A stretch of DNA of 64,000 bases from assembly GCA_038064455.1 (NCBI GenBank), contig JBBTTB010000006.1, positions 5,147 through 69,146 on the forward strand. Direction: 5' to 3'. A model generated the notes under the pieces. It was not told where the DNA came from and did not search any database. It saw only the letters and a list, made by a program, of their open reading frames with translations. Both the position numbers and the translations under genes were made by a program. Every line of letters starts with the position of its first letter. Position 1 is the first letter of the stretch. The DNA is from Patescibacteria group bacterium. Lineage in GTDB: Bacteria > Patescibacteriota > Minisyncoccia > 2-02-FULL-40-12 > GWA2-44-9. This document shows positions 1 to 64,000 of this stretch, piece by piece.

Positions 1-7
1 CGATAAA

Positions 8-928
8 GTGTTGGTGTTCTTGCAAACAACCTATTGGACGCCAAGCGTTTCTGATGTGGTGGTGAATGGCGGTATTTCACCAGTGGTACAGACACTTAAT
101 GCAGTGCTTGAAAGTGTGCGTGTGACGGGCGACGTGATTGCTTCAGGCATGAAGAAGACATGGTTTGCCACGCGCGACCTGTTTCCGAATGTGGACGTCT
201 CTATGATGGCTCAATTCTGGAATGGTCGTGAGATCGCGATTGATTCTACAACATCTGATCCCGATGCGAGCATTTTCCGCAGTGACGTAACATCGCAAGG
301 TGCCGAACAATCAAAGGTAGTTCTTGAAAACGGAGGCGAACAGCTCGCAACATTTGGTATTGATTCAACCCGTGGCGAAATCTTCCTCTCCGGGACTTCG
401 AACTTGAATAGTGGTAGCGCGAAAGTCTTCTTTGACTACTCATTCTCGGCACTTATCTCACAAGATGTGCCTATTCGTGTCTTACTCACGTCTGGCCCCG
501 GCATCGCTGGCACGCTCACGGTTCCGGTGAAAAACGAATTTGGCTTTACGGTTCAAGAATTTGGCCAATACAGTAATGGAACCTTTGATTGGCTCGTGAT
601 CGCCCGCCGTGCGGGTCAGGAGGCGGGGGATAGCGCAGTAGTAGGCCCAACCCCGACAGTTTCAGCGACACCTACACCAGCACCCACAGTTGACCCGACG
701 CCTACTCCCGATGTAGTGGCTTCGCCATCGCCAGAACCAACTCCCACTCCGACCATCGAGCCAACCCCGGCGCCAACCGTTGATCCAACACCCGCACCTA
801 CCGTAGATGTTTCCCCGACGCCTACTCCCGATGTAGTGGCTTCGCCATCGCCAGAACCAACTCCCACTCCGACCATCGAGCCAACCCCGGCACCAACGGT
901 AGAACCCTCTCCATCGCCATCTGTGTAA
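8..928 (+). CDS. Secreted or surface protein with a C-terminal Pro/Thr-rich tandem-repeat linker. Probably 5'-partial, since the window starts in-frame at a GTG.
   Basis: Long ORF. The C-terminal third is a PTPTPAPTV.. low-complexity region encoded by a 120-bp DNA tandem repeat. No catalytic motif recognised. Confidence 0.45.
   Translation: MLVFLQTTYWTPSVSDVVVNGGISPVVQTLNAVLESVRVTGDVIASGMKKTWFATRDLFPNVDVSMMAQFWNGREIAIDSTTSDPDASIFRSDVTSQGAEQSKVVLENGGEQLATFGIDSTRGEIFLSGTSNLNSGSAKVFFDYSFSALISQDVPIRVLLTSGPGIAGTLTVPVKNEFGFTVQEFGQYSNGTFDWLVIARRAGQEAGDSAVVGPTPTVSATPTPAPTVDPTPTPDVVASPSPEPTPTPTIEPTPAPTVDPTPAPTVDVSPTPTPDVVASPSPEPTPTPTIEPTPAPTVEPSPSPSV
661..905 (+). repeat. Tandem direct repeat of about 120 bp, two copies. 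About 80 bp are identical between 695-774 and 815-894. It encodes the PT-rich linker.
   Basis: Direct comparison of sequence 695-814 against 815-905. Confidence 0.8.
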
Positions 929-1003
929 TACGATGAAACCATGTCATGTCAAGATTGCGCCACGGAAAGCGGCGCAGGATAATAGAGGAGTAGCTCACAT
1001 GTA

Positions 1004-3451
1004 TTGCATGTCTGCGTACGGACCGAATGCACCCGTGCGGAGGCACACAATCGTGTGTTTATCATGAATATGTATGGCATGCCCGATGCAGTTCTTACTG
1101 CGTCGACTCCGCGTGTTGAGCGCGGACAAGAAGAGGGAATATATCGCACCATTGCGAAGTGGGCGGTGCTCGTGTTCGCGTTTCTACTTCCGCTGTTTGT
1201 GCTCCCCGTAACGAGTGCGATGATAGAAGCGAATAAGTTTGTGTTTTTGATTGTTGTGGCGAGCGTTGCGCTTATCGCATGGTTCCTCGGCATCGTTGTC
1301 TCGGGGACATTGCGCGTGCGCGTATCACCAATACTTACCATCTTAGCGGCGTTTATTGGCGCGGGGATTCTTGCGACGGCACTCTCGGTATCGCCGGAAA
1401 AGAGTTTGTTTGGGAATGGCATTGTCTTTGCCGGTTCGCTCACGAGCATCATTGCGCTCTCGGCGATCGCATGTGTGGCGCTTCACGTATTTGACGATCG
1501 TGGTCGTGTGCTCGCAAAAACGCTTGGTGCTGGCACCCTGCTTGCCCTGGTGATTGGGTTACTGCAGTTGTTAGAGATTTATATCCTTGGCGTTGATGCG
1601 TTTGGTTCTCGTGCATTCAACACCGTCGGTTCCGTGAACGCGCTCGGCATGCTTGCCGCGTTCTCACTTCCGCTGTTTGCGAAGCTACGCCTGCCACTGC
1701 CGCGCCTTAAGAAGGCGAACGTGGCACTTGTGGGAGTGGTGGTGAGTTTAGCAATCTTGGTGATTTTGAACTGGTGGGTATTCTGGGTTGTTACGATTGC
1801 CGGCATGATCGGTCTTATTATCTGGGATAGCGTTGCTTCGCTACGTATGGGAGAGCGTAAATTCCGCATGGCACACTTTCTTCTGCCCATGACCGTTATC
1901 GTGCTTGGAGTGTTTCTTCTCATCGTACACTTCTCGGTTCCTACGGTGCGTAATGCGCTCCCTGTAGAAGTTGCACCATCGTTCGGCCTTTCATGGGATG
2001 TGATGATTAAGACATTTGGGAAGAATTTGATCTCTGGGTTTGGCCAGGAAAACTTCCTTCTCGCGTTTGACCGCTTTGGCGCACAGCGTCTTGCGCAGAC
2101 GACACTTGGGGATATTCGCTTCCTCTCTGGCACCTCTGAAGCTATGACGATGGTGGTAGAGCAGGGTGCGGTTGGTATCTTGGCGCTTGGCACTATGCTA
2201 TGGATGTTTGGTCTTGCGCTCGTGCGCATGGCGCGACGCGTGCAAAGTGATGAAGCGGTGCACGGCGCAGTCTTTAGTATGGCAGTCGCTATGTTGGTTG
2301 GCTTCTTTCTCTTCTCATTTGAAGGAACGCTGATGGGTGTGTTTTTTCTCCTGCTTGCGTTGGTGGCGCTTGCGGCTGCAGCGGATCACGAAGAGCTTAT
2401 TCACATTGAAGAGCGTCCGGCGTGGTCGCTTGCAGCTTCACTGGGCTTTATTACAGTGCTTATTAGTGTCCTGACTGGTGGTTACTTTGTTGCTTCGGCA
2501 TATACGGGTGATGTGCAGTTCGCAAAAGCGTTGCGTGTTACCGATAATGCTCAAGCAAGCGAAAGTATGGCTCGCGCGCTTGCATGGGCGCCTGATACTG
2601 ACCGCTATTTACGCGCTATTGCACAGCGTCAGGTTGCGATTATAGGCACGGAAATAAACGCCCCTGCGGGATCACAAGATGCCGAACGTCAAGCGCGCAT
2701 CCAAACCGCGGTCAATAATGCTATCGGCGCCGCGCGGCGTGCAACAGAAGCTGACTCTTCAGACTCATTGAACTGGTTTACCCTTGCTACAACCTACCAA
2801 CAATTGTTAGGCGTACTAGAAAATGCTGACGGTCTTGCCGAAGATGCCTATAAGAAAACGGCCGATCTCCGTCCGGGAGATCCAACCTTCAGTAATCAGC
2901 TGGGTACGATGTATTTAGCAAAAGCGGATCTTTCCCGCCAGCTTGCTCGCAATGCCGGTGCAAATGCTTCGCGTTTCAACGCGGAAGCAGAGGCTTCGCT
3001 GATCAAGGCAGAAGAACATTTCAAGAAAGCGATTGAAATGTCTTCGAACTTTGGGCAAGCGATCTATAATCTCGGCGCCGTCTACGATCGCCAAGGGAAG
3101 GTAAAAGATGCTATTCGTGAATTAGAGCGCATTGTTCCAGCAAACGCGAACAACGCGAATATGCTCTTTGAACTTGGCTTGCTCTACTATCGCGATGATC
3201 GCAAAACTGACGCGGTCGCAGCATTCGAACGTGCCGTGTTAATCTCTCCTGATTTCAGTAATGCGCGCTGGTATCTCGCCCTTATCTTAGAAGAGCAGAA
3301 GAAGCTCCCCGAAGCTATTGAGCAGGTACAGCGCATATTGTCTCTCGAGGCGAACAAAGATAACGAGACGATCCAAGAGAAACTCGTTCAGCTCGAACAG
3401 GGCCTCGCGACCATCGGCCCTGACGGTGCACTTGATGAAAAGCCATTGTAA
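1004..3451 (+). CDS. Polytopic membrane protein, O-antigen ligase/Wzy-like, with a C-terminal TPR-repeat domain.
   Basis: The N-terminal two thirds is very hydrophobic with many predicted TM helices. The C-terminal 250 aa has TPR-like repeats (AIYNLGAVYDRQGK.., LFELGLLYYRDD.., ARWYLALILEEQKK). Start is ambiguous: TTG at 1004 with a GAGGAG RBS, or ATG at 1064/1070. Confidence 0.55.
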   Translation: MHVCVRTECTRAEAHNRVFIMNMYGMPDAVLTASTPRVERGQEEGIYRTIAKWAVLVFAFLLPLFVLPVTSAMIEANKFVFLIVVASVALIAWFLGIVVSGTLRVRVSPILTILAAFIGAGILATALSVSPEKSLFGNGIVFAGSLTSIIALSAIACVALHVFDDRGRVLAKTLGAGTLLALVIGLLQLLEIYILGVDAFGSRAFNTVGSVNALGMLAAFSLPLFAKLRLPLPRLKKANVALVGVVVSLAILVILNWWVFWVVTIAGMIGLIIWDSVASLRMGERKFRMAHFLLPMTVIVLGVFLLIVHFSVPTVRNALPVEVAPSFGLSWDVMIKTFGKNLISGFGQENFLLAFDRFGAQRLAQTTLGDIRFLSGTSEAMTMVVEQGAVGILALGTMLWMFGLALVRMARRVQSDEAVHGAVFSMAVAMLVGFFLFSFEGTLMGVFFLLLALVALAAAADHEELIHIEERPAWSLAASLGFITVLISVLTGGYFVASAYTGDVQFAKALRVTDNAQASESMARALAWAPDTDRYLRAIAQRQVAIIGTEINAPAGSQDAERQARIQTAVNNAIGAARRATEADSSDSLNWFTLATTYQQLLGVLENADGLAEDAYKKTADLRPGDPTFSNQLGTMYLAKADLSRQLARNAGANASRFNAEAEASLIKAEEHFKKAIEMSSNFGQAIYNLGAVYDRQGKVKDAIRELERIVPANANNANMLFELGLLYYRDDRKTDAVAAFERAVLISPDFSNARWYLALILEEQKKLPEAIEQVQRILSLEANKDNETIQEKLVQLEQGLATIGPDGALDEKPL

Positions 3452-4425
3452 TGAACATCCCTCGCATTCAGATCTCACAAAAGGTTGCGCTTGCATGGAG
3501 TATCACGGGAGCCTTCATTCTCGCGCTCGCGTATGTGCTCGCAGTGCCTGTTGGTGGCGCGCCACGTGAGATTTCCATTGCGAAAGGGCTTGGTACGGAT
3601 GCAATCGCTCGCACTCTCAAGGGTGCGGGCGTTGTGCGCTCATCTCTGGTGTTCTCGTTGTTGGTGCGCGCGCTTGGTGAGGATGGAAATTTACGCGCAG
3701 GGCGCTATATCATACACCCGCGCGACGAGAGTGCGTGGGACATTGCACTTAAAATGGCGGCTGGGCGAGCAGAGCCAGAAGACATTCGCGTGCTTGTTTA
3801 TGAGGGCATGAATGTATGGGAAGTTGACGGCCAACTTGCGGCGGTTGGTCTTATCTCGCGTGGGGCATTTGCAAAAGAGTGGTATCAAGACGAGGGGACA
3901 TTTTTCCCTGACACGTATCGTTTTCTGCCCGGAACAAGTGTTACTGAAATGGGGCGAACTATGCAAGAAAACTTTCGTGCAAAGGCCGGGTTCCCACGAC
4001 AAGATACCCTCATCGTTGCTTCAATGCTTGAGAAAGAAGGAAAGACACAAGAAGAACTGGAACTTATCGCTGGAGTCATCCAAAATCGCATAAAGCGGGG
4101 AATGCCACTTCAGCTCGATGCATCAGTGATCTACGGTGCCTGTATGCGTTCCTGGAAGGCCCAGGGCATGCGTGGTACCTGTGATGTGACCGATGTGCCA
4201 TCGGGGAGGGAAGCGGTCATAGATTCACCATATAACACGTATACACGCAAAGGGTTGCCAGAAAGCCCTATTGCTAACCCGGGGGCGATGGCGATAAAAG
4301 CGGCTGAACACCCGAAGGCATCAAAGTTTTTATATTATCTGTCACCACGCGATGGTAGTAGAGTTATTTTTACCGAAACGTACGCAGAGCATGTACGTAA
4401 TCGCGCGAAGTATTTAGGGATTTAG
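3451..4425 (+). CDS. mltG: Endolytic murein transglycosylase MltG (YceG family).
   Basis: N-terminal TM anchor plus a YceG-like domain (RAGRYIIHP.., C-terminal SPIANPG motif region). ATG overlaps the upstream stop (TAATG). Confidence 0.75.
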   Translation: MNIPRIQISQKVALAWSITGAFILALAYVLAVPVGGAPREISIAKGLGTDAIARTLKGAGVVRSSLVFSLLVRALGEDGNLRAGRYIIHPRDESAWDIALKMAAGRAEPEDIRVLVYEGMNVWEVDGQLAAVGLISRGAFAKEWYQDEGTFFPDTYRFLPGTSVTEMGRTMQENFRAKAGFPRQDTLIVASMLEKEGKTQEELELIAGVIQNRIKRGMPLQLDASVIYGACMRSWKAQGMRGTCDVTDVPSGREAVIDSPYNTYTRKGLPESPIANPGAMAIKAAEHPKASKFLYYLSPRDGSRVIFTETYAEHVRNRAKYLGI

Positions 4426-4440
4426 GTTGGCGTGTATTCT

Positions 4441-4549
4441 GCAAAACCCTACCCAAAGACTCAGCACGCTGTCGCCGCCCTACTGGCGGCGCATCTAGTT
4501 CTCGCACCGTCGTGCTCCGAAATGCTTCGCGTATTGGGTAGGGTTTTGC
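4441..4549 (+). ncRNA. Candidate structured RNA or cis-regulatory leader upstream of rplJ. A 15-bp perfect inverted repeat encloses nested hairpins.
   Basis: gcaaaaccctaccca (4441-4455) pairs with tgggtagggttttgc (4535-4549). Internal hairpins are GCCGCC-ctact-GGCGGC and agcacg/cgtgct. It lies in a 480-bp ORF-free gap before rplJ. Confidence 0.35.
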
Positions 4550-4847
4550 CCATACGTTAGTGTGTCGCCTGTGCCCTCGGTTCTACCCTCTCGCAGCCCG
4601 AACAGTAAGAGTTGCTCAATAACGTAAGGTGAGGGCGAGTAGGAGCGCGAGCATTCGCAGGATGCTCGACGCGTGGTAGAGAGAGGGCATAGGCAACGTG
4701 AGAGGCGGGTATTGAGTGGTATACACTCAATACGGCAGCTTTTCTCGTAGATTCTTGCATTTTATGGGCTTTTTTGTATACTTGTCCGTAAGCCGTAGAC
4801 AGCGGGCGTCCATAAGACCCGCCGAGGAAATACTCTTCAAAAGAGTC

Positions 4848-4875
4848 TGCGGCTGCGCGCAGGCTTTTTTAATTG
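4848..4875 (+). terminator. Candidate intrinsic terminator or attenuator hairpin (ctgcg..cgcag followed by TTTTTT) about 40 nt upstream of rplJ.
   Basis: GC stem followed by a T6 run. Confidence 0.4.
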
Positions 4876-4909
4876 GTCGAAGCGCGTAGCATAAACCGTA
4901 GTTTGTACC

Positions 4910-5581
4910 ATGAAAACACGAACACAGAAGGCAACAGAGCTTTCTCTCTTAAAAGAGAAGCTCCCGAAAGCAACGATTCGCATCTTCACCACGTTTGCAC
5001 GTGATGGGGAGAAAGGATTGTCGGTTGCAGAGATGCAGCAGCTCAAGCGCGCCCTTCGTAAGATCGGGGCAGAATTCCTGATCGCAAAGAAGAACTTGGT
5101 CGCTATCGCATCCAGCGACTTGCAATACGACGGCGTCGATGTCTTCAGCATGAATGGTTCCGTTGGAATCGCACTTGCGGAAGGTGATCAGTATGCCGCC
5201 GCTCGAGAAGTCTACAAGTTTGCTAAAGAGCACGAAGCACTCAAGCTCTACAGTGCATGGGGTGATGGCTACATTACACCAGAACTGCTCGCTGAAATGG
5301 CTACTATGCCGTCACGCGAAGAGTTGGTAGTACGTCTCTTGGGTATGCTCCAGTATCCGATCCGCTCGCTCGCGATGGTCTTGCAACAGATTGCTGACAA
5401 GCAACCTGCGGCACCTGCGCCCGTCACCGCCGAAGGCGGGACCCCGCAAAATGCGGTGGTAGCGGAACCGGTAGCGCCAGTTGTTGAAGAAGCCGCTCCT
5501 GCTCCGGATGTGTCAGCGGAAGCTCCCGCAGAAACACCGGCAGAAGCACCTGCAGTAAGCGAAACGCCTGCTGCTGAATAA
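4910..5581 (+). CDS. rplJ: 50S ribosomal protein L10.
   Basis: Typical L10 N-terminus (..LKEKLPKATIRIFTTFA.. GLSVAEMQQLKRALR). Ala/Pro/Glu-rich C-terminal tail. Confidence 0.9.
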   Translation: MKTRTQKATELSLLKEKLPKATIRIFTTFARDGEKGLSVAEMQQLKRALRKIGAEFLIAKKNLVAIASSDLQYDGVDVFSMNGSVGIALAEGDQYAAAREVYKFAKEHEALKLYSAWGDGYITPELLAEMATMPSREELVVRLLGMLQYPIRSLAMVLQQIADKQPAAPAPVTAEGGTPQNAVVAEPVAPVVEEAAPAPDVSAEAPAETPAEAPAVSETPAAE

Positions 5582-5587
5582 CCACGT

Positions 5588-5950
5588 ATGGACAAAGCAA
5601 CATTTATTGAACACATTGAAAAGATGAGTGTCAGCGAGCTCAATGAGCTCGTCAAGGGGCTCGAAGAGAAGTTCGGTGTCTCCGCCGCGGCATTTGCCAT
5701 GGCAGCACCAGCAGCGGGTGGCGCAGCAGCGGAAGAGAAGGATTCCTTCACCGTTGTACTCACCAACGCTGGCGAGCAGAAGATTCAGGTCATTAAGGTT
5801 CTCCGCGAATTGACCGGCCTCGGCCTCAAGGAAGTGAAGGACATGACCGACAATGTTCCTGCGACCGTCAAAGAGGAAGTAAAGAAAGCAGATGCAGAAG
5901 ACATGAAGAAGAAGTTGATGGATGCTGGCGCAACGGTTGACCTCAAGTAA
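5588..5950 (+). CDS. rplL: 50S ribosomal protein L7/L12.
   Basis: Canonical L7/L12: an Ala-rich hinge and the C-terminal domain ..[21 protein letters not shown]...AGATVDLK. Confidence 0.95.
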
Positions 5951-5972
5951 GCCACTACGCAGGTAGCATCAT

Positions 5973-5995
5973 AAAAGCCCCGTGAGGGGCTTTTA
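5973..5995 (+). terminator. Rho-independent terminator after rplL.
   Basis: GCCCC-GTGA-GGGGC hairpin followed by TTTT. Confidence 0.8.
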
Positions 5996-6118
5996 TGATA
6001 TGGGAGTGAGGACTTGTAAGAATGCTTTAGATATTGTATAATATAAATCTGTTCCTTAAGGTGAAAAACACTTCAATGGCAGAAAAACTGCCGTTGGCAT
6101 AGTGCTAAGGAATGGGTA

Positions 6119-6649
6119 GTGAGGTGCGACATGCGTTGGTTCAGTCTCTGTTGGCTTTTTGCGGTGTCCATCGCGCTCGGTGTGAGTGGCACTGGGATCG
6201 GTTTCATCTTGGGTTTCATGGGCTTGCCGGTTCTGCTCTGGCATCTGGCGGTGATGCATCAGGCCCAAGCCTACTGCGATCTCGTGACCTGCGCCACGCG
6301 CGAAATGCGCATGACGATGTTGGGCGAGTTGGCGCAGAAACTACACGACGCACACGAAGACAACGTCGAACTGCAGCTTCTGGCGTCGCGGCAATCGCTG
6401 ATGGAAGCAGAGAACACCATAGGCGATCCGGAGGCTCGTGCCAAGACGCTGCTGGAGTGGCGCAAGGAGAATGAGGCGCGACTGAAGAAGGAGCAGAAGC
6501 AAGTGGATCGGAAGATTCGCGAGGCGAAACAAGACTTCTGGCGCGCCGCGGGCGTCGTGCATGCGCAGCATGAGGGCCACGCGATGCCCAAGTCGTACAA
6601 GGAGCTGTTGCCGCCCAAGGACGCCGTGCCAGCGTACGACCCCGACTAA
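6119..6649 (+). CDS. Hypothetical GC-rich membrane protein with two N-terminal TM helices and a charged coiled-coil C-terminal half.
   Basis: ORF with its own AT-rich promoter-like box (ttgtataatat, about 6030-6050) and its own terminator. GC is visibly above that of its neighbours. No recognisable family. Confidence 0.4.
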   Translation: MRCDMRWFSLCWLFAVSIALGVSGTGIGFILGFMGLPVLLWHLAVMHQAQAYCDLVTCATREMRMTMLGELAQKLHDAHEDNVELQLLASRQSLMEAENTIGDPEARAKTLLEWRKENEARLKKEQKQVDRKIREAKQDFWRAAGVVHAQHEGHAMPKSYKELLPPKDAVPAYDPD

Positions 6650-6665
6650 GTCCCTACAACAGGGC

Positions 6666-6700
6666 AACGCCAGTGGAGAGCATCTCCACTGGCGTTTTCA
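6666..6700 (+). terminator. Rho-independent terminator.
   Basis: Perfect 14-bp stem aacgccagtggaga/tctccactggcgtt with a 3-nt loop, then TTTT. Confidence 0.85.
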
Positions 6701-6724
6701 TTTCTATACGCTGCTTTCTATTCC

Positions 6725-8659
6725 TTACTGCACCTGCCAGACTTTTTGATCTTCAGTGAGGTAGAAGAGCGAGCCGTTTGGATGCACTGTCGCGGTGACC
6801 ACCTCGTGCTCTTCAGGGAAGGTGATCGTCTTAAAGAGCGAGCCACTCTTCTTATCTACGAGGTAGAGACGATTGAGCGTTGTATCAAGAATGTAGACAT
6901 ACGGGAGGTCTACGCCAGTAAAGAGTTGTGATGCAGGGGATACAGGAAGGCCAGTGCTTACTTCTCCCGTGCGCTCGCCCTTGTAATAGGTGAGGAGGGT
7001 GCCCGTTGTGGTGACTGCGTAGATGTTCCCATCAATGGCGATATCTACGACATCTGCAGGAAGTGAAGCACTACTCTTGAGCCATGCACTTGCGGTGCCT
7101 TTGCCCTGCGCTGCTCCTGAAACGCGCATAATGGTGCTATTTGCAACGCCGTAGAGATTGTCTCCAAATTGTTCAAGATGCGCGAGGGCGGTGGAAAGGG
7201 TGATAGGGGTGACGCTCTGGCCCTTCACCGATGCGGCGTTGGTACCAGCAATAACCGTGTGAAGGGAATCGCTTCCCGTAAGCGCGGTTGCCTGTGCGGG
7301 AACGGTAACCGAGTCAGCAATAGCGGAGGTGCTAATGGCGTTTAATGTGCCGACGGTTTCGGTGGTGCGATACACATACAAGCCGTTCTGTGCAGCGATG
7401 TAGCTGATCTTTGCTTCTTCTTTGCTGTTATCAAATGCGAGTTGCGGTTCAGCGAGTTTTGCCTGATCAAGAGCATCGAGCTCCGCAAAAAGTTCAGAGC
7501 GTATTTCTTGTGCTGCGGTTGATGCGCTGTCTCCAGAGATAAATGGGTTGAGCGCGGCAAGTGATGCGCCCAAGAGGGTTCGTGCTTCCGGAATCTCATT
7601 TTGGTTTACTTTAGTTTTAGCGATCTTCATTTGATCGCGGACATCGGAGATGACTGTTGCGAGGGCTTCTTCTTCTGCGGAGGGCGTCACGAGGGATCGC
7701 ACAAAGAGGGTGCCACCAACGAGTGCGGCGATCATGACGACGAGGCCAATAGCGCGCGAGCGTGGGTTGAGGTCAGTGAGGCCAAGACGGCGGAAGAATG
7801 CCATGACGGGGTTCTTTTTTCGCCCCAACGAGAATTCGGAAGGAATGATGCGAGGAATGGTTTCTTCGCTTCCGAGCGATGTTGGTTGCGCGATGGGGGG
7901 CGTGTCGTGTTGAGGCGCCTGCGCAAAGCGGACTTGCTGTTGTTGTGGCTCTGGTACAAATGACGGTGCCGGCGCGGTGATTTCTCGGATCTTCTGCACG
8001 GTGATGTAGAGTGCGGCGCAGGAGAACGTATCTTTCTGTTCGCGAATAGCGGCAAGCTTTGCGATGAAGGCGTCTTTGTCGAGTTTGTCGAAATCACTCT
8101 TCACAAAGCGCTCTCGTGTGGTGAGCGAGCGATTGGGGAAGAGCGCAAGGAGGCGATCGTGTTCCTGCACTTTGCCGGAGATGATATTTGAGAATTGGCT
8201 GCCAGTGGCATCGGCATCTTTTTCGAAATGCTCTACATTGTTAAGTACATCAACAATGCCGCCCGTGCGCGCGAGGAACAGTTTAAACTTTCCGAGTTTG
8301 GAAATGAGGAGCGAGCCGTCAGCGATGGTGAAGATGCCCATGTTAATCTTTGCACCATTGTTTTCAAACAATTCGGAAACAACTTCGTTTACTTTGCGAA
8401 GCGTGTTTGAGAATGCATCTTTAATAGCAATGCCAGGGCGCGCGTAGTATTCACGCTTTGCAAGCGCGGCAATGAGGTTGAGCGCGTAGGCGAGATCATC
8501 AGTGGGGTGGCTGATGTTGCCGACCACGAAGAGATTACCCAACATGCGGGTGCTGTCTTGCTCGTCGGAGCTGTATGAGAATGCGTCCGCGGGTCCTTCA
8601 GGGTTCGCGCCAGAGATAGAGATTTCGTGGGCAATCGGCTTTAAAGTGATTTTTTCCAT
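6725..8659 (-). CDS. Single-pass membrane protein with an N-terminal cytoplasmic PP2C/SpoIIE-like domain (possibly a degenerate phosphatase) and a large C-terminal extracytoplasmic domain.
   Basis: N-terminal region has the pattern ..GNLFVVGNISHPTDDLAYALNLIAA.. / ..GIFTIADGSLLISKLGKFKLFLARTGG.., reminiscent of SpoIIE-type PP2C motifs but with Asp positions replaced. TM segment LVVMIAALVGGTLFV. Beta-rich C-terminus. Confidence 0.45.
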   Translation of the reverse strand: MEKITLKPIAHEISISGANPEGPADAFSYSSDEQDSTRMLGNLFVVGNISHPTDDLAYALNLIAALAKREYYARPGIAIKDAFSNTLRKVNEVVSELFENNGAKINMGIFTIADGSLLISKLGKFKLFLARTGGIVDVLNNVEHFEKDADATGSQFSNIISGKVQEHDRLLALFPNRSLTTRERFVKSDFDKLDKDAFIAKLAAIREQKDTFSCAALYITVQKIREITAPAPSFVPEPQQQQVRFAQAPQHDTPPIAQPTSLGSEETIPRIIPSEFSLGRKKNPVMAFFRRLGLTDLNPRSRAIGLVVMIAALVGGTLFVRSLVTPSAEEEALATVISDVRDQMKIAKTKVNQNEIPEARTLLGASLAALNPFISGDSASTAAQEIRSELFAELDALDQAKLAEPQLAFDNSKEEAKISYIAAQNGLYVYRTTETVGTLNAISTSAIADSVTVPAQATALTGSDSLHTVIAGTNAASVKGQSVTPITLSTALAHLEQFGDNLYGVANSTIMRVSGAAQGKGTASAWLKSSASLPADVVDIAIDGNIYAVTTTGTLLTYYKGERTGEVSTGLPVSPASQLFTGVDLPYVYILDTTLNRLYLVDKKSGSLFKTITFPEEHEVVTATVHPNGSLFYLTEDQKVWQVQ

Positions 8660-8753
8660 GGGGTTTACTTTTCGAGTCCTCTACGCTAGACTGCGCGGGA
8701 TATTTTCAGGGCGCAGAACGTACTACCTGCATTCTACTGAAACGTCTGACCAT

Positions 8754-8954
8754 ATGTCAAAGAGTGTTCTGGATAACCTGTTTGGTTCGCGTGCGCGAGT
8801 CAAAATCTTAAAATTTATTTTTCGGACACATCCGGAACAGTTTACGTTTCGCGATGTTGTTCAACGCACGCAAGAGTCAGAAGATATTGTAAAAAAGGAG
8901 CTTGCCGTCCTTGAAAGTATGCACTTAGTGCGTCGCATAAGCAACGGTTCATAA
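8754..8954 (+). CDS. Small winged-helix DNA-binding protein, 66 aa.
   Basis: ..FTFRDVVQRTQESEDIVKKELAVLESMHLVRRISNG is a helix-turn-helix-wing pattern. It sits directly upstream of the next gene, which it may regulate. Confidence 0.4.
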   Translation: MSKSVLDNLFGSRARVKILKFIFRTHPEQFTFRDVVQRTQESEDIVKKELAVLESMHLVRRISNGS

Positions 8955-8956
8955 GT

Positions 8957-9448
8957 ATGCCTCCAAAGAAACGAAATCGCACTGGGAAGCGGAAAAAGAA
9001 AGCACGCACGCCAAAACGTGTGGTGCGTCCGCGCGTGGTGATGCCCGGCCCAACCTATGTGGTGAATAAAGAATTCGCGTTCTTTAACGAACTGCATTCA
9101 CTTATTTTAAAACCATCTCCTGCAGAGCGCGGCGAGTTGATGCGCCGCATTGCGTCACTTGGTCGCGTGAAGCTCGCGGTTATCTCCGGAGTCTTTTTAA
9201 ATACACCAGATCAAACAGCGCTCATTGATACGAACGCACCAACCGACTTGTTTTTAGTAGCAGATGATTATAGTAAACAAAAACTCTCTGCATTTTTGAA
9301 AGCCCTTGAATCAGAAGTAGGCAAGGAAATAAAGTTTGGTATCATGGATAGGGAAGAGTTTATGTATCGTTTTGGCATGTTCGATCGCTTCGTGCGCGTG
9401 CTCCTTGAGGGGCCCCACGAGAAGTTGATTAACAAGCTTGGCATTTAG
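8957..9448 (+). CDS. Hypothetical protein with a strongly basic N-terminus (KKRNRTGKRKKKARTPKR) and a possible minimal nucleotidyltransferase-like core.
   Basis: ORF. Basic tail plus ..LAVISGVFLN..DLFLVADD.. (weak similarity to the NTase fold). Its stop overlaps the tRNA 5' end by 1 nt. Confidence 0.4.
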   Translation: MPPKKRNRTGKRKKKARTPKRVVRPRVVMPGPTYVVNKEFAFFNELHSLILKPSPAERGELMRRIASLGRVKLAVISGVFLNTPDQTALIDTNAPTDLFLVADDYSKQKLSAFLKALESEVGKEIKFGIMDREEFMYRFGMFDRFVRVLLEGPHEKLINKLGI

Positions 9449-9521
9449 GGCGCATAGCTCAGCTGGTTAGAGCGTTGCATTCACATTGCAAAGGTCCCTG
9501 GTTCGAGTCCAGGTGCGCCCA
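9448..9521 (+). tRNA. tRNA-Val (anticodon CAC).
   Basis: Folded by hand. Acceptor GGGCGCA/TGCGCCC. D-arm GCTCAGCTGGTTAGAGC. Anticodon stem TTGCA/TGCAA with loop TTCACAT. T-arm CCTGG-TTCGAGT-CCAGG. Discriminator A. No encoded CCA. Confidence 0.8.
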
Positions 9522-9962
9522 CTAAATAGGGCACGCGACAGCCGCTTCCGGTTGTTGCGTGCCCTGATTGCTGCATACGCGCCTGGCTCGAACGCCGGAG
9601 CGATGTGTTGCCAGCTGGCAACACCGCGAGGCGGTGGTCAGTTTACCCGCCCGCCAGTTAGGTGGGCGGGCCCGAGCCCCGACGACTGGTCGGGGCGAGA
9701 GGCGAGACCGAGTCCAGGTGCGCCCACTAAATAGGGCACGCGACAGCCGCTTCCGGTTGTTGCGTGCCCTGATTGCTGCATACGCGCCTGGCTCGAACGC
9801 CGGAGCGATGTGTTGCCAGCTGGCAACACCGCGAGGCGGTGGTCAGTTTACCCGCCCGCCAGTTAGGTGGGCGGGCCCGAGCCCCGACGACTGGTCGGGG
9901 CGAGAGGCGAGACCGAGTCCAGGTGCGCCCACTAAATAGGGCACGCGACAGCCGCTTCCGGT
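9504..9962 (+). repeat. Tandem direct repeat with a 205-bp period, 2.2 copies. Each unit begins with the last 18 nt of tRNA-Val (cgagtccaggtgcgccca).
   Basis: Copy 1 at 9504-9708 (shares the tRNA 3' end), copy 2 at 9709-9913, copy 3 partial at 9914 to about 9962. Copies 1 and 2 are essentially identical. Units are rich in hairpins. Confidence 0.85.
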
Positions 9963-9984
9963 TGCTGCATGCTCCGATTATTGT

Positions 9985-10013
9985 TTGACGTGCGTGAAAT
10001 AACGGCGTATACC
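9985..10013 (+). promoter_or_regulatory. Sigma70-like promoter of island gene A: TTGACG-N17-TATACC.
   Basis: -35 at 9985-9990 and -10 at 10008-10013. The module is conserved upstream of paralog B. Confidence 0.5.
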
Positions 10014-10102
10014 TATGCTGTTCGTTGCGTTCTTTCTCAACACAACATCGGCGGGCTCTACGGAGTTGACCGGTGGCTTAAAGGCTGTGGCTTTTAAGAA
10101 AT

Positions 10103-10864
10103 GTGGTACGACGATACCGCATAGGTGTTACGATGCCTCTCAAGCAAGAGATGCTGGAAGCTGCTCCCAGGGCCGCCTCGTGGCTCGCGGAGCGATGCCT
10201 CAACACGCTGTCTCCGACAGACCGAAGGGCGGTTTTCGATGACGTGGTGCAAGAGGCGATGAACCGTAGCGATGGCGACTCCGCGTCGGCCCTCTTAGAG
10301 CTCGAGCTTCGTTACTTGGATTCTGGCGCGCTCGATCGGGTACCCACGCCAGAGACCGTGGAGGAGCAGTGTTGGGTGCGCTACCTTCTCATCGAGCATC
10401 GCTTCTTGCGCGTGGTGGAGGCTAGGTGCCTGCGTCCCAGCAGTATGGAGCCATTTGCCAACTACAAGCTGTTCGTCTGCAAAGAGGTGGCAGAGTGCTG
10501 GACGCCGACGCTTCATGGGCCCCGTGAGTTGCGGGCTTTCCGCCTTTTGGCGGCAATGGGGTGGTGTGACTCGCCAGAATATCTCGAAGCTTTTTGGGAG
10601 CGCGTTGGCGCATCTATGCCACCGTGGGCGCGCGCGATGTACGCGACTACGAGGGCGGAACAGAATAAGTTCATCGCGATCCTCCGTGAGCGCCTGGATC
10701 GGTTTCCGCGAACCGAGCCGCAGGATCCCGAGGCCGCTTTCTTGTACTGGCTTTCCTTGCCACGTGTACCTGCCGACTTGAGACGCTTGCTCGCCATGGC
10801 GTATGCGAGGATAGTCGGCCCCGACGCGATCATGCGCGGTATGATGCAGCAGCCGCGTAGCTAA
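10103..10864 (+). CDS. Hypothetical protein, island paralog A (GC-rich).
   Basis: 253-aa ORF, with an alternative start at 10133. No known motif. Homologous to the next gene (..RAFRLLAAMGW.. / ..FLYWLSLPRVPADLRRLLAMA..). Confidence 0.5.
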   Translation: MVRRYRIGVTMPLKQEMLEAAPRAASWLAERCLNTLSPTDRRAVFDDVVQEAMNRSDGDSASALLELELRYLDSGALDRVPTPETVEEQCWVRYLLIEHRFLRVVEARCLRPSSMEPFANYKLFVCKEVAECWTPTLHGPRELRAFRLLAAMGWCDSPEYLEAFWERVGASMPPWARAMYATTRAEQNKFIAILRERLDRFPRTEPQDPEAAFLYWLSLPRVPADLRRLLAMAYARIVGPDAIMRGMMQQPRS

Positions 10865-10875
10865 AGCGCCAAACC

Positions 10876-10910
10876 AGCGGCCCCGGACCTGTCCCGAGGC
10901 CGCTTTTTTA
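10876..10910 (+). terminator. Rho-independent terminator after paralog A.
   Basis: gcggcc..ggccgc stem followed by TTTTTT. Confidence 0.7.
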
Positions 10911-10935
10911 TGTGCCTTTTATTCAACATATCTGA

Positions 10936-10964
10936 TTGACGCAAGTAAAATAATGGCGTATATC
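10936..10964 (+). promoter_or_regulatory. Sigma70-like promoter of island gene B: TTGACG-N17-TATATC.
   Basis: -35 at 10936-10941 and -10 at 10959-10964. About 60 bp is similar to the module upstream of paralog A, including a conserved gttgcgt just downstream. Confidence 0.5.
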
Positions 10965-11052
10965 TATAGCTATTTGTTGCGTCCCTTAACAACTTTCGCT
11001 GCTGGGCCCTTAGGGGCTGATCGGCGACTCGGAAGCTACGGCCGACGAGCCT

Positions 11053-12261
11053 GTGCGACACGACGTTGTCGCGTGGAGCACCACTATGGCGCTCAAGATC
11101 GAATTCTGGACATCGGCGGAGGAAATTCTCCGAATGTTGCCGTCAGTATCCGCAGCCATGGCCATGAAGTGGCTTGCGGCGCCCTCGGAAGATCAGGAAT
11201 CCTTCTTGGACGAAATCGTGATGACGGCCGCTCGGCGCTATGACGACGAGCAGACGTTTGCGCTCACCAACCTCATGTGTGCAGTGATCACTGAGCGGGA
11301 AGTTGCTGTCGCCAGAGACGGGACGGGCAACCGCTTCGAGAAGGAAAACGCTGCAAAGGCCGTCGCCGTTGAAAAGGCGCTGAAGTATCTCGACGATCTC
11401 TTCTGGCGCCTACCAGACTCTCGTGTTCAGCTCGACTATGAAACGCGCAAACCATACAACACGGCAGCGCTCACGGGAACGAAAGCGTTCATCTTCAAGC
11501 GTCTTCTGACGCAGTGGAAGTTGGCGGTGCCATCCGAGGTAAGCATCCGTGCGTTTCGTCGCGCGATCGCCATGGGGTGGCCACTCCCCGCGGAGACGAA
11601 GACCCTGCCTGGCGAAAGCGACATCGAACTGAAGGTTCGTGGGCGTTGGGTATCGGCAGATGAGCGCAAGCAGTATCTGACCACCCTACGCGAATGTCTG
11701 GGGGGTTTGACGTCGGATGACCCGGATAGCCTGTTCTCCCACTGGTTCTCACTCCAGGCGGTTCCCTCTGACATCCGGGACCTGCTTGCCATCGCGCGGA
11801 CGAGGCTGGGTGGCCACCACCTGGCATCGCGTGACGTGGTGCGTGCGGGGATGCTCAACGGCTTGCCGCAGTCGGGGGTAGAGGTGGTCGCCGCCTTGGC
11901 TGTTCGTATGCGCCTGGCCGTGGAGGGGTTGACGCGTGTCAAGGAGCTCATCGCCAAGAGTATCCCAGCACCCCACATCCACCAGAGCTACTTCCAACGA
12001 GAGAGAATCATCGCAGAAGGAGTCGAGCGTGCGGTTAAGTACGCTTTCAATTTCTCTCCCGAAACCGTGACGCTGCAAATGACTGTCATGGTGCCGGACG
12101 AGATGTACGGTTCCAACATGTACTACCCCACCGTCGACGCCATCGAGAAGGTACAGTGTAAGGGCAATCTCCTCGACATCGCAATCATGCTGCGCTTTTA
12201 CGATCCGAACGCTCGCGATCGTATCGTGAAGGAGTGCAGCATCGAGGCGGCCCCGCGCTAG
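11053..12261 (+). CDS. Hypothetical protein, island paralog B (GC-rich).
   Basis: 402-aa ORF, with an alternative start at 11086. The central and C-terminal region is homologous to paralog A (..RAFRRAIAMGW.., ..FSHWFSLQAVPSDIRDLLAIA..). Weak hairpin terminator at about 12262-12305. Confidence 0.5.
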   Translation: MRHDVVAWSTTMALKIEFWTSAEEILRMLPSVSAAMAMKWLAAPSEDQESFLDEIVMTAARRYDDEQTFALTNLMCAVITEREVAVARDGTGNRFEKENAAKAVAVEKALKYLDDLFWRLPDSRVQLDYETRKPYNTAALTGTKAFIFKRLLTQWKLAVPSEVSIRAFRRAIAMGWPLPAETKTLPGESDIELKVRGRWVSADERKQYLTTLRECLGGLTSDDPDSLFSHWFSLQAVPSDIRDLLAIARTRLGGHHLASRDVVRAGMLNGLPQSGVEVVAALAVRMRLAVEGLTRVKELIAKSIPAPHIHQSYFQRERIIAEGVERAVKYAFNFSPETVTLQMTVMVPDEMYGSNMYYPTVDAIEKVQCKGNLLDIAIMLRFYDPNARDRIVKECSIEAAPR

Positions 12262-12446
12262 CGGGCAACCCCGACGGTCTCGAGAAGCAATTCTCGGGGC
12301 CGTTTTCTTATCAATTTACTCTTTTCGATGCATGGTGCGAGTGAAATGCTCGCGCAAAGTCCCCAGCTCGGCTGGTGGGGCTCCTGCACACCCCGCGACC
12401 ATTCGTTGTTCACGAAGATCGTGGGGTGTTTTACTTATGCACATTT

Positions 12447-12480
12447 CCGCTGTTGCGCGCATGCTCGGTGGGGTATACTG
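12447..12480 (+). promoter_or_regulatory. Candidate promoter of the mraZ operon: TTGCGC ... TATACT.
   Basis: ttgcgcgcatgctcggtggggtatactgac about 45 nt upstream of mraZ. Confidence 0.35.
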
Positions 12481-12525
12481 ACTAGGTAGTGGTTGTAAGT
12501 GGGAAGAAGTGTTACATCGCAAACC

Positions 12526-12960
12526 ATGCTTATTGGCGAATACCAACACACGATTGATGCCAAGAAGCGTCTTGCGATTCCTTCAAAATTTCGCCGTGAG
12601 CTTGGTGAGCGCGCCGTTGTGACTCGAGGAGTAGACGCATGTTTGTTTGTCTTTCCTCTCCAGCACTGGGAAGTGCTCGCAGAGCGCATTGCAAATCTGC
12701 CCGTTACACAGGGGGATAGTCGGTCGTTTGCACGATTGATGCTCTCCGGCGCTACAGAAGTCGAATTTGATTCCCTCGGTCGCGTACTCATTCCCGATCA
12801 TCTCAAGAGTTACGCAGGATTGAACCGTTCAGTCGTTGTTGCGGGACTCTATAAGCGATTGGAAATCTGGGATGCCGCCGCATGGGAGCGTACCAAGCAA
12901 GAGCTTGAGAAGAATTCCGACCGTATTGCAGAGAAGCTTGGTGAATTAGGAGGCATTTAA
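12526..12960 (+). CDS. mraZ: Transcriptional regulator MraZ.
   Basis: MLIGEYQHTIDAKKRLAIPSKFRREL.. duplicated MraZ/SpoVT-AbrB fold. First gene of the division and cell-wall cluster. The ORF track start at 12499 is probably too long. Confidence 0.85.
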   Translation: MLIGEYQHTIDAKKRLAIPSKFRRELGERAVVTRGVDACLFVFPLQHWEVLAERIANLPVTQGDSRSFARLMLSGATEVEFDSLGRVLIPDHLKSYAGLNRSVVVAGLYKRLEIWDAAAWERTKQELEKNSDRIAEKLGELGGI

Positions 12961-12963
12961 CGT

Positions 12964-13857
12964 ATGACGGAGCACGTACATACGCCAGTTCTTTTAGAAG
13001 AAGTTATCACGCACCTCAACCTGAATCCTGAAAAACGATTCATTGATGCGACCCTTGATGGCGCAGGTCACACCGCAGCGGTGTTGGAGCGCTACCCGGG
13101 TATTCGCATTTTGGGCATTGAGCTTGATCCGGTGCAGGTTGCACAGTTGCCGGAGCGCCGCCCAGAAGTTGCACGGCAGATTATCGTGGTAAACGATAGC
13201 TACGCGAATCTCGCGCAGATCGTTGCTGACCACATCTTTCCACCCGATGCGATCTTGATGGATCTCGGACTCTCTTCGTGGCATTACGAAGTGAGTGGCA
13301 GGGGATTCTCATTTATGCGTGATGAACCGCTTGATATGCGCTTTCAGCCCGAGACAAATCCTACGACGGCTGCGGTTATTTTAAATACCGCTTCCGTTGA
13401 TGAGCTAGAGCGCATACTGGCGACGTATGGCCAGGAACAGTTTGCAGACGCAATCGCATACGCAGTGGTTCGTGCCAGGTCGGCGACGCCCATCCGGACG
13501 ACGTTTGACCTGGTGCGGGTCATTGAAAGCACAGTTCCCGCGTGGTACCGGCATCGCAAGTTGCACTGTGCCACAAAAACGTTCCAAGCACTTCGTGTCG
13601 CAATCAATGATGAGTTGTCATCAGTTGCGAATGGTATTCGAGCTGCAATCGATGTTTTGAATCCCAGTGGACGATTAGCGGTGATCTCCTTCCAAGGCAT
13701 GGAGGACCGCATAGTCAGAGAGGCATTCAAGGCAGCGGTTGCAGGAGGAAGAGGTTCGTGGGTGACGCGAGCGACCCTTCGACCCACATGGGAAGAAGCA
13801 AAGCGAAACCCTCGAGCGCGAAGTGCAAAGCTGAAGTTATTTCAGAAGGCAGAGTAG
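12964..13857 (+). CDS. rsmH: 16S rRNA (cytosine1402-N4)-methyltransferase RsmH (MraW).
   Basis: HTPVLLEEV..., SAM-binding motifs, DLGLSSWHYE-like region. Position is immediately after mraZ. Confidence 0.9.
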   Translation: MTEHVHTPVLLEEVITHLNLNPEKRFIDATLDGAGHTAAVLERYPGIRILGIELDPVQVAQLPERRPEVARQIIVVNDSYANLAQIVADHIFPPDAILMDLGLSSWHYEVSGRGFSFMRDEPLDMRFQPETNPTTAAVILNTASVDELERILATYGQEQFADAIAYAVVRARSATPIRTTFDLVRVIESTVPAWYRHRKLHCATKTFQALRVAINDELSSVANGIRAAIDVLNPSGRLAVISFQGMEDRIVREAFKAAVAGGRGSWVTRATLRPTWEEAKRNPRARSAKLKLFQKAE

Positions 13858-13884
13858 ATCAGTTCGTAGCCAGGGAGGGTAGGA

Positions 13885-14214
13885 ATGCCTTTCCCGGTCC
13901 TCGTGCGTCGTTCGAATCCTTTTTCACCATTTTCTAAACTTGTTGTGCGGTGCAACACGGCGTTCATTTCGATAGTCGTGCTATGTGTCGCGGTGTATAT
14001 TGTGCAATCAAATCGCGTAGCAACCCACACGCTTCGCGTTGGTGAATTACAGCGCGAAACTGTTGCGCTTGCCGCACAGCGTGGCATATTGCTCACGGAA
14101 TCATTTGCCGCCGAAGAACCAGAGCAATTATCGTCATTTGCGCAGAGTCACGCATTCGTTGCTTCACATATGCCCGTACACCTGTTTGAATCAAGCAATG
14201 TCGCACGGCGCTAG
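13885..14214 (+). CDS. ftsL: FtsL-like cell-division protein (small bitopic membrane protein).
   Basis: 109 aa with a single TM helix (AFISIVVLCVAVYIV) followed by a short coiled-coil. Conserved position between rsmH and ftsI. Confidence 0.45.
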   Translation: MPFPVLVRRSNPFSPFSKLVVRCNTAFISIVVLCVAVYIVQSNRVATHTLRVGELQRETVALAAQRGILLTESFAAEEPEQLSSFAQSHAFVASHMPVHLFESSNVARR

Positions 14215-14229
14215 AAGAAGTTTTGTACC

Positions 14230-15954
14230 ATGAAGCGAATTGTACACGAACATACTCGGGTTTTTCTGTTGACGGCGGCATTTATTGCCGCCTTCGTGCT
14301 TGCGGGGTATCGCCTTATTGTGCTTGCGGGGGTGCAGCACGAAGAGTATACAAAGCAGGCGCGCGCACAATCGGAGCGTGCCACAACGCTCGTAGCTCGA
14401 GGGAATATCTTCTTCCAAAACGCTGGTGATATTCGACCAATCGCTGCGGTAAACCGTCGTTTTCCCTTCATCGTGGTTCATACGAGTAATACTGAACCAG
14501 AATTACGTGAGGGAATCGCTGACGCGCTTGCAACGGTGACCGGCGCATCAAAAGACTCCCTCATAACACTTCTAGCGCGTGAGAATAAAGAGCGCACGTT
14601 GCCGTACCGTCTTACAGAAGAGCAAGCGCGTGTCGTAGCCGATTTAGAGCTACCCGGGATTGGTATCGCGTATGCGCTAGATCGCGAGTATCCTAGTGGC
14701 ACCCTTGCGGCTGATGTGCTCGGATTTGTTGGCTACAATGAACAGGGGCGTGCGGGGCAATACGGCATCGAGTCGCGATTTGAAGATGCGCTTTCAGGCT
14801 CGCTTTCACGAAGAAGCTTTTTTGCTGTGACGAATCCAATCAGTATTATTCGCTCACTCATTGGCGGCGAGAGCGCTCGTGCGGAAGAGTCAGATCAGCC
14901 GCGCGATATTATTCTTACACTTGATCACACCATCCAAGCATACGTTGAGAATGCGCTTGATTCAGTGATCACAAAATGGAAAGCAGTGGGGGGTTCCGCA
15001 ATTGTACAGGATCCTCGCACTGGGCGTATTCTCGCGATGGTAGATCGCCCCACATTCAATCCAAACGAGTACCGTACGAGTAAGACAGAGGCATTTTTGA
15101 ATAGTTCTGTGCAGAATATTTTTGAACCGGGCTCCACGTTTAAGCCATTTACGATGGCGGCGGGTCTTGATACCAATGCGCTCACACCACAGACCACCTA
15201 CTATGATACGGGGTCAGTTGAGGTTGCTGATCGTGTTATTAAAAATTCAACACAACGTCCTGCGGGAACGCGAACAATGACACAAGTACTCGAGCTTTCG
15301 TTGAACACGGGGACAGTGTTTGCTGCGAAATTGATAGGCGCGGAAAAATTTCGTGAGTACATGGTGAACCTTGGGTTTGGTCAGCCAACGGGGATCGATC
15401 TCCCAGGTGAAGTGAGCGGCGATATCTCAAATCTTTACTCGGGGCGGGAAATTAACACCATGACGGCTTCATTCGGACAGGGTATCGCAGTGACTCCTAT
15501 TCAACTGGTGAATGCATTAAGCGCCATTGCAAATGGTGGCAGGCTTATGCGCCCACTTATTGTAGATCGCATTATTACGGGAACCCGAGAAGAAATCATA
15601 GAGCCCGAGGTGGTTACCATTCCATTTTCTGAACGTACGGCGAGTCGTCTCCAAACGATGCTTACGAGCGTTATCGACAATGGCTATGATGCTGGTGGGC
15701 GTATCGCGGGCTATGATATCGCTGGAAAGACGGGCACAGCACAGATTTCAGGGCCAGACGGCAAGTATCTCGACGGTATTTTTATTCACACCTTTATCGG
15801 ATTTGCGCCATCGTATGATGCGCGCTATACCGTGCTATTAAAACTGGACCGACCACAAGGTGTGACGTATGCGTCTAATAGTCTTGTGCCAACATTTAAA
15901 GATATCATGCAATTTTTGTTGACCTATGGTACCGTACCACCATCACGACGATAA
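14230..15954 (+). CDS. ftsI: Penicillin-binding protein (FtsI/PBP2-type transpeptidase).
   Basis: N-terminal TM segment. Active-site STFK (..EPGSTFKPF..), SxN region and a KTG motif (GKTGTAQ). Confidence 0.85.
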   Translation: MKRIVHEHTRVFLLTAAFIAAFVLAGYRLIVLAGVQHEEYTKQARAQSERATTLVARGNIFFQNAGDIRPIAAVNRRFPFIVVHTSNTEPELREGIADALATVTGASKDSLITLLARENKERTLPYRLTEEQARVVADLELPGIGIAYALDREYPSGTLAADVLGFVGYNEQGRAGQYGIESRFEDALSGSLSRRSFFAVTNPISIIRSLIGGESARAEESDQPRDIILTLDHTIQAYVENALDSVITKWKAVGGSAIVQDPRTGRILAMVDRPTFNPNEYRTSKTEAFLNSSVQNIFEPGSTFKPFTMAAGLDTNALTPQTTYYDTGSVEVADRVIKNSTQRPAGTRTMTQVLELSLNTGTVFAAKLIGAEKFREYMVNLGFGQPTGIDLPGEVSGDISNLYSGREINTMTASFGQGIAVTPIQLVNALSAIANGGRLMRPLIVDRIITGTREEIIEPEVVTIPFSERTASRLQTMLTSVIDNGYDAGGRIAGYDIAGKTGTAQISGPDGKYLDGIFIHTFIGFAPSYDARYTVLLKLDRPQGVTYASNSLVPTFKDIMQFLLTYGTVPPSRR

Positions 15955-15956
15955 CG

Positions 15957-17255
15957 ATGTCTTATAAACGACTCACGTTAGAAATGGTTCTTAAAGCGCT
16001 CGCTCGAGTGCTTGTATGGCGTTATAGGCCTTTGATTATCGGCGTTACGGGTAATGTGGGGAAGACTTCAACAAAAGAAGCTATCACAACAGTAGTGCGC
16101 ACGCGTATGACGGTGCGAGCAAGTCCTGGAAATCTCAATAACGATATTGGCCTCCCGCTTTCTATTTTGGGTGATTGGGGAGACGCATACTACCATCAAG
16201 GCCCTTCTTTGGCTTTTTGGGTACGAGTTATTGGTTCTGCGGTGCGCGATTGTATTGTGCGTAGCTCGACATATCCGCGGGCGCTGGTACTCGAGTATAG
16301 TGCCGATCGACCTAAAGATATCTCTCGACTTGCGCGTCTCTTTAAGCCGCACATCGCTGTGGTGACGGCAATTGGAGACATCCCCGTGCACGTAGAGTTT
16401 TTCCGTTCTCCCGATGCGGTAGCCCGTGAAAAAAGTGCACTCGTACACGCACTCCTTCCTTCAGATTATGTCATTCTGAACGCAGATGATGAACGGGTGC
16501 TTGATATGCGTCTTTCTGCAAGGGCTCGCGTACGGACGTTTGGTTCTCAAAAAACCGCATCGGCGTCTTTCTCACATGAAGCTCCTTGGATTGAAGACGG
16601 TGTTATGAAGGGTATGGTATGCAAGGTACACTATGATGGCGGCTTTGTACCTGTGCGTATTCCGGGAGTACTTGGTCGCACAACATGCTATGCCGTTGCC
16701 GCGGCCGCCGCAGTGGGGCACATTTTGCATGTAAATGCCCTTGCGATGAGCGAGGCTTTTTCTAGCTACCGATCTCCCGCGGGACGATTACGCATTCTCT
16801 CTGGTATCAAACACACAACTATTATTGATGACACATATAACGCCGCTCCGGCAGCTATGCGCATGGCCTTAGAGACATTGCGTGATGTACCTGCGCGACG
16901 AAAGGTCGCGGTGCTTGGTGACATGCTTGAGCTGGGCGGATTTACTATAGAAGCGCATGAAGCTATCGGTAATAGTGTGCATGCTATTGCACAACGCCTC
17001 GTGTGTGTTGGCGAACGAGCGGCGCTCATTGGCCGCGTTGCTGAAAAACACATGCCAAAGGATGCGGTGCAATACGCACATACCGCAGATGAAGCCAAGC
17101 TCTTAGTGCAAGACCTTCTTGAAGAGGGTGACCTGGTGCTTGTGAAGGGCTCGCAGGGGATGCGCATGGAAAAGATTGTGGCAGAAGTGATGGCAGAGCC
17201 TCAACTCGCGAAAGAGTTGTTGGTGCGCCAGTATGGCCACTGGCTTGCCTCATAG
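15957..17255 (+). CDS. murF: Mur ligase, most likely UDP-MurNAc-tripeptide--D-Ala-D-Ala ligase MurF. It is the only Mur ligase in this cluster.
   Basis: P-loop GVTGNVGKTSTKE. IIDDTYNAAP resembles the DxYNANP motif of MurF. C-terminal Mur ligase domain. Confidence 0.7.
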   Translation: MSYKRLTLEMVLKALARVLVWRYRPLIIGVTGNVGKTSTKEAITTVVRTRMTVRASPGNLNNDIGLPLSILGDWGDAYYHQGPSLAFWVRVIGSAVRDCIVRSSTYPRALVLEYSADRPKDISRLARLFKPHIAVVTAIGDIPVHVEFFRSPDAVAREKSALVHALLPSDYVILNADDERVLDMRLSARARVRTFGSQKTASASFSHEAPWIEDGVMKGMVCKVHYDGGFVPVRIPGVLGRTTCYAVAAAAAVGHILHVNALAMSEAFSSYRSPAGRLRILSGIKHTTIIDDTYNAAPAAMRMALETLRDVPARRKVAVLGDMLELGGFTIEAHEAIGNSVHAIAQRLVCVGERAALIGRVAEKHMPKDAVQYAHTADEAKLLVQDLLEEGDLVLVKGSQGMRMEKIVAEVMAEPQLAKELLVRQYGHWLAS

Positions 17256-17307
17256 GCCATTGCTGTGGCATACTAGATGTCGTTTTAGCATGTTGGCGTA
17301 GCATACT

Positions 17308-17382
17308 GGCCCTGTCGTCTAGCCCGGTCTAGGACACTAGATTCTCATTCTAGTAACACGGGTTCAAATCCCGTCGGGGCTA
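17308..17382 (+). tRNA. tRNA-Glu (anticodon CUC).
   Basis: Folded by hand by analogy to E. coli tRNA-Glu. Acceptor GGCCCUG/CGGGGCU (two G.U pairs). Anticodon stem CTAGA/TCTAG with loop TTCTCAT. T-arm ACGGG-TTCAAAT-CCCGT. Discriminator A. Confidence 0.7.
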
Positions 17383-17387
17383 CAAAT

Positions 17388-17420
17388 ACACAAAGACCCC
17401 CGGGCGGGGTTTTTGTGTAT
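17388..17420 (+). terminator. Terminator hairpin after tRNA-Glu.
   Basis: acacaaa..CCCCGGGCGGGG..tttttgtgt: a long stem followed by a T-run. Confidence 0.6.
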
Positions 17421-17483
17421 TTAGACCCTGTTGGATTTGAACAAGTTATTAATTTATGTTAAAAGTCTTTTTAAGGAGGAGAA

Positions 17484-17687
17484 ATGCAACTACGCTATTG
17501 GCTACAAGTCCAAGGGTGTCCGAAGCATGAAGTGACCAGAGAGCGGTTCATCCAAGCAGAAAGAAACGCTGGGTTTTACCCAAAGAGCGGGAGCGGGGAC
17601 GTGTTGGCAACGGGCGGGTTCTCCAGCGGGGACATCTTGGGATCGATCACCTACGAAGAAAGTGCGGCGGAGAAGAAGGGATCCTAA
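17484..17687 (+). CDS. Small hypothetical protein (67 aa) with a strong RBS.
   Basis: AAGGAGG 6 nt upstream of ATG. Promoter-like TTGAAC-N17-TAAAAG upstream. Terminator-like gaccg..cggtc+T6 at about 17720-17742. Confidence 0.35.
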   Translation: MQLRYWLQVQGCPKHEVTRERFIQAERNAGFYPKSGSGDVLATGGFSSGDILGSITYEESAAEKKGS

Positions 17688-17794
17688 CCATCCCCCACAA
17701 GCGTCCCTAGGGACTCGCTGACCGAGAACGGTCTTTTTTCATAGAGGGGGGTCTTTTCTTGACCTTTTAGGTGTTTCTGCTATCATGGCACCTT

Positions 17795-18109
17795 ATGACA
17801 TTTGCTGTTATTCAGACTGGTGGCAAACAATACAAAGTCGCTGTTGGCGACATTCTTGATATTGAAAAACTCGATGCCGCCGAGGGATCTGAAGTTACCT
17901 TTTCGGAGGTACTTCTTACTGCCGACGACAAAGACATTTCCGTCGGCCAGCCAATCGTAGAGAAAGCGAAGGTAACTGCCCAAGTGCTAGAGCAGGGCAA
18001 GGGCGAGAAGAAAATGGTCTTTCGCTTCAAGGCAAAAACTCGTTACCGTAAAAAGAAAGGCCACCGTCAACTATTCACGAAAGTGAAAATCATCAACATC
18101 TCCGCATAA
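17795..18109 (+). CDS. rplU: 50S ribosomal protein L21.
   Basis: MTFAVIQTGGKQYKVAVGDILDIEKL.. is a canonical L21. The ORF track start at 17771 is probably too long. Confidence 0.85.
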   Translation: MTFAVIQTGGKQYKVAVGDILDIEKLDAAEGSEVTFSEVLLTADDKDISVGQPIVEKAKVTAQVLEQGKGEKKMVFRFKAKTRYRKKKGHRQLFTKVKIINISA

Positions 18110-18175
18110 CGGAGATGTTGTCTTTTTTCGCCGTTGTGGCATAATAGACTCTTCCTTTTAGAGGAACGGAGGGTT

Positions 18176-18379
18176 ATGCCAACAGTGCAGTGTCCCAATT
18201 GTGGCGGAGACGTCTCGTTGATCGGTGGTTCGGATCGTATCCCGACCCGTGCGATGTCTTGCCGTCTCTGCGGTAAGACGCTCGAAGAGGCTCAGGATGC
18301 CGCTCAGCGACTTTCTGAGAAGAACGTCCTTTCGAAGGGCGGCACCGGAGAAGTGATCTGTGACATGCCCGGTCTGTAA
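18176..18379 (+). CDS. Small zinc-ribbon protein (CPNCGG...CRLCGK).
   Basis: GGAGGG RBS. Two CxxC pairs. A second CxxC..CxxC ORF follows in the +1 frame (see findings). Confidence 0.4.
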   Translation: MPTVQCPNCGGDVSLIGGSDRIPTRAMSCRLCGKTLEEAQDAAQRLSEKNVLSKGGTGEVICDMPGL

Positions 18380-18571
18380 CGAATCGCGTAACGTAGTCGG
18401 TATGCACCTTTTCTGCGTTCGTTGCGGGAAGGTGTCTGAACCCCGCACCGAGAGGGTTGCTACCATACTTAAAGATCAGCCGCGCATCACGCGGCCGTCG
18501 CAACCTCCCAGAATGCCACTCTGCACCTAGTGTGTGGGGAGGCGCAGGCCAAGGATTCGTCCTTGGCCTCT

Positions 18572-19171
18572 TTATTTTCTAAAATCGAGTGCGTTCTTGA
18601 GTGTCATCTCATCTGCATATTCCACATGGGTGCCAGAAGAAAGTCCGCGTGCAAGTTTTGTGATCCGTACATGTTCTAAGGGGCGAAGAAGGCTTTCAAT
18701 ATAGAGGGCGGTGGTTTCACCTGGTGCGTGCGCATTGGTGGCTAAAATGACCTCTACGGGGCGATCGGGGTGCGCGAGGGCGCCTACGCGCTGTATGAGC
18801 TCATGAATGCGGAGATTATCTGCAGTGACGCCATCTGCGGGGTGGATGGAGCCACCAAGCACATGATAACGGCCACGGTACAGCCCCGTGCGCTCAACAG
18901 ATTCAAGATCGGTGACCTTTTCTAGTACAAGAATAGTGTACGGATCTCGCTTCGCATCCTCACAGACTCGGCAGGTGTCTCCATCAGATATATTAAAGCA
19001 AGTGGTGCAGGTTTTTACGGCAGTTTTGAGCCGGGTAATGGCATCACCAAGCATTACGAGATCGCGTTCGTCGTGGTTGATGAGCGCCAACACAAAGCGG
19101 AGCGCTTGGCGGGGGCCAACGCCAGGGAGTCTCTGAAGCATGCGCGAGAGCGCAATAATATGTTCGTTCAT
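18572..19171 (-). CDS. recR: Recombination protein RecR.
   Basis: N-terminal HhH (LQRLPGVGPRQALRF), C4 zinc finger (CTTC...CRVC) and a Toprim domain. Confidence 0.9.
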   Translation of the reverse strand: MNEHIIALSRMLQRLPGVGPRQALRFVLALINHDERDLVMLGDAITRLKTAVKTCTTCFNISDGDTCRVCEDAKRDPYTILVLEKVTDLESVERTGLYRGRYHVLGGSIHPADGVTADNLRIHELIQRVGALAHPDRPVEVILATNAHAPGETTALYIESLLRPLEHVRITKLARGLSSGTHVEYADEMTLKNALDFRK

Positions 19172-19177
19172 GGAGAG

Positions 19178-20569
19178 TTAGAACGTTGCGGGGCCGTCGT
19201 AGTTATGCTGACGGTCTACCTCATAGAATTGTAAACTATCTGGGTCAATATAGAAATCAATGTCGCCGGTAGGGCCGTTACGATGCTTTGCAATAATGAG
19301 TTGCGCCATGTTGAGTTTATTTTCTTGCTGGGCCTTGGAGAAATTTACTTTGTCATCGCGGTGAATGAACATGACCACGTCTGCATCTTGTTCAATAGAG
19401 CCGGAGTCGCGCAAGTCAGAGAGCTTCGGGCGATGGCCGTCGCGGCTTTCAATAGCGCGCGAGAGCTGGGAGAGTGCGATAACGGGGATATTTAACTCCT
19501 TCGCAAGTCCCTTGAGCCCCCGAGAGATTTCAGTGACTTGTTGTACAGCGCTATCGTAATCTTTGCGACCCGCCATGAGCTGGAGATAATCAACGACCAC
19601 CGCGCCAAGATTGTGTTCAGCATGGAGGCGACGGGCGACAGCACGCATTTGAAGCACATTCATACTCGCGCTGTCATCGATAAATACGGGCGTAGTTTTC
19701 AGTTCACTAATAGCAGTGGTGATGCGGAGAAAGTCGTTATCTGCGCCATCGTGAGAGAGGCGTCCGGTGCGGAGCTTCCAGAGTGAAACACCAGACTTTG
19801 ATGCAATAAAACGATCAACCACTTGATCTGTGGACATTTCCAAACTAAAGATGGCAACGGGTGTTCCGTTCGCCGCAAGTCGTCCCGCAATATCGATAGA
19901 GAATGCCGTTTTACCTACCGAAGGGCGCGCGGCAATAATGACGAGGTCAGAGCGTTGGAATCCTCCGAGCATTTCATCTAACTTCGTGTGTCGCGTAGGG
20001 AGTCCGCGCAGTTCGCCAGTGTCCTGCGTGCTGATGCGCTCCATCGCGGCATCCAAACTACTGGCAAGCGCTGTAAAGTTTTGTGGGCGAGACTTCTCGC
20101 CGATGGCAAACAATTTACGCTCGGCTTCGTCGAGAAGCGTTTCGGTATCCTCGTCTTCGCGGTAGCCAAGGCCAATGATCTCATGAGCTACATCAATAAG
20201 ATTACGCAGGGTGCGCTTCTTCTGAAGAATGCGTCCATACGTAGAGGCGTGCGCGGCGGAAGGAACTGCGCTTGCGAGTGATGTAAGAAATCCAACGCCG
20301 CCGATGTCTGCAAGCACGCCTCGTTCTGCGAGTACGTTGGAGACACTTAGTACATCGATAGCGTCGCGCTTTTCAAACAAAGAAATCACCGCCTCATAGA
20401 TGTGCTGGTGGTTGCGATGGTAAAAATCTTCAGGACGCAGAAAGTCAACAACGCGGTTGATGGCTTCTCGATCAATTAAAAGAGCCCCTAACAGCGTCTT
20501 CTCTGCGTCGGTGCTATGCGGAGGTGTCTGTGTGGGGACTTGTGGTGCGCTTCCTGCCATGGAGCTCAT
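19178..20569 (-). CDS. dnaB: Replicative DNA helicase DnaB.
   Basis: DnaB N-terminal domain (LLIDREAINRVVDFLRPEDFY..HQHIYEA), Walker A ARPSVGKTAFSIDIA and the RecA-like core. There is no intein. Confidence 0.9.
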   Translation of the reverse strand: MSSMAGSAPQVPTQTPPHSTDAEKTLLGALLIDREAINRVVDFLRPEDFYHRNHQHIYEAVISLFEKRDAIDVLSVSNVLAERGVLADIGGVGFLTSLASAVPSAAHASTYGRILQKKRTLRNLIDVAHEIIGLGYREDEDTETLLDEAERKLFAIGEKSRPQNFTALASSLDAAMERISTQDTGELRGLPTRHTKLDEMLGGFQRSDLVIIAARPSVGKTAFSIDIAGRLAANGTPVAIFSLEMSTDQVVDRFIASKSGVSLWKLRTGRLSHDGADNDFLRITTAISELKTTPVFIDDSASMNVLQMRAVARRLHAEHNLGAVVVDYLQLMAGRKDYDSAVQQVTEISRGLKGLAKELNIPVIALSQLSRAIESRDGHRPKLSDLRDSGSIEQDADVVMFIHRDDKVNFSKAQQENKLNMAQLIIAKHRNGPTGDIDFYIDPDSLQFYEVDRQHNYDGPATF

Positions 20570-20635
20570 TATTCATCTTCTATACGTGTGCGCAACTCTT
20601 TCTGTGGAGAGTGTGTGGATGTCTCCGTGATTCTT

Positions 20636-20664
20636 TTGACCTGCATAGAAAAAAGGTGTATAGT
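20636..20664 (+). promoter_or_regulatory. Near-consensus sigma70 promoter TTGACC-N17-TATAGT.
   Basis: -35 at 20636-20641 and -10 at 20659-20664. It drives the small ORF at 20703. Confidence 0.6.
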
Positions 20665-20702
20665 ACTATCTTCACGACGCATGCTTCACTAAGGAGGAAT
20701 GC

Positions 20703-20876
20703 ATGTCTAAGTCCCAGCCGTCCACCAAGGAGGGGCCCGAGCTCATCAACTACATGGGGACCTATTACAGGGTGGCCGGCTTCTTCCGCCGAAAGGGAGA
20801 GAAGTTCGTGACATTCTGTGGCGAGAGTGGGATCGAGCGGAGCGTGCCGCTCGCGAAGGTCTCCGTGATCGCCTGA
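20703..20876 (+). CDS. Small hypothetical protein (57 aa), GC-rich.
   Basis: AAGGAGG RBS 6 nt upstream. Consensus promoter upstream. Followed by hairpins (GGGGGT..ACCCCC) and a T-rich tract. Confidence 0.4.
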   Translation: MSKSQPSTKEGPELINYMGTYYRVAGFFRRKGEKFVTFCGESGIERSVPLAKVSVIA

Positions 20877-20897
20877 TCGCTAGAGAGCATCTCTCTG

Positions 20898-20935
20898 GCG
20901 AGGGGGGGTGGCAATGTTGCGCTACCCCCTTATTT
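20898..20935. terminator. Bidirectional terminator-like hairpin between the small ORF and the convergent cysS.
   Basis: gggggtggcaatgttgcgctaccccc followed by ttatttatttg. Confidence 0.5.
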
Positions 20936-22394
20936 ATTTGCGCTTTAAACGATAGCCCGTAGGCGTGTCATCGATAGCGTAACCCTTTTGGATAATAGTA
21001 TCACGCAGCTCATCGGCGAGTGTGAATGCTTTTGCACGCTTTGCATCCTGTCGTTGTTCCGCGAGCTCCTGAATATCTTTTGGAATCGGAGCGTTGGGAC
21101 GCGGGATCACGCCAAGGACTGTGTCAAAGAAATCGAAGAGTTGAAAAATCTTGTGTGCGGAATGCATATCAACGGAACGCTTATCAAGTGCCGTGTTGAT
21201 GGCGCGGATACTCTCAAAGAGTATTGCAATGACTGCTGGTGTGTCGAAGTCGTTATTGAGCGCCGTGAGCGCCGCTTCGTGGTGCGTCGCAAGCTCATGT
21301 GCGATTGATGCGTCTTGTTTATGCGCGTAAGGCGTATCTTCTTCTTGCGCAACGAGACGATCAAGACACTCTCTGATACGTGTTACTGCTGTTTCACTTG
21401 CATCGAGTGCTTCGTATGAAAAGGTAAGCGGCGAACGATAATGCGCGCCGAGGAGAAAGAGGCGAATCGCTTGTGGTGAATATGTCTCAAGAAGTGTACG
21501 GAGTGGAACAAAATTACCGAGCGACTTCGACATTTTTTCCTCACCCATGTGTAAGAAGCCAGCATGCATCCAGTGGCGTACAAATGGTGTTTTTCCTGAC
21601 GCGGCTTGTTGTTGCGCTATCTCTGCCTCATGGTGGGGGAAGATGAGATCCTGTGCCCCTCCATGGAGGTCGTATTGAGCGCCAAAGTACGTTTCGCTAA
21701 TTGCGGTGTCTTCTATGTGCCACCCGGGGCGGCCGTTACCCCACGGAGAGTCCCATGAAGGCTCGTAGGCGTAGTTTTTAGCCTTCCAGAGCACGAAATC
21801 GCGCGCACTGCGTTTGTTCTCCTCCAGTGCTACACGGGCGCCTTCTACGAGCGTCTTTGCATCAGTATGCCCAGAGAGAACACCATAGTTGTTTGGAAAA
21901 TCTGTCTCATAAGCGCGCACATCAAAATACACATCAGAAAGATCCATGGGATCGAGCGCCGCATGACCTTCGGCTTTGCGCGCGGGTACTGCGTATGCGT
22001 ACCGCTTGGCTATGAGTGTTTGAATCTGTTGAATAATAGCAGTGATAACATCGGTGGCGCGTACGTACGCGGTCGGGCTCGTGATTCCGAGTAGGCGCGT
22101 GTCGGTAAGAAAGGCTTCCGTATACGTCCGCGCAAGATCTTCAGCTGCTTTTTTCTCCGTGTGTGCGCGTTCAATAATTTTGTTATCGATGTCAGTAATA
22201 TTCTGGATATATGTTACGTGGATGTCTTGTGCGCGTAACGCACGCGCAACGACATCGAACACTACAAAGGTGCGCGCATTTCCAATGTGGATGTAATCAT
22301 AGACCGTTGGGCCACACACAAACATGCGAATAGAATCACCGGGCAAGGCAAGCGGGTCAACCTTTTTTGTGCGTGTGTTGTATGCGTTTACCAT
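20934..22394 (-). CDS. cysS: Cysteinyl-tRNA synthetase.
   Basis: Class I aaRS. CGPTVYDYIHIGNART is the CysS signature with a HIGN variant of HIGH. KMSKSLGN motif. Start is probably Met16 of the track ORF, and it abuts the mntH stop. Confidence 0.85.
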   Translation of the reverse strand: MVNAYNTRTKKVDPLALPGDSIRMFVCGPTVYDYIHIGNARTFVVFDVVARALRAQDIHVTYIQNITDIDNKIIERAHTEKKAAEDLARTYTEAFLTDTRLLGITSPTAYVRATDVITAIIQQIQTLIAKRYAYAVPARKAEGHAALDPMDLSDVYFDVRAYETDFPNNYGVLSGHTDAKTLVEGARVALEENKRSARDFVLWKAKNYAYEPSWDSPWGNGRPGWHIEDTAISETYFGAQYDLHGGAQDLIFPHHEAEIAQQQAASGKTPFVRHWMHAGFLHMGEEKMSKSLGNFVPLRTLLETYSPQAIRLFLLGAHYRSPLTFSYEALDASETAVTRIRECLDRLVAQEEDTPYAHKQDASIAHELATHHEAALTALNNDFDTPAVIAILFESIRAINTALDKRSVDMHSAHKIFQLFDFFDTVLGVIPRPNAPIPKDIQELAEQRQDAKRAKAFTLADELRDTIIQKGYAIDDTPTGYRLKRK

Positions 22395-23659
22395 ATACCA
22401 GGTATGATAAGCAAAATACCAGTGATTGTCATGACCCATGTCGCGCCAAGTGCCAACCCGCGGATGGTTGGGCTACTCACGCGATCGCCGACGATCGCCT
22501 TATTGTTTGCCATGTGGGTAATAAGAAGAATAAGTGGTGGCGAAACAATGGCGTGAAGTATCGCAGTATAAAAAAGTGCTTGTACGGGCGAAATACCGCC
22601 AAATGGAACGATGAGACCAACGAAAGCGGAACATGCAAGAACAATATAAAATGCGCGCGCACGAGAAAATGGTTTATCGAGGCTTCGCTCCCAGTCAAAA
22701 ATTTCTGCGAGCACATATGCGGCTGAACCAGCGAGAACAGGGATAGCAAGAAACCCAGAGCTAATAAGTCCTAGAGTAAATAATACATATGCGTATTCTC
22801 CAGCGAGTGGGCGTAGCGCTTCGGCGATTTGTGCGATGCTCTCAACGTCGCGCGCGCCAGCGCCGTAGAGCGTAGCGCCCGTGAGCGCAACAATAAAATA
22901 GGCAACGACATTTGAAAAAGACATACCGATTACAGTATCGAGCTCAATAACGTTCAGACGATTATCCGTAAGGGGGCGAAATTTACATACGCGGATCCGT
23001 GTATTTTTTTCCCGAACCTCTTCCGCCTCTTCGCTCGATTGCCAGAAGTAAAGGTAGGGAGAAATAGTAGTTCCGAGAATGGCAAAAAATACGAGCACAG
23101 TATCTCGATCCCATGAAAGCGCCGGAAGAAGCGTGTGAACGAGCATGTCATATGCGTCGCCTTGAACAATTGCGAACGCGCCAATATATGCAAGGAGTGA
23201 AAGCGCCAGCCATTTAAAGATCGCAACAATGGTGGCATAGCGGAGCCATATGATCATGCCCACAATGAGAAGAGTAAGTGTAGTGGCGGTGAGCATGGTT
23301 GGAAGTCCGGGGAATAAGAGCTGTGCCGCACTTGTCATGCCAGCGATGTCCGCACCAATATTGAGTACATTAGCTCCAATAATGCCTCCAGAAACAATAG
23401 CGAGAAGCCAGGTAGGATAATGCCGTTTAATATTCCCTGTGAGGCCACATGCCGAAAGTGCGCCAATACGTGCGCTCATTTCTTGGATAGCGATCATGAA
23501 CGGAATGGTAAACGGAAGCGCCCACAAGAGGCCAAATCCTGTTTTTGCACCCGCGATAGAATAAGAAGCAATGCCAGAGGGGTCGTTATCAGAAGCTCCT
23601 GTGATAAGACCTGGACCGAGCGCTTTCCAAAATGATCGAATAGAGCGGAAAAATGCCAC
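22388..23659 (-). CDS. mntH: NRAMP-family divalent metal (Mn2+/Fe2+) transporter.
   Basis: GPGLITGASDNDPSGIASY signature. About 11 TM helices. Confidence 0.8.
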   Translation of the reverse strand: MAFFRSIRSFWKALGPGLITGASDNDPSGIASYSIAGAKTGFGLLWALPFTIPFMIAIQEMSARIGALSACGLTGNIKRHYPTWLLAIVSGGIIGANVLNIGADIAGMTSAAQLLFPGLPTMLTATTLTLLIVGMIIWLRYATIVAIFKWLALSLLAYIGAFAIVQGDAYDMLVHTLLPALSWDRDTVLVFFAILGTTISPYLYFWQSSEEAEEVREKNTRIRVCKFRPLTDNRLNVIELDTVIGMSFSNVVAYFIVALTGATLYGAGARDVESIAQIAEALRPLAGEYAYVLFTLGLISSGFLAIPVLAGSAAYVLAEIFDWERSLDKPFSRARAFYIVLACSAFVGLIVPFGGISPVQALFYTAILHAIVSPPLILLITHMANNKAIVGDRVSSPTIRGLALGATWVMTITGILLIIPGIW

Positions 23660-23741
23660 AACAAAAATATAAGTGCATCTAGTATATCATGAAGTGGCAT
23701 CGCTAGAGCTTCTGTGTGTGTATGATATACTGGCGTTCACT

Positions 23742-24311
23742 ATGAATATTTCTCCACGCGAACAGGGTTTATCGCCCATTGGGATCATCGCTCTTTTTGC
23801 GGGGTTAGTGATCGTAGGAAGTGCCCTGTATGTGCGTTATGGGGTGCCGGACCAATCTGCTCGCGAAGATGGCGAGCCTGTAATCCCCACACCTTCTTCG
23901 ATGCGACCAGAAACTTCAGCGCTTGCGCAGCCCATTCCTTTTTCTGGGACCAAGCTCGCAGGGTCGAACTCGCCATTTCTTGATTTTTCAGTTACTGATT
24001 ACAGCGCTGCAAAAGAGTCGGGGAGAATGATCGTCCTCTTCTTTTACGCAAGTTGGTGTCCTATCTGTAAGGCGGAAATGCCAAACATAGAAGGGGCATT
24101 TAACCAGCTCTCTACGGATCAGGTTGTTGGATTTCGCGTGAACTACAATGATTCAGACACTGATGATGTAGAAAAAGGCCTAGCGCGCGAATTTGGCATC
24201 GCCTATCAACACACGAAAGTATTTGTGAGAAATGGCGCTGTGGTCCTTAAGTCGGGAGAATCTTGGGATACGACTCGATATATACAGGAGATCAATAAAG
24301 TACTTCAATAA
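23742..24311 (+). CDS. Membrane-anchored thioredoxin-like thiol-disulfide oxidoreductase (TlpA/ResA-like).
   Basis: N-terminal TM segment. WCPIC active site in a thioredoxin fold (LFFYASWCPICKAEMP). Confidence 0.7.
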   Translation: MNISPREQGLSPIGIIALFAGLVIVGSALYVRYGVPDQSAREDGEPVIPTPSSMRPETSALAQPIPFSGTKLAGSNSPFLDFSVTDYSAAKESGRMIVLFFYASWCPICKAEMPNIEGAFNQLSTDQVVGFRVNYNDSDTDDVEKGLAREFGIAYQHTKVFVRNGAVVLKSGESWDTTRYIQEINKVLQ

Positions 24312-24313
24312 CT

Positions 24314-25021
24314 ATGCTAGAATTCCCCGTTATCGCAGCATTTGTTGGGGGGCTCGTTTCTTTTCTTTCTCCATGCATCGTTCCTATTGTGCCCGGGTTT
24401 CTGGCATATCTCGCGGGAACAACTCTTGCTGATGCTCCGCAACGTCGCCGCGACATGTTGGTGAATGCGGTTTGGTTTGTGGTCGGTTTTTCACTCGTTT
24501 TCGCAGTGCTTGGGGTGCTCCTCAACACCATCCTCGCAACAGTTGCGTATGATGCGCGCATATGGATGTCGCGCATTGGTGGCGGAGTTATTGTGCTCTT
24601 TGGCCTTATGCTCATGGATGTTATCCGCATTCCCTGGTTTACACAGACGCATGCAATGCAGGTGCACCCCGATACATCGGCACGGTGGCTCACCTCATTT
24701 CTCTTTGGCGCTGCTTTTGCGGCAGGGTGGACTCCATGTGTTGGGGCAGTGTTGGGCGCTATCCTTACTCTTTCTATCGCTCAACCGGGGACTGCCTTCG
24801 TGTTATTAATGGCATATGCGTTAGGCCTCGGCATTCCCTTTCTCCTTGCTGCGCTTTTTGCCTCTGCATTTCAAAAGGGAATTATGAGGTGGGGTGGGGT
24901 ATTGCCATATATTTCAAAGGTATTCGGGGTTCTTCTCGTAGTTATGGGGGTTTTGGTCATGATGCAACGCCTCGAGCGCATTGCATCCTTTGATATTCTG
25001 CTTCAGTTTTTGAGGCCCTAG
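24314..25021 (+). CDS. ccdA: Cytochrome c-type biogenesis/DsbD-like transmembrane electron transporter CcdA.
   Basis: Six TM segments and a conserved Cys in TM1 (LSPCIVPIVPGFLAYLAG). Classic partner of the TlpA-like protein. Confidence 0.8.
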   Translation: MLEFPVIAAFVGGLVSFLSPCIVPIVPGFLAYLAGTTLADAPQRRRDMLVNAVWFVVGFSLVFAVLGVLLNTILATVAYDARIWMSRIGGGVIVLFGLMLMDVIRIPWFTQTHAMQVHPDTSARWLTSFLFGAAFAAGWTPCVGAVLGAILTLSIAQPGTAFVLLMAYALGLGIPFLLAALFASAFQKGIMRWGGVLPYISKVFGVLLVVMGVLVMMQRLERIASFDILLQFLRP

Positions 25022-25043
25022 CTATGTCCACAGGAGGGGGGAT

Positions 25044-25070
25044 TTAGCACTCTTGACTTGAGAGTGCTAA
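25044..25070 (+). promoter_or_regulatory. CIRCE operator (HrcA binding site). Perfect TTAGCACTC-N9-GAGTGCTAA.
   Basis: Exact consensus inverted repeat. The spacer carries TTGACT (-35-like), with TATACT 18 nt downstream. hrcA may be leaderless. Confidence 0.9.
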
Positions 25071-25090
25071 ATTTTCTATACTATCCCTGC

Positions 25091-25849
25091 ATGCTTACGG
25101 AACGACAACAGCACCTCTTAGAGTTCGTTATTCGAACCTATGTACAGACCGCAGAACCCGTTGGTTCTGCGGCGGTGTGCGCGAGCGCTGGCATGGATGT
25201 GAGCCCTGCAACTATTCGTAATGACATGCAGGCGCTTGAAGAGCTTGGGTTTCTTACCCAGCCGCACACTTCAGCCGGTCGCGTGCCTACCGACCGTGCA
25301 TACCGTTGGTTTGTTGATGAGTTGGTGCGACGTGATGAGCATGCACTTGTTCCCATTCGTGATCGTCGTCGCATTGATGCCGTTGTGGGTGAGGCTACTT
25401 TCGACTCTCATTCGTTGAGTAGACATCTTGCCGCAACGCTCGCTGATCTCTTGGATAGCGCTGTCATCACACACGTTCGAGACCACGATGATTTTTATAA
25501 ATTTGGTCTCTCGGAGTTGATGGCCTTCCCAGAGTTTCAGCGTCTCGAGCGAACGATGCACGTTATGCATTTTGTTGATCGCTTCGATGATTTGTTCGGA
25601 GGCATAGAAGACGCGTTCTTCGGAAGCTGGCGGAGTGAGCCATATCGCATCTTTATTGGTAGAGAAAATCCTGTACGGACTATCCAAGATGAAGCAGTGA
25701 TCGTGGCGCGCTACCGTCTTCCGGGTAACCTGTCTGGTCTCCTCACTATTATTGGACCGATGCGTATGGACTATCGTCGTAATCTTGCATTACTTGCATA
25801 CGCAACCGACGCGCTGTCACGTGCCGCAGAAGAATCTGATGCTTATTAA
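25091..25849 (+). CDS. hrcA: Heat-inducible transcription repressor HrcA.
   Basis: MLTERQQHLLEFVIRTYVQTAEPVGS.. is a canonical HrcA N-terminal wHTH. Confidence 0.85.
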   Translation: MLTERQQHLLEFVIRTYVQTAEPVGSAAVCASAGMDVSPATIRNDMQALEELGFLTQPHTSAGRVPTDRAYRWFVDELVRRDEHALVPIRDRRRIDAVVGEATFDSHSLSRHLAATLADLLDSAVITHVRDHDDFYKFGLSELMAFPEFQRLERTMHVMHFVDRFDDLFGGIEDAFFGSWRSEPYRIFIGRENPVRTIQDEAVIVARYRLPGNLSGLLTIIGPMRMDYRRNLALLAYATDALSRAAEESDAY

Positions 25850-25855
25850 GCTCTC

Positions 25856-26371
25856 ATGACACATACCAACACACCACATCCAGAAGTTTCAGAAAGCGCC
25901 CAGCGGATCACCGAACTTGAAGGTCAGCTCGCTCGTGCGCACGCTGACTTTATTAACTATCGTAAAGATGAATCTCGTCGTGCGATAGAGATGACCGAGC
26001 GTGCAGGGGAGCGCGTGGTAAACGACCTTCTCGAAGGGCTCGATTCTGTTGAGGCGTTAGTAGCGCACACGCCTGAGGCCGTCCAAACGCAATTCGCTGA
26101 TTGGTCAAAGGGCCTTGTCTTAGTTCGCGATCAGGTGCGTGCCGTCCTTATGCGCCACGGTGTCGTTGAGATTCCCTTTCAAGGAGTGGCTTTTGACCCA
26201 GCGCTTCATGAGGCTATCGGCAATGATGTGGTTGCCGACGTGGGGCAGGATGGAATGATCACCTCATGCCTCCGTGTCGGATATACCATGCATGGTCGCG
26301 TGCTTCGTCCAGCGCAGGTGCGCGTTGGTTCGTTCCGTGAGCAGAAGAAAGACAAAGCAGTAGCGCAGTAA
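25856..26371 (+). CDS. grpE: Nucleotide exchange factor GrpE.
   Basis: Coiled-coil N-terminus and a GrpE C-terminal beta domain. Position is hrcA-grpE-dnaK. Confidence 0.85.
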   Translation: MTHTNTPHPEVSESAQRITELEGQLARAHADFINYRKDESRRAIEMTERAGERVVNDLLEGLDSVEALVAHTPEAVQTQFADWSKGLVLVRDQVRAVLMRHGVVEIPFQGVAFDPALHEAIGNDVVADVGQDGMITSCLRVGYTMHGRVLRPAQVRVGSFREQKKDKAVAQ

Positions 26372-26446
26372 TTCATGAGAACGGGGAGAGTTTCTGCGTG
26401 GCGATGCTCCGCAGGCTACTCTTCCGGTTCGAAGAGTGATCAAGTA

Positions 26447-26579
26447 GAGCGCATTCCACAATAAACAGCATTCGGAGCCCGAGCGGGCAGGGTGTCTCCG
26501 TAAGGAGACGAGCGAGGGCGAGTGAGACCGCACAGTCCCGCTGGGGCTGTGACGGGACTGTTTATGTGGAATGTGCTCT
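26447..26579 (+). ncRNA. Highly structured element of about 130 nt in the grpE-dnaK intergenic region. Candidate cis-regulatory RNA or small RNA.
   Basis: About 22-bp near-perfect outer stem agagcgcattccacaataaacag / ctgtttatgtggaatgtgctct. It encloses a GTCTCC-GTAA-GGAGAC GNRA hairpin and an 8-bp cagtcccg/cgggactg hairpin. Confidence 0.35.
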
Positions 26580-26593
26580 ACGAACTATTATTT

Positions 26594-28465
26594 ATGACAA
26601 AAATTCTTGGTATTGACCTTGGAACAACTAATTCAGCAATGGCAATAGTAGAAGCTGGCCAGCCTCGTGTTCTTGAGAATGCCGAGGGCATGCGCACAAC
26701 GCCTTCCATTGTTGCCATGAAAGGAAGCGAGCGGTACGCCGGTGTTACCGCAAAGCGTCAGGCGGTCACAAATCCGCACCACACGCTTTATTCGATCAAG
26801 CGCCTCATCGGCCGTCGTTTTTCTGACGCAGAAGTGCAGAAGGATAAAAACCTTCTCCCATATCAGATTCGCCAGGGCGTACACGATTCTGTTGAGGTAC
26901 TCATGGGAGACAAGTGGTACAAACCGGCAGAAATCTCCGCGATGATCCTTCAAAAGATGAAAGCAGACGCCGAGAGCCGTTTGGGTCAAAAAATTACGGA
27001 AGCGATTATCACTGTTCCCGCATACTTCGATGACGCACAGCGTCAGGCGACCAAAGACGCGGGAGAAATCGCCGGACTGACCGTACAGCGCGTTATTAAT
27101 GAACCAACTGCTGCCGCACTGGCGTACGGGTTCAATAAAAAGAAGGATGAAAAAATTGTCGTCTATGACTTTGGTGGCGGTACCTTTGATATCTCTGTGC
27201 TGGAGGTTTCAGAAGACACCATCGAAGTGAAGGCGACCGGCGGCGATACCCACTTGGGTGGCGATGATCTTGACCAGCGCATTATTCATTTCTTTATCGA
27301 TGAATTTAAGAAAGAGCAGGGCGTCGACATCTCAAAAGATCAGATGGCGCTCCAGCGCTTGAAGGATGCTGCAGAGAAGGCAAAACACGAACTCTCCAGC
27401 ACGCCACACGCAGAAGTGAATATTCCATTTCTTACCGCAGACGCGAGCGGGCCAAAGCACTTCACGATGACATTCACGCGTGCCAAGCTGGAAAGCTTAG
27501 TGCACGATCTCATCGACCGTTCTATTCAACTTACGCGTGATGCGGTGAAAGAAGCCGGATTCTCGCTCTCTGATATTCACGAAGTGGTTATGGTGGGTGG
27601 CCAGACACGCATGCCTGCTATCGTTGATGCGGTTCGAACGCTCTTTGGAAAAGAGCCACACAAAGATATCAATCCAGACGAGGTGGTTGCTATCGGCGCC
27701 GCAATTCAGGGAGGTATCATGCAGGGCGACGTGAAAGATGTCTTATTGTTAGACGTGACCCCGCTTTCTCTTGGTATCGAAACTATGGGTGCGGTCATGA
27801 CAAAGATGATCGAAAAGAACACCACCGTTCCCGTTGCGCGAACGCAGGTATTCTCAACAGCAGCTGATAACCAGCCTTCTGTAGAGATCCATGTGTTGCA
27901 GGGTGAGCGTCCTATGGCAGCTGACAACAAGACGCTCGGCCGCTTCATTCTCGATGGCATCCCACCAGCGCCTCGCGGCGTACCACAAGTTGAAGTAACC
28001 TTCGACATTGATGCGAATGGCATCTTACATGTTAAAGCGAAAGATAAGGCAACGAACAAAGAGCAATCTATCCGTATCGAAGGATCTTCCGGTCTTACCG
28101 AAGATGAAAAGAAGCGCATGGTTGCGGACGCAGAACAGTTTGCCGCCGAGGACGCGAAGAAGAAAGAGCTTGTCGATATGCGCAATGCAGCAGAAACACT
28201 TGTCTACACATCTGAAAAAACATTAAAAGATGCGGGTGAGAAAGTGAACGCAGATGATAAAAAGGCCGTTGAAGATGCGATGGCCGCAGTAAAGCAAGTA
28301 AAAGACTCTGACGATGTCGCCGCTATCAAGAAAGCAGTAGAAGGTCTTTCAACTGCAGTGCAGAAAGTGGGGCAAGCGATGTACCAACAGCAACAGGCAC
28401 AGGCAGCCCCAGAACAGCCGAAGGAAGAGATGAAAGAAGAAAAGCCAGCAGAAGAGCAGAAGTAA
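26594..28465 (+). CDS. dnaK: Chaperone DnaK (Hsp70).
   Basis: [20 protein letters not shown].., DLGGGTFD and the rest of a full-length Hsp70. The track start at 26522 is too long. Confidence 0.95.
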
Positions 28466-28863
28466 AAAGAAGAGCCCCGACGGAAAGTTTCCGCCGGGGG
28501 AGAGAGGGGTGCTAGTAGAACCGAGCGCTGCGGTGCGTGGGGCGCCCGGAATGTGATCGCTTCAGGAACGTGGGCCGACGATTTTTTGGCTCTTGTGGCC
28601 GAGGTGAGTGATTACCTGCCACGACGTGCCCGATGTGCCAGGACTGGCACTTCGGGTCGAAGTAGGCGTGGATCCTACCACCATCGGTTCTGTGCGGGTC
28701 ACCATCGCGCCATCGCGCAACGACCCATGCCGCTTCTCGGCCACGGTATCGCCGCTTGTGACAGATGTGACACCAACCACATGCGAACTTCCTGTGTTGC
28801 GGACCTTCGGGCATCCGCACCTCCTCTACGAATATCGTAGCGCTGTGTTAGAATAAATGCATT

Positions 28864-29643
28864 ATGGAAACTGTGGATACACAAAAAGAATGGGGCCTCC
28901 TCGTGCTGACGTTTTTTGTTGCGGGGGCGCTCTGGGGCACGGCGCGTATGTGGTTGGGGCCTACCGTACAAACGCTCTCTGACCCCTTCTTGTGGGGGCC
29001 GGTGCTTATGGTGGGAGTTGTACTCGCGGCGGTTATGAGCGTGAGCTACCTACTTGTTGAAAGTAAGTGGTGGCGGTTTGGTATTTCATGCGCGGCACTT
29101 GCACCGCTTGTTCTCGTGTTACCAGTAAGTGGAGCGTATGTAGCTGCGCTCTGTGCGTCATTGCTCATTATGAGTCTTGGGGCCCGTGATATTTCCATAC
29201 ACGCTGACCACGGGCGTGGTACAGGAAAGATTGTTACGGCGCTCTTTATCGCCGCATCACTTGCATACCTTATGGCTCCTGCGGTGCAAGATCGTGCGAA
29301 CACGGGGATTGTACCCGATAGCGCCATCGGCATGATACAAAAAACTGTTGGAGCTATTGTCGGCTCGGAACTCGATAGGCTCCCATTCTTTCAACGCAAA
29401 GCAGTAGAGGAGCAAATCGCAGAACAAACTATAGCGACGATCAATACACTCTCTGCGCCATTTGCAAAGTATATTCCCGCGGTACTCACTCTTACGCTGT
29501 TCGCAGTGCTTATCAGCGTAAAGCCCATCTTCTCATGGCTTGCAAGAATCACTGGCCTGTTTATTATCTGGCTTATGCAAAAAATGCACATTGTTGAAGT
29601 GCATACAGAGACGATAGAACGGCAGAGATATGCTTTGCGCTAA
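28864..29643 (+). CDS. Hypothetical polytopic membrane protein.
   Basis: Several hydrophobic helices. No recognisable family. Confidence 0.35.
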   Translation: METVDTQKEWGLLVLTFFVAGALWGTARMWLGPTVQTLSDPFLWGPVLMVGVVLAAVMSVSYLLVESKWWRFGISCAALAPLVLVLPVSGAYVAALCASLLIMSLGARDISIHADHGRGTGKIVTALFIAASLAYLMAPAVQDRANTGIVPDSAIGMIQKTVGAIVGSELDRLPFFQRKAVEEQIAEQTIATINTLSAPFAKYIPAVLTLTLFAVLISVKPIFSWLARITGLFIIWLMQKMHIVEVHTETIERQRYALR

Positions 29644-30119
29644 GGCGTTGGCGTTGGAGAGGCTTCTGGTGAGGGGGACGGCGAAGGTGAGGGAGAGAGT
29701 ATGGGGTCTGATACATTGCCAAGCACCGTAATATCACATCGATCAGTGCGCGCGGGGATGATTCCATTCGCAGGATCTCCCGAGATAAGCACTACGGGAT
29801 ACGCGCCCGGAGTTGCGAAGGTGACGGTAAACGATGCGCCGCTCCCCGCCACTGGCGATCCTTGCGGAGCGCGCCATGCATACATGCTCGGGTTGCCTCC
29901 AGAGGCAGTGAGCGTGATGTTCTCACCACTCGTAATAGTTGCGGTAGCGGGAAGGCAGAATGTTTGTGGCGGTGCTTGTGAAATATCAACAGCACTCTGC
30001 GAACCAACTCCACGGAAAAGCTGTACAAAAAATGGACGGTCCTGGAGCCACCATCCAGCGGCAACAATGGCGAGTGTTCCTCCTAGGGCGAGTAGTGTCT
30101 TGCGAAGCGTATGATCCAT
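29640..30119 (-). CDS. Hypothetical secreted protein with an N-terminal TM or signal anchor, a beta-rich domain and a C-terminal (SP)n/(TP)n tail.
   Basis: Signal-anchor LLALGGTLAIVAAGWW. SPSPSPSPSPEASPTPTP tail. Confidence 0.35.
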   Translation of the reverse strand: MDHTLRKTLLALGGTLAIVAAGWWLQDRPFFVQLFRGVGSQSAVDISQAPPQTFCLPATATITSGENITLTASGGNPSMYAWRAPQGSPVAGSGASFTVTFATPGAYPVVLISGDPANGIIPARTDRCDITVLGNVSDPILSPSPSPSPSPEASPTPTP

Positions 30120-30172
30120 ACCCTATAGTATATGTCTGATCCCCGTATTCCCACAAGGACAATCTATCCACT

Positions 30173-30970
30173 ATGAAAGACCCCTATAGCATTTTGGGCG
30201 TTTCACGCTCTGCATCAGCGGACGAAATCAAAAAAGCATTTCGTTCTTTAGCGCACAAGCTACACCCTGATAAAAAGGGTGGCGATGCAGAAAAATTTAA
30301 AGAAGTAAATGAGGCATACCAAGTGCTCTCTGATACAGAGAAGCGTGCGCAGTATGACCGCTTTGGCTTTGCAGGGCAGGGATCCTATGGCGGCGGGCAA
30401 CAGGGTGGAGGTCACGCTGGTTTTGATGGCACAAACTTCTGGGATTTCTTTGGTGGGGGCGGAGGTCAGCAACAGCAGGCAGGCTTTGGATTTGAAGACG
30501 TGTTTAATATGTTTTCTGGAGCTGGAGCCGCTCCTCGCGGTCCACAGAAAGGAGAAGATATGTATTTTCAGGTGCAAGTAGAGAAAAAGGATCTTGGAAA
30601 AACGCGAACGTTTTCTTTTGAGGGCTTCACTTCATGTGCAACGTGTCACACGAGCGGCGTGAAGCCTGGTTCGCGTATGAAGTCATGCGATACGTGTAAG
30701 GGTTCCGGACAAGTGCGCCAGCAAGTGAGAACGCCCTTTGGTGTATTTGCACAAACAGGTGTGTGTAATGCATGCGAAGGGCAAGGTGAAACGCCAGAAA
30801 AGAAATGCGAATCATGTGACGGCGTTGGCCGTTCGCGTGGTAAGAAAACGATAGAGATTCACATTCCAGAAAAGCTTGAAGGGGACTACGCTATCGCGCT
30901 TCCCGGATTTGGACACGCGGGAACGCGCGGAGCACCTGCGGGAGACGTAGTTATCACCCTCAAGCGCTAA
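30173..30970 (+). CDS. dnaJ: DnaJ-like co-chaperone, truncated form: J domain, G/F region and a CR zinc-finger domain with a short C-terminus.
   Basis: J domain with HPD (AHKLHPDKK). Gly/Phe-rich linker. Four CxxCxG(x)G-like repeats. Only 265 aa, so most of the C-terminal substrate and dimerisation domain is missing. Confidence 0.7.
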
Positions 30971-30987
30971 ACAAAGAGCCATGCGAC

Positions 30988-31539
30988 GTGCTAGACTGCA
31001 CTCGTATGGATGTACTCGAAAAGTTTAACCTCGCGCACATTGGGGCGAATATTCAAGCGCTCACGGGACCACAAGAACTTTTTGGTATCGCGTTGGTGGC
31101 ACTTATTGCGCTGTACGGCATGAGTGTAGGAAAAACACGCGCCATTGTTTCGCTGTTAAGTATTTATATTGCGTTCACGCTTGCTTCCGCTTTTCCTTTT
31201 GTCGGCTTCCTTGAACGTATCCCATGGGTGGCGGCAACTGATGCTGGCATTGTTCGTGCCGGACTTTTTCTCGTTGCGTACATAGGCGCCTTTTTTATCT
31301 TTCAAAGTACGTCACTGCGTTCACGGTTATCTATGGGGGAGATGAAGCTTCCGCATGTACTTTTGATCAGCGTAGCGCAAGTAGGATTCTTGATGAGCAT
31401 TCTCCTTTGGTTTGTGCCATTCACTGCGTTGCCAGATCACATCGCATCACTGCATCCTTATTTTGGAACCCCAGAAGCATTTTTTGTGTGGGCACTCTTG
31501 CCGCTTGGTATCATGCCGTTTGTGCACGGCCATAAATAA
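30988..31539 (+). CDS. Hypothetical membrane protein with four TM helices.
   Basis: Hydrophobic ORF followed by a terminator. Confidence 0.35.
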   Translation: MLDCTRMDVLEKFNLAHIGANIQALTGPQELFGIALVALIALYGMSVGKTRAIVSLLSIYIAFTLASAFPFVGFLERIPWVAATDAGIVRAGLFLVAYIGAFFIFQSTSLRSRLSMGEMKLPHVLLISVAQVGFLMSILLWFVPFTALPDHIASLHPYFGTPEAFFVWALLPLGIMPFVHGHK

Positions 31540-31546
31540 AACAAAA

Positions 31547-31576
31547 CCCACCGTTGTGTTGGTGGGCTCTTTCATG
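31547..31576. terminator. Bidirectional terminator hairpin.
   Basis: CCCACC-gttgtgtt-GGTGGG followed by ctctttcat, between convergent genes. Confidence 0.6.
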
Positions 31577-31592
31577 CGTTAGGAGCGTGGTC

Positions 31593-32009
31593 CTAGCGAA
31601 TGAGGTTGGCGGTAAGTTGTACAGTGATGTAGATGCTCATTGGCCCAAAGAGCGCCCCTAGGATGTAGGAGACATCGAACGTGTCTCGTTCGAATGGCTT
31701 GCCGAGAGCCGAGAGTATTTTCTGTGCCCACCGTACCTTTGCTTCTTGCAGTGCGTAGATCGTGATGTAGGTGTTCCACACCACCATTGCCACCAAGATG
31801 GCGGCGAGCGGAGTGAGCACTTCTTGAAGCACGAATGTTTCGGGGCCAAATGTGCGCACCAGCACTGCCAGCAGTGCCCAGGGAGCGATGAACGCACACA
31901 CGCTCACCACACTTCCCATGAGGACGCCACAGGCCATGGATGGCCTCATGCTTCGTTCGGCCGCCTTGTCCTTTTGCGCGAGATCTTCTTTGATGAGAGT
32001 GGGCATCAT
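31593..32009 (-). CDS. Hypothetical small membrane protein.
   Basis: Hydrophobic ORF translationally coupled (ATGA overlap) to the upstream small membrane ORF. Confidence 0.35.
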   Translation of the reverse strand: MMPTLIKEDLAQKDKAAERSMRPSMACGVLMGSVVSVCAFIAPWALLAVLVRTFGPETFVLQEVLTPLAAILVAMVVWNTYITIYALQEAKVRWAQKILSALGKPFERDTFDVSYILGALFGPMSIYITVQLTANLIR

Positions 32010-32266
32010 TCCTCCTTTTTGTTTTTGAGTCTCGCCGCTCTCTCGTTTGTGAGGAATGTGTCGTAGCTCACAAAAAAGGTCCAGAGAGACCCCAAGAGTC
32101 CAGTGTAGATGATGATGACATCGCCGTGGTCTTTGGGGCCACCAATCTCCATCGAGAGGAAAAGATAGGTGGCTTCGAGCGCGATAAGGACACTACCAAC
32201 CATCCCAAGCCAGCAGCAACGCTTCCACTCGGGGAACGACTTCCAGAGCTTCCAGTAACCTCGCAT
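32006..32266 (-). CDS. Hypothetical small membrane protein.
   Basis: 86 aa with two TM helices. Overlaps the downstream gene start by 4 nt. Confidence 0.35.
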   Translation of the reverse strand: MRGYWKLWKSFPEWKRCCWLGMVGSVLIALEATYLFLSMEIGGPKDHGDVIIIYTGLLGSLWTFFVSYDTFLTNERAARLKNKKEE

Positions 32267-32321
32267 TGCGGCACCTCCTTAAACTTACTATATCACTTTT
32301 ATAGAAAAAGTACAGAGCTTC

Positions 32322-32894
32322 CTATTTCTTTCCCATGCGTTCAGCATACTGACCGGTTTCAGTGTTTACGCGGATGATGTCTCCTTCTTCGATGAAGAGT
32401 GGTGCGTTAATGGTAGCACCAGTGTCGATTTTTACTTGCTTTACGCCACCTTGTGCCGTATCGCCACGAATAGCTGGGGGAGCTTCCACAACAGTAAAGT
32501 CCATTTTAACCGGGAGTTCTACGTTGATGATCTCTCCATTAAACATGAGTGCATCAAGTACCGTGTTTGCTTTTAAATATTGCACGCCAGTGCCGATAAT
32601 TTCCTGAGCGAGCTGGAAGCGTTGGGAAGAATTGCCCTCTTCAGAAAACCAGTATTGGTCTCGGTGGTTGTAGAGAAAGGTGACTTTCTTGCGTTGTACG
32701 TCAGCTTCATCAAAGACGTCAGACTGTGCAAAGTTGCGTTCGAGCACTTTACCGTTGATGACGTTACGCATACGTGTTTGCACCACAGGGCGACGCTGTT
32801 GCATCTTAAGGTGGTGCGTTTCAAGGACCATATATGGCTGGTCCTCGTAAATGAAATACATCTTCGGTTTTAGGTCGTTGACGCCGAGTGACAT
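32322..32894 (-). CDS. efp: Elongation factor P.
   Basis: 190 aa. KOW-like N-domain (..NDLKPKMYFIYEDQPYMVLE..) and two OB domains. Terminal GKK. Confidence 0.75.
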   Translation of the reverse strand: MSLGVNDLKPKMYFIYEDQPYMVLETHHLKMQQRRPVVQTRMRNVINGKVLERNFAQSDVFDEADVQRKKVTFLYNHRDQYWFSEEGNSSQRFQLAQEIIGTGVQYLKANTVLDALMFNGEIINVELPVKMDFTVVEAPPAIRGDTAQGGVKQVKIDTGATINAPLFIEEGDIIRVNTETGQYAERMGKK

Positions 32895-32946
32895 AGGAAA
32901 ATAAGGTTATTGTGCCGGACGATTGTACTATATCTTCGTGCTTGTT

Positions 32947-33891
32947 TCAAGGCAAAGAAATATTGGGAAAGAAGGCTTTGTTGCCGTTTAAAAAGAGTGA
33001 TGCGGGAAGCAGTTTGCCACCGGGTTGTTGGAGAGAATCAACGGCGAGCACTCCAGAACCGCACGTAACGAGGAAAGACCCCTGGGCATATGCGTACACA
33101 GTGCCCGGAGCCCCCGTGCCAACGCTCTCTGGGAGTGCGTGGGCACGATGGATGCGCACATCTTCGCCATTCCACGGCGTCCATGCGCCCGGTTCCTGTG
33201 CAAACGCGCGGATATGATTATAAATAGCCTCGCTCGATTGCTCCCATGATATGCGCCCCGTCTCTCGCGTGACCATGTGCGAGAATGTTGCGTGGTCGTG
33301 GTCTTGTGGCTGTTTTTGTGCCGTGCCTTCTTTGATATGCATCAGCGCAATGTGCATGAGCTCTGCGCTTTCTCGTGCGGCACGCTGTAATACATCGGAG
33401 AAGTACTCATCAGGAGCGATAATAAACGGTTCCTGCAAAAGAATGGGGCCATGATCCATTTCTGCATCGATGCGCATAATACTGATAGCGCTTTGAGTGA
33501 CGCCATCTTTTATAGCATATTGCAGTGGCGCGGGACCGCGATACTGCGGAAGCTTGGAAGGATGTGCATTGATGAATCCGTGGCGCGGGATAGAAAGGAG
33601 CGCCTCGGGAATAATCTTGCCATACGCGACAACCACGCAGACATCTGGCTTGAGAGACTCTATAAGCTTTTTTGCTTCAGATGTTTTCAGAGTTGTGGGC
33701 GTATGCGTGGGGATGGCGTGAAGTTCAGCAATAGAAGCAACGGGCGTTGGGGTAAGAATTTTTGATCTCCCCTGGTGTTTTGCGGGTGCTGTAATGACGC
33801 CACATACATCGAACTCTTTCGACTCAATAAGCTTCTGCAGTGTTGGTACGGCAAATGTGGGGGTTCCCCAAAAAAGAACTCTGTAGCTCAT
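32947..33891 (-). CDS. fmt: Methionyl-tRNA formyltransferase.
   Basis: VLFWGTPTFAVPTL.., formyltransferase motif (FINAHPSKLPQYRGPAPLQYAI) and the C-terminal tRNA-binding domain. Confidence 0.85.
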   Translation of the reverse strand: MSYRVLFWGTPTFAVPTLQKLIESKEFDVCGVITAPAKHQGRSKILTPTPVASIAELHAIPTHTPTTLKTSEAKKLIESLKPDVCVVVAYGKIIPEALLSIPRHGFINAHPSKLPQYRGPAPLQYAIKDGVTQSAISIMRIDAEMDHGPILLQEPFIIAPDEYFSDVLQRAARESAELMHIALMHIKEGTAQKQPQDHDHATFSHMVTRETGRISWEQSSEAIYNHIRAFAQEPGAWTPWNGEDVRIHRAHALPESVGTGAPGTVYAYAQGSFLVTCGSGVLAVDSLQQPGGKLLPASLFLNGNKAFFPNISLP

Positions 33892-34370
33892 GATATTTTT
33901 TTCTGCTCTTTTGCGCGATCAGCGATGACGGTGCCATTGAGGTGATCGGTCTCATGCTGTAACACTCGTGCGAGAAAACCACGCGCTCGGAATTTATATT
34001 TTTTTCCATCGGCGTCATACCCTTTAAACATGACTTTTTTTGCACGAAAGATGGGCATGTACGTGTTGGGAATAGAAAGGCAGCCTTCTTCCAAGACATC
34101 CGTTTCTTTTGAGTATTCAGTAATCTCCGGATTCGCAAATGCGTCAGGGATGTTGTGCTCTTTTGCGAGCTCGGCGTCAATAACGAAGAGGCGAAGCTGT
34201 TGTCCCACTTGATTTGCGGCAAGCCCAACGCCATTTGCGGCAAGCATGGCGGTTCGCATGTCTGCAATGAGCTTAGAAAGCTGTGCGCTCCCAAACCAAT
34301 CGTCGGGGACGTCTGGCATTGGGGTCTTTAAGATTTTTTGTGGAATGGTAACGATTTCCATTTCGCACAT
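33888..34370 (-). CDS. def: Peptide deformylase.
   Basis: GVGLAANQVG, EGCLSIP and HETDHLNG motifs. 4-nt overlap with fmt. Confidence 0.9.
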   Translation of the reverse strand: MCEMEIVTIPQKILKTPMPDVPDDWFGSAQLSKLIADMRTAMLAANGVGLAANQVGQQLRLFVIDAELAKEHNIPDAFANPEITEYSKETDVLEEGCLSIPNTYMPIFRAKKVMFKGYDADGKKYKFRARGFLARVLQHETDHLNGTVIADRAKEQKKIS

Positions 34371-34388
34371 AGTACCAAGTGCGAAGTC

Positions 34389-36251
34389 TTACAGCAACGC
34401 CTCATCGAGCGATGGCGGGTTCGCAATGATGCGCCACGGTTGTGGTACGTGAGGGGCGATATGCGCAAAATCGTGAACTTCCTTTGTGCGAATCAGTATA
34501 ACGCCCACCGTTTGGGCGCGGTCTCTGAATATGAGTGCGGGCACTGGTGTGCGCACCGTAACGCGTTCTTGGAGCTTATGATGTTGGATTGCCTGCATGA
34601 GGAGCTGGGCACATGTTTTTGCGTGCGTGTGTACGTGTGCTGGCGATGCACCGCGAATAGTGAGAGCAATAAGATGCCATGCGGGAGGATAGCCCGTGAC
34701 TTGGCGAGCTTGAAATTCAGATTCGAGCCACTGCGGCACGTCATACTGTGCGGTAAGCGCTGGGTGATGTGGCGCATACGTTTGTACATGAACACTCTCT
34801 GGCTCCCACGCACGGAGTAGTGCGATCGTTGCGGCGCTTGATTCATCATTCGCAAAATCGGGACGATATGTGAGCGTATCGAACGAAGGAACAATAATGC
34901 GTCGGAATGCTACAGAGTGCTTCCAGCGGAAGAGTTTTGCAGTTGCAACAAGTATGGCATCAGGATGTTCGCGAAGGTGCGCAAGCACGGATTCGGGATG
35001 CGCCGTGGAATCATCAAGCATAAAAATAGGGACATCCGGTGCCAAAAAGGCACTTAGTGAAGCAATTTTTTCTATGCCCGTCGTACCCGTAGCATACAGA
35101 GATACTTTATGGCATCGCGGACAGCGATCAGGCGCTGGGCGAGATTGCGTACAGCGGTAGCACATGAGCTGTGGCGGCTCTGTGGCGCGTGTAATGCGCA
35201 TGGGAATATTGCAGTTGGTGCATGCGGCATATGCACCGCAGAGGCGACAGGTATATAGTGATGCAAAACCTTTTCGTGTTGCATACACAAGTGTGTGACC
35301 GTGGGGATCCACTCGGAACACATCCTCGATGCTTCGCGCATACAAGTTGGCGTGTCCTGCGGCACGTTCAGCCCCCATATCTACAACGTGAAGCGTGTGT
35401 GATCTTTCGAGAAAGTTTTTTGTATCACTGCTTTTTGCCTGTACTAAAGGGAACGTGGTTATCGTTGTATATGTCGCGCCCCATTGTGTAGCGAGCCACT
35501 GCGCGAATGTCGCCGCATGAAGGCGAGGCGAACCTTCGCTCCAATGTCCTATGTGGCGTGGGTCAATCACAATGATGCGCGCGCAATCCATAAACGGCGC
35601 AAGGAGTGCGCTTCGAGTACCTATAATGACGCGCGCGTTTCCGTCAGCGATTGCTTCTCTTGCCGCGGTGAGCGCCTTCGCCCCAAGGTTTTTAGAAATG
35701 ACAACCGGATTATGCGCCGCCAACACTTCTGCATATACGGGGATCCATTCGCTGTCGGGAACGATAATACAGGCCTGCGTCCCTTTCCGTAGCGAAGCGC
35801 ATAGTTTTTGTACTACAGCACGTTCTTCACTCATAGAAGCGATTATTTCTTCTTCCGGCCGTTGTTTTGGTTTTGCTTCGGGAAGGCGAAGGAGTAGCGA
35901 TGTGCGTGGACGAGCTCGTGACAGATCGGGGAAAAGAAGTGTGCACGCAGTCGCGAGAGAAATGCACGCTGTTTGTGCAATCCATGTAGCTACTGCGAGT
36001 GCGCCATCACTCACGATGAGGGCTGGATCGTACGCCGATATGATTTTTTTAGGCGCAAATGAGCCGGAGCGAATGCGCTGGCGGGCTTCAGAGAGCGAAT
36101 GCACCTCAAGAACGATACCGTTGATTGTTCGTCGTGCGAGAGGGACTTTAACGAGCGACCCACGCGGTACTGGCGTGAGCGAGAAATAGGAGAGCGTTTC
36201 TGGCGCCTGGATGGGGATACGCGTAAGGGGGATAATGGTAAGAATAACCAT
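34389..36251 (-). CDS. priA: Primosomal protein N' (PriA)-like, with degenerate ATPase motifs.
   Basis: PriA-type N-terminal DNA-binding domain, Cys-rich zinc region (CRLCGAYAACTNC...CYRC...CPRC) and C-terminal domain. The Walker A position reads ASMSEERAVV and the DEEH box reads DPRH. Confidence 0.6.
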   Translation of the reverse strand: MVILTIIPLTRIPIQAPETLSYFSLTPVPRGSLVKVPLARRTINGIVLEVHSLSEARQRIRSGSFAPKKIISAYDPALIVSDGALAVATWIAQTACISLATACTLLFPDLSRARPRTSLLLRLPEAKPKQRPEEEIIASMSEERAVVQKLCASLRKGTQACIIVPDSEWIPVYAEVLAAHNPVVISKNLGAKALTAAREAIADGNARVIIGTRSALLAPFMDCARIIVIDPRHIGHWSEGSPRLHAATFAQWLATQWGATYTTITTFPLVQAKSSDTKNFLERSHTLHVVDMGAERAAGHANLYARSIEDVFRVDPHGHTLVYATRKGFASLYTCRLCGAYAACTNCNIPMRITRATEPPQLMCYRCTQSRPAPDRCPRCHKVSLYATGTTGIEKIASLSAFLAPDVPIFMLDDSTAHPESVLAHLREHPDAILVATAKLFRWKHSVAFRRIIVPSFDTLTYRPDFANDESSAATIALLRAWEPESVHVQTYAPHHPALTAQYDVPQWLESEFQARQVTGYPPAWHLIALTIRGASPAHVHTHAKTCAQLLMQAIQHHKLQERVTVRTPVPALIFRDRAQTVGVILIRTKEVHDFAHIAPHVPQPWRIIANPPSLDEALL

Positions 36252-36328
36252 TGTTTTACTTAGTGTAGCGCACGCACAGAGGCCCGCAATGGCTTCACAG
36301 GAGAGGGGAATACGGTATACTGATCACT

Positions 36329-37684
36329 ATGGATATCCGCGTTCGCATTGCGCCTTCACCGACGGGCCTTTTACATATCGGAACCGCTCGTACGGCGCTT
36401 TTTAACTGGCTCTTTGCGCGACACGTTGGCGGCGCATTTTTGATACGTATTGAAGATACTGACAAAGAGCGTTCTACAAAAGCGTTCGAAGACGACGTCC
36501 TCAATGGCCTCGCATGGCTTGGTCTCACACCCGATGAAGCTATCGTGCGTCAGTCAGAGCGTACGCACATCTATACGGCCCGCCTAGAGCAGCTTCTCGC
36601 TGAAGGAAGGGCATTCTGGTGCCATCATACAAAAGAAGAACTTAATAGTGAGCGCGCACAACAGACCGAAAGAAAGGAAGCGCTCGTGCACGTGTGTTCT
36701 CATAAACATGAAGCGCGCGGCAAAGAAGTCGGGGAGGTTATTCGTCTTGTAGGTGCTACTGCATCGCGCCCACTCGTTTTCCCTGATGTGATTCGTGGAG
36801 ACATCGCTTCTGATGCGCTTCTTCTCGGCGACATGGCGATCGCAAAGGACGTACACGAGCCCCTCTATAATTTTGCCGTTGTCGTCGATGATGCCGACAT
36901 GCGCATCTCTCATGTGGTTCGTGGTGATGACCATATCTCGAATACGCCAAAACAGATGCTTATTGCAGAGGCGCTCGGTGTTGCGCAACCGTTGTTTGCG
37001 CACGTCCCACTTATTCTAGGCACCGATCGATCTAAAATGTCGAAACGCGATGGTGCAACATCGATCATGGAATACAAAGAGGATTTCCTACCTGAAGCTC
37101 TCGTGAATTTTATTGGCGCGCTTGGGTACACGTATGATGCCGAGCTGCTTTCAAAGGAAGACATGGCGAAGGCATTTGAGCTCTCGCGCGTGCATGCAAG
37201 TGGTGCCGTATTTGATCAAGCGAAATTACACTGGATGAATGCGCAGTATATTCGGAAACTTACTCCAGATACACTTCGTGATCTTGCACATGTTCCTGAA
37301 ATGCCCGATGCGGCATTCCCGTTTGTCAGTGATCGTCTTGATCGTTTACGCGATGTGAGCTCGTTCTCATTCTTCTGGGAAGATCCGCAATACGATGCGA
37401 CGCTCCTTTCGTGGAAAGGCGCACCGCTTGCCGATGCGCAAAAAGCGCTTGGCCGAGCACACGACATGTTGAAAGAGCTCGCCGTGCATGATGCCGCTTC
37501 TGTGCGCGTAGTATTAGAAAATATCGCGGGTGAGTTTGGTGGTCGTGGACCGGTGTTCTGGCCGGTACGCGTCGCGCTATCAGGGAAAGAGAAATCGCCG
37601 GACCCCGCAGATATTGCGGGAGTGATTGGTCGAGATGCCACATTACGTCGCATTGATCACGCGTTGTCGCTCTGCACTGTATAA
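36329..37684 (+). CDS. gltX: Glutamyl-tRNA synthetase.
   Basis: RVRIAPSPTGLLHIGTARTALFNW.. HIGH region. KMSKRDG motif. Confidence 0.9.
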   Translation: MDIRVRIAPSPTGLLHIGTARTALFNWLFARHVGGAFLIRIEDTDKERSTKAFEDDVLNGLAWLGLTPDEAIVRQSERTHIYTARLEQLLAEGRAFWCHHTKEELNSERAQQTERKEALVHVCSHKHEARGKEVGEVIRLVGATASRPLVFPDVIRGDIASDALLLGDMAIAKDVHEPLYNFAVVVDDADMRISHVVRGDDHISNTPKQMLIAEALGVAQPLFAHVPLILGTDRSKMSKRDGATSIMEYKEDFLPEALVNFIGALGYTYDAELLSKEDMAKAFELSRVHASGAVFDQAKLHWMNAQYIRKLTPDTLRDLAHVPEMPDAAFPFVSDRLDRLRDVSSFSFFWEDPQYDATLLSWKGAPLADAQKALGRAHDMLKELAVHDAASVRVVLENIAGEFGGRGPVFWPVRVALSGKEKSPDPADIAGVIGRDATLRRIDHALSLCTV

Positions 37685-37686
37685 CT

Positions 37687-38931
37687 ATGCGTATTTTTAC
37701 TTCAATTCTTTTAGCAACGAGTATCTTCTCCTTCTTTGTGCCCATTGAAGCTTTCGCGGCGGAAGATCCTCGAGTTATTGAATTGCGCCAGCAGATTCAA
37801 GCACTTGAACAGCAGGCGAGTCAGTATAAATCAAACATTGCTGATGAGCGTTCAAAAGCCGATTCTCTCCGAAAAGAAATTAATCTGCTCAATACACAAA
37901 TCCAAAGCATTGAAAATCAACTTGCATTGACGGGTAAAAAAATAGAGCGAACTACGTTTGAAATTCGCGGCGTGGAAGGCACTATCGGAGAAAAAGAAAT
38001 ATCCATATCACGAAAGAAAGAATCAATCGGCCGCCTCGTGTTCGCACTCGACCAACATGATCAAGAAAACATGCTCGAACTTCTCATGAAGAGCTCGAGT
38101 ATGTCTGATTTCTTGCGGCAAGAGCAATATGCAGAAAGTGTCGCGCAAGAACTCCTTAACGTTATTGAAGGGCTTAAGCACGAAAAGGCGGTACTTGAAG
38201 GGGATAGGCAGGAGTTGAAAGTAAAAGAGCGCGAGCTGGAGCAACTAAGCGTCGAACAGCTCAACACAAAACTCTCATTGGGTTCTGCAAAATCTGGTAA
38301 GAATACGTTGCTCACGCGAACGAAGGGTCAAGAAGCCGAGTATCAAAAAATGTTGAAAGAGATTGAAAAGCGACAGGCAGAATTCTTTGCCGACCTTATC
38401 GAACTAGAACAAAAAGTTATTGCGGGAGGTTTCTATAATGTGCGCGTGCAAGCACAAAACGTACCACCAAAAGGAACAAAGATTTTCCAACCGCCGTATC
38501 CAAAAGGGGAGTATGTTATCACCCAGGGCTTTGGGATGACGTCGTATGCACGACGTGGGGCATACGGAGGCAAGCCGCATAGTGGTGTTGACCTTGTTGC
38601 GGGGCATGGCACTCCCGTGCGATCGATCGGTGATGGCGTTATTATTGCGAGCGGTCTTAAAAACCCTGGATGGGGGAATTGGATTGCAGTCAAACATCCG
38701 AACGATCTCGTGAGTGTATATGGTCACATGAGTTCGGTGGTACCGTTTGGCCAGGGTGCCGCAGTGCAGGTGGGAACGGTCATTGGATTTGAAGGTTCAA
38801 CAGGCAACTCAACGGGATCACACCTTCACTTGAGTTTATATAAAGAATTTTTCACGTACACGAACGAAAGCAACGGTATGCTCTACTTTAACTATTTGCA
38901 GGGGACTATTAACGCACTTGATTACATGTAG
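37687..38931 (+). CDS. M23/LytM-family peptidoglycan endopeptidase with an N-terminal coiled-coil (EnvC-like).
   Basis: Signal peptide, a long coiled-coil, and M23 motifs HSGVDL...HLHLSLY. Confidence 0.75.
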   Translation: MRIFTSILLATSIFSFFVPIEAFAAEDPRVIELRQQIQALEQQASQYKSNIADERSKADSLRKEINLLNTQIQSIENQLALTGKKIERTTFEIRGVEGTIGEKEISISRKKESIGRLVFALDQHDQENMLELLMKSSSMSDFLRQEQYAESVAQELLNVIEGLKHEKAVLEGDRQELKVKERELEQLSVEQLNTKLSLGSAKSGKNTLLTRTKGQEAEYQKMLKEIEKRQAEFFADLIELEQKVIAGGFYNVRVQAQNVPPKGTKIFQPPYPKGEYVITQGFGMTSYARRGAYGGKPHSGVDLVAGHGTPVRSIGDGVIIASGLKNPGWGNWIAVKHPNDLVSVYGHMSSVVPFGQGAAVQVGTVIGFEGSTGNSTGSHLHLSLYKEFFTYTNESNGMLYFNYLQGTINALDYM

Positions 38932-38933
38932 CC

Positions 38934-40187
38934 ATGAGAACAGGAACTATTCTTATTCTTGGCGGTGGCTTTGCAGGAGTACGTACAGCACTCGATCTTG
39001 AAAAGACGCTCGGTGCGCGAGCGAATATTATCTTAGTAGATAAGAACCCATACCACCTCTTCTTGCCAGCACTCTATGAGGTTGCTGCAGCGTATGGTGC
39101 ACCACATGATCCATACACCATTATGTTGCGCCGTACTGTCGCCATCCCATTTAAGGATATCTTCGAAGGTAAGCGCATCACTCACATGCAGGCATCTGTG
39201 CTTGATGGAGATCTCGAACGGCGGATCATCCGCACGGACACAGGAATAGAAATTCCATATGACTTTCTTGTAGTTGGCTTGGGGAGTGAGGCTTCCGATT
39301 TTGGCATTTCTGGCGTCACCGATTATGTATACGGCTTTAAAACCCTTGATGACGCGATTGCCATTAATACTCGCCTCACCGATCTATTCCAAGAGGCAGA
39401 GCGGGGTGAGCGACGACTCCCCATTCGCGTTCTTGTGTGTGGTGCAGGTTTTACTGGTATTGAAACAGCTACAGAAATTGGCTCATGTGTGAAAAAATTT
39501 GCACGTGAGTGTAAGCTCCGTGGCCAGCCGACACACATCACGCTCTTTGATGCGAACTCCGATCTGTTGCCCAACGTTTCCGATGGTGAGCGTGAACGTA
39601 TAAAAACGCGCCTAACCGCTCGTGGTGTAGCGCTTGTATCTGGTGCCCGCGTTTCTTCAATCGAGTCTTCTTGTATTCATCTCGCTGATGGCCGCAGCTT
39701 TGATGGAGATATCATTATCTGGACCGCGGGCGTCCGTGCCCCGGGCGTCCTAGAGCGGATACACGGCCTTGATCTCACGCCTCAAGGTAAAATGGTCGTT
39801 GATGAGCAATTGAATATGCGACGGTATCCGAATGTATTTGGTGTTGGTGACGCAATTCATTTTATGGATCACGCGACTCAAAAACCAATTCCTGCTATGG
39901 CATACCTTGCTATGGATCATGGGAAGATCGCCGCACAAAATATTTTAAGAGTGATTGAAGGTAAAGAACTTCGCACACACAAACCCTCGTACGGTGTGTG
40001 GGTTGCTCCTGTTGGAGGCAAGTATGCTGTTGCACGTCTTCCCGGAGGCATCGTCTTTGGGGGTTTCGCCGCATGGCTCTTTCGAGAGTTCATCGATCTC
40101 CATTATTTCATTTCCATCTTACCGTTTAAAAAAGCCCTCTCACTTTTTTGGAGAGAGATAAAAGTTTTTACTGCGAACGATTTGTAG
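38934..40187 (+). CDS. ndh: Type II NADH dehydrogenase (NDH-2)/FAD-dependent pyridine nucleotide-disulfide oxidoreductase.
   Basis: Two Rossmann GxGxxG motifs (ILGGGFAG, VCGAGFTG). NDH-2-like spacing. C-terminal amphipathic tail. Confidence 0.7.
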   Translation: MRTGTILILGGGFAGVRTALDLEKTLGARANIILVDKNPYHLFLPALYEVAAAYGAPHDPYTIMLRRTVAIPFKDIFEGKRITHMQASVLDGDLERRIIRTDTGIEIPYDFLVVGLGSEASDFGISGVTDYVYGFKTLDDAIAINTRLTDLFQEAERGERRLPIRVLVCGAGFTGIETATEIGSCVKKFARECKLRGQPTHITLFDANSDLLPNVSDGERERIKTRLTARGVALVSGARVSSIESSCIHLADGRSFDGDIIIWTAGVRAPGVLERIHGLDLTPQGKMVVDEQLNMRRYPNVFGVGDAIHFMDHATQKPIPAMAYLAMDHGKIAAQNILRVIEGKELRTHKPSYGVWVAPVGGKYAVARLPGGIVFGGFAAWLFREFIDLHYFISILPFKKALSLFWREIKVFTANDL

Positions 40188-40465
40188 CGACCCATAGATC
40201 GCGCAGGGGAGAGGAGTGTCTTTTTTATGGAGGTGTCCCCCGGCATATGGCAGGGAAGTGGTTATGCGGAGGAGAGGGATAGAAGGAAGTGGCGCACTTA
40301 AAAAATGTTTCATGCGCACGCGGCGACATGATCAACGCACCGCAGATTAAGAAAGAGGACATTGTGCGGGATTATTAAAAGTTCTTATTTCAAAGGCTTT
40401 TCAGAAGACCCTACGTCGCATAACCTATATTGTGCGACAGTCTCTCCTATGCGCGATATGGCGGT

Positions 40466-40500
40466 TTATATAAAAATCAAAGCGGCCCGGGTGTGGGCCG
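40466..40500 (-). terminator. Rho-independent terminator for the minus-strand gene 40544-40900.
   Basis: On the minus strand, GCGGCCC-acaccc-GGGCCGC followed by TTTGATTTTTAT. Confidence 0.7.
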
Positions 40501-40543
40501 CTCTCCTGTTTTTGATCTCTGCCTCCTCTTGTAAGGATGCCTC

Positions 40544-40900
40544 TTATCTCCTTTCAGCCCCTTGGCACTCTTTGGCTCCGACCCTGACCTTTAGGCACCC
40601 CGCACCCTTATCCAGGTCATACGGGTGCATGTGGATCAAGAACTTGCCTCCAGGAGCCTCCAGACGTGTCACCGTGGGTGCGTTGACCTTCGTAGCGCCG
40701 TCTGCAACGACGCACACGCGGTCAACGGGAATCGTTCCGAACGCTTCAGCGCCTTGTGGGTTCAGCTCGATATACATCACGCCGAGCAACTCGTGTACGT
40801 CGGCGAACCTGCCGCACGTTGCGCGTTCATGTACTGGCAACAGTGTTTTCGTTTCGCCAACGAGAAACACCTGCGCAGCCATCAAAAACAGAAATTTCAT
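40544..40900 (-). CDS. Small secreted hypothetical protein (118 aa) with a signal peptide.
   Basis: GGAGG RBS. MKFLFLMAAQVFLVGET signal. Own terminator. Preferred over the overlapping plus-strand ORF 40362-40937. Confidence 0.45.
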   Translation of the reverse strand: MKFLFLMAAQVFLVGETKTLLPVHERATCGRFADVHELLGVMYIELNPQGAEAFGTIPVDRVCVVADGATKVNAPTVTRLEAPGGKFLIHMHPYDLDKGAGCLKVRVGAKECQGAERR

Positions 40901-40976
40901 CTCCGCCTCCAAAACATATTATACAATAATAATGTAAATAATCAAATATACGCCACGGTATGCTCTTGATACACTA

Positions 40977-41663
40977 ATGTCCATGTCCCGCCTCATATTT
41001 GATATCGAAACCGTTGGAGCCGATTTTGAGAGCTTTGATGCCACAACGCAGGAGTACCTCCTCTCCAGTGCGAAAACGCCCGAAGAGCAAGATTTAGTAC
41101 GTGATCGCATGGGGTTCTCTCCACTTACAGGAGAAATCGTGGCTATTTCCATTTTAAACCCCGACACCCACAAAGGAGCTACGTTTTTTCAGGCACCCGA
41201 GAGTAACCTTGAGCCGTATACAAAAGATGACGTGCAATATGTCCCCAGCACCGAAAAAGAGATCCTCCAACGCTTTTGGGACGCCGCGCGCTACTACGAT
41301 CAGTTCATCACCTTCAACGGACGCGCATTTGATGCACCGTTTGTGATTGTGCGCTCTGCGGTGCACAGCGTGCATCCTACGCGTGATCTAATGCCTAATC
41401 GGTACAGCGGTGAAGGTCACGTAGACCTTTTTGACCGCCTCTCGTTCTTTGGTGCGGTGCGGAAGACCATGAGCCTCCACATGTGGTGCCAAGCGTTTGG
41501 TATCGCAAGCTCGAAAGCTGATGGAGTCACGGGTGATGATGTGGCTCGCCTGTTCATGGAAAAGAAGTATACCGATATCGCTGAATACTGTTTCCGTGAT
41601 GTGGTTGCTACCGCGGAGTTATTTAAGATCTGGGAGACGTATATGCAACCTCCCCGAAGATAA
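40977..41663 (+). CDS. DnaQ-like (DEDDh) 3'-5' exonuclease of the PolB-exonuclease-related family.
   Basis: Exo I motif LIFDIETVGA. RNase H-like fold pattern with later Asp/His motifs (..FNGRAFDAPF.., ..HVDLFD..). Confidence 0.6.
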   Translation: MSMSRLIFDIETVGADFESFDATTQEYLLSSAKTPEEQDLVRDRMGFSPLTGEIVAISILNPDTHKGATFFQAPESNLEPYTKDDVQYVPSTEKEILQRFWDAARYYDQFITFNGRAFDAPFVIVRSAVHSVHPTRDLMPNRYSGEGHVDLFDRLSFFGAVRKTMSLHMWCQAFGIASSKADGVTGDDVARLFMEKKYTDIAEYCFRDVVATAELFKIWETYMQPPRR

Positions 41664-42406
41664 TGAACGAATATTCAAGCGTCGCAGACTTTCGTGCAAA
41701 AGCGGGCTACGAACATGGCGGCATGTGGTATCCCCGTGTTACCTCTATTCTTTCTATTAAGGCAAAGCCTGCGCTGTATGCGTTCTATGGTCGCATGCCA
41801 AGCTTTGCGGCCGGCAAAGCAATGACCGAGCGCTCAGCACAAGAAGGCACTGCGGTGCACGAAGCAGTAGAGAACATCCTTCGAGGCAAAGTAGAGGAGC
41901 CATCCCCCGCCGTATTACCAAGTGTGCGCGCCTTTCAAGCATTTCTCATGGCGCATGATGTAAAACCGTTAAGTATAGAAGAGCCGGTTATAAATGATGA
42001 GCACCACTACATTGGCACCCTTGATGTGCTCGCCGAGATCGATGGCCGCGTGGGTGTGCTAGACATTAAAACTTCAAAAGGCATTTACCGTGAATATGGT
42101 ATGCAAACGGCGGCCTATATTGGTGCCCTTCAAGAACGTGGCACACTCCCCGACCTCACGAGTTGGGTCATTCGCCTGGATCAACACAAGGAATGCGAAA
42201 CATGTGGTGCGCGCATGCGTTCAAAAGGTGGTATGCCTACGGTGCGTGGCGGTGTTTATACGTGCAGACACACATGGTCACCCGAACATGGCGAATATGA
42301 ATTTAGTGAACTCCTCGACACCCAGCACAACTTTGAAGCATTCCTTGCCGCAAAGAAGCTCTGGGAATGGGAGCACGTAGCGTTTCTGAAAGAAATTGCC
42401 AAATAA
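41663..42406 (+). CDS. PD-(D/E)xK nuclease of the RecB/Cas4-like family with a C-terminal Cys cluster.
   Basis: Motifs E (HEAVE), D (IGTLDVLAE), D-x-K (GVLDIKTSK) and QxxxY (QTAAYIGAL). Followed by C-x2-C...C-x-H (CETCGAR...CRH). Start overlaps the exonuclease stop (ATGA). Confidence 0.6.
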   Translation: MNEYSSVADFRAKAGYEHGGMWYPRVTSILSIKAKPALYAFYGRMPSFAAGKAMTERSAQEGTAVHEAVENILRGKVEEPSPAVLPSVRAFQAFLMAHDVKPLSIEEPVINDEHHYIGTLDVLAEIDGRVGVLDIKTSKGIYREYGMQTAAYIGALQERGTLPDLTSWVIRLDQHKECETCGARMRSKGGMPTVRGGVYTCRHTWSPEHGEYEFSELLDTQHNFEAFLAAKKLWEWEHVAFLKEIAK

Positions 42407-42448
42407 AGAGAGCGATGGTACGATTTTCCCTTCGAAGGAGGCGGTGAG

Positions 42449-42658
42449 ATGATTACGCTCGACATTGAAGTTGACCTGACAGCAGAGGGCCTGTGCGCAC
42501 TTGATGAGATGGGCGAACATTGGGGACGCTCCAAAAGCGAGCTCGCCATCCTCGGCTGGACGCTCTTGATGCAGGCGCGTCTCTGCCATACGGAGGGAAC
42601 GCCTATCGAATGCACGCTCCCCGACGGCACAGTCGTGAGGATCTCTGCCCTGAAGTAG
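42449..42658 (+). CDS. Ribbon-helix-helix (CopG/Arc-like) DNA-binding protein.
   Basis: GAAGGAGG RBS. ..LDEMGEHWGRSKSELAILGW.. matches the RHH signature (LDELAxxxGRSRSELI). Confidence 0.5.
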   Translation: MITLDIEVDLTAEGLCALDEMGEHWGRSKSELAILGWTLLMQARLCHTEGTPIECTLPDGTVVRISALK

Positions 42659-42662
42659 GCAT

Positions 42663-42696
42663 GCCCCCCGCACCATTGCGGGGGTTCGTTTTTATC
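42663..42696 (+). terminator. Rho-independent terminator.
   Basis: CCCCCGC-accatt-GCGGGGG followed by TTCGTTTTT. Confidence 0.8.
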
Positions 42697-43120
42697 TGCA
42701 ATTATCCGCCAGAGAGTATCCTGCCGCTTGGGCGGCGAGTTCATTATCGAACCAGAGTTTGTTTTCTTCTTTAATACGCGAAACACCAGAGCACCAGCTG
42801 TAGTGGTACTTCTTACTGGAAGAGCTTTTTGAAACCACCACGCGGGCATCTCGAGGCGCTTGCGGTGCCGGGGTTTTGCCGCCCCCTATCCCCGCCTGGC
42901 TCGCAAGCTGTGCTGTGAATATCTGCGCGCCGTCTTCTATGGTAATGGGTGCTACGGTGCCGCTTTCCTGTGACTTGAGGCCTAATTGGTAGCTGATAAA
43001 GGCAATGGCGACCATGCACAGCACGACAAAGATCTCGTGGAATGAGCGCTTGACGAATGTAGCTGTTTTTGCTAGGATTTCTCTCACGTTTATTAGTTTA
43101 CACGATCCGCTATGGCACAT
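42692..43120 (-). CDS. Hypothetical membrane-anchored protein with a conserved-looking C-terminal Cys-containing domain.
   Basis: TM helix FVVLCMVAIAFISY. C-terminus KYHYSWCSGVSRIKEENKLWFDNELAAQAAGYSLADNC, vaguely like the Ada N-terminal metal-binding layout. Start is uncertain: 43120 overlaps the divergent rpmA, and the alternative is 43015. Confidence 0.3.
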   Translation of the reverse strand: MCHSGSCKLINVREILAKTATFVKRSFHEIFVVLCMVAIAFISYQLGLKSQESGTVAPITIEDGAQIFTAQLASQAGIGGGKTPAPQAPRDARVVVSKSSSSKKYHYSWCSGVSRIKEENKLWFDNELAAQAAGYSLADNCR

Positions 43121-43396
43121 ACAAAGGCAATAGGTTCAACACAACTTGGACGCGACTCACAGCCAAAATATCGTGGCGTGAAGTTGCATGACGGACAAAA
43201 GGCAGCAGCCGGTAACGTGATCATCCGTCAAACGGGTAGCACGTACCTCGCTGGTGACGGTGTCCGCGTTGGCAAAGACTACACACTCTATGCCGCGCAT
43301 GATGGCATTGTTCGCTTTACCACTACTCGTAAAATGAACTATGATGGCTCACGTCGCGTAGCGAAAGTGGTCCACGTTATTCCTGCAAAGAGCTAA
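43112..43396 (+). CDS. rpmA: 50S ribosomal protein L27.
   Basis: MAHTKAIGSTQLGRDSQPKYRGVK... is a canonical L27. Confidence 0.9.
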   Translation: MAHTKAIGSTQLGRDSQPKYRGVKLHDGQKAAAGNVIIRQTGSTYLAGDGVRVGKDYTLYAAHDGIVRFTTTRKMNYDGSRRVAKVVHVIPAKS

Positions 43397-43404
43397 TCAC
43401 AAGC

Positions 43405-43438
43405 CTCGAGAAAACACCGCCCCATGGGCGGTGTTTTT
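43405..43438. terminator. Bidirectional Rho-independent terminator between convergent rpmA and rplI.
   Basis: ACACCGCCC-atg-GGCGGTGT followed by TTTTTG. Confidence 0.8.
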
Positions 43439-43439
43439 G

Positions 43440-43895
43440 TTACTCCTCGGTGCCAGTGATGGTGACCATGACGGGCGCCTCGACTTCCTCAAAGAGGTTG
43501 AGCGTGGCAGTGTGTTCGCCCACTGTTTTTATGGCATGTTCGGCGATATGTACGGCGTCTACTTCCACAGATACCCCTAATTGCTTCAAAATGGCCTCTG
43601 CGAGCTCTTTTCGGCCCACTGCGGCAAAGAGGGTGCCTGAAGCGTTTGCCTTCTCCTGGAGCGAAATATGGGCTCCGGAAAGCTTATCTCGTAAGGCAAG
43701 GGCCGTATCGCGCTCTTCTGCCATAAGGAGGCCTCGCTTTTCCTGAAGAGCGGCAGCTTCTTTTTCAGCGTTCTCGGTTGCGAACTTCGCAATGCCACGA
43801 GGGATGAGAAAGTTGCGTGCATAGCCATCGGTCACCGTTTTAATGTCCCCGATCTTGGCTACACCGCGGACGTTGTGCAAGAAGATTACTTTCAT
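43440..43895 (-). CDS. rplI: 50S ribosomal protein L9.
   Basis: [32 protein letters not shown].. is a canonical L9. Confidence 0.9.
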
Positions 43896-43904
43896 AAGTG
43901 GGTA

Positions 43905-45131
43905 TTATTTCAGGAGTTCGAGTGCTTTGTCAAGTTGTGGATCTTTGCCCGGAGTGCCAAACACTACCGTTCCTGCCGTGATTGCATCTTCGGAGAGCAC
44001 TACTTTTACATCCGGCTCGATCCCCTTTTCTGAAATAGAGATACCATTTGGCGTAAGCCAGCGCGCAACAGTGACTTTGAGCGCAGAACCTCCGGGGAAT
44101 TCAATGACTTCTTGCACAGAACCCTTGCCGAACGTCTTTTCACCTACGATGCGGATACTGCGAACATCATGGAGCGCGCCGGCAAGAATCTCTGACGCCG
44201 AAGCAGAGCCGCCATTGGTAAGAATAACGATCGAGTAGTCGCGAAGCTCTGGCTCGCCAGAAGTGCGAAAGACATTTTCGCTTCCATCACCAAACCGTTC
44301 AATGGTGACGGTGCTTCCTGGATCCAAGAACCATCCAGCAATATACACGGAAGAATCCAAGAGGCCTCCCGGGTTACTGCGAAGATCAAGAATGATATTC
44401 TTTGCACTTGTCTTTTGGATCTCGCGCGCCGCTTTGCGGAATTCATCGTCAACATTCTGGTTAAATGTTGAAAGCTCTATATATGCAGTGTTGGCATTTA
44501 AGAGGGACCACTCCACTGCGGGGATGCGGATGTTTTCACGCACCATGGCAATATCGGCATCGGGGTTGCCGTTGCGACGAATAGAAAGCGTGACCGTGCT
44601 TCCACGACTGCCACGAATAAGAGTGACAGCTTCTTCTACCGTCATGTCGGCCGTTGTTTTTTTATCGATAGCGAGAATAATATCTCCCGTGCGAACGCCA
44701 GCACGAAATGCGGGAGTATTTTTGATCGGAGAAATGACCGTGAGAAGATCGTTTCGTTTGCCAATCTCAATGCCGACACCGGAGAACGTTCCGGAGATCT
44801 CATCGCGGAACTTTTTATTCGTCACCGGCTCAAAAAAGACAGTGTATTGATCACCCGCCGCTTGGATCATGCCCGCGATGGCGCCATAGATAAGATCTTG
44901 TGTGCTTAGTTTCTCTGAATCAACAAAACGTTCATGAAGCGCATCCCACGCATTCCAAAAGAGTGTGAAGTCGACATCAGCAGGTTGGCCAACATTCTCT
45001 CGTACCAGCGTGCTCGCATGTTGCAAGGAACCACCAAGTGACCCCTCATCAGCAACAGATCCTAATATAAAACCAGCAGCGAGTGCTGCGAGGATACCTC
45101 CAAGTAATGTTAATTTTATGTGTCGTTCCAT
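43905..45131 (-). CDS. ctpA: Carboxyl-terminal processing protease (S41, CtpA/Prc-like) with a PDZ domain.
   Basis: PDZ (GVGIEIG...GDIILAIDKK) and S41 catalytic region (LDLRSNPGGLL..., TNGGSASASEILAGAL). Confidence 0.8.
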   Translation of the reverse strand: MERHIKLTLLGGILAALAAGFILGSVADEGSLGGSLQHASTLVRENVGQPADVDFTLFWNAWDALHERFVDSEKLSTQDLIYGAIAGMIQAAGDQYTVFFEPVTNKKFRDEISGTFSGVGIEIGKRNDLLTVISPIKNTPAFRAGVRTGDIILAIDKKTTADMTVEEAVTLIRGSRGSTVTLSIRRNGNPDADIAMVRENIRIPAVEWSLLNANTAYIELSTFNQNVDDEFRKAAREIQKTSAKNIILDLRSNPGGLLDSSVYIAGWFLDPGSTVTIERFGDGSENVFRTSGEPELRDYSIVILTNGGSASASEILAGALHDVRSIRIVGEKTFGKGSVQEVIEFPGGSALKVTVARWLTPNGISISEKGIEPDVKVVLSEDAITAGTVVFGTPGKDPQLDKALELLK

Positions 45132-45133
45132 TA

Positions 45134-45949
45134 TTATGTATGTAATCGCTGTGGGAATAATCCGTAGGTACGGAGATAGCGCATTCCGTCAAGAATGTGC
45201 CGTCGTGTCGTTTGTTTCATGAGCGCATCCCACAGCCAGAAGCGCCCCTTTGATTCACGTCGCAAGTAATGATACATGCGAGCACGTGATGCGCGGACAA
45301 CAGTGAGCCTATTGTCCCAAATACGTCGTGCCCAGTCAACGTCACTCAAGTAGTGAAAGAACGTTGGATTAAAAAAACCAACGCGTTGGAGCGTCTCGCG
45401 GCGCGTCATAAGTGCTGCACCAAGTGCCCAATCAACTTCTTGGAGCTCTTCTGTCTGCGCATTAGTATAGAGATACGCATTGAGTGCTTTTGTGCGTCCC
45501 GGGATCCACATGCGCCGCGCGAGAATACTTGAAAGCGTTGGCATGCGGAATGTTGAAGCTTGCACAGTGCCATCAAAATTGAAAAGTGTTGGCGCAACGA
45601 GTCCAATCGCGGGATGTTCCTCCAATGTATGCGCCAGCATTTCAAGCGAGCCATGTTCTGGGACGATATCGGGATTCAAAATACAGATATAATCCCCTGT
45701 CGCCCTCTCTACACCAAGGATATTTCCTTTTGTGTAGCCAGTATTCTCTGTACGAGGCACAAGCACAATGTTTTGAAAGAGCGCCGCGCCTTCATCGCGC
45801 ACCACTGCGCGTGTTTCTGGTGTGGAGGCACTATCAACGATGATCACCTCAAGGTCTGTGGTGGGTAAAACGGCACGCGAGAGTGATTGCAGTGCGAGGC
45901 GCAGAAGCGCTGGCCGCTGATAGTTCACAATAATGCAAGAAATACGCAT
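45134..45949 (-). CDS. Family 2 glycosyltransferase.
   Basis: ISCIIVNYQRPALL.., DxD-like ILNPD and other GT2 core features. Start is trimmed to Met20 of the track ORF to avoid a 53-nt overlap with the LCP gene. Confidence 0.65.
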   Translation of the reverse strand: MRISCIIVNYQRPALLRLALQSLSRAVLPTTDLEVIIVDSASTPETRAVVRDEGAALFQNIVLVPRTENTGYTKGNILGVERATGDYICILNPDIVPEHGSLEMLAHTLEEHPAIGLVAPTLFNFDGTVQASTFRMPTLSSILARRMWIPGRTKALNAYLYTNAQTEELQEVDWALGAALMTRRETLQRVGFFNPTFFHYLSDVDWARRIWDNRLTVVRASRARMYHYLRRESKGRFWLWDALMKQTTRRHILDGMRYLRTYGLFPQRLHT

Positions 45950-45953
45950 GTGA

Positions 45954-46961
45954 TTATTGCATTGAAGTGCTAATAAAATCACGGACGATCTGCCAATTAC
46001 CATCACGTGGCAAAAGCACGTAAGAACCCGTAGAGCTCTTTGTCTCCTGGAGCACGTTCTCGGGAGTAAGTACGATGCGTTTCTGCGTGGTTGATCCGCT
46101 TAGTGATTTACCTAGAGACAAAAGGCTCGTCATGTCTAATACATTAATATCAGTAACAATGTGAGAGCGAATCGTCTGCATGAGCGCTACGATACGCCCG
46201 GGCTCTGAAAGGAGTTGGAGTGATAGTGCCTTATCTTTAATAGCACTGATTACTTGCTGTTGGCGCCGCGCGCGATCAAAGTCGTTTGAGGAATAACGCG
46301 ACCGAACATAGTAGAGCGCTTGTTCGCCGTTGAGATGATTTTCTCCTGCTGGCAATAAGAACGTATAGCCCCACTGCTGTTTTTCTTCAAACGGCGTAGC
46401 TAGTGTAATAGTGATGCCGCCAAGATCATCAACGATCTTCTGAAATGCGGTGAAGTTAAAGACGACTGCGTGGTCTATATATACGCCAGTGATCTGCGAT
46501 ACTAATTTTTTAGTCCCGTTCAATCCAAGATATTCATATGCGGCGTTGAGTTTGTCGGCCCTCGTGTCCGTAATGCGAGTATACAGGTCGCGTGGAAGTG
46601 AAATTAAAGCTGATTTTTTCGTAGACGTATCGTAGCGTAAAAGCAAAATGGTGTCCGTAAGAAGCCCGCCATCAGGATCGTCTTTACCGCGCATGCCAAG
46701 GAGTAAGATATCGAGTGTTGCGTCTTTATCTGGAGTCACATACGAATCTTCTTCAATAGCGTGCACAAGCTCTGGAGGAAGTACGTGGTCAGCAATAATA
46801 GCTGTTCCAGACCCGCCTAGAGTGATATCAAAGCTTGTATTACGAAAAGACTGTGTCCACGCTATAAGCGCTATGGCACACAGTATAAGCCCTACGACGG
46901 TCAGCACGACTCTTCGAGAAGTGCGGGATTCTGACAATTGTTGGTTATTTAGTGAATACAT
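45954..46961 (-). CDS. LytR-CpsA-Psr (LCP) family cell-envelope polymer transferase.
   Basis: N-terminal TM segment. LCP core ..DTILLLRYDTSTKKSALISLPRDLY... Confidence 0.75.
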   Translation of the reverse strand: MYSLNNQQLSESRTSRRVVLTVVGLILCAIALIAWTQSFRNTSFDITLGGSGTAIIADHVLPPELVHAIEEDSYVTPDKDATLDILLLGMRGKDDPDGGLLTDTILLLRYDTSTKKSALISLPRDLYTRITDTRADKLNAAYEYLGLNGTKKLVSQITGVYIDHAVVFNFTAFQKIVDDLGGITITLATPFEEKQQWGYTFLLPAGENHLNGEQALYYVRSRYSSNDFDRARRQQQVISAIKDKALSLQLLSEPGRIVALMQTIRSHIVTDINVLDMTSLLSLGKSLSGSTTQKRIVLTPENVLQETKSSTGSYVLLPRDGNWQIVRDFISTSMQ

Positions 46962-48010
46962 GACCGAAGCTCATCTCCAGAAACGAGCACACGTTGTTGC
47001 ACAAAGCCACGCTTTCGAAGCATACGGGGCAATAAAACGATCGCCTCTCCTATGCCTCGGAGTACGCTCCAATCAAACAGAAGCGCATAGCACAGGGCCC
47101 CAAGATCGCGCGCCAGAATAAAAGGAGCATCTATGAGAAGATGCGTACGCAACTCATTCTTAACCATTGTACACCTATTATTTCTCCAATCCAATTGGCG
47201 TTTCAGAGGTGTAATGGCTCGTCGTGCGCGGATGCGAGATGGCACCAAGGACTGCCACCAGTGCCTTACAACAGATTTTGTTGTTGTACGGTCGTGATAT
47301 GCGTGCGCGGTGGGGCACAACACCTGTTTCCAGTCGCGTAAACGCATGCGCCACGCAATATCGAGATCGTCACCGTACCCTATGCGCAGATCGCCTATGT
47401 GTGCGTAATAGTCTTTATCAATAATACCCTCCTCGAGTGCGCTATCGAGTAAGGCGCTCTTCTTAAAGAATGGCATTGCTCCCTCAACGCCGAAAATAGG
47501 CGCGGTATCGTGTTGGCCGTCGTCCTTCTCCCCTTGTCCGATATTATATACACGCCGCGAACGAGACATGCCAAAGCCGCACGTATCAATGATGTGTGAT
47601 TGATCCCATGTATTTGAGGCAATGTCCGCGAATGTGTATTGGAATACCTTTGCCTGTACCGCGCCGATACGTTCATCAGCGTCTGCACATGTAACAAGTG
47701 CTTCGATACAATCTGGCGCCAAAAGCACATCTACCGAAAGCGAAAGGATATATGCGCCGTGCGTATACTGCATCGCTTCAACCTGTCCTGGCCACATGCC
47801 AATATTGTGAGGATGTGCGATCATCTTAGCTTGAGGCAACATCTCCTGTGCGACAGCGCGCGTTTCATCGCGAGAGGCGTTGTCAAAAACAATGACTTCG
47901 ATGTTCTGATATGTTTGTTTCAAGAGCGCTTCAGCGCACGCGCGCATGTAGCGAGCACCGTTTGAAACAACCAGCACAACGGAAACGAGTGGGTTAGATG
48001 CGGTGCTCAT
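46949..48010 (-). CDS. Family 2 glycosyltransferase.
   Basis: VSVVLVVSNGARYMRACAEALLKQTYQNIEVIVFDNASRD.. is a GT2 N-terminus with DxD. Confidence 0.7.
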   Translation of the reverse strand: MSTASNPLVSVVLVVSNGARYMRACAEALLKQTYQNIEVIVFDNASRDETRAVAQEMLPQAKMIAHPHNIGMWPGQVEAMQYTHGAYILSLSVDVLLAPDCIEALVTCADADERIGAVQAKVFQYTFADIASNTWDQSHIIDTCGFGMSRSRRVYNIGQGEKDDGQHDTAPIFGVEGAMPFFKKSALLDSALEEGIIDKDYYAHIGDLRIGYGDDLDIAWRMRLRDWKQVLCPTAHAYHDRTTTKSVVRHWWQSLVPSRIRARRAITPLKRQLDWRNNRCTMVKNELRTHLLIDAPFILARDLGALCYALLFDWSVLRGIGEAIVLLPRMLRKRGFVQQRVLVSGDELRSCIH

Positions 48011-49583
48011 GTTTTTGATATCCCATAATCACTGCGCATACGGCGCCGATAAGAAGCAAGGCGCGCTCATCAAACAGTGCCGCATCGGTGATAAGGTACG
48101 CCCATATCCATGGCAACATAATAAGCGCCGTAACAAGGAACGCTTGATCACGAGGCGTTGTTGCTTTTCGTAATGCGCTTATTCCCGCAAAAAGAAGGCT
48201 TGCAAGAAATGAAGTGAACGCGAGAAGCCCGAAAAGACCAATCTCGCCGGCTATATGGAGATATACGTTATGCGCAGAAGATCCCGCATCAGCAAAACGT
48301 AGCTCCTGATCGAGAATGATGGGATATTGGCCAATGCCGACTCCAAGCAGTGGGCGCTTTTCTATAGAATCCAACGTGGCTCGCCAGATGGCAATGCGCT
48401 GACTATTTGATGTCTCGCCAAAATCAATAATGGAGCGCAGACGTCTAGTGAATAACAGATCATCTCCTTTGCTTAGTAAGAATTGCGGAGAAGTGACTAT
48501 AGGCCACGCTACAAAGAATAGTGCAAAGAAAAGAATCGACGTTACGGTAACATAGCGCAGTAACGTTTGCGCTTGTCGTGAAAGGGTATGTCGTAGGAGC
48601 ACTATGAGTAATACGCCAAGCGGAACAACTCCAATGCTTGCAACCCACATGCCACGGGTTCCTGAAAGGATGACGAATAAAAAGATAACGGGAACGAATG
48701 CGACCCACATACTTACTCGAGTGCGTGCTAACCGCCTAAGTGTTTCATACGCCTGCGCAGGGATACGAGAGTGTGCAAGCGCGGCGGCCATCACCGCAGG
48801 CACAAGTGCTATGAGGACCATGGGAAATGTGTGTGAATCCGGAAGGAGTGAGAAGATACGTAGAGAAAGTTGCTCACCATAGTATGCAAACCACGTGTTT
48901 CCAACGCTCGTTACAATCTCACTCCACTGCGTACCGAATTGTCGCAACTGGACTCCCTCACCCCAGATGCGCATGAAGGCATAGATGTCCATGATATAGG
49001 TTGAAAAAAGCTGAATGCCGGCAACGCCAACAAGCAACATAGCGACCCATCGCATACACGCAAAGAGCGCGCTGCGCACCTCTTCTTTGTGTGACAAGAG
49101 TGCGATAACTCCGAGCGGAAGAAGAGCGTTCGCAAAATAGATCAAACGCTTTAATGCTATCACACTATCCCCTGCAACACTTAGCGAGAGCACCGCAATA
49201 CTAAAGAGAGCTATGAGAGACATTCCTGCCGGTGATCGCGCAAGGCCGGTAACATCTGATAGATTCTTGCGATAGGCATAAGCTCCACGCACTACAAGAA
49301 ACACTGCAAACAACCGCCACATATTGAAATTATCAAATGTTTGAGTGATCGGAAGCGCAAGTGCACACGGCACCATCCCAACGAAATAGACGGCCGCATT
49401 CTCAAGCGACATGCGCGTCATGGCAAAAAGTCCGAAGAAGAGCACAAAGAAACTCGCCTCTCGTGGCAAGAATCCTGCCATAACGGCAAGCGAGATAATC
49501 CAGCTAATCACAAGCGGCGCCCGCCACGATTGAAAGAAGTGTGAAAGCATTATGACAGCGTTTCTGTTATTGCGGATATCCAT
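47994..49583 (-). CDS. O-antigen ligase/polymerase (Wzy/WaaL)-like polytopic membrane protein.
   Basis: More than 10 TM helices with a large periplasmic loop. Sits in the glycosyltransferase cluster. Confidence 0.55.
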   Translation of the reverse strand: MDIRNNRNAVIMLSHFFQSWRAPLVISWIISLAVMAGFLPREASFFVLFFGLFAMTRMSLENAAVYFVGMVPCALALPITQTFDNFNMWRLFAVFLVVRGAYAYRKNLSDVTGLARSPAGMSLIALFSIAVLSLSVAGDSVIALKRLIYFANALLPLGVIALLSHKEEVRSALFACMRWVAMLLVGVAGIQLFSTYIMDIYAFMRIWGEGVQLRQFGTQWSEIVTSVGNTWFAYYGEQLSLRIFSLLPDSHTFPMVLIALVPAVMAAALAHSRIPAQAYETLRRLARTRVSMWVAFVPVIFLFVILSGTRGMWVASIGVVPLGVLLIVLLRHTLSRQAQTLLRYVTVTSILFFALFFVAWPIVTSPQFLLSKGDDLLFTRRLRSIIDFGETSNSQRIAIWRATLDSIEKRPLLGVGIGQYPIILDQELRFADAGSSAHNVYLHIAGEIGLFGLLAFTSFLASLLFAGISALRKATTPRDQAFLVTALIMLPWIWAYLITDAALFDERALLLIGAVCAVIMGYQKHEHRI

Positions 49584-51514
49584 CGGTCAGCATGCGCACG
49601 CCATGTGTATGTCTTAGCCCGCGCACGAATGCGATCGCGAAATGCGGCATCGGTGCGTAGGGTAAGCGATTCCACCATAACTTTCCGCATTCCTTCCGAT
49701 GTGATTGGTTGTGGCACATACAGCGCATCTTCTCCAAATATTTCATGTGAAAGTGGCGTGTCAGCAACAATGGGTATCGCACCGTGGGCAGCTCCTTCAA
49801 CAGGAGGCAAACCAAACGACTCTGCATCTGACACATACACTATAGCATGAGCTTTTGCATATAATGCTTCGAGATCTTGTTCAGAAATGTGTGGCGTATA
49901 GGTGATGCGCATGCCCTGCGTCGCGAGTGCGTGCACTTTCTCGGCAATAAGCGGCGGCGTGTATTTATCGGCACCTGCAAATACGCCGCCAACATCGGGA
50001 TGCGTTACATATACTCTTTCTAATGCTTCTAACATTTCACGCACATGACGTCGCTCAAATGCTTGCCCCACCCATGCGAAGATCGGTTCCCGTGCTCCGG
50101 TGCTATACGCGCCCGTATCACGCACTGCCAGATGATTTACTATAACGTTCCGTGATGGTTGACGGAATGCTTGCGAAAGAAGTTTGGCAGAGTCGTGAGA
50201 AAGCGTCATGACGCGTGTGGCGTGGCGATATGCCCACCCCGCAAAAAGTCGGTATGCGAGACGATATTTCAGCGGAAGCGATGTTCCAAACATTTCGTAC
50301 CCAACATCAGGAGTAAGCATGACGAGAGATGCGCGAACCCACGTGAACGGCAGTATGTAGTTTGGGAAATAAAGTGCACGCACTCCATGCCAATAGGCTA
50401 AGAGGGGCATCCATATATGGTAGTGCAGATTAAATGATGCCGGGAACCACTGTGGTTTTGTTATATGGCATTGAAAGAATTCAAGGTGCTCCCACGGCCC
50501 CGGCACAATACGTGATTTAAAGTAGAGGTGGATAACAAACTTTTGCCCAAGGTGTGGTTGTTGTGCTAATTCATTGACGAGTTCGCGAGTCATGCGCGCT
50601 ACACCACCCACAGGATCTTCAAGTGACTCTGCTTCAATACCAATGTGTGCGCGCTGTGATGCTGGGTTCCCCCACACGCCTCGAAGCGCCAATGAAAGAC
50701 CGCGCAGTACACCTCGCCAGTATGCGCTTCCCATGGATGCCCCTAGCGCTCCACGCAGAAAGGCATAGATACCCCACACCACCGCGCGCATGTTGTTTCC
50801 ATATACCCACTCAACAAAGAGATAGTTGCGGGCATGCAGGGTGGCAAGGGTAGCGCTAGGTAGCGCCTTTGTTGCTGCAGATCCCTCATGAAATATGCTC
50901 GTTTCGCCAGTGCGTATTGTTATAGCCTTTTGGCGAACTCGCCACGTAAGCGCTACGTCTTCCCAATAGAGAAAAAAGCGTTCATCCCACCACCCTATCG
51001 CATCGCCACTCGTAATATGAAGAGCGCACGCCGCTCCATGTACATATGCGCGTTCATCCGTAAGCGGCGCATTGCCTCGAAGACCAACGGGCATGCCGCC
51101 TACATACGTGATGCGCCCCGAATAAACCCGCTTCCCGCCTTCCTCTATTGGGAATGCCACGAGTCCTGGCGCACCGCTAAGATCTTTCTGTATCGTTTCG
51201 CGGAATGCTGGAGAGACCCGTGTGTCACTGTTAAGAAACACAAACCATGTTGCTCCATCAGTTCGTGCGCGCACAACACCAGCATTATTTCCAGCTCCAA
51301 ATCCCCCGTTGTAGGATGCATGAACGTGCCGCGCTATTGGAATGCGAGATGCAAATTGCTCATGCTCTGCTTCGGTATATTCATTGTTATCGATAATGTA
51401 CCAATGAATATCCGTTCCCAGATGTGGCAGAAGCGACTCAGCGAGTCGTAGTATGGGCGCTTCTTTTCCAAAATGAACCGTGATAATTGCGATCATGATA
51501 TAAATGTCTGCCAC
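49550..51514 (-). CDS. Bifunctional glycosyltransferase: N-terminal GT2 domain fused to a C-terminal GT4 (GT-B) domain.
   Basis: N-terminus TVHFGKE.., WYIIDNN, FLNSDT (GT2). C-terminus ..ESFGLPPVEGAAHGAIPIV.. (GT4 EX7E-like). Confidence 0.6.
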   Translation of the reverse strand: MADIYIMIAIITVHFGKEAPILRLAESLLPHLGTDIHWYIIDNNEYTEAEHEQFASRIPIARHVHASYNGGFGAGNNAGVVRARTDGATWFVFLNSDTRVSPAFRETIQKDLSGAPGLVAFPIEEGGKRVYSGRITYVGGMPVGLRGNAPLTDERAYVHGAACALHITSGDAIGWWDERFFLYWEDVALTWRVRQKAITIRTGETSIFHEGSAATKALPSATLATLHARNYLFVEWVYGNNMRAVVWGIYAFLRGALGASMGSAYWRGVLRGLSLALRGVWGNPASQRAHIGIEAESLEDPVGGVARMTRELVNELAQQPHLGQKFVIHLYFKSRIVPGPWEHLEFFQCHITKPQWFPASFNLHYHIWMPLLAYWHGVRALYFPNYILPFTWVRASLVMLTPDVGYEMFGTSLPLKYRLAYRLFAGWAYRHATRVMTLSHDSAKLLSQAFRQPSRNVIVNHLAVRDTGAYSTGAREPIFAWVGQAFERRHVREMLEALERVYVTHPDVGGVFAGADKYTPPLIAEKVHALATQGMRITYTPHISEQDLEALYAKAHAIVYVSDAESFGLPPVEGAAHGAIPIVADTPLSHEIFGEDALYVPQPITSEGMRKVMVESLTLRTDAAFRDRIRARAKTYTWRAHADRWISAITETLS

Positions 51515-52539
51515 GCTTCGCGGAACCGAGCTTCGGAGAAAAAGGCACCTCGTGCGCGGATGGCCTCTTTATTATACGTTCGTTGCTCAAAGCGTACGAG
51601 GCATTCTCCTATCGCTTCCGGGATAGCATCATCAAAGAATTCGCCAGTTACACCTTCTTCTATAATTTCAGTGGCGCCACCAGCGCGCAAAGCAAGCACG
51701 GGCGTTCCATGAGCATGTGTTTCAGCGATAGTAAGACCAAAATCTTCTTCGTTCGGCACGATGAGCGCGGTGGCATGCTCCATATACGCGCCTAGAATTG
51801 CTTCATCCACGTGCCCCATAACGTGCACGTTTGGTGTCGCTTGACGTTGTAAAGAGTGAAGTAATGGCCCTGTCCCAATAATAACAAGATCGCGCTGAAG
51901 TCGTGAAAAGAGTTCTAACAGCATGCTCACATTTTTGTATGCGTAGAGTCGTCCCACAAAAAGATAGTAGGGCTTCGAGTGCGGCATGGGAGAACCAGCG
52001 TGTGCAGATTTTACCGGAGGATAGATGATCGCCTTTGCAGTGTGTGCGTAGTATGTCTTTATGCGCTCTGCTGCCGTTCGTGAGATAGCAACCCATTCAG
52101 TGATACGCTGTGCGGCTGCGCTGTCCCACAAACGCATCAGATGACGCATAAGGCGCATGCCACGTTGTGCGTGAGTAAGATCCCACAACTGCCGCGGAGG
52201 GCTCATACAATAAGAGATGTGGCGCGTTGTACGCGGTACAATAACCCCCTTACTCACCAACCCGCTCACCGAAATGACCACATCGTACCCAGTGAAATCA
52301 AAAGATTCTATAGCGAGTGGTAAAAGCAGTGCAATGAGAGGTCGAAAGCGAAGAAAAGAAGGAATGGCGCCGATGAAACTCTCACGGATATCGGCGTGCG
52401 GAAAAGCAGCACGAACACGCGCGTGATCCGCGTAGGCAGTATATATGGGGGCATCAGGCCAGATACGGTGCAGTGCATGCACAAGCTCCTCTGATCCCGA
52501 TACCGATGTGATCCAGTCGGTAACGAGTGCAATCTTCAT
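51493..52539 (-). CDS. Family 4 (GT-B) glycosyltransferase.
   Basis: YLFVGRLYAYKN.., EEDFGLTIAETHAHGTPVLALRAGGATEII. Confidence 0.7.
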   Translation of the reverse strand: MKIALVTDWITSVSGSEELVHALHRIWPDAPIYTAYADHARVRAAFPHADIRESFIGAIPSFLRFRPLIALLLPLAIESFDFTGYDVVISVSGLVSKGVIVPRTTRHISYCMSPPRQLWDLTHAQRGMRLMRHLMRLWDSAAAQRITEWVAISRTAAERIKTYYAHTAKAIIYPPVKSAHAGSPMPHSKPYYLFVGRLYAYKNVSMLLELFSRLQRDLVIIGTGPLLHSLQRQATPNVHVMGHVDEAILGAYMEHATALIVPNEEDFGLTIAETHAHGTPVLALRAGGATEIIEEGVTGEFFDDAIPEAIGECLVRFEQRTYNKEAIRARGAFFSEARFREAWQTFIS

Positions 52540-53543
52540 GAACGCTTTGCGATGACGTTTTTCTTATAGACATCGAGATTTTCAAGCACAATGCCTGTAC
52601 CGCGTGCCACACAAAAGAGCGGATCGTCAGCAATATGTGCGGGGACACCCGTCACCTTCGTGATGAGCTGATCAATATTGCGCAACAATGCGCCGCCCCC
52701 AGAAATAGTGATGCCGCGATCCATAATATCCGAGCAGAGCTCCGGCGGTGTCACTTCAAGCACCTCTTTGATAATCTGAATCACTTCACGCAAACTTTCG
52801 CTAAGCGCATCAGTCAGTTCATTCGAACCGATTTCAATAATTTTCGGGAGACCTGAAGTAAGATCGCGCCCCTTGATGGTAATCTTTTCTTCGTTCGCCT
52901 GTTTCATAGCACTCCCAATCGCAATTTTCATGAGTTCTGCGGTGCGCTCTCCAATCGCAAGTGCATGGCGCTTCTTAATGTATTCAACAATGGCGAGATC
53001 AAATTTATTCCCACCGATGCGCACCGACGATGCGCTCACAATGCCTCCGAGTGAAATTACCGCGAGTTCTGTTGTCCCGCCACCGATATTTAAAATCATG
53101 TTCCCAATCGGACTATTGATAGGGATGCGCGCACCGATTGCCGCAAGCACCGGCTCTTTCACTAAATAAACTGCTTTTGCACCGGCATCGAGCGTTGACT
53201 CAATCACGGCACGTTTTTCCGTTGAAGTGATCCCGGCGGGGACGGAGATGAGTACTTCTGGCTTCAAAAAAGAGAAAAGCCCCCCAGCGCGCTTAATAAA
53301 GTAGCGGAGCATCGCACCAGTAATGCGATAGTCTGCAATGGCGCCATCAACGAGCGGGCGTGAAATGATAATGCTATCTGGCGTGCGCCCGATCATTTCT
53401 TTTGCCTTGTTTCCAACTGCCAGAATAGTGTTGTCGAGCACTGAAACGGCCACAACCGAAGGCTCGTTGATAACAATCCCCTTGCCGGGGACGAAGACAA
53501 CTGTGTTGGTCGTACCGAGATCTATGCCTATTTTACGTGCCAT
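52536..53543 (-). CDS. mreB: Rod-shape-determining actin homologue MreB.
   Basis: [18 protein letters not shown].. and actin-fold motifs. Start is trimmed to Met20 of the track ORF. Confidence 0.85.
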   Translation of the reverse strand: MARKIGIDLGTTNTVVFVPGKGIVINEPSVVAVSVLDNTILAVGNKAKEMIGRTPDSIIISRPLVDGAIADYRITGAMLRYFIKRAGGLFSFLKPEVLISVPAGITSTEKRAVIESTLDAGAKAVYLVKEPVLAAIGARIPINSPIGNMILNIGGGTTELAVISLGGIVSASSVRIGGNKFDLAIVEYIKKRHALAIGERTAELMKIAIGSAMKQANEEKITIKGRDLTSGLPKIIEIGSNELTDALSESLREVIQIIKEVLEVTPPELCSDIMDRGITISGGGALLRNIDQLITKVTGVPAHIADDPLFCVARGTGIVLENLDVYKKNVIAKRS

Positions 53544-53632
53544 AAAGCAGAGAAAGTGTAGCGTGTTATGCGGGGGTATGCAACCTGACATTTCTGGCAT
53601 TTAGTCAAGTTTTCCTGTATACTACCTTAGCT

Positions 53633-54442
53633 ATGGAAAAGCGAAAGCGCCGTATATTACTCGCTATAACCGTCCTTGTTTTTATTACAGGGACGTATTG
53701 GGCTATCATGGATGCCCAAGGATACACCTACAGCTTCTCGCAGGGGCGCTTTATTCGTACGGGAACCATTGTGCTCCGTCTTAACGAAACGGCAGATGTG
53801 CTCTTAAATGGAGAACGGAAAGGAAGCACGTCATTCCTCTCTCGCTCATTTGGTATAGAAGAATTACTTCCCGGCTCTTACACGGTAAGCACCTATCGTG
53901 ACGGCCTCTCTTCATGGAGTAAAGTTGCCTCTGTCTCCGAAGGCCTCATTACAGAATTTCCACACGTGCTCATGCTCCCTACAGATGAAGCGCGCATCGA
54001 ACTTCTTCGCTCACGCCTTGAATTAGATATGGCGGAACCGGCGCTCTTGCCCCTTCCCTCTCCTCATCCTCGTCAAACTCCTGTAGTGAGTCCCGTCCCA
54101 GATTCAACGCTCGCGTGGCGTAGCGATACGCTCATGCTTATTCAGAAAGATGGCACGCGCACTGATATCGTGAAGAACCCCACAGGCGCACGCCTTTCAG
54201 CGCGCCAAGATCGCTTGCTATGGTGGAGTGGCCGCGATCTCTGGGTGATGTGGCTTACACCGAACGGCACACAGCCTTTCTATCCTCAAGGGTACATAGA
54301 ACGTATTTTCCGTGCTTCACGTCCCATTACCAATGCAATGTGGTTTGATGAAAACGCTACGCACATCGCTTTTAACGAGGGCGCAGGTATTCGCATCATC
54401 GAAATCGATACTCGCGGTGGAGTAAACATCATTCGCTTATAA
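53633..54442 (+). CDS. Hypothetical membrane-anchored protein with a PEGA-like beta domain.
   Basis: N-terminal TM segment ILLAITVLVFITGTYWAI. GSYTVSTYRDG segment. Confidence 0.35.
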   Translation: MEKRKRRILLAITVLVFITGTYWAIMDAQGYTYSFSQGRFIRTGTIVLRLNETADVLLNGERKGSTSFLSRSFGIEELLPGSYTVSTYRDGLSSWSKVASVSEGLITEFPHVLMLPTDEARIELLRSRLELDMAEPALLPLPSPHPRQTPVVSPVPDSTLAWRSDTLMLIQKDGTRTDIVKNPTGARLSARQDRLLWWSGRDLWVMWLTPNGTQPFYPQGYIERIFRASRPITNAMWFDENATHIAFNEGAGIRIIEIDTRGGVNIIRL

Positions 54443-54446
54443 AAAA

Positions 54447-54479
54447 GCGTCCCCGTGAGAGCGGACGCTCTTTTGGGGA
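54447..54479. terminator. Bidirectional terminator hairpin.
   Basis: GCGTCC-ccgtgagag-CGGACGC followed by TCTTTTG. Confidence 0.6.
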
Positions 54480-54481
54480 CA

Positions 54482-54853
54482 TTACGTATGGTCCAGACGG
54501 TTTTCCAGAAATTCGAAAATGGCAGCTGGGACCACCCGGGCGATTCTTTTTCGAATCTCGCGCCGCATATGCCGCTTGACCTCTACTTCACCCCACACGG
54601 GCGGCCGCGCATTGAGATCTGAGAGAAGCCAGCAGTGTGGGGCACCGTGGGCATCTTCTCTCGCGATAGGGACAAGTCCTAGGACCTCCTCGACAGTCCC
54701 TCCGGGACGAAGTTGGCTCAACACAGTCGCAAGCTCCGATCTTTCGAGAATCACCGAGCACGCCTCCGCCCCCCATCGAACGCAGAAAAGTAGCTGAAGA
54801 CGCACCTCCCCACTCTCTCTCGTGATAAAGCCGAACTGTTCGCTAGCCTTCAT
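54482..54853 (-). CDS. Hypothetical GC-rich protein (123 aa).
   Basis: ORF only. Higher GC than the flanks. No motif recognised. Confidence 0.3.
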   Translation of the reverse strand: MKASEQFGFITRESGEVRLQLLFCVRWGAEACSVILERSELATVLSQLRPGGTVEEVLGLVPIAREDAHGAPHCWLLSDLNARPPVWGEVEVKRHMRREIRKRIARVVPAAIFEFLENRLDHT

Positions 54854-54963
54854 CTGCCTTATCTCCTTTATCTGCCTCTAGTGAGAGGCGGCGCTAAGAC
54901 TACATCTTTTATTACTGTTTGTCAATAAACCAAAACGCCCCGTGAAGGGCGTTTTGTGTGAGA

Positions 54964-55494
54964 TTAACGCTTTGACCACTGCGGTGACTTGCGTGCTTTC
55001 TTGAGACCATACTTACGGCGTTCCTTCATACGTGGGTCGCGAGTGAGGTAGCCCGCTTTCTTGAGCTTCTTGCGGAAGTTCGTATCAAACTGCTCAAGTG
55101 CACGAGAGATACCGTGGCGGATTGCTTCTGCTTGGCCAGCGATACCACCGCCATTCACTAATGCGGTAACCTTGAAACGTGCGAGTGACTTTAGCTTGCG
55201 GAGAGGTGCCTCAACGTGGAGCCACAATGATTTATCCGAAAAATACTCCGTATAGTCTTTGCCGTTGACCACAACGAGTGCGCGGTCTTCTTTCAGCGCA
55301 TCAGTAGATTTGCGCGTAAAGAGACGCACGCGAGCAACTGCGTTCTTGCGACGTCCTACGGATTCAAAATACTTTTCTTTGGTGCCAAGCTCCTTATCAC
55401 TCTCTTCAAGAGAAGGAAGCGTAGGCTCGTCAGTGTCTTCATCAGGCACTGCGATTCCGAGAACATCTAATGGTTGTGTGTCGTTCTGTTGCAT
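54964..55494 (-). CDS. rpsI: 30S ribosomal protein S9, with an acidic N-terminal extension.
   Basis: The C-terminal 130 aa is a canonical S9 (..GGGIAGQAEAIRHGISRAL.. ending ..KRK-like basic tail SKR). Confidence 0.9.
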   Translation of the reverse strand: MQQNDTQPLDVLGIAVPDEDTDEPTLPSLEESDKELGTKEKYFESVGRRKNAVARVRLFTRKSTDALKEDRALVVVNGKDYTEYFSDKSLWLHVEAPLRKLKSLARFKVTALVNGGGIAGQAEAIRHGISRALEQFDTNFRKKLKKAGYLTRDPRMKERRKYGLKKARKSPQWSKR

Positions 55495-55503
55495 GCGATA
55501 AAA

Positions 55504-55860
55504 TTAGGCAAACACTAAACGCAGGATCATGCGAGCGCGGAGCGTGTTATCTGGGAGCATACTGCGGACCATGCGGCGCAGGACTTCTTTTGGCTTCTTC
55601 TCCCACAGTGAACCGAGCGTACGCGAGTTAAGACCGCCTGGATAGCCAGAGAAGCGGTAGATTTGCTTCTGTTCGAGTTTGTTGCCAGTAAAGACAACTT
55701 TGTCTAAGTTGAGGATGCGTACCGAGATTTCTGGATCCACGGAAGGATTATAGGTAACGAGATGCTTGCCGCGGAGCAATGTTGCGATACGCGTAGCAGC
55801 GCGACCAATAGATTGGCCTGCCATGTCGATCTCAACGATGTTTTTAGGTGTGGCAGTCAT
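55504..55860 (-). CDS. rplM: 50S ribosomal protein L13.
   Basis: ..MAGQSIGRAATRIATLLRGKH.. Start is trimmed to Met28. Confidence 0.9.
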   Translation of the reverse strand: MTATPKNIVEIDMAGQSIGRAATRIATLLRGKHLVTYNPSVDPEISVRILNLDKVVFTGNKLEQKQIYRFSGYPGGLNSRTLGSLWEKKPKEVLRRMVRSMLPDNTLRARMILRLVFA

Positions 55861-55861
55861 A

Positions 55862-56209
55862 TTATGCAACAAATTCAATGCGAACCATCGGTGAACCATC
55901 AGAGGGACGCTGGCTAAGCGGAACGAGACGTGTGTATCCACCTGGGCGAGATGCGAAGCGTACCGAGATATCCTTCACGAGCTTCTCCGATGCCTTCTTA
56001 CCAACGCGAGTCATAAGCTCACGACGTGCGGCCACAGTACCCTTTTTCCCCAAGGTGACCAGCTTTGCCACCGTTGACGTGAGCGTCTTTGCGCGAGCGG
56101 TGGTTGTGGCAATGTAACCATGCTCGATCAGTGCAGTCGCAAGAGAGCGCAATAAGGCAGCGCGTTGATTACGTTCCCGTCCAAATTTTCGTAGGTTGCC
56201 TCGTTTCAT
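55862..56209 (-). CDS. rplQ: 50S ribosomal protein L17.
   Basis: MKRGNLRKFGRERNQRAALLRSLATALIEHGYIATT.. Confidence 0.9.
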   Translation of the reverse strand: MKRGNLRKFGRERNQRAALLRSLATALIEHGYIATTTARAKTLTSTVAKLVTLGKKGTVAARRELMTRVGKKASEKLVKDISVRFASRPGGYTRLVPLSQRPSDGSPMVRIEFVA

Positions 56210-56218
56210 GTGCAATAA

Positions 56219-56965
56219 TTATGCTTCCTTTTCCTTCTTTTTGCTGCTCTTTACGACTGGAGCGTCTTGGGATACTACATCAGGGACCTCAATCTTGGCA
56301 AGGGAAGTGAAGTGATCCGCAAGAATTTCAGAAGCATTGCGGAGCGCCGCTTCTGGAGTAAGGGTGCCATCGGTGACGATTTCCATGGTTACCTTGTTAA
56401 AGTCGATACGATCGCCAACGCGAATGTCATCGATGCGGAAGTTCACCAATTTCACTGGCGAGAAGATAGCATCAACGGCAATGACGCCAATAGGAAGCTT
56501 CTCTTTCTGGCGCTGCTCTGTAGGAACATAGCCGACACCACGCTCAACCGTGAGCTCCATGCTTACCGAAGCTTTCTTATCGGTGATAGTAAGAATTGGC
56601 TGTTCTGGGTTGATCACTTCAACATCCGCAGGAAGTTTCATGTCACCAGCAGTAACAACTTTCTCGCCCTTAGATTCAAGCACAAGAGTCACGGGACCGT
56701 CAGCAAATGAGCGCAAACGAATTTTCTTTACATTCAAAATAATCTGGATTGCGTCTTCAAGAACGTGGTCAATAGAAGAGAATTCGTGGTCAACACCCTG
56801 GATCTTAATAGAAGTAACCGCCGCACCCTGCAATGAAGAAAGCAATACGCGGCGCAATGGGTTTGCAACCGTTGCGCCATACCCTGGCATGAGAGGACCA
56901 ACCTCGAAAACGCCGCGGGTGTTGCTGCGTTCGATCGTGGTGATTGTGTAAGGAGTTTGAATCAT
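56219..56965 (-). CDS. rpoA: DNA-directed RNA polymerase alpha subunit (short form with a reduced C-terminal domain).
   Basis: The alpha N-terminal domain aligns (..FEVGPL.PGYGATVANPLRRVLLSSL.G.AVTSIKI.GV.HEF..). Only 248 aa. Confidence 0.85.
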   Translation of the reverse strand: MIQTPYTITTIERSNTRGVFEVGPLMPGYGATVANPLRRVLLSSLQGAAVTSIKIQGVDHEFSSIDHVLEDAIQIILNVKKIRLRSFADGPVTLVLESKGEKVVTAGDMKLPADVEVINPEQPILTITDKKASVSMELTVERGVGYVPTEQRQKEKLPIGVIAVDAIFSPVKLVNFRIDDIRVGDRIDFNKVTMEIVTDGTLTPEAALRNASEILADHFTSLAKIEVPDVVSQDAPVVKSSKKKEKEA

Positions 56966-57049
56966 ACGGGTGTGCGTCGTGGTGTTATGGTGAGCGGTCA
57001 GGAGGATTCGTGTCGGGAGCGCTCATATAACTACGCGATGCAACAGAAA

Positions 57050-57688
57050 TTATCGTGAATAATATTCAATAATTGCCTGCAAATCATCAACTTTCAAACC
57101 ACTGGCATCCATCTTCGGAATGGTGGTTACCGTTGCGGTCATTGTCTGCTTATCAAGCACCATCCATGCCGGAGCTTCATAGTTTGCAAGCCACTGCGGC
57201 ATAAGACTCCCCATGAACACATTCTTCTTGCTGCCTTCGCGGATACCAAGGACGTCGCCTTGCGAGACGCGGAATGAGGGGATGTTAACTTTGCGGCCAT
57301 TCACCGTAATGTGGCCGTGGCTTACGAGCTGACGTGCTTGGTCGCGAGATTGAGCGAAACCCATGCGGAAGACAGAGTTGTCTAGACGCGTTTCAAGTGC
57401 GGCGATCATTGCGTCATATGGATCTGTCTTTTCAGTAAGGGCGCGCTGGATGATGCTCTTAAACTGCTTTTCCATGAGACGATACGTCTTACGCACCTTC
57501 TGCTTCGAACGAAGCTGGAGGCCGAACTCTGAAACCTTTCCAAAGTTACCTGTTTTCCCGTGTACACCAGGTGGGTATGGACGACGCACCATCGCTGATT
57601 TCTGCGAGTGAGAACGCTCACCTTTCAAGGCAAGCTTTTCTCCTAAGCGACGCTCAATTTTCTCTCGTGGTCCAAGATATCGTGCCAT
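57050..57688 (-). CDS. rpsD: 30S ribosomal protein S4.
   Basis: MARYLGPREKIERRLGEKL... S4 domain. Confidence 0.9.
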   Translation of the reverse strand: MARYLGPREKIERRLGEKLALKGERSHSQKSAMVRRPYPPGVHGKTGNFGKVSEFGLQLRSKQKVRKTYRLMEKQFKSIIQRALTEKTDPYDAMIAALETRLDNSVFRMGFAQSRDQARQLVSHGHITVNGRKVNIPSFRVSQGDVLGIREGSKKNVFMGSLMPQWLANYEAPAWMVLDKQTMTATVTTIPKMDASGLKVDDLQAIIEYYSR

Positions 57689-57700
57689 AGTATGTAATGA

Positions 57701-58138
57701 TTAGATGCGACGTGGCTTACGAGCGCGGACACCATTGTGTGCAACGGGTGTGCGATCAAGCAATGAAAGAATGTGCAGCCCACTCGATGCGATTCCGCGA
57801 ATAGCAGATTCGCGAGCTGGGCCTACGCCACGAACAACGATCTTTAAGTTTGCAACGCCGTACTTCTTTGATTTTTCAAGACAGTCCTTTGCCACCAAGT
57901 TCGCAGCATACGGAGTTGATTTCTTCGTACCTTTGAATCCAAGAAGCCCAGAGGAACACCAGGACAGCACGTTTCCCTTCATGTCAGCGATAGAGATGAT
58001 CGTGTTGTTATACGAAATGGAAATATTAGCGATGCCATTCAGTACTTGACGCTTCGCACCACGGCGTGCAGGAGCCGCGGCACCTGGTGTCGCGGAAACT
58101 TCAGTATCAACTTTTGTAACAATTTTCTTCTTTCCCAT
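57701..58138 (-). CDS. rpsK: 30S ribosomal protein S11.
   Basis: ..GIANISISYNNTIISIADMKGNVLSWCSSG.. is a canonical S11. Confidence 0.9.
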   Translation of the reverse strand: MGKKKIVTKVDTEVSATPGAAAPARRGAKRQVLNGIANISISYNNTIISIADMKGNVLSWCSSGLLGFKGTKKSTPYAANLVAKDCLEKSKKYGVANLKIVVRGVGPARESAIRGIASSGLHILSLLDRTPVAHNGVRARKPRRI

Positions 58139-58143
58139 ATGAA

Positions 58144-58530
58144 TTAGGTCTTTTGGTTTGCATCCTTGCGGCCAGAACCCATGGTCTTACGAACGTTGCC
58201 ACGTGTCGTGCGTGAGTTGCGGCGAGTGTTGCCCTTTAATGGCAGGCGGCGAGCCAAACGGCTTCCATGAAGAGTGCCGATATCTTTATATCGCTTAATG
58301 TTCTGTCCGATTTCTTTACGAAGATCGCCTTCGAGTTTATGGTCACGCTCAAGAATCTTCTGAATACGGTTGAGTTCATCAGCGCTCAATTCTTGCGCAC
58401 GCTTGTCGCCATCAACCTTTGCCTCAACGAGAACCTTCTTACTTGTTGCCAAACCTACGCCATATAAATACTGAAGGGCGTAGAGCACTTTCTTATTATC
58501 AGGAATTTGGACACCAAAAATACGAGGCAT
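58144..58530 (-). CDS. rpsM: 30S ribosomal protein S13.
   Basis: MPRIFGVQIPDNKKVLYALQYLYGVGL.. Start is trimmed to Met25 of the track ORF. Confidence 0.9.
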   Translation of the reverse strand: MPRIFGVQIPDNKKVLYALQYLYGVGLATSKKVLVEAKVDGDKRAQELSADELNRIQKILERDHKLEGDLRKEIGQNIKRYKDIGTLHGSRLARRLPLKGNTRRNSRTTRGNVRKTMGSGRKDANQKT

Positions 58531-58534
58531 AATC

Positions 58535-58648
58535 TTAACCTTGACGCTGTTTATGCTTTGGATTCGAGCAAATGCAATAGATGCGCTTCTTGCGGCGCAC
58601 AAGCTTACACTTATTACACATAGGGCGGACAGAAGCTCGTACCTTCAT
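58535..58648 (-). CDS. rpmJ: 50S ribosomal protein L36. Not in the ORF track because it is under 60 aa.
   Basis: Minus-strand translation [37 protein letters not shown]. It carries the C-x2-C...C-x4-H zinc ribbon and the canonical ..NPKHKQRQG end. Lies between infA and rpsM as in most bacteria. Confidence 0.85.
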
Positions 58649-58673
58649 AACAATCGTTTAAATATAGTAATGA

Positions 58674-58883
58674 TTAATTCCGATACACAATCCGGCCACG
58701 GGAACCGTCTAGAGCCAGCTCCACAGCTACGGTGTCTCCCAGCATAACCTTGATACGATGGAGGCGCATCTTCCCCGCGAGATATGCGAGTATAATGCGG
58801 CCGTCGGGCAACTGAACGCGAAAGTTCGTGTCAGGCAATGCCTCAACTACCATACCGGTTATTTTTTGCTTCTGGTCAGCCAC
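58674..58883 (-). CDS. infA: Translation initiation factor IF-1.
   Basis: ..GMVVEALPDTNFRVQLPDGRIILAYLAGKMRLHRIKVMLGDTVAVELALDGSRGRIVYR is a canonical S1-like IF-1. Probable GTG start at 58883. The ATG at 58931 would add a non-conserved extension. Confidence 0.8.
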   Translation of the reverse strand: MADQKQKITGMVVEALPDTNFRVQLPDGRIILAYLAGKMRLHRIKVMLGDTVAVELALDGSRGRIVYRN

Positions 58884-58963
58884 TCGTGAAAAGGAGCCGC
58901 ATCCGTACATACAAACGGCGCGAGCTTGCATATGGTAGCAAAGCCGCGCTCCGCTGTCAACGA

Positions 58964-61051
58964 CTATTCATTTGCGGGGCTCGGTTGAGGAGTTGCGTAG
59001 ATCAGTTCGACTGAAATGTTGTTCGTGTCGTCCGGAGCCTTCGTCGCCCAGCGAGGCGAGAGCGTCACGCGGGCAGAGCTAATCTGTGCCTCCTGCGATC
59101 TGATAAAGCTTTCCAGTTGTCCTCGTGTTTTACCTCGTACACCGTCACGAATAGCATCTGCGGAAACTGCAGCAAATGCGGTTCCCCCAACTTGTACCGT
59201 ACCTCGCAGTGTTCCTGCCTTTTCATCAAATATAGGACTTGTTACAGAATACGTTAGATATTCAGGCAAGATAGAAACGGGATGTCGCTTCTCAAGGGAT
59301 TCTTTAATAAATGCGTGCATGTCTTCTTCACGAAAACCAACAGTGGTGATTGTTTGCTTCGCACTCGCCGTGAAGGTATCTACGGGTTCGTCTTGCTGTG
59401 CTGATGTAGTGATCTGTACTTCTGAAACTTTACTTGCACCGTCTACAATGACGGCACGCGTGCGTGCGTCGGTAAGTGCATCGGCGATAAGCTGTTTGAG
59501 GTCATTTTCAACTGCAGCACGAGCTTTTACGATATCAGCTTCGGTAACCACCTTCGCTTTACCTTGAATGCCTCCTGCCATCGGAGCAGATGACGTTGCT
59601 GTAAACTTCGCATACCGTTCAGCGTCATTACGTTCTTTAAATGCTGAAAATACAAAAGACGTTGGAGCTATATTGTAGGTAGCGCCAGGCTTATCGGCGA
59701 TGACCTCTACAGTAGCTTTTCCGGGTTCAGAACCACGTATGCCGGGCACGGTAATAGTGCGAAGGGTGCGGAACATGAGGCCTTCTTTTGTTTCAAGACG
59801 CGTCGTTGCGATAAACGTCTGTGGCGTTGCGCTAAACGCGTTCATAATAGTGACGGTGCCACGAGCCTTTTGAGCGACGTCGCGCTCACCGGTTGCGGCA
59901 AAGGTTTGTGATGCCGTTTTTTCAATGGTAATAAACTGCCCTGGCATAACCCCCGTAGCTATGTTCGCCTCTTTTACGTTGCGATCAGCGAGTACAGGCA
60001 AGCTTGCCTCAAGTTTTGATGGGGCCGGAAAAATAGCAAGGTGCGCTGACTGCGGCGTAAATAGATAAATAGCAAGCGCTGATATTGCTAAAACAGTAAG
60101 ACCAATGCCAATCTTTCCAATGGTAGAAATACCTTCGCCACGAGGTGTCACCACGCGTGGTTGCGTAGATCCCTTACGGAAAAGGCGCGAGAACCAAGAT
60201 CCACGCTTTGCTGAAGAAGCCACCGGAGGACCCCAGATACCACCCTCCTTGCTTGGCTCACCCCATACTGTAGCGAGGTCTTCAACGCGAGTCTCTCTCT
60301 GCAGCGGCACCGTGGAGCGCTTTCCCTGTGTGCCGCGTACTGGCACGGCTCGTCCACGACCGATCGCCGAAGGGACGGCACTATCAAGGCGTCGGCCAGA
60401 AGCGGCAAGCGTTGCGTGCGGCATGCTACCAGAAACAGCAACTTCTTCCGCCTCTAAATCCTCTAATTCTTCCGGAGATGGCTCAAGATCGTCTTCAAGA
60501 ACATCTTTATCTACGTCATCAGTATCTACATCATCTCCCTCTTCGACTTTTGTACCGTCGGCGTCAAGTTCTTCTTCATGAAAACCTTCGTCGTCCTTCT
60601 GACGCTTCGTGCCCGGCTCTTGATCATCATAAAAACCATCTCCGTCCTTATCAATTCCTCGATACGGCGCATGGTCGGGGATTTCACTGTCATCTTCATC
60701 TGGCTCACCCATAACTTCATCCGATGGAAGCACGACATCATTTCTTCCGGATACCGCCAACTGCGCTGCTGGCTTCTTCCGGGCGCCGCCTTTTGGTGTA
60801 TTGAGCACTACTTCAAACGCATGATCACGAGCAAGCGCCGCAACATCCGAGTTGGGCGTCATAAAGGTGATGCGCTTTTCATTTGCGAGCGCCTCACTGG
60901 CAAGTGTTGCAAAGTCTTCTATTTGAGAAAACGCCTTGGAGCGTTTTGGGAGAATAAAAACAACCTCCGAGGCGGGCGTCCCTTGCACAATGCCAAGAAG
61001 CTCGTCGAAGGTATCGTCCTTGAGGACGTGTATGATTTTAGTACCTGCCAT
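58964..61051 (-). CDS. Large hypothetical bitopic membrane protein with a cytoplasmic N-domain, a long acidic disordered linker, a TM helix and a roughly 350-aa extracytoplasmic domain.
   Basis: TM segment IGKIGIGLTVLAISALAIYLF. Asp/Glu-rich linker. No motif recognised. Start is placed at Met61 (MAGTK..) because the upstream 180 nt carries an independent plus-strand promoter and small ORF. Confidence 0.4.
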   Translation of the reverse strand: MAGTKIIHVLKDDTFDELLGIVQGTPASEVVFILPKRSKAFSQIEDFATLASEALANEKRITFMTPNSDVAALARDHAFEVVLNTPKGGARKKPAAQLAVSGRNDVVLPSDEVMGEPDEDDSEIPDHAPYRGIDKDGDGFYDDQEPGTKRQKDDEGFHEEELDADGTKVEEGDDVDTDDVDKDVLEDDLEPSPEELEDLEAEEVAVSGSMPHATLAASGRRLDSAVPSAIGRGRAVPVRGTQGKRSTVPLQRETRVEDLATVWGEPSKEGGIWGPPVASSAKRGSWFSRLFRKGSTQPRVVTPRGEGISTIGKIGIGLTVLAISALAIYLFTPQSAHLAIFPAPSKLEASLPVLADRNVKEANIATGVMPGQFITIEKTASQTFAATGERDVAQKARGTVTIMNAFSATPQTFIATTRLETKEGLMFRTLRTITVPGIRGSEPGKATVEVIADKPGATYNIAPTSFVFSAFKERNDAERYAKFTATSSAPMAGGIQGKAKVVTEADIVKARAAVENDLKQLIADALTDARTRAVIVDGASKVSEVQITTSAQQDEPVDTFTASAKQTITTVGFREEDMHAFIKESLEKRHPVSILPEYLTYSVTSPIFDEKAGTLRGTVQVGGTAFAAVSADAIRDGVRGKTRGQLESFIRSQEAQISSARVTLSPRWATKAPDDTNNISVELIYATPQPSPANE

Positions 61052-61155
61052 CGCATAAAAGTATAGCACAGAGCCCCTAGAATACGTGTGGAATAGTGGG
61101 TAAAGTGGGCCTTGCTTTTTATTCCGTCCTGTGCTATAATGAGCTCTGGTGATTT

Positions 61156-61167
61156 TGTGGTATAATC
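61156..61167 (+). promoter_or_regulatory. Extended -10 promoter (TGGTATAAT).
   Basis: ttgtggtataat at about 61156-61167. A second TATAAT sits at about 61136. TSS is predicted about 7 nt downstream. Confidence 0.5.
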
Positions 61168-61184
61168 CGCTTGGAGGCCAGCCA

Positions 61185-61286
61185 ATGCTCTTTCTCGCCT
61201 GCTCGTTCGCCGCCCTGTGCGGCATTCTCAAGATCTTGGACCGGATGTACCCGGTGCAGGATCAGCCCACCCCCGACAAGAAGTAG
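61185..61286 (+). CDS. Candidate small hydrophobic protein (33 aa).
   Basis: GGAGG RBS 8 nt upstream of ATG. MLFLACSFAALCGILKILDRMYP... Followed by the hairpin CCCCCGAC-aagaagta-GTCGGGGG plus a T6 tract (about 61270-61305). Confidence 0.3.
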   Translation: MLFLACSFAALCGILKILDRMYPVQDQPTPDKK

Positions 61287-61303
61287 TCGGGGGCCGTTCT
61301 TTT

Positions 61304-64000
61304 TTATACGCCAAAGCGCATCGTGCAGTAGGTGCACTCACGGTCGTCACATTTTTTATCCCAGAAAGAAAGTGCCAGCACTTCAGAAATCACTTTTTTA
61401 ATAGCTTCTTTGGTTTCGGCAACGGGGAGTTCATTAAGAGTGAAAGATTCTCCGCGGTATTTTTCACGTGTGTCTGGCTGTATGTATTCAATTTGACCCG
61501 ATGTCATCTGTAGTGCGCCACCCTGGTAGCCTTGAAGGAGAATGGAATAAAATGCGAGCTGACGCGCCTCATCACCCGTCGCGTCTTTTGTTTTCCCTAA
61601 CAGCGCGTTGCGCGTTTTAAACGCTCCTGTTTTGTAATCTAAAACGTGCGCTTCTGTTGGTGACAGCTTTTCAAGTTTGTCGAGTGCGCCGTGAAGCACA
61701 ATGCCTTCATGCGCCGGTACATCTGAAATACGCAATTCATACAGCGCATCGCGGCGCCACAGTGATGCGCGCTCTGTAAGATATCCATCAACCATTTCTA
61801 ATCCACGTTCTTCAAGGCGCTTGCGGTCACGCATTGTAAGGGGTTCGTGCTCGAGTGCTTTTATAAATGTGGCCCGTGCGATAGTAGGCACATGCTCCCC
61901 TGTGTGTGTAAACGCTTCTCCGTATGCGCGCAGTGCCGCATGAATCGCAGTACCAAGCTGTGCGTGTGCATGAGGTGCCTCTGGCATGCGCACTAAGTTC
62001 CTGAAGAAAAACTTCCACGGACACGAGAGGTAGTTGTTCAACGCCGTCACTGAAAGCCCTGATGTGAGAAAAAGATCTTTCACGTACGCGTGCACGTCTG
62101 CCGGTGGTTGTGGTACTGCCGCCTGCGTAGCGTAGGTCGTAAGATATGCCGCTTCAAATGCGTCTACCGGGAATGTCTCTAGGTGAGCTGGATGTAATTC
62201 TGTGATAAACCGAGAAGGCAGTCGTTCCCTATCTTCGAGATCGCGTACCGAGTAGGTAATATAGGCGACATCTTGTGCGCGCGTGAGCGCTACATAAAAT
62301 ACATTGCGTTCGTCGCTTTCAGGGTCTTGAGATACTGCGTCGGTAATGCGATACACCTTTTCGGGAAGCGTGAGGAGCTCGCGGCGCTGCTTGCCTCCCC
62401 ACGTGCCATCAACGGCGTGGGCTATGATAACCACCTTAAACTCGAGCCCTTTTGCACGATGTGCGGTCATAACACGTACATACCCCACGGGGAGCGCGTG
62501 GACAGGGAGTGCGAGCGCGCCGTGATCATGTGCGCGAACAAGCGCATGCCATACTGCATCGAGAGGAATATCCGGAGAACGCGCCACGACACCGCGCACC
62601 GCAGCGTAGAGCGTGCGGAGTGCACGCATGTCGGTCATATCCTCGGGAGAATCAAAGAGATCAATAAGAGGAATGAGAAGATCGAGGAGCGCAAGTGGGC
62701 CGTGCTGTCTGCCATGCTCGTGTGCTTTTATGATGTGTGCGGCAAGTTCTAGAAAAAGCTTTGGGTGCACAATGCCCACATCACGAAGCGCTGATTCAGA
62801 ACGGATAAGATTCCACGCATCTTGTCCGGAGCGGAGCGAGCGTAGGAAGCGGAACACATCGATAACATCGCACTTCCCCGCGCCAGCTTGAAGCGCTTCT
62901 GCAAGTGCATACTGATCGCCCGCGTTACAGGCGGTACGAAAGAGCAGTAGGAGTGACCGCATGCGAGGATGACGAAACAGTGATTGGTTCGCCGTGTGGG
63001 CGGCACGAATGCCCGCGCGGCCAAGTGCGCGCACAATGGGTTCTGCGTGCGCGTTGTCTCGAACCAGTATCGCGATCTCTTCGGAAGCGACTCCATCGGC
63101 AATATGTGATTGCACAATGCGCGCAATACCAAAAAGCTCTACATCGGTGTGAGAAAAAACCCCAAGACGTACTGGAATACCCGCAAGCGCTCGGTGCGCA
63201 TGGAGAGGCTCACTCTGTGGCGCAAGGCCATGAGCCGCATCGAGTACGTGTTGCGTTGAGCGATAGTTGGTATCGAGTGTCACCACACGCATTTTTTTAA
63301 ATGCTCGCTGAAGCGCGTGAAAGTTTTCATGCGACGCTCCCTGAAAACGGTAGATGGCCTGCTTCGTGTCGCCAACAACAAAAATATTCGGACTCGCGTC
63401 GTCGTGAATAATTGCATCTACTAGCCCATGCTGTGCGGCGTTTGTATCCTGGTGCTCATCAATGAGAATGTGTTGGTAGCGCTCGCGCACATCAGCGGCG
63501 ATTTCACTGTCGTGCATCATCGCATCGCGCGCGCGAATAATCATATCGTCAAAGTCATACCAGCGGCGTGCGGCACACGCATCCATATATGCTCCATAGA
63601 GCTTTACGAGCTCCGCGCGTCGCGCGTACATGCGATCTGATGTTTCTTTTTCATCATCTCCGGGAACATCCTCTCGAACAATCTGCGTAAACACTTCTGG
63701 TGATACGCCCTCGCGCTTTAATTCACTGATAGCACGGACACAATGCTGGATATAATATTCAGGATCACCACTCGGACGGAGCGCTTCATATTCTCCGGTT
63801 TGTAAAAGTTCGGAAAGGAGATCAACGCCTTCCACATCGGTCATTGCGCGGCCACCAATCACATCAGGGAATGCATCTGCATGCGCTTGAATAATATTGT
63901 GGGCAAAGCCATGAAACGTCGTGATGGAAACGCGATATGCATCTGGCCCAATGAGATCCGCAAGGCGTTTGCGCATCGCAAGAGCGCCAGATTCTGTGAA
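61304..64000 (-). CDS. UvrD/AddA-like superfamily 1 DNA helicase fused to a C-terminal RecB-family nuclease domain. N-terminus lies beyond the window edge.
   Basis: Helicase motifs (TFHGFAHNII, VLIDEHQDTN, ..TNYRST.., VMTAHRAKGLEF). C-terminus has ..HVLDYKTGAF.. (a RecB nuclease DYK motif) and a terminal Cys cluster CDDRECTYC. Confidence 0.8.
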   Translation of the reverse strand, partial: FTESGALAMRKRLADLIGPDAYRVSITTFHGFAHNIIQAHADAFPDVIGGRAMTDVEGVDLLSELLQTGEYEALRPSGDPEYYIQHCVRAISELKREGVSPEVFTQIVREDVPGDDEKETSDRMYARRAELVKLYGAYMDACAARRWYDFDDMIIRARDAMMHDSEIAADVRERYQHILIDEHQDTNAAQHGLVDAIIHDDASPNIFVVGDTKQAIYRFQGASHENFHALQRAFKKMRVVTLDTNYRSTQHVLDAAHGLAPQSEPLHAHRALAGIPVRLGVFSHTDVELFGIARIVQSHIADGVASEEIAILVRDNAHAEPIVRALGRAGIRAAHTANQSLFRHPRMRSLLLLFRTACNAGDQYALAEALQAGAGKCDVIDVFRFLRSLRSGQDAWNLIRSESALRDVGIVHPKLFLELAAHIIKAHEHGRQHGPLALLDLLIPLIDLFDSPEDMTDMRALRTLYAAVRGVVARSPDIPLDAVWHALVRAHDHGALALPVHALPVGYVRVMTAHRAKGLEFKVVIIAHAVDGTWGGKQRRELLTLPEKVYRITDAVSQDPESDERNVFYVALTRAQDVAYITYSVRDLEDRERLPSRFITELHPAHLETFPVDAFEAAYLTTYATQAAVPQPPADVHAYVKDLFLTSGLSVTALNNYLSCPWKFFFRNLVRMPEAPHAHAQLGTAIHAALRAYGEAFTHTGEHVPTIARATFIKALEHEPLTMRDRKRLEERGLEMVDGYLTERASLWRRDALYELRISDVPAHEGIVLHGALDKLEKLSPTEAHVLDYKTGAFKTRNALLGKTKDATGDEARQLAFYSILLQGYQGGALQMTSGQIEYIQPDTREKYRGESFTLNELPVAETKEAIKKVISEVLALSFWDKKCDDRECTYCTMRFGV

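Follow-up and report, generated by a model that had tools for sequence, protein, structure and literature searches.

Two adjoining genes, exo (40977-41663) and pdd (41663-42406), both on the plus strand of the 64 kb window (the whole stretch of DNA that was analysed), are chromosomal genes, conserved and non-mobile, in a bacterium of the Patescibacteria (Paceibacteria-type). The explanation that best accounts for the evidence overall, and which we consider somewhat better than even, is that they encode an exonuclease pair that trims or clears DNA and that the third ORF beside them (ORF3, 42449-42658, plus strand, 69 aa) is an unrelated orphan. The three ORFs of the first-pass annotation are real. 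However, it described them as a compact three-gene cluster, and ORF3 is missing from all relatives, even one with a 98% identical pdd.

At the junction of the two conserved genes, the stop codon of exo (TAA, 41661-41663) and the start codon of pdd (ATG, 41663-41665) share one nucleotide in the string TAATG (41661-41665, plus strand), read directly off the sequence; the coupling earlier described as a 4-nt ATGA overlap is actually this 1-nt one. Reading the sequence revealed no Shine-Dalgarno ahead of the pdd start, which makes translational coupling likely, and in the source lineage the two genes are probably co-transcribed and coupled through TAATG. Stop/start gaps of about -7 to +4 nt between exo and pdd, an approximate measurement, recur across many related loci. 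The GC content of the cluster (0.50-0.53) is the same as that of the remaining window. The source organism is a tiny-genome groundwater bacterium of the Patescibacteria.

Nuclease families of exo and pdd

The exo ORF (228 aa) matches the Pfam family PF10108 (DNA_pol_B_exo2) at 74.3 bits against a cut-off of 24 (E=1.5e-20), bearing out the initial call of a PolB-exonuclease-like 3'-5' exonuclease with the motif LIFDIETVGA, which is found here as RLIFDIETVGA. A second match is to phrog_403, 'DNA polymerase exonuclease subunit' (E=1.4e-11). The protein carries D9-x-E11 (Exo I), N114-x4-D119 (Exo II), and Y204-x3-D208 (Exo III), and all six of these residues are unchanged across 18 homologs drawn from several phyla; mean column identity among the cross-phylum homologs is 63%. 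An invariant H148-x-D150 is also present, but not as H-x4-D. With Y204-x3-D208 as its Exo III motif, exo belongs to the DEDDy PolB type and not to the DEDDh group to which it was first assigned, and PF10108 has likewise been classed as DEDDy (PMC4611032). By its sequence, exo is clearly assignable to PF10108 as a stand-alone PolB-type DEDDy exonuclease, and 3'-5' exonuclease activity on DNA is predicted from the family and motifs. An identical protein in NCBI (100% identity) is modelled at 226 aa from the second ATG (40983).

PF10108 is a widespread bacterial family that is essentially uncharacterised. The sole studied member that we found is Cj1132c (WlaX) of Campylobacter jejuni, which binds DNA and influences the spontaneous mutation rate, and what is known of the family's function comes from that one study (PMC4611032). 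Like Cj1132c and the family at large, exo has about 225 aa, stands alone, carries the DEDDy motifs, and lacks a polymerase domain. It shows no structural difference from the family, and its only novelty is the frequent pairing with an MGME1-like nuclease in Patescibacteria. In annotation, exo should be named neither a DNA polymerase subunit nor a 'ribonuclease H-like domain protein'.

By sequence and fold, the pdd product (247 aa) is a PD-(D/E)xK nuclease of the MGME1 and phage-exonuclease branch of the RecB superfamily. It matches phrog_298 'exonuclease' (E=7e-31), and in the Pfam search run on both proteins it scored 19.4 bits against PF12705 (PDDEXK_1), slightly below the cut-off of 22, while many close homologs have a precomputed match to that family. 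Its best PDB sequence match is human MGME1 (E=1e-3), and when its AF2 model (pLDDT 91.9) was compared with the PDB using Foldseek, the top nine matches were all MGME1 (E=7e-9 to 3e-7, TM 0.50-0.70), at about 21% identity. The RecB-family motif set E / D / DIK / QxxxY that had been reported for pdd holds, with E61, H66, E70, D121, D134-I-K136, and Q148-x3-Y152 all invariant in 21 homologs. His180, Asp238, Asp251, Lys253, Gln271, and Tyr275 of MGME1, whose ligand and active-site roles have been described (PMC6237815, PMC3597694), align to H66, D121, D134, K136, Q148, and Y152, and all six MGME1 active-site residues are thus present and invariant in pdd. The catalytic residues of both pdd and exo align properly; their misalignment had been named at the outset as something that would refute the first reading. 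Two long N-terminal helices of the model (26-43 and 48-73) sit at the position of the MGME1 arch and, taken alone, suggest that pdd may have a helical arch as well.

Despite the active-site set that it shares with MGME1 (Ddk1/C20orf72), namely His, Asp, Asp-x-Lys, and Gln-x3-Tyr, pdd differs from it in most of its sequence. It also has the invariant CCCH insert and, in addition, a pair of C-terminal helices, both unmatched in more distant relatives. MGME1 is mitochondrial and the phage relatives are phage proteins, whereas pdd is a bacterial chromosomal core gene. MGME1 has already been grouped with phage exonucleases, and true (Ddk1-like) orthologs have been reported in Opisthokonta only (PMC3597694). 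Given the low identity, the opisthokont restriction of Ddk1-like proteins, and the Patescibacteria affiliation of all 80 best pdd genomes, we rejected the assignment of pdd as an MGME1 ortholog proper. Phage exonucleases are as close to pdd as MGME1 is, and pdd matches those too; the phage and archaeal exonuclease relatives of MGME1 fall in PDDEXK_1. At this distance (about 21% identity, TM 0.5-0.7), the substrate and polarity of MGME1 are not confidently transferable to pdd. The RecB-type nuclease chemistry is also common to AddAB/RecBCD, but pdd has no helicase domain. A UvrD-type helicase fused to a PDDEXK_1 nuclease is encoded in the same window (61304-63976, minus strand), which weakens the idea that exo and pdd stand in for a missing AddAB/RecBCD (AddA/RecB) system.

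The extra C-x2-C...C-x-H cluster noticed in the first-pass annotation is real. Residues C178, C181, C201, and H203 (codons within 42194-42271, plus strand) are invariant in the alignment of 21 homologs, and the AF2 model predicts beta-hairpins at this insert. More distant relatives, including phage exonucleases, align with the profile only over positions of about 12-176, and the module is missing from them. The insert, in the C-terminal half of the protein, is presumably a family-specific zinc ribbon that would bind zinc. The iron-sulfur cluster of Cas4 is held by four cysteines, one N-terminal and three in a C-terminal C-x2-C-x5-C. In the 21 homologs of pdd, no N-terminal cysteine is invariant, and the invariant Cys/His residues are confined to the C-terminal insert. 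Thus, of the original 'RecB/Cas4-like' description, the superfamily stands and the Cas4-type cysteine cluster does not. Cas4 (DUF83) shares the PD-(D/E)xK superfamily with pdd and gives weak profile matches across the catalytic core (TIGR00372, 25.6 bits, cut-off 65; PF01930, 12.7 bits, cut-off 22.7, E=0.14), and in Foldseek the fold of pdd matches Cas4 far more weakly than MGME1, by orders of magnitude. No CRISPR array was found in the 64 kb window, and no cas genes in the pdd neighbourhood or in related loci. These scores, the cysteine pattern, and the absence of a CRISPR array rule out Cas4, and pdd should not be annotated under that name.

Distribution, gene order, and constraint

At least 540 species genomes encode a pdd homolog, the 80 best retained all being Patescibacteria. 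The neighbourhood is fixed, consisting of gltX, M23, ndh2, [exo], pdd, a small membrane protein, L27, and L9. Both exo and pdd are single copy within the window. The scanned window ORFs with a Pfam match are housekeeping or cell-envelope genes, including PriA, DnaB, RecR, DnaK/J, EF-P, MreB, RpoA, and others. The pair had been described as unusual in a housekeeping context, but pdd sits in just such a setting, and the profile of a single-copy core gene with no sign of mobility, named at the outset as something that would refute the first reading, is largely what its synteny across these genomes displays. Median identities in the related loci are 57% for exo, 50% for pdd, 47% for GluRS, 45% for NDH-2, 40% for L9, and 59% for L27, with both nucleases more conserved than the adjoining GluRS and L9, although the locus sample was picked by similarity to pdd and the pdd figures are inflated as a result.

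Whether the two genes are conserved as a unit or patchily distributed has a divided answer, in that the position of pdd is kept and exo adjoins it in about half of the relatives (34 of 70 informative related loci). The adjacent loci are arranged as exo>pdd in 29 cases, pdd>exo in four, and convergently in one; the other 36 have no exo within about 4 kb of pdd. Adjacency in this proportion and in three arrangements points to a functional link between genes that do not form an obligate unit. Further, exo homologs with 56-58% identity exist in Nitrospirota and Omnitrophota, with no pdd nearby, and exo is likewise found without a nearby pdd on another contig that is not Patescibacteria-like, indicating that each enzyme can work alone.

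Candidate roles of the exonuclease pair

The most likely role of exo and pdd would be to trim single-stranded DNA (ssDNA) ends of both polarities when DNA is replicated or repaired. Both are expected to be metal-dependent DNA exonucleases, and their substrates, polarities, and cooperation are proposed by analogy. In this scheme, pdd would thread free ssDNA ends under its two-helix arch in the manner of MGME1 and degrade them, chiefly from the 5' end, while exo would remove 3' ends. Their combined action would turn flaps and overhangs into ligatable ends, or remove linear and single-stranded DNA, in the course of replication and repair. Such a division of labour would be that of MGME1 and the 3'-5' exonuclease of POLG in mitochondria, which jointly make ligatable ends and degrade linear mtDNA (PMC5928156, PMC11002302, PMC4557304). 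A stronger version, which we put forward tentatively and hold to be doubtful, is that the genes form a dedicated two-enzyme, two-polarity system of Patescibacteria that processes or clears ssDNA and linear DNA, a bacterial counterpart of MGME1 and the POLG exonuclease. It would be essential to these minimal genomes, either to complete replication with ligatable ends or to remove DNA that is broken or imported. If the proposed role is true, it would give a function to two strongly conserved 'hypothetical' proteins of Patescibacteria and provide a free-standing bacterial model of the mitochondrial partnership between MGME1 and a 3'-5' exonuclease. Because Patescibacteria genomes are minimal, every retained gene is informative, and the lineage is large and mostly uncultured. 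As the evidence stands, the locus is an ordinary conserved housekeeping gene pair with one orphan ORF. Our search of the literature on Patescibacteria nucleases, covering salvage, DNA uptake, RecJ, and RecBCD, found no relevant paper.

The same synteny can be read differently, with exo and pdd as neighbours through inherited gene order only and with unrelated roles, an explanation that we regard as rather unlikely. Under it, for example, exo might have a role common to many phyla and pdd one specific to Patescibacteria. The occurrence of exo alone in other phyla fits such independence, as does the retention of the pdd position in the 36 loci without exo. In one locus (L094), exo stands in the row ftsEX, M23, CtpB, exo, GT2, resembling the neighbours in the window. 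Since the whole neighbourhood is rigidly syntenic, adjacency is in itself little informative. However, adjacency recurs in three arrangements, including the reversed and convergent ones, 1-nt or near-zero stop/start junctions are retained in many loci, and complementary polarities are expected of the two enzyme classes, all of which favour a functional link over inherited order.

A role of the pair in degrading environmental or host DNA to nucleotides for salvage, in an organism without de novo synthesis, is improbable. Patescibacteria are generally held to be salvage-dependent, and ssDNA exonucleases of opposite polarity would, in principle, suit incoming single strands. However, the conserved neighbourhood contains no competence, nucleotidase, or nucleoside-kinase gene, and free-living phyla whose biosynthesis is complete conserve exo just as well. 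Less probable still is that RNA is the substrate of exo, pdd, or both, perhaps in turnover or in the maturation of 3' ends. Many DEDD-family members (among them RNase T, RNase D, and Orn) act on RNA, the cross-phylum conservation of exo is typical of RNA-processing or translation-linked proteins, and the neighbours include gltX, L27, and L9. Set against this, the motifs and best matches of exo are specifically to PolB proofreading domains, human Ddk1/MGME1 has no detectable ribonuclease activity (PMC3597694), and Cj1132c was captured on DNA (PMC4611032).

The reading with which the analysis began, a mobile phage-type recombination or anti-phage defence module controlled by a ribbon-helix-helix (RHH) protein, is largely refuted, and we give it hardly any credence. 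In its favour, the nearest relatives of pdd outside its own family are phage exonucleases, as the phrog_298 match indicates, with phage tblastn matches at 25-33% identity and fold matches in BFVD; exo matches phage 'DNA polymerase exonuclease subunit' profiles; and the site downstream of pdd is variable, with a defence-like island there in one relative. However, when both family alignments were scanned against 2.9 million viral contigs, no close homologs of exo or pdd were found, and the relatives on those contigs are 25-34% identical and never paired. These distant, unpaired relatives, together with window-like GC and gene-like codon scores, led us to reject a phage or mobile origin for the present genes, as did the syntenic, single-copy state of pdd described above. 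PADLOC returned weak single-domain matches only (Cas4, 2.5e-6; DEDDh, 1e-3; DruK, 4e-3), with no partner components near exo-pdd and no match to the component set of any defined system, and a defence system was rejected on this basis. No annealing protein (SSAP) or phage gene is present among the scanned window ORFs, and no annealase, integrase, CRISPR array, or cas gene lies near exo-pdd. The fold of pdd has distant similarity to RecE and lambda exonuclease in Foldseek; in contrast to the Lambda Exo and RecE modules, pdd has a 3'-5' exonuclease as its partner and no adjoining annealing protein, and the two genes are chromosomal and lie in a syntenic setting. Annotation should not treat the exo-pdd pair as a marker of defence or of prophages.

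ORF3 and the variable cassette downstream of pdd

ORF3 is a small gene, specific to its strain and unrelated to the pair, at a variable site. It had no homolog in 5.8 billion proteins besides its own MAG record, and no match in Pfam, NCBIfam, PHROG, or PADLOC. Its absence from every relative means that it is not the regulator of the pair. A promoter-like site precedes it (42396-42424), and the strong ribosome-binding site and the terminator of its own noted in the first-pass annotation were both recovered: a Shine-Dalgarno sequence, GAAGGAGG, lies at 42434-42441, 7 nt upstream of the ATG, and the intrinsic terminator (42665-42694, plus strand), which ends the plus-strand transcription unit, comprises an 8-bp stem with 7 GC pairs and a 4-nt loop (42665-42684) followed by the T-run TTCGTTTTTA. 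The codon score of ORF3 (0.17) is gene-like (real genes, 0.29 +/- 0.12; off-frame, -0.49).

The proposal that ORF3 encodes an RHH regulator fared less well. Neither the full-length protein nor its N-terminal 48 aa matched any RHH family in Pfam even at E<=10, the PDB gave no sequence match at E<=10, and Foldseek returned nothing significant, with a best match (E=0.16) that is not an RHH protein. The single-sequence AF2 model (pLDDT 72) has the elements E3-8, H12-24, H29-45, E53-56, and E62-67. Helix 2 begins with 'GRSKSE', and in the monomer the strand is packed on a C-terminal hairpin. The N-terminus of an RHH protein consists of a beta-strand, a helix, a G-x-S/T turn, and a second helix; the predicted beta-alpha-alpha pattern fits this fold but is non-specific, and an RHH-like N-terminus is possible.

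ORF3 and its signals occupy a cassette (42398-42692) between pdd and a convergent gene (42692-43120, minus strand) that is conserved. A search for direct repeats around the cassette as an insertion signature gave only chance-level matches of 14-19 nt. When the window was compared with the related locus L010, the cassette flanks were 82.4% and 80.9% identical at the nucleotide level and the intervening 295 bp were unalignable. The 295-bp cassette is replaced even among the nearest relatives. At its position, the related locus L001 has an unrelated 187-aa gene, and L004-L006 have a TnsA-like/helicase/NYN/WYL/methyltransferase island.

Two nuclease families

Three plus-strand ORFs lie exactly where the first-pass annotation had placed them. 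The product of gene 1 (exo; 40977-41663, 228 aa) matches Pfam PF10108 (DNA_pol_B_exo2) with 74.3 bits (cut-off 24); RNase_H_2 is hit too, and the PolB exonuclease domain at a weaker score. It further matches phage profiles named "DNA polymerase exonuclease subunit" and, in the PDB, exonuclease domains from archaeal PolB and from Pol epsilon. An alignment of 18 homologs shows no variation at D9, E11, N114, D119, Y204, and D208. Since these Exo I, II, and III residues are of the DEDDy type, the earlier label "DEDDh" was wrong, and gene 1 is predicted from its motifs to encode a PolB-type DEDDy exonuclease. PF10108/COG3298 adjoins the PolB exonuclease cluster in classification (PMC3985635), and a single experimental study of PF10108 was found, on C. 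jejuni Cj1132c (PMC4611032). Public records do not agree on a name for exo ("ribonuclease H-like domain-containing protein", "DNA polymerase elongation subunit (family B)", and "3'-5' exonuclease").

Gene 2 (pdd; 41663-42406, 247 aa) scores slightly under the cut-off of Pfam PDDEXK_1 (19.4 versus 22 bits) and far under those of Cas4 models; it matches PHROG 298 ("exonuclease") at 7e-31, and its top PDB sequence match is human MGME1. A confident AlphaFold model (21 homologs as input; pLDDT 91.9) has MGME1 as its first nine Foldseek matches in the PDB (E=7e-9 to 3e-7, TM 0.50-0.70), whereas Cas4, ACE1, RecE, Dna2, AddAB, and lambda exonuclease appear just at E>=3e-3. Predicted phage PD-(D/E)xK exonucleases are as close to pdd as MGME1, in agreement with the grouping of MGME1 with phage exonucleases (PMC3597694). 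The metal ligands and catalytic residues of MGME1 (His180, Asp238, Asp251, Lys253, Gln271, and Tyr275; PMC6237815) align to H66, D121, D134, K136, Q148, and Y152 of pdd, which are invariant across the family. Also invariant are C178-x2-C181 and C201-x-H203, which the model places inside a beta-hairpin-rich insert; this arrangement appears typical of a zinc ribbon and differs from the Cas4 iron-sulfur pattern. Among 1.84 billion representatives searched, pdd has a compact full-length family, followed by a large halo (13,265 matches, E<=1e-3) whose listed members align over the nuclease core alone (about positions 12-176) and not over the insert or the C-terminal helices. Both proteins belong to known superfamilies, and the Patescibacteria pdd forms a subfamily that lacks annotation and is set apart by its CCCH insert. 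The earlier enzyme-class calls (a PolB-exonuclease-like enzyme for gene 1, a RecB/Cas4-like PD-(D/E)xK nuclease for gene 2) were correct. Neither metal-dependent nuclease active site is disrupted, and strong purifying selection acts on both.

Arrangement and conservation of the pair

The exo and pdd genes overlap by one base (TAATG; TAA 41661-41663, ATG 41663-41665) and not by the four-base ATGA described previously. Gene 2 has no Shine-Dalgarno sequence 5' of its start, so coupling of its translation to exo is plausible. Between the pair and the upstream NDH-2 gene lie a bidirectional terminator (40479-40504) and a small minus-strand gene in divergent orientation (40544-40912); exo and pdd are therefore a transcription unit of their own, co-transcribed in the window. 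Two in-frame ATGs (40977 and 40983) could start exo, the second being used in the NCBI model (226 aa), and 40913-40983 contains no recognisable Shine-Dalgarno sequence; the exo mRNA may be leaderless or lack this signal. The divergent gene encodes a seemingly secreted protein of about 118-122 aa, whose only detected counterpart is in L010, the closest relative. On the other side, a 142-aa minus-strand protein (42692-43120), hydrophobic in one segment and with Cys in a C-terminal motif, sits beside pdd in most related loci (median identity 40%). Neither minus-strand protein has a Pfam match.

Relatives of pdd occur in at least 540 species-representative genomes, the best 80 of which are all Patescibacteria (Paceibacterota, Yanofsky-, Jorgensen-, Brenner-, and Buchananbacteria, and Parcubacteria). 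The neighbourhood is rigid: PriA(-), gltX, M23 peptidase, NDH-2, [exo], pdd, small membrane protein(-), L27, L9(-), S41 peptidase(-), and glycosyltransferases. Gene order is identical in some records named "uncultured Saccharibacteria". Median identities to the window proteins, at loci picked by similarity to pdd and hence favouring it, are 59% for L27, 57% for exo, 50% for pdd, 47% for GluRS, 45% for NDH-2, 44% for M23, and 40% for L9; exo and pdd are each present once in the window. Upstream of pdd, at a distance of no more than about 600 bp, 7 of the 80 related loci (L019, L031, L032, L042, L043, L046, and L085) carry a gene for a XerC/D-type tyrosine recombinase; in L019 it directly adjoins pdd.

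In a profile-based recount of 70 loci with enough flanking DNA, exo was directly upstream of pdd in 29, directly downstream in 4, and convergent with it in 1; the other 36 had no exo within about 4 kb. The two genes are a recurrent pair, not an obligate unit. One rival reading is that they have unrelated roles and are adjacent through synteny; the recurrence of pairing in several arrangements argues for a functional link. The spread of exo is far wider than that of pdd, with 56-58% identity in Nitrospirota, Thermodesulfovibrionia, and Omnitrophota, and none of three non-Patescibacteria contexts examined had a pdd-like gene near exo. In a comparison with non-Patescibacteria loci (L090-L095), exo sequences from Nitrospirota or Omnitrophota are as similar to those of Patescibacteria as the latter are among themselves; mean column identity in the exo family alignment (A2) is 63%. 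This cross-phylum similarity could reflect extreme constraint or horizontal transfer. One of the non-Patescibacteria loci (L094: ftsE, ftsX, M23 peptidase, CtpB, exo, GT2) echoes the M23, exo, CtpB, and GT2 neighbours in the window.

A putative role in trimming DNA ends

In the mechanism judged most likely, pdd would, by analogy with MGME1 (PMC6237815; bioRxiv 10.1101/2024.01.15.575787), thread free ends of single-stranded DNA beneath a helical arch and favour 5' ends as its substrate, and exo would remove 3' ends. Together, they may turn flaps or overhangs into ligatable nicks or dispose of DNA that is linear or single-stranded, as MGME1 and the POLG exonuclease trim to ligatable ends and clear linear DNA in mitochondria (PMC4557304, PMC5928156, PMC11002302). 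Less likely alternatives are salvage of imported DNA, as a role for the pair, and RNA as a substrate. The findings are of modest value, mainly for annotation and for a testable hypothesis on two highly conserved "hypothetical" genes in a minimal-genome lineage. Replacement of AddAB/RecBCD by the pair is unlikely, because the window has a RecB-type nuclease of its own, joined to a UvrD-type helicase in one minus-strand ORF (61304-63976). This ORF (at least 890 aa) has the AddA/RecB architecture of a UvrD/PcrA-type helicase and C-terminal PDDEXK_1, and its N-terminus is probably truncated, the helicase match starting at profile position 61. The neighbouring 755-aa ORF (58964-61231, minus strand) with no Pfam or NCBIfam match may be a divergent AddB-like partner.

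The downstream spot and the genomic setting

The third ORF (ORF3; 42449-42658, 69 aa) has a promoter-like site (42396-42424) and, as noted in the first-pass annotation, a strong Shine-Dalgarno sequence (GAAGGAGG, 42434-42441) and a good intrinsic terminator (42665-42684 plus T-run). Its in-frame codon score (0.17) falls among those of the window's real genes (0.29 +/- 0.12), well away from the off-frame scores (-0.49 +/- 0.19), so it is probably a real gene. Among 5.8 billion proteins, it matches its own record alone (a Patescibacteria MAG). For L010, with pdd at 98% identity, 81-82% of nucleotides match in the flanks, and the 295 bp at 42398-42692 cannot be aligned to the corresponding L010 4736-4991. 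The same spot holds an unrelated 187-aa gene in L001 (6745-7422) and a TnsA-like/ResIII helicase/NYN/WYL/N6_N4-methyltransferase island in a Curtissbacteria relative (L004 6736-12735). The space downstream of pdd is therefore variable, and ORF3 is a strain-specific occupant, not a member of a cluster as had been proposed. Its assignment as a ribbon-helix-helix (RHH) regulator is possible but unproven: a single-sequence model (pLDDT 72) has strand, helix, helix, and then a hairpin, with a start of helix 2 ("GRSKSE") similar to RHH proteins, and Pfam, NCBIfam, PHROG, PADLOC, PDB sequences, and Foldseek gave no RHH profile or structure match.

The proposal of an unusual, phage- or defence-like three-gene module did not hold, and a mobile or defence role is essentially excluded. 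Both family alignments, searched against 2.9 million viral contigs, found distant relatives only (at most 29% and 34% identity for the two families), which were never paired; PADLOC gave weak domain-level matches only. The cluster resembles the rest of the window in GC content (0.50-0.53) and its codon scores are gene-like, the 64-kb window has no CRISPR array, and all scanned ORFs with a Pfam match are housekeeping or cell-envelope genes (L10, MraW, PBP, Mur ligase, RecR, DnaB, CysRS, DnaK/J, HrcA, EF-P, Fmt, PriA, MreB, and RpoA). The original observation was largely real, with several corrections.

Sizeable ORFs at 8-928, 6725-8659(-), 10103-10864, 11053-12261, 28864-29643, and 53633-54442 (up to 644 aa) have no Pfam match (E<=1e-4) and are typical Patescibacteria dark matter. 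Gene orientation converges at about 42.4-42.7 kb, and GC skew changes from +0.075 over 1-40 kb (including minus-strand gene stretches) to about -0.01 over 43-64 kb; this break near 40000-43000 may mark a terminus of replication or some other boundary in strand bias. A tandem repeat (9504-9979; 205-bp unit, 2.3 copies, 98% identity) starts inside the 3' end of tRNA-Val (9448-9522); it is possibly the scar of an integration event or a partly duplicated tRNA.
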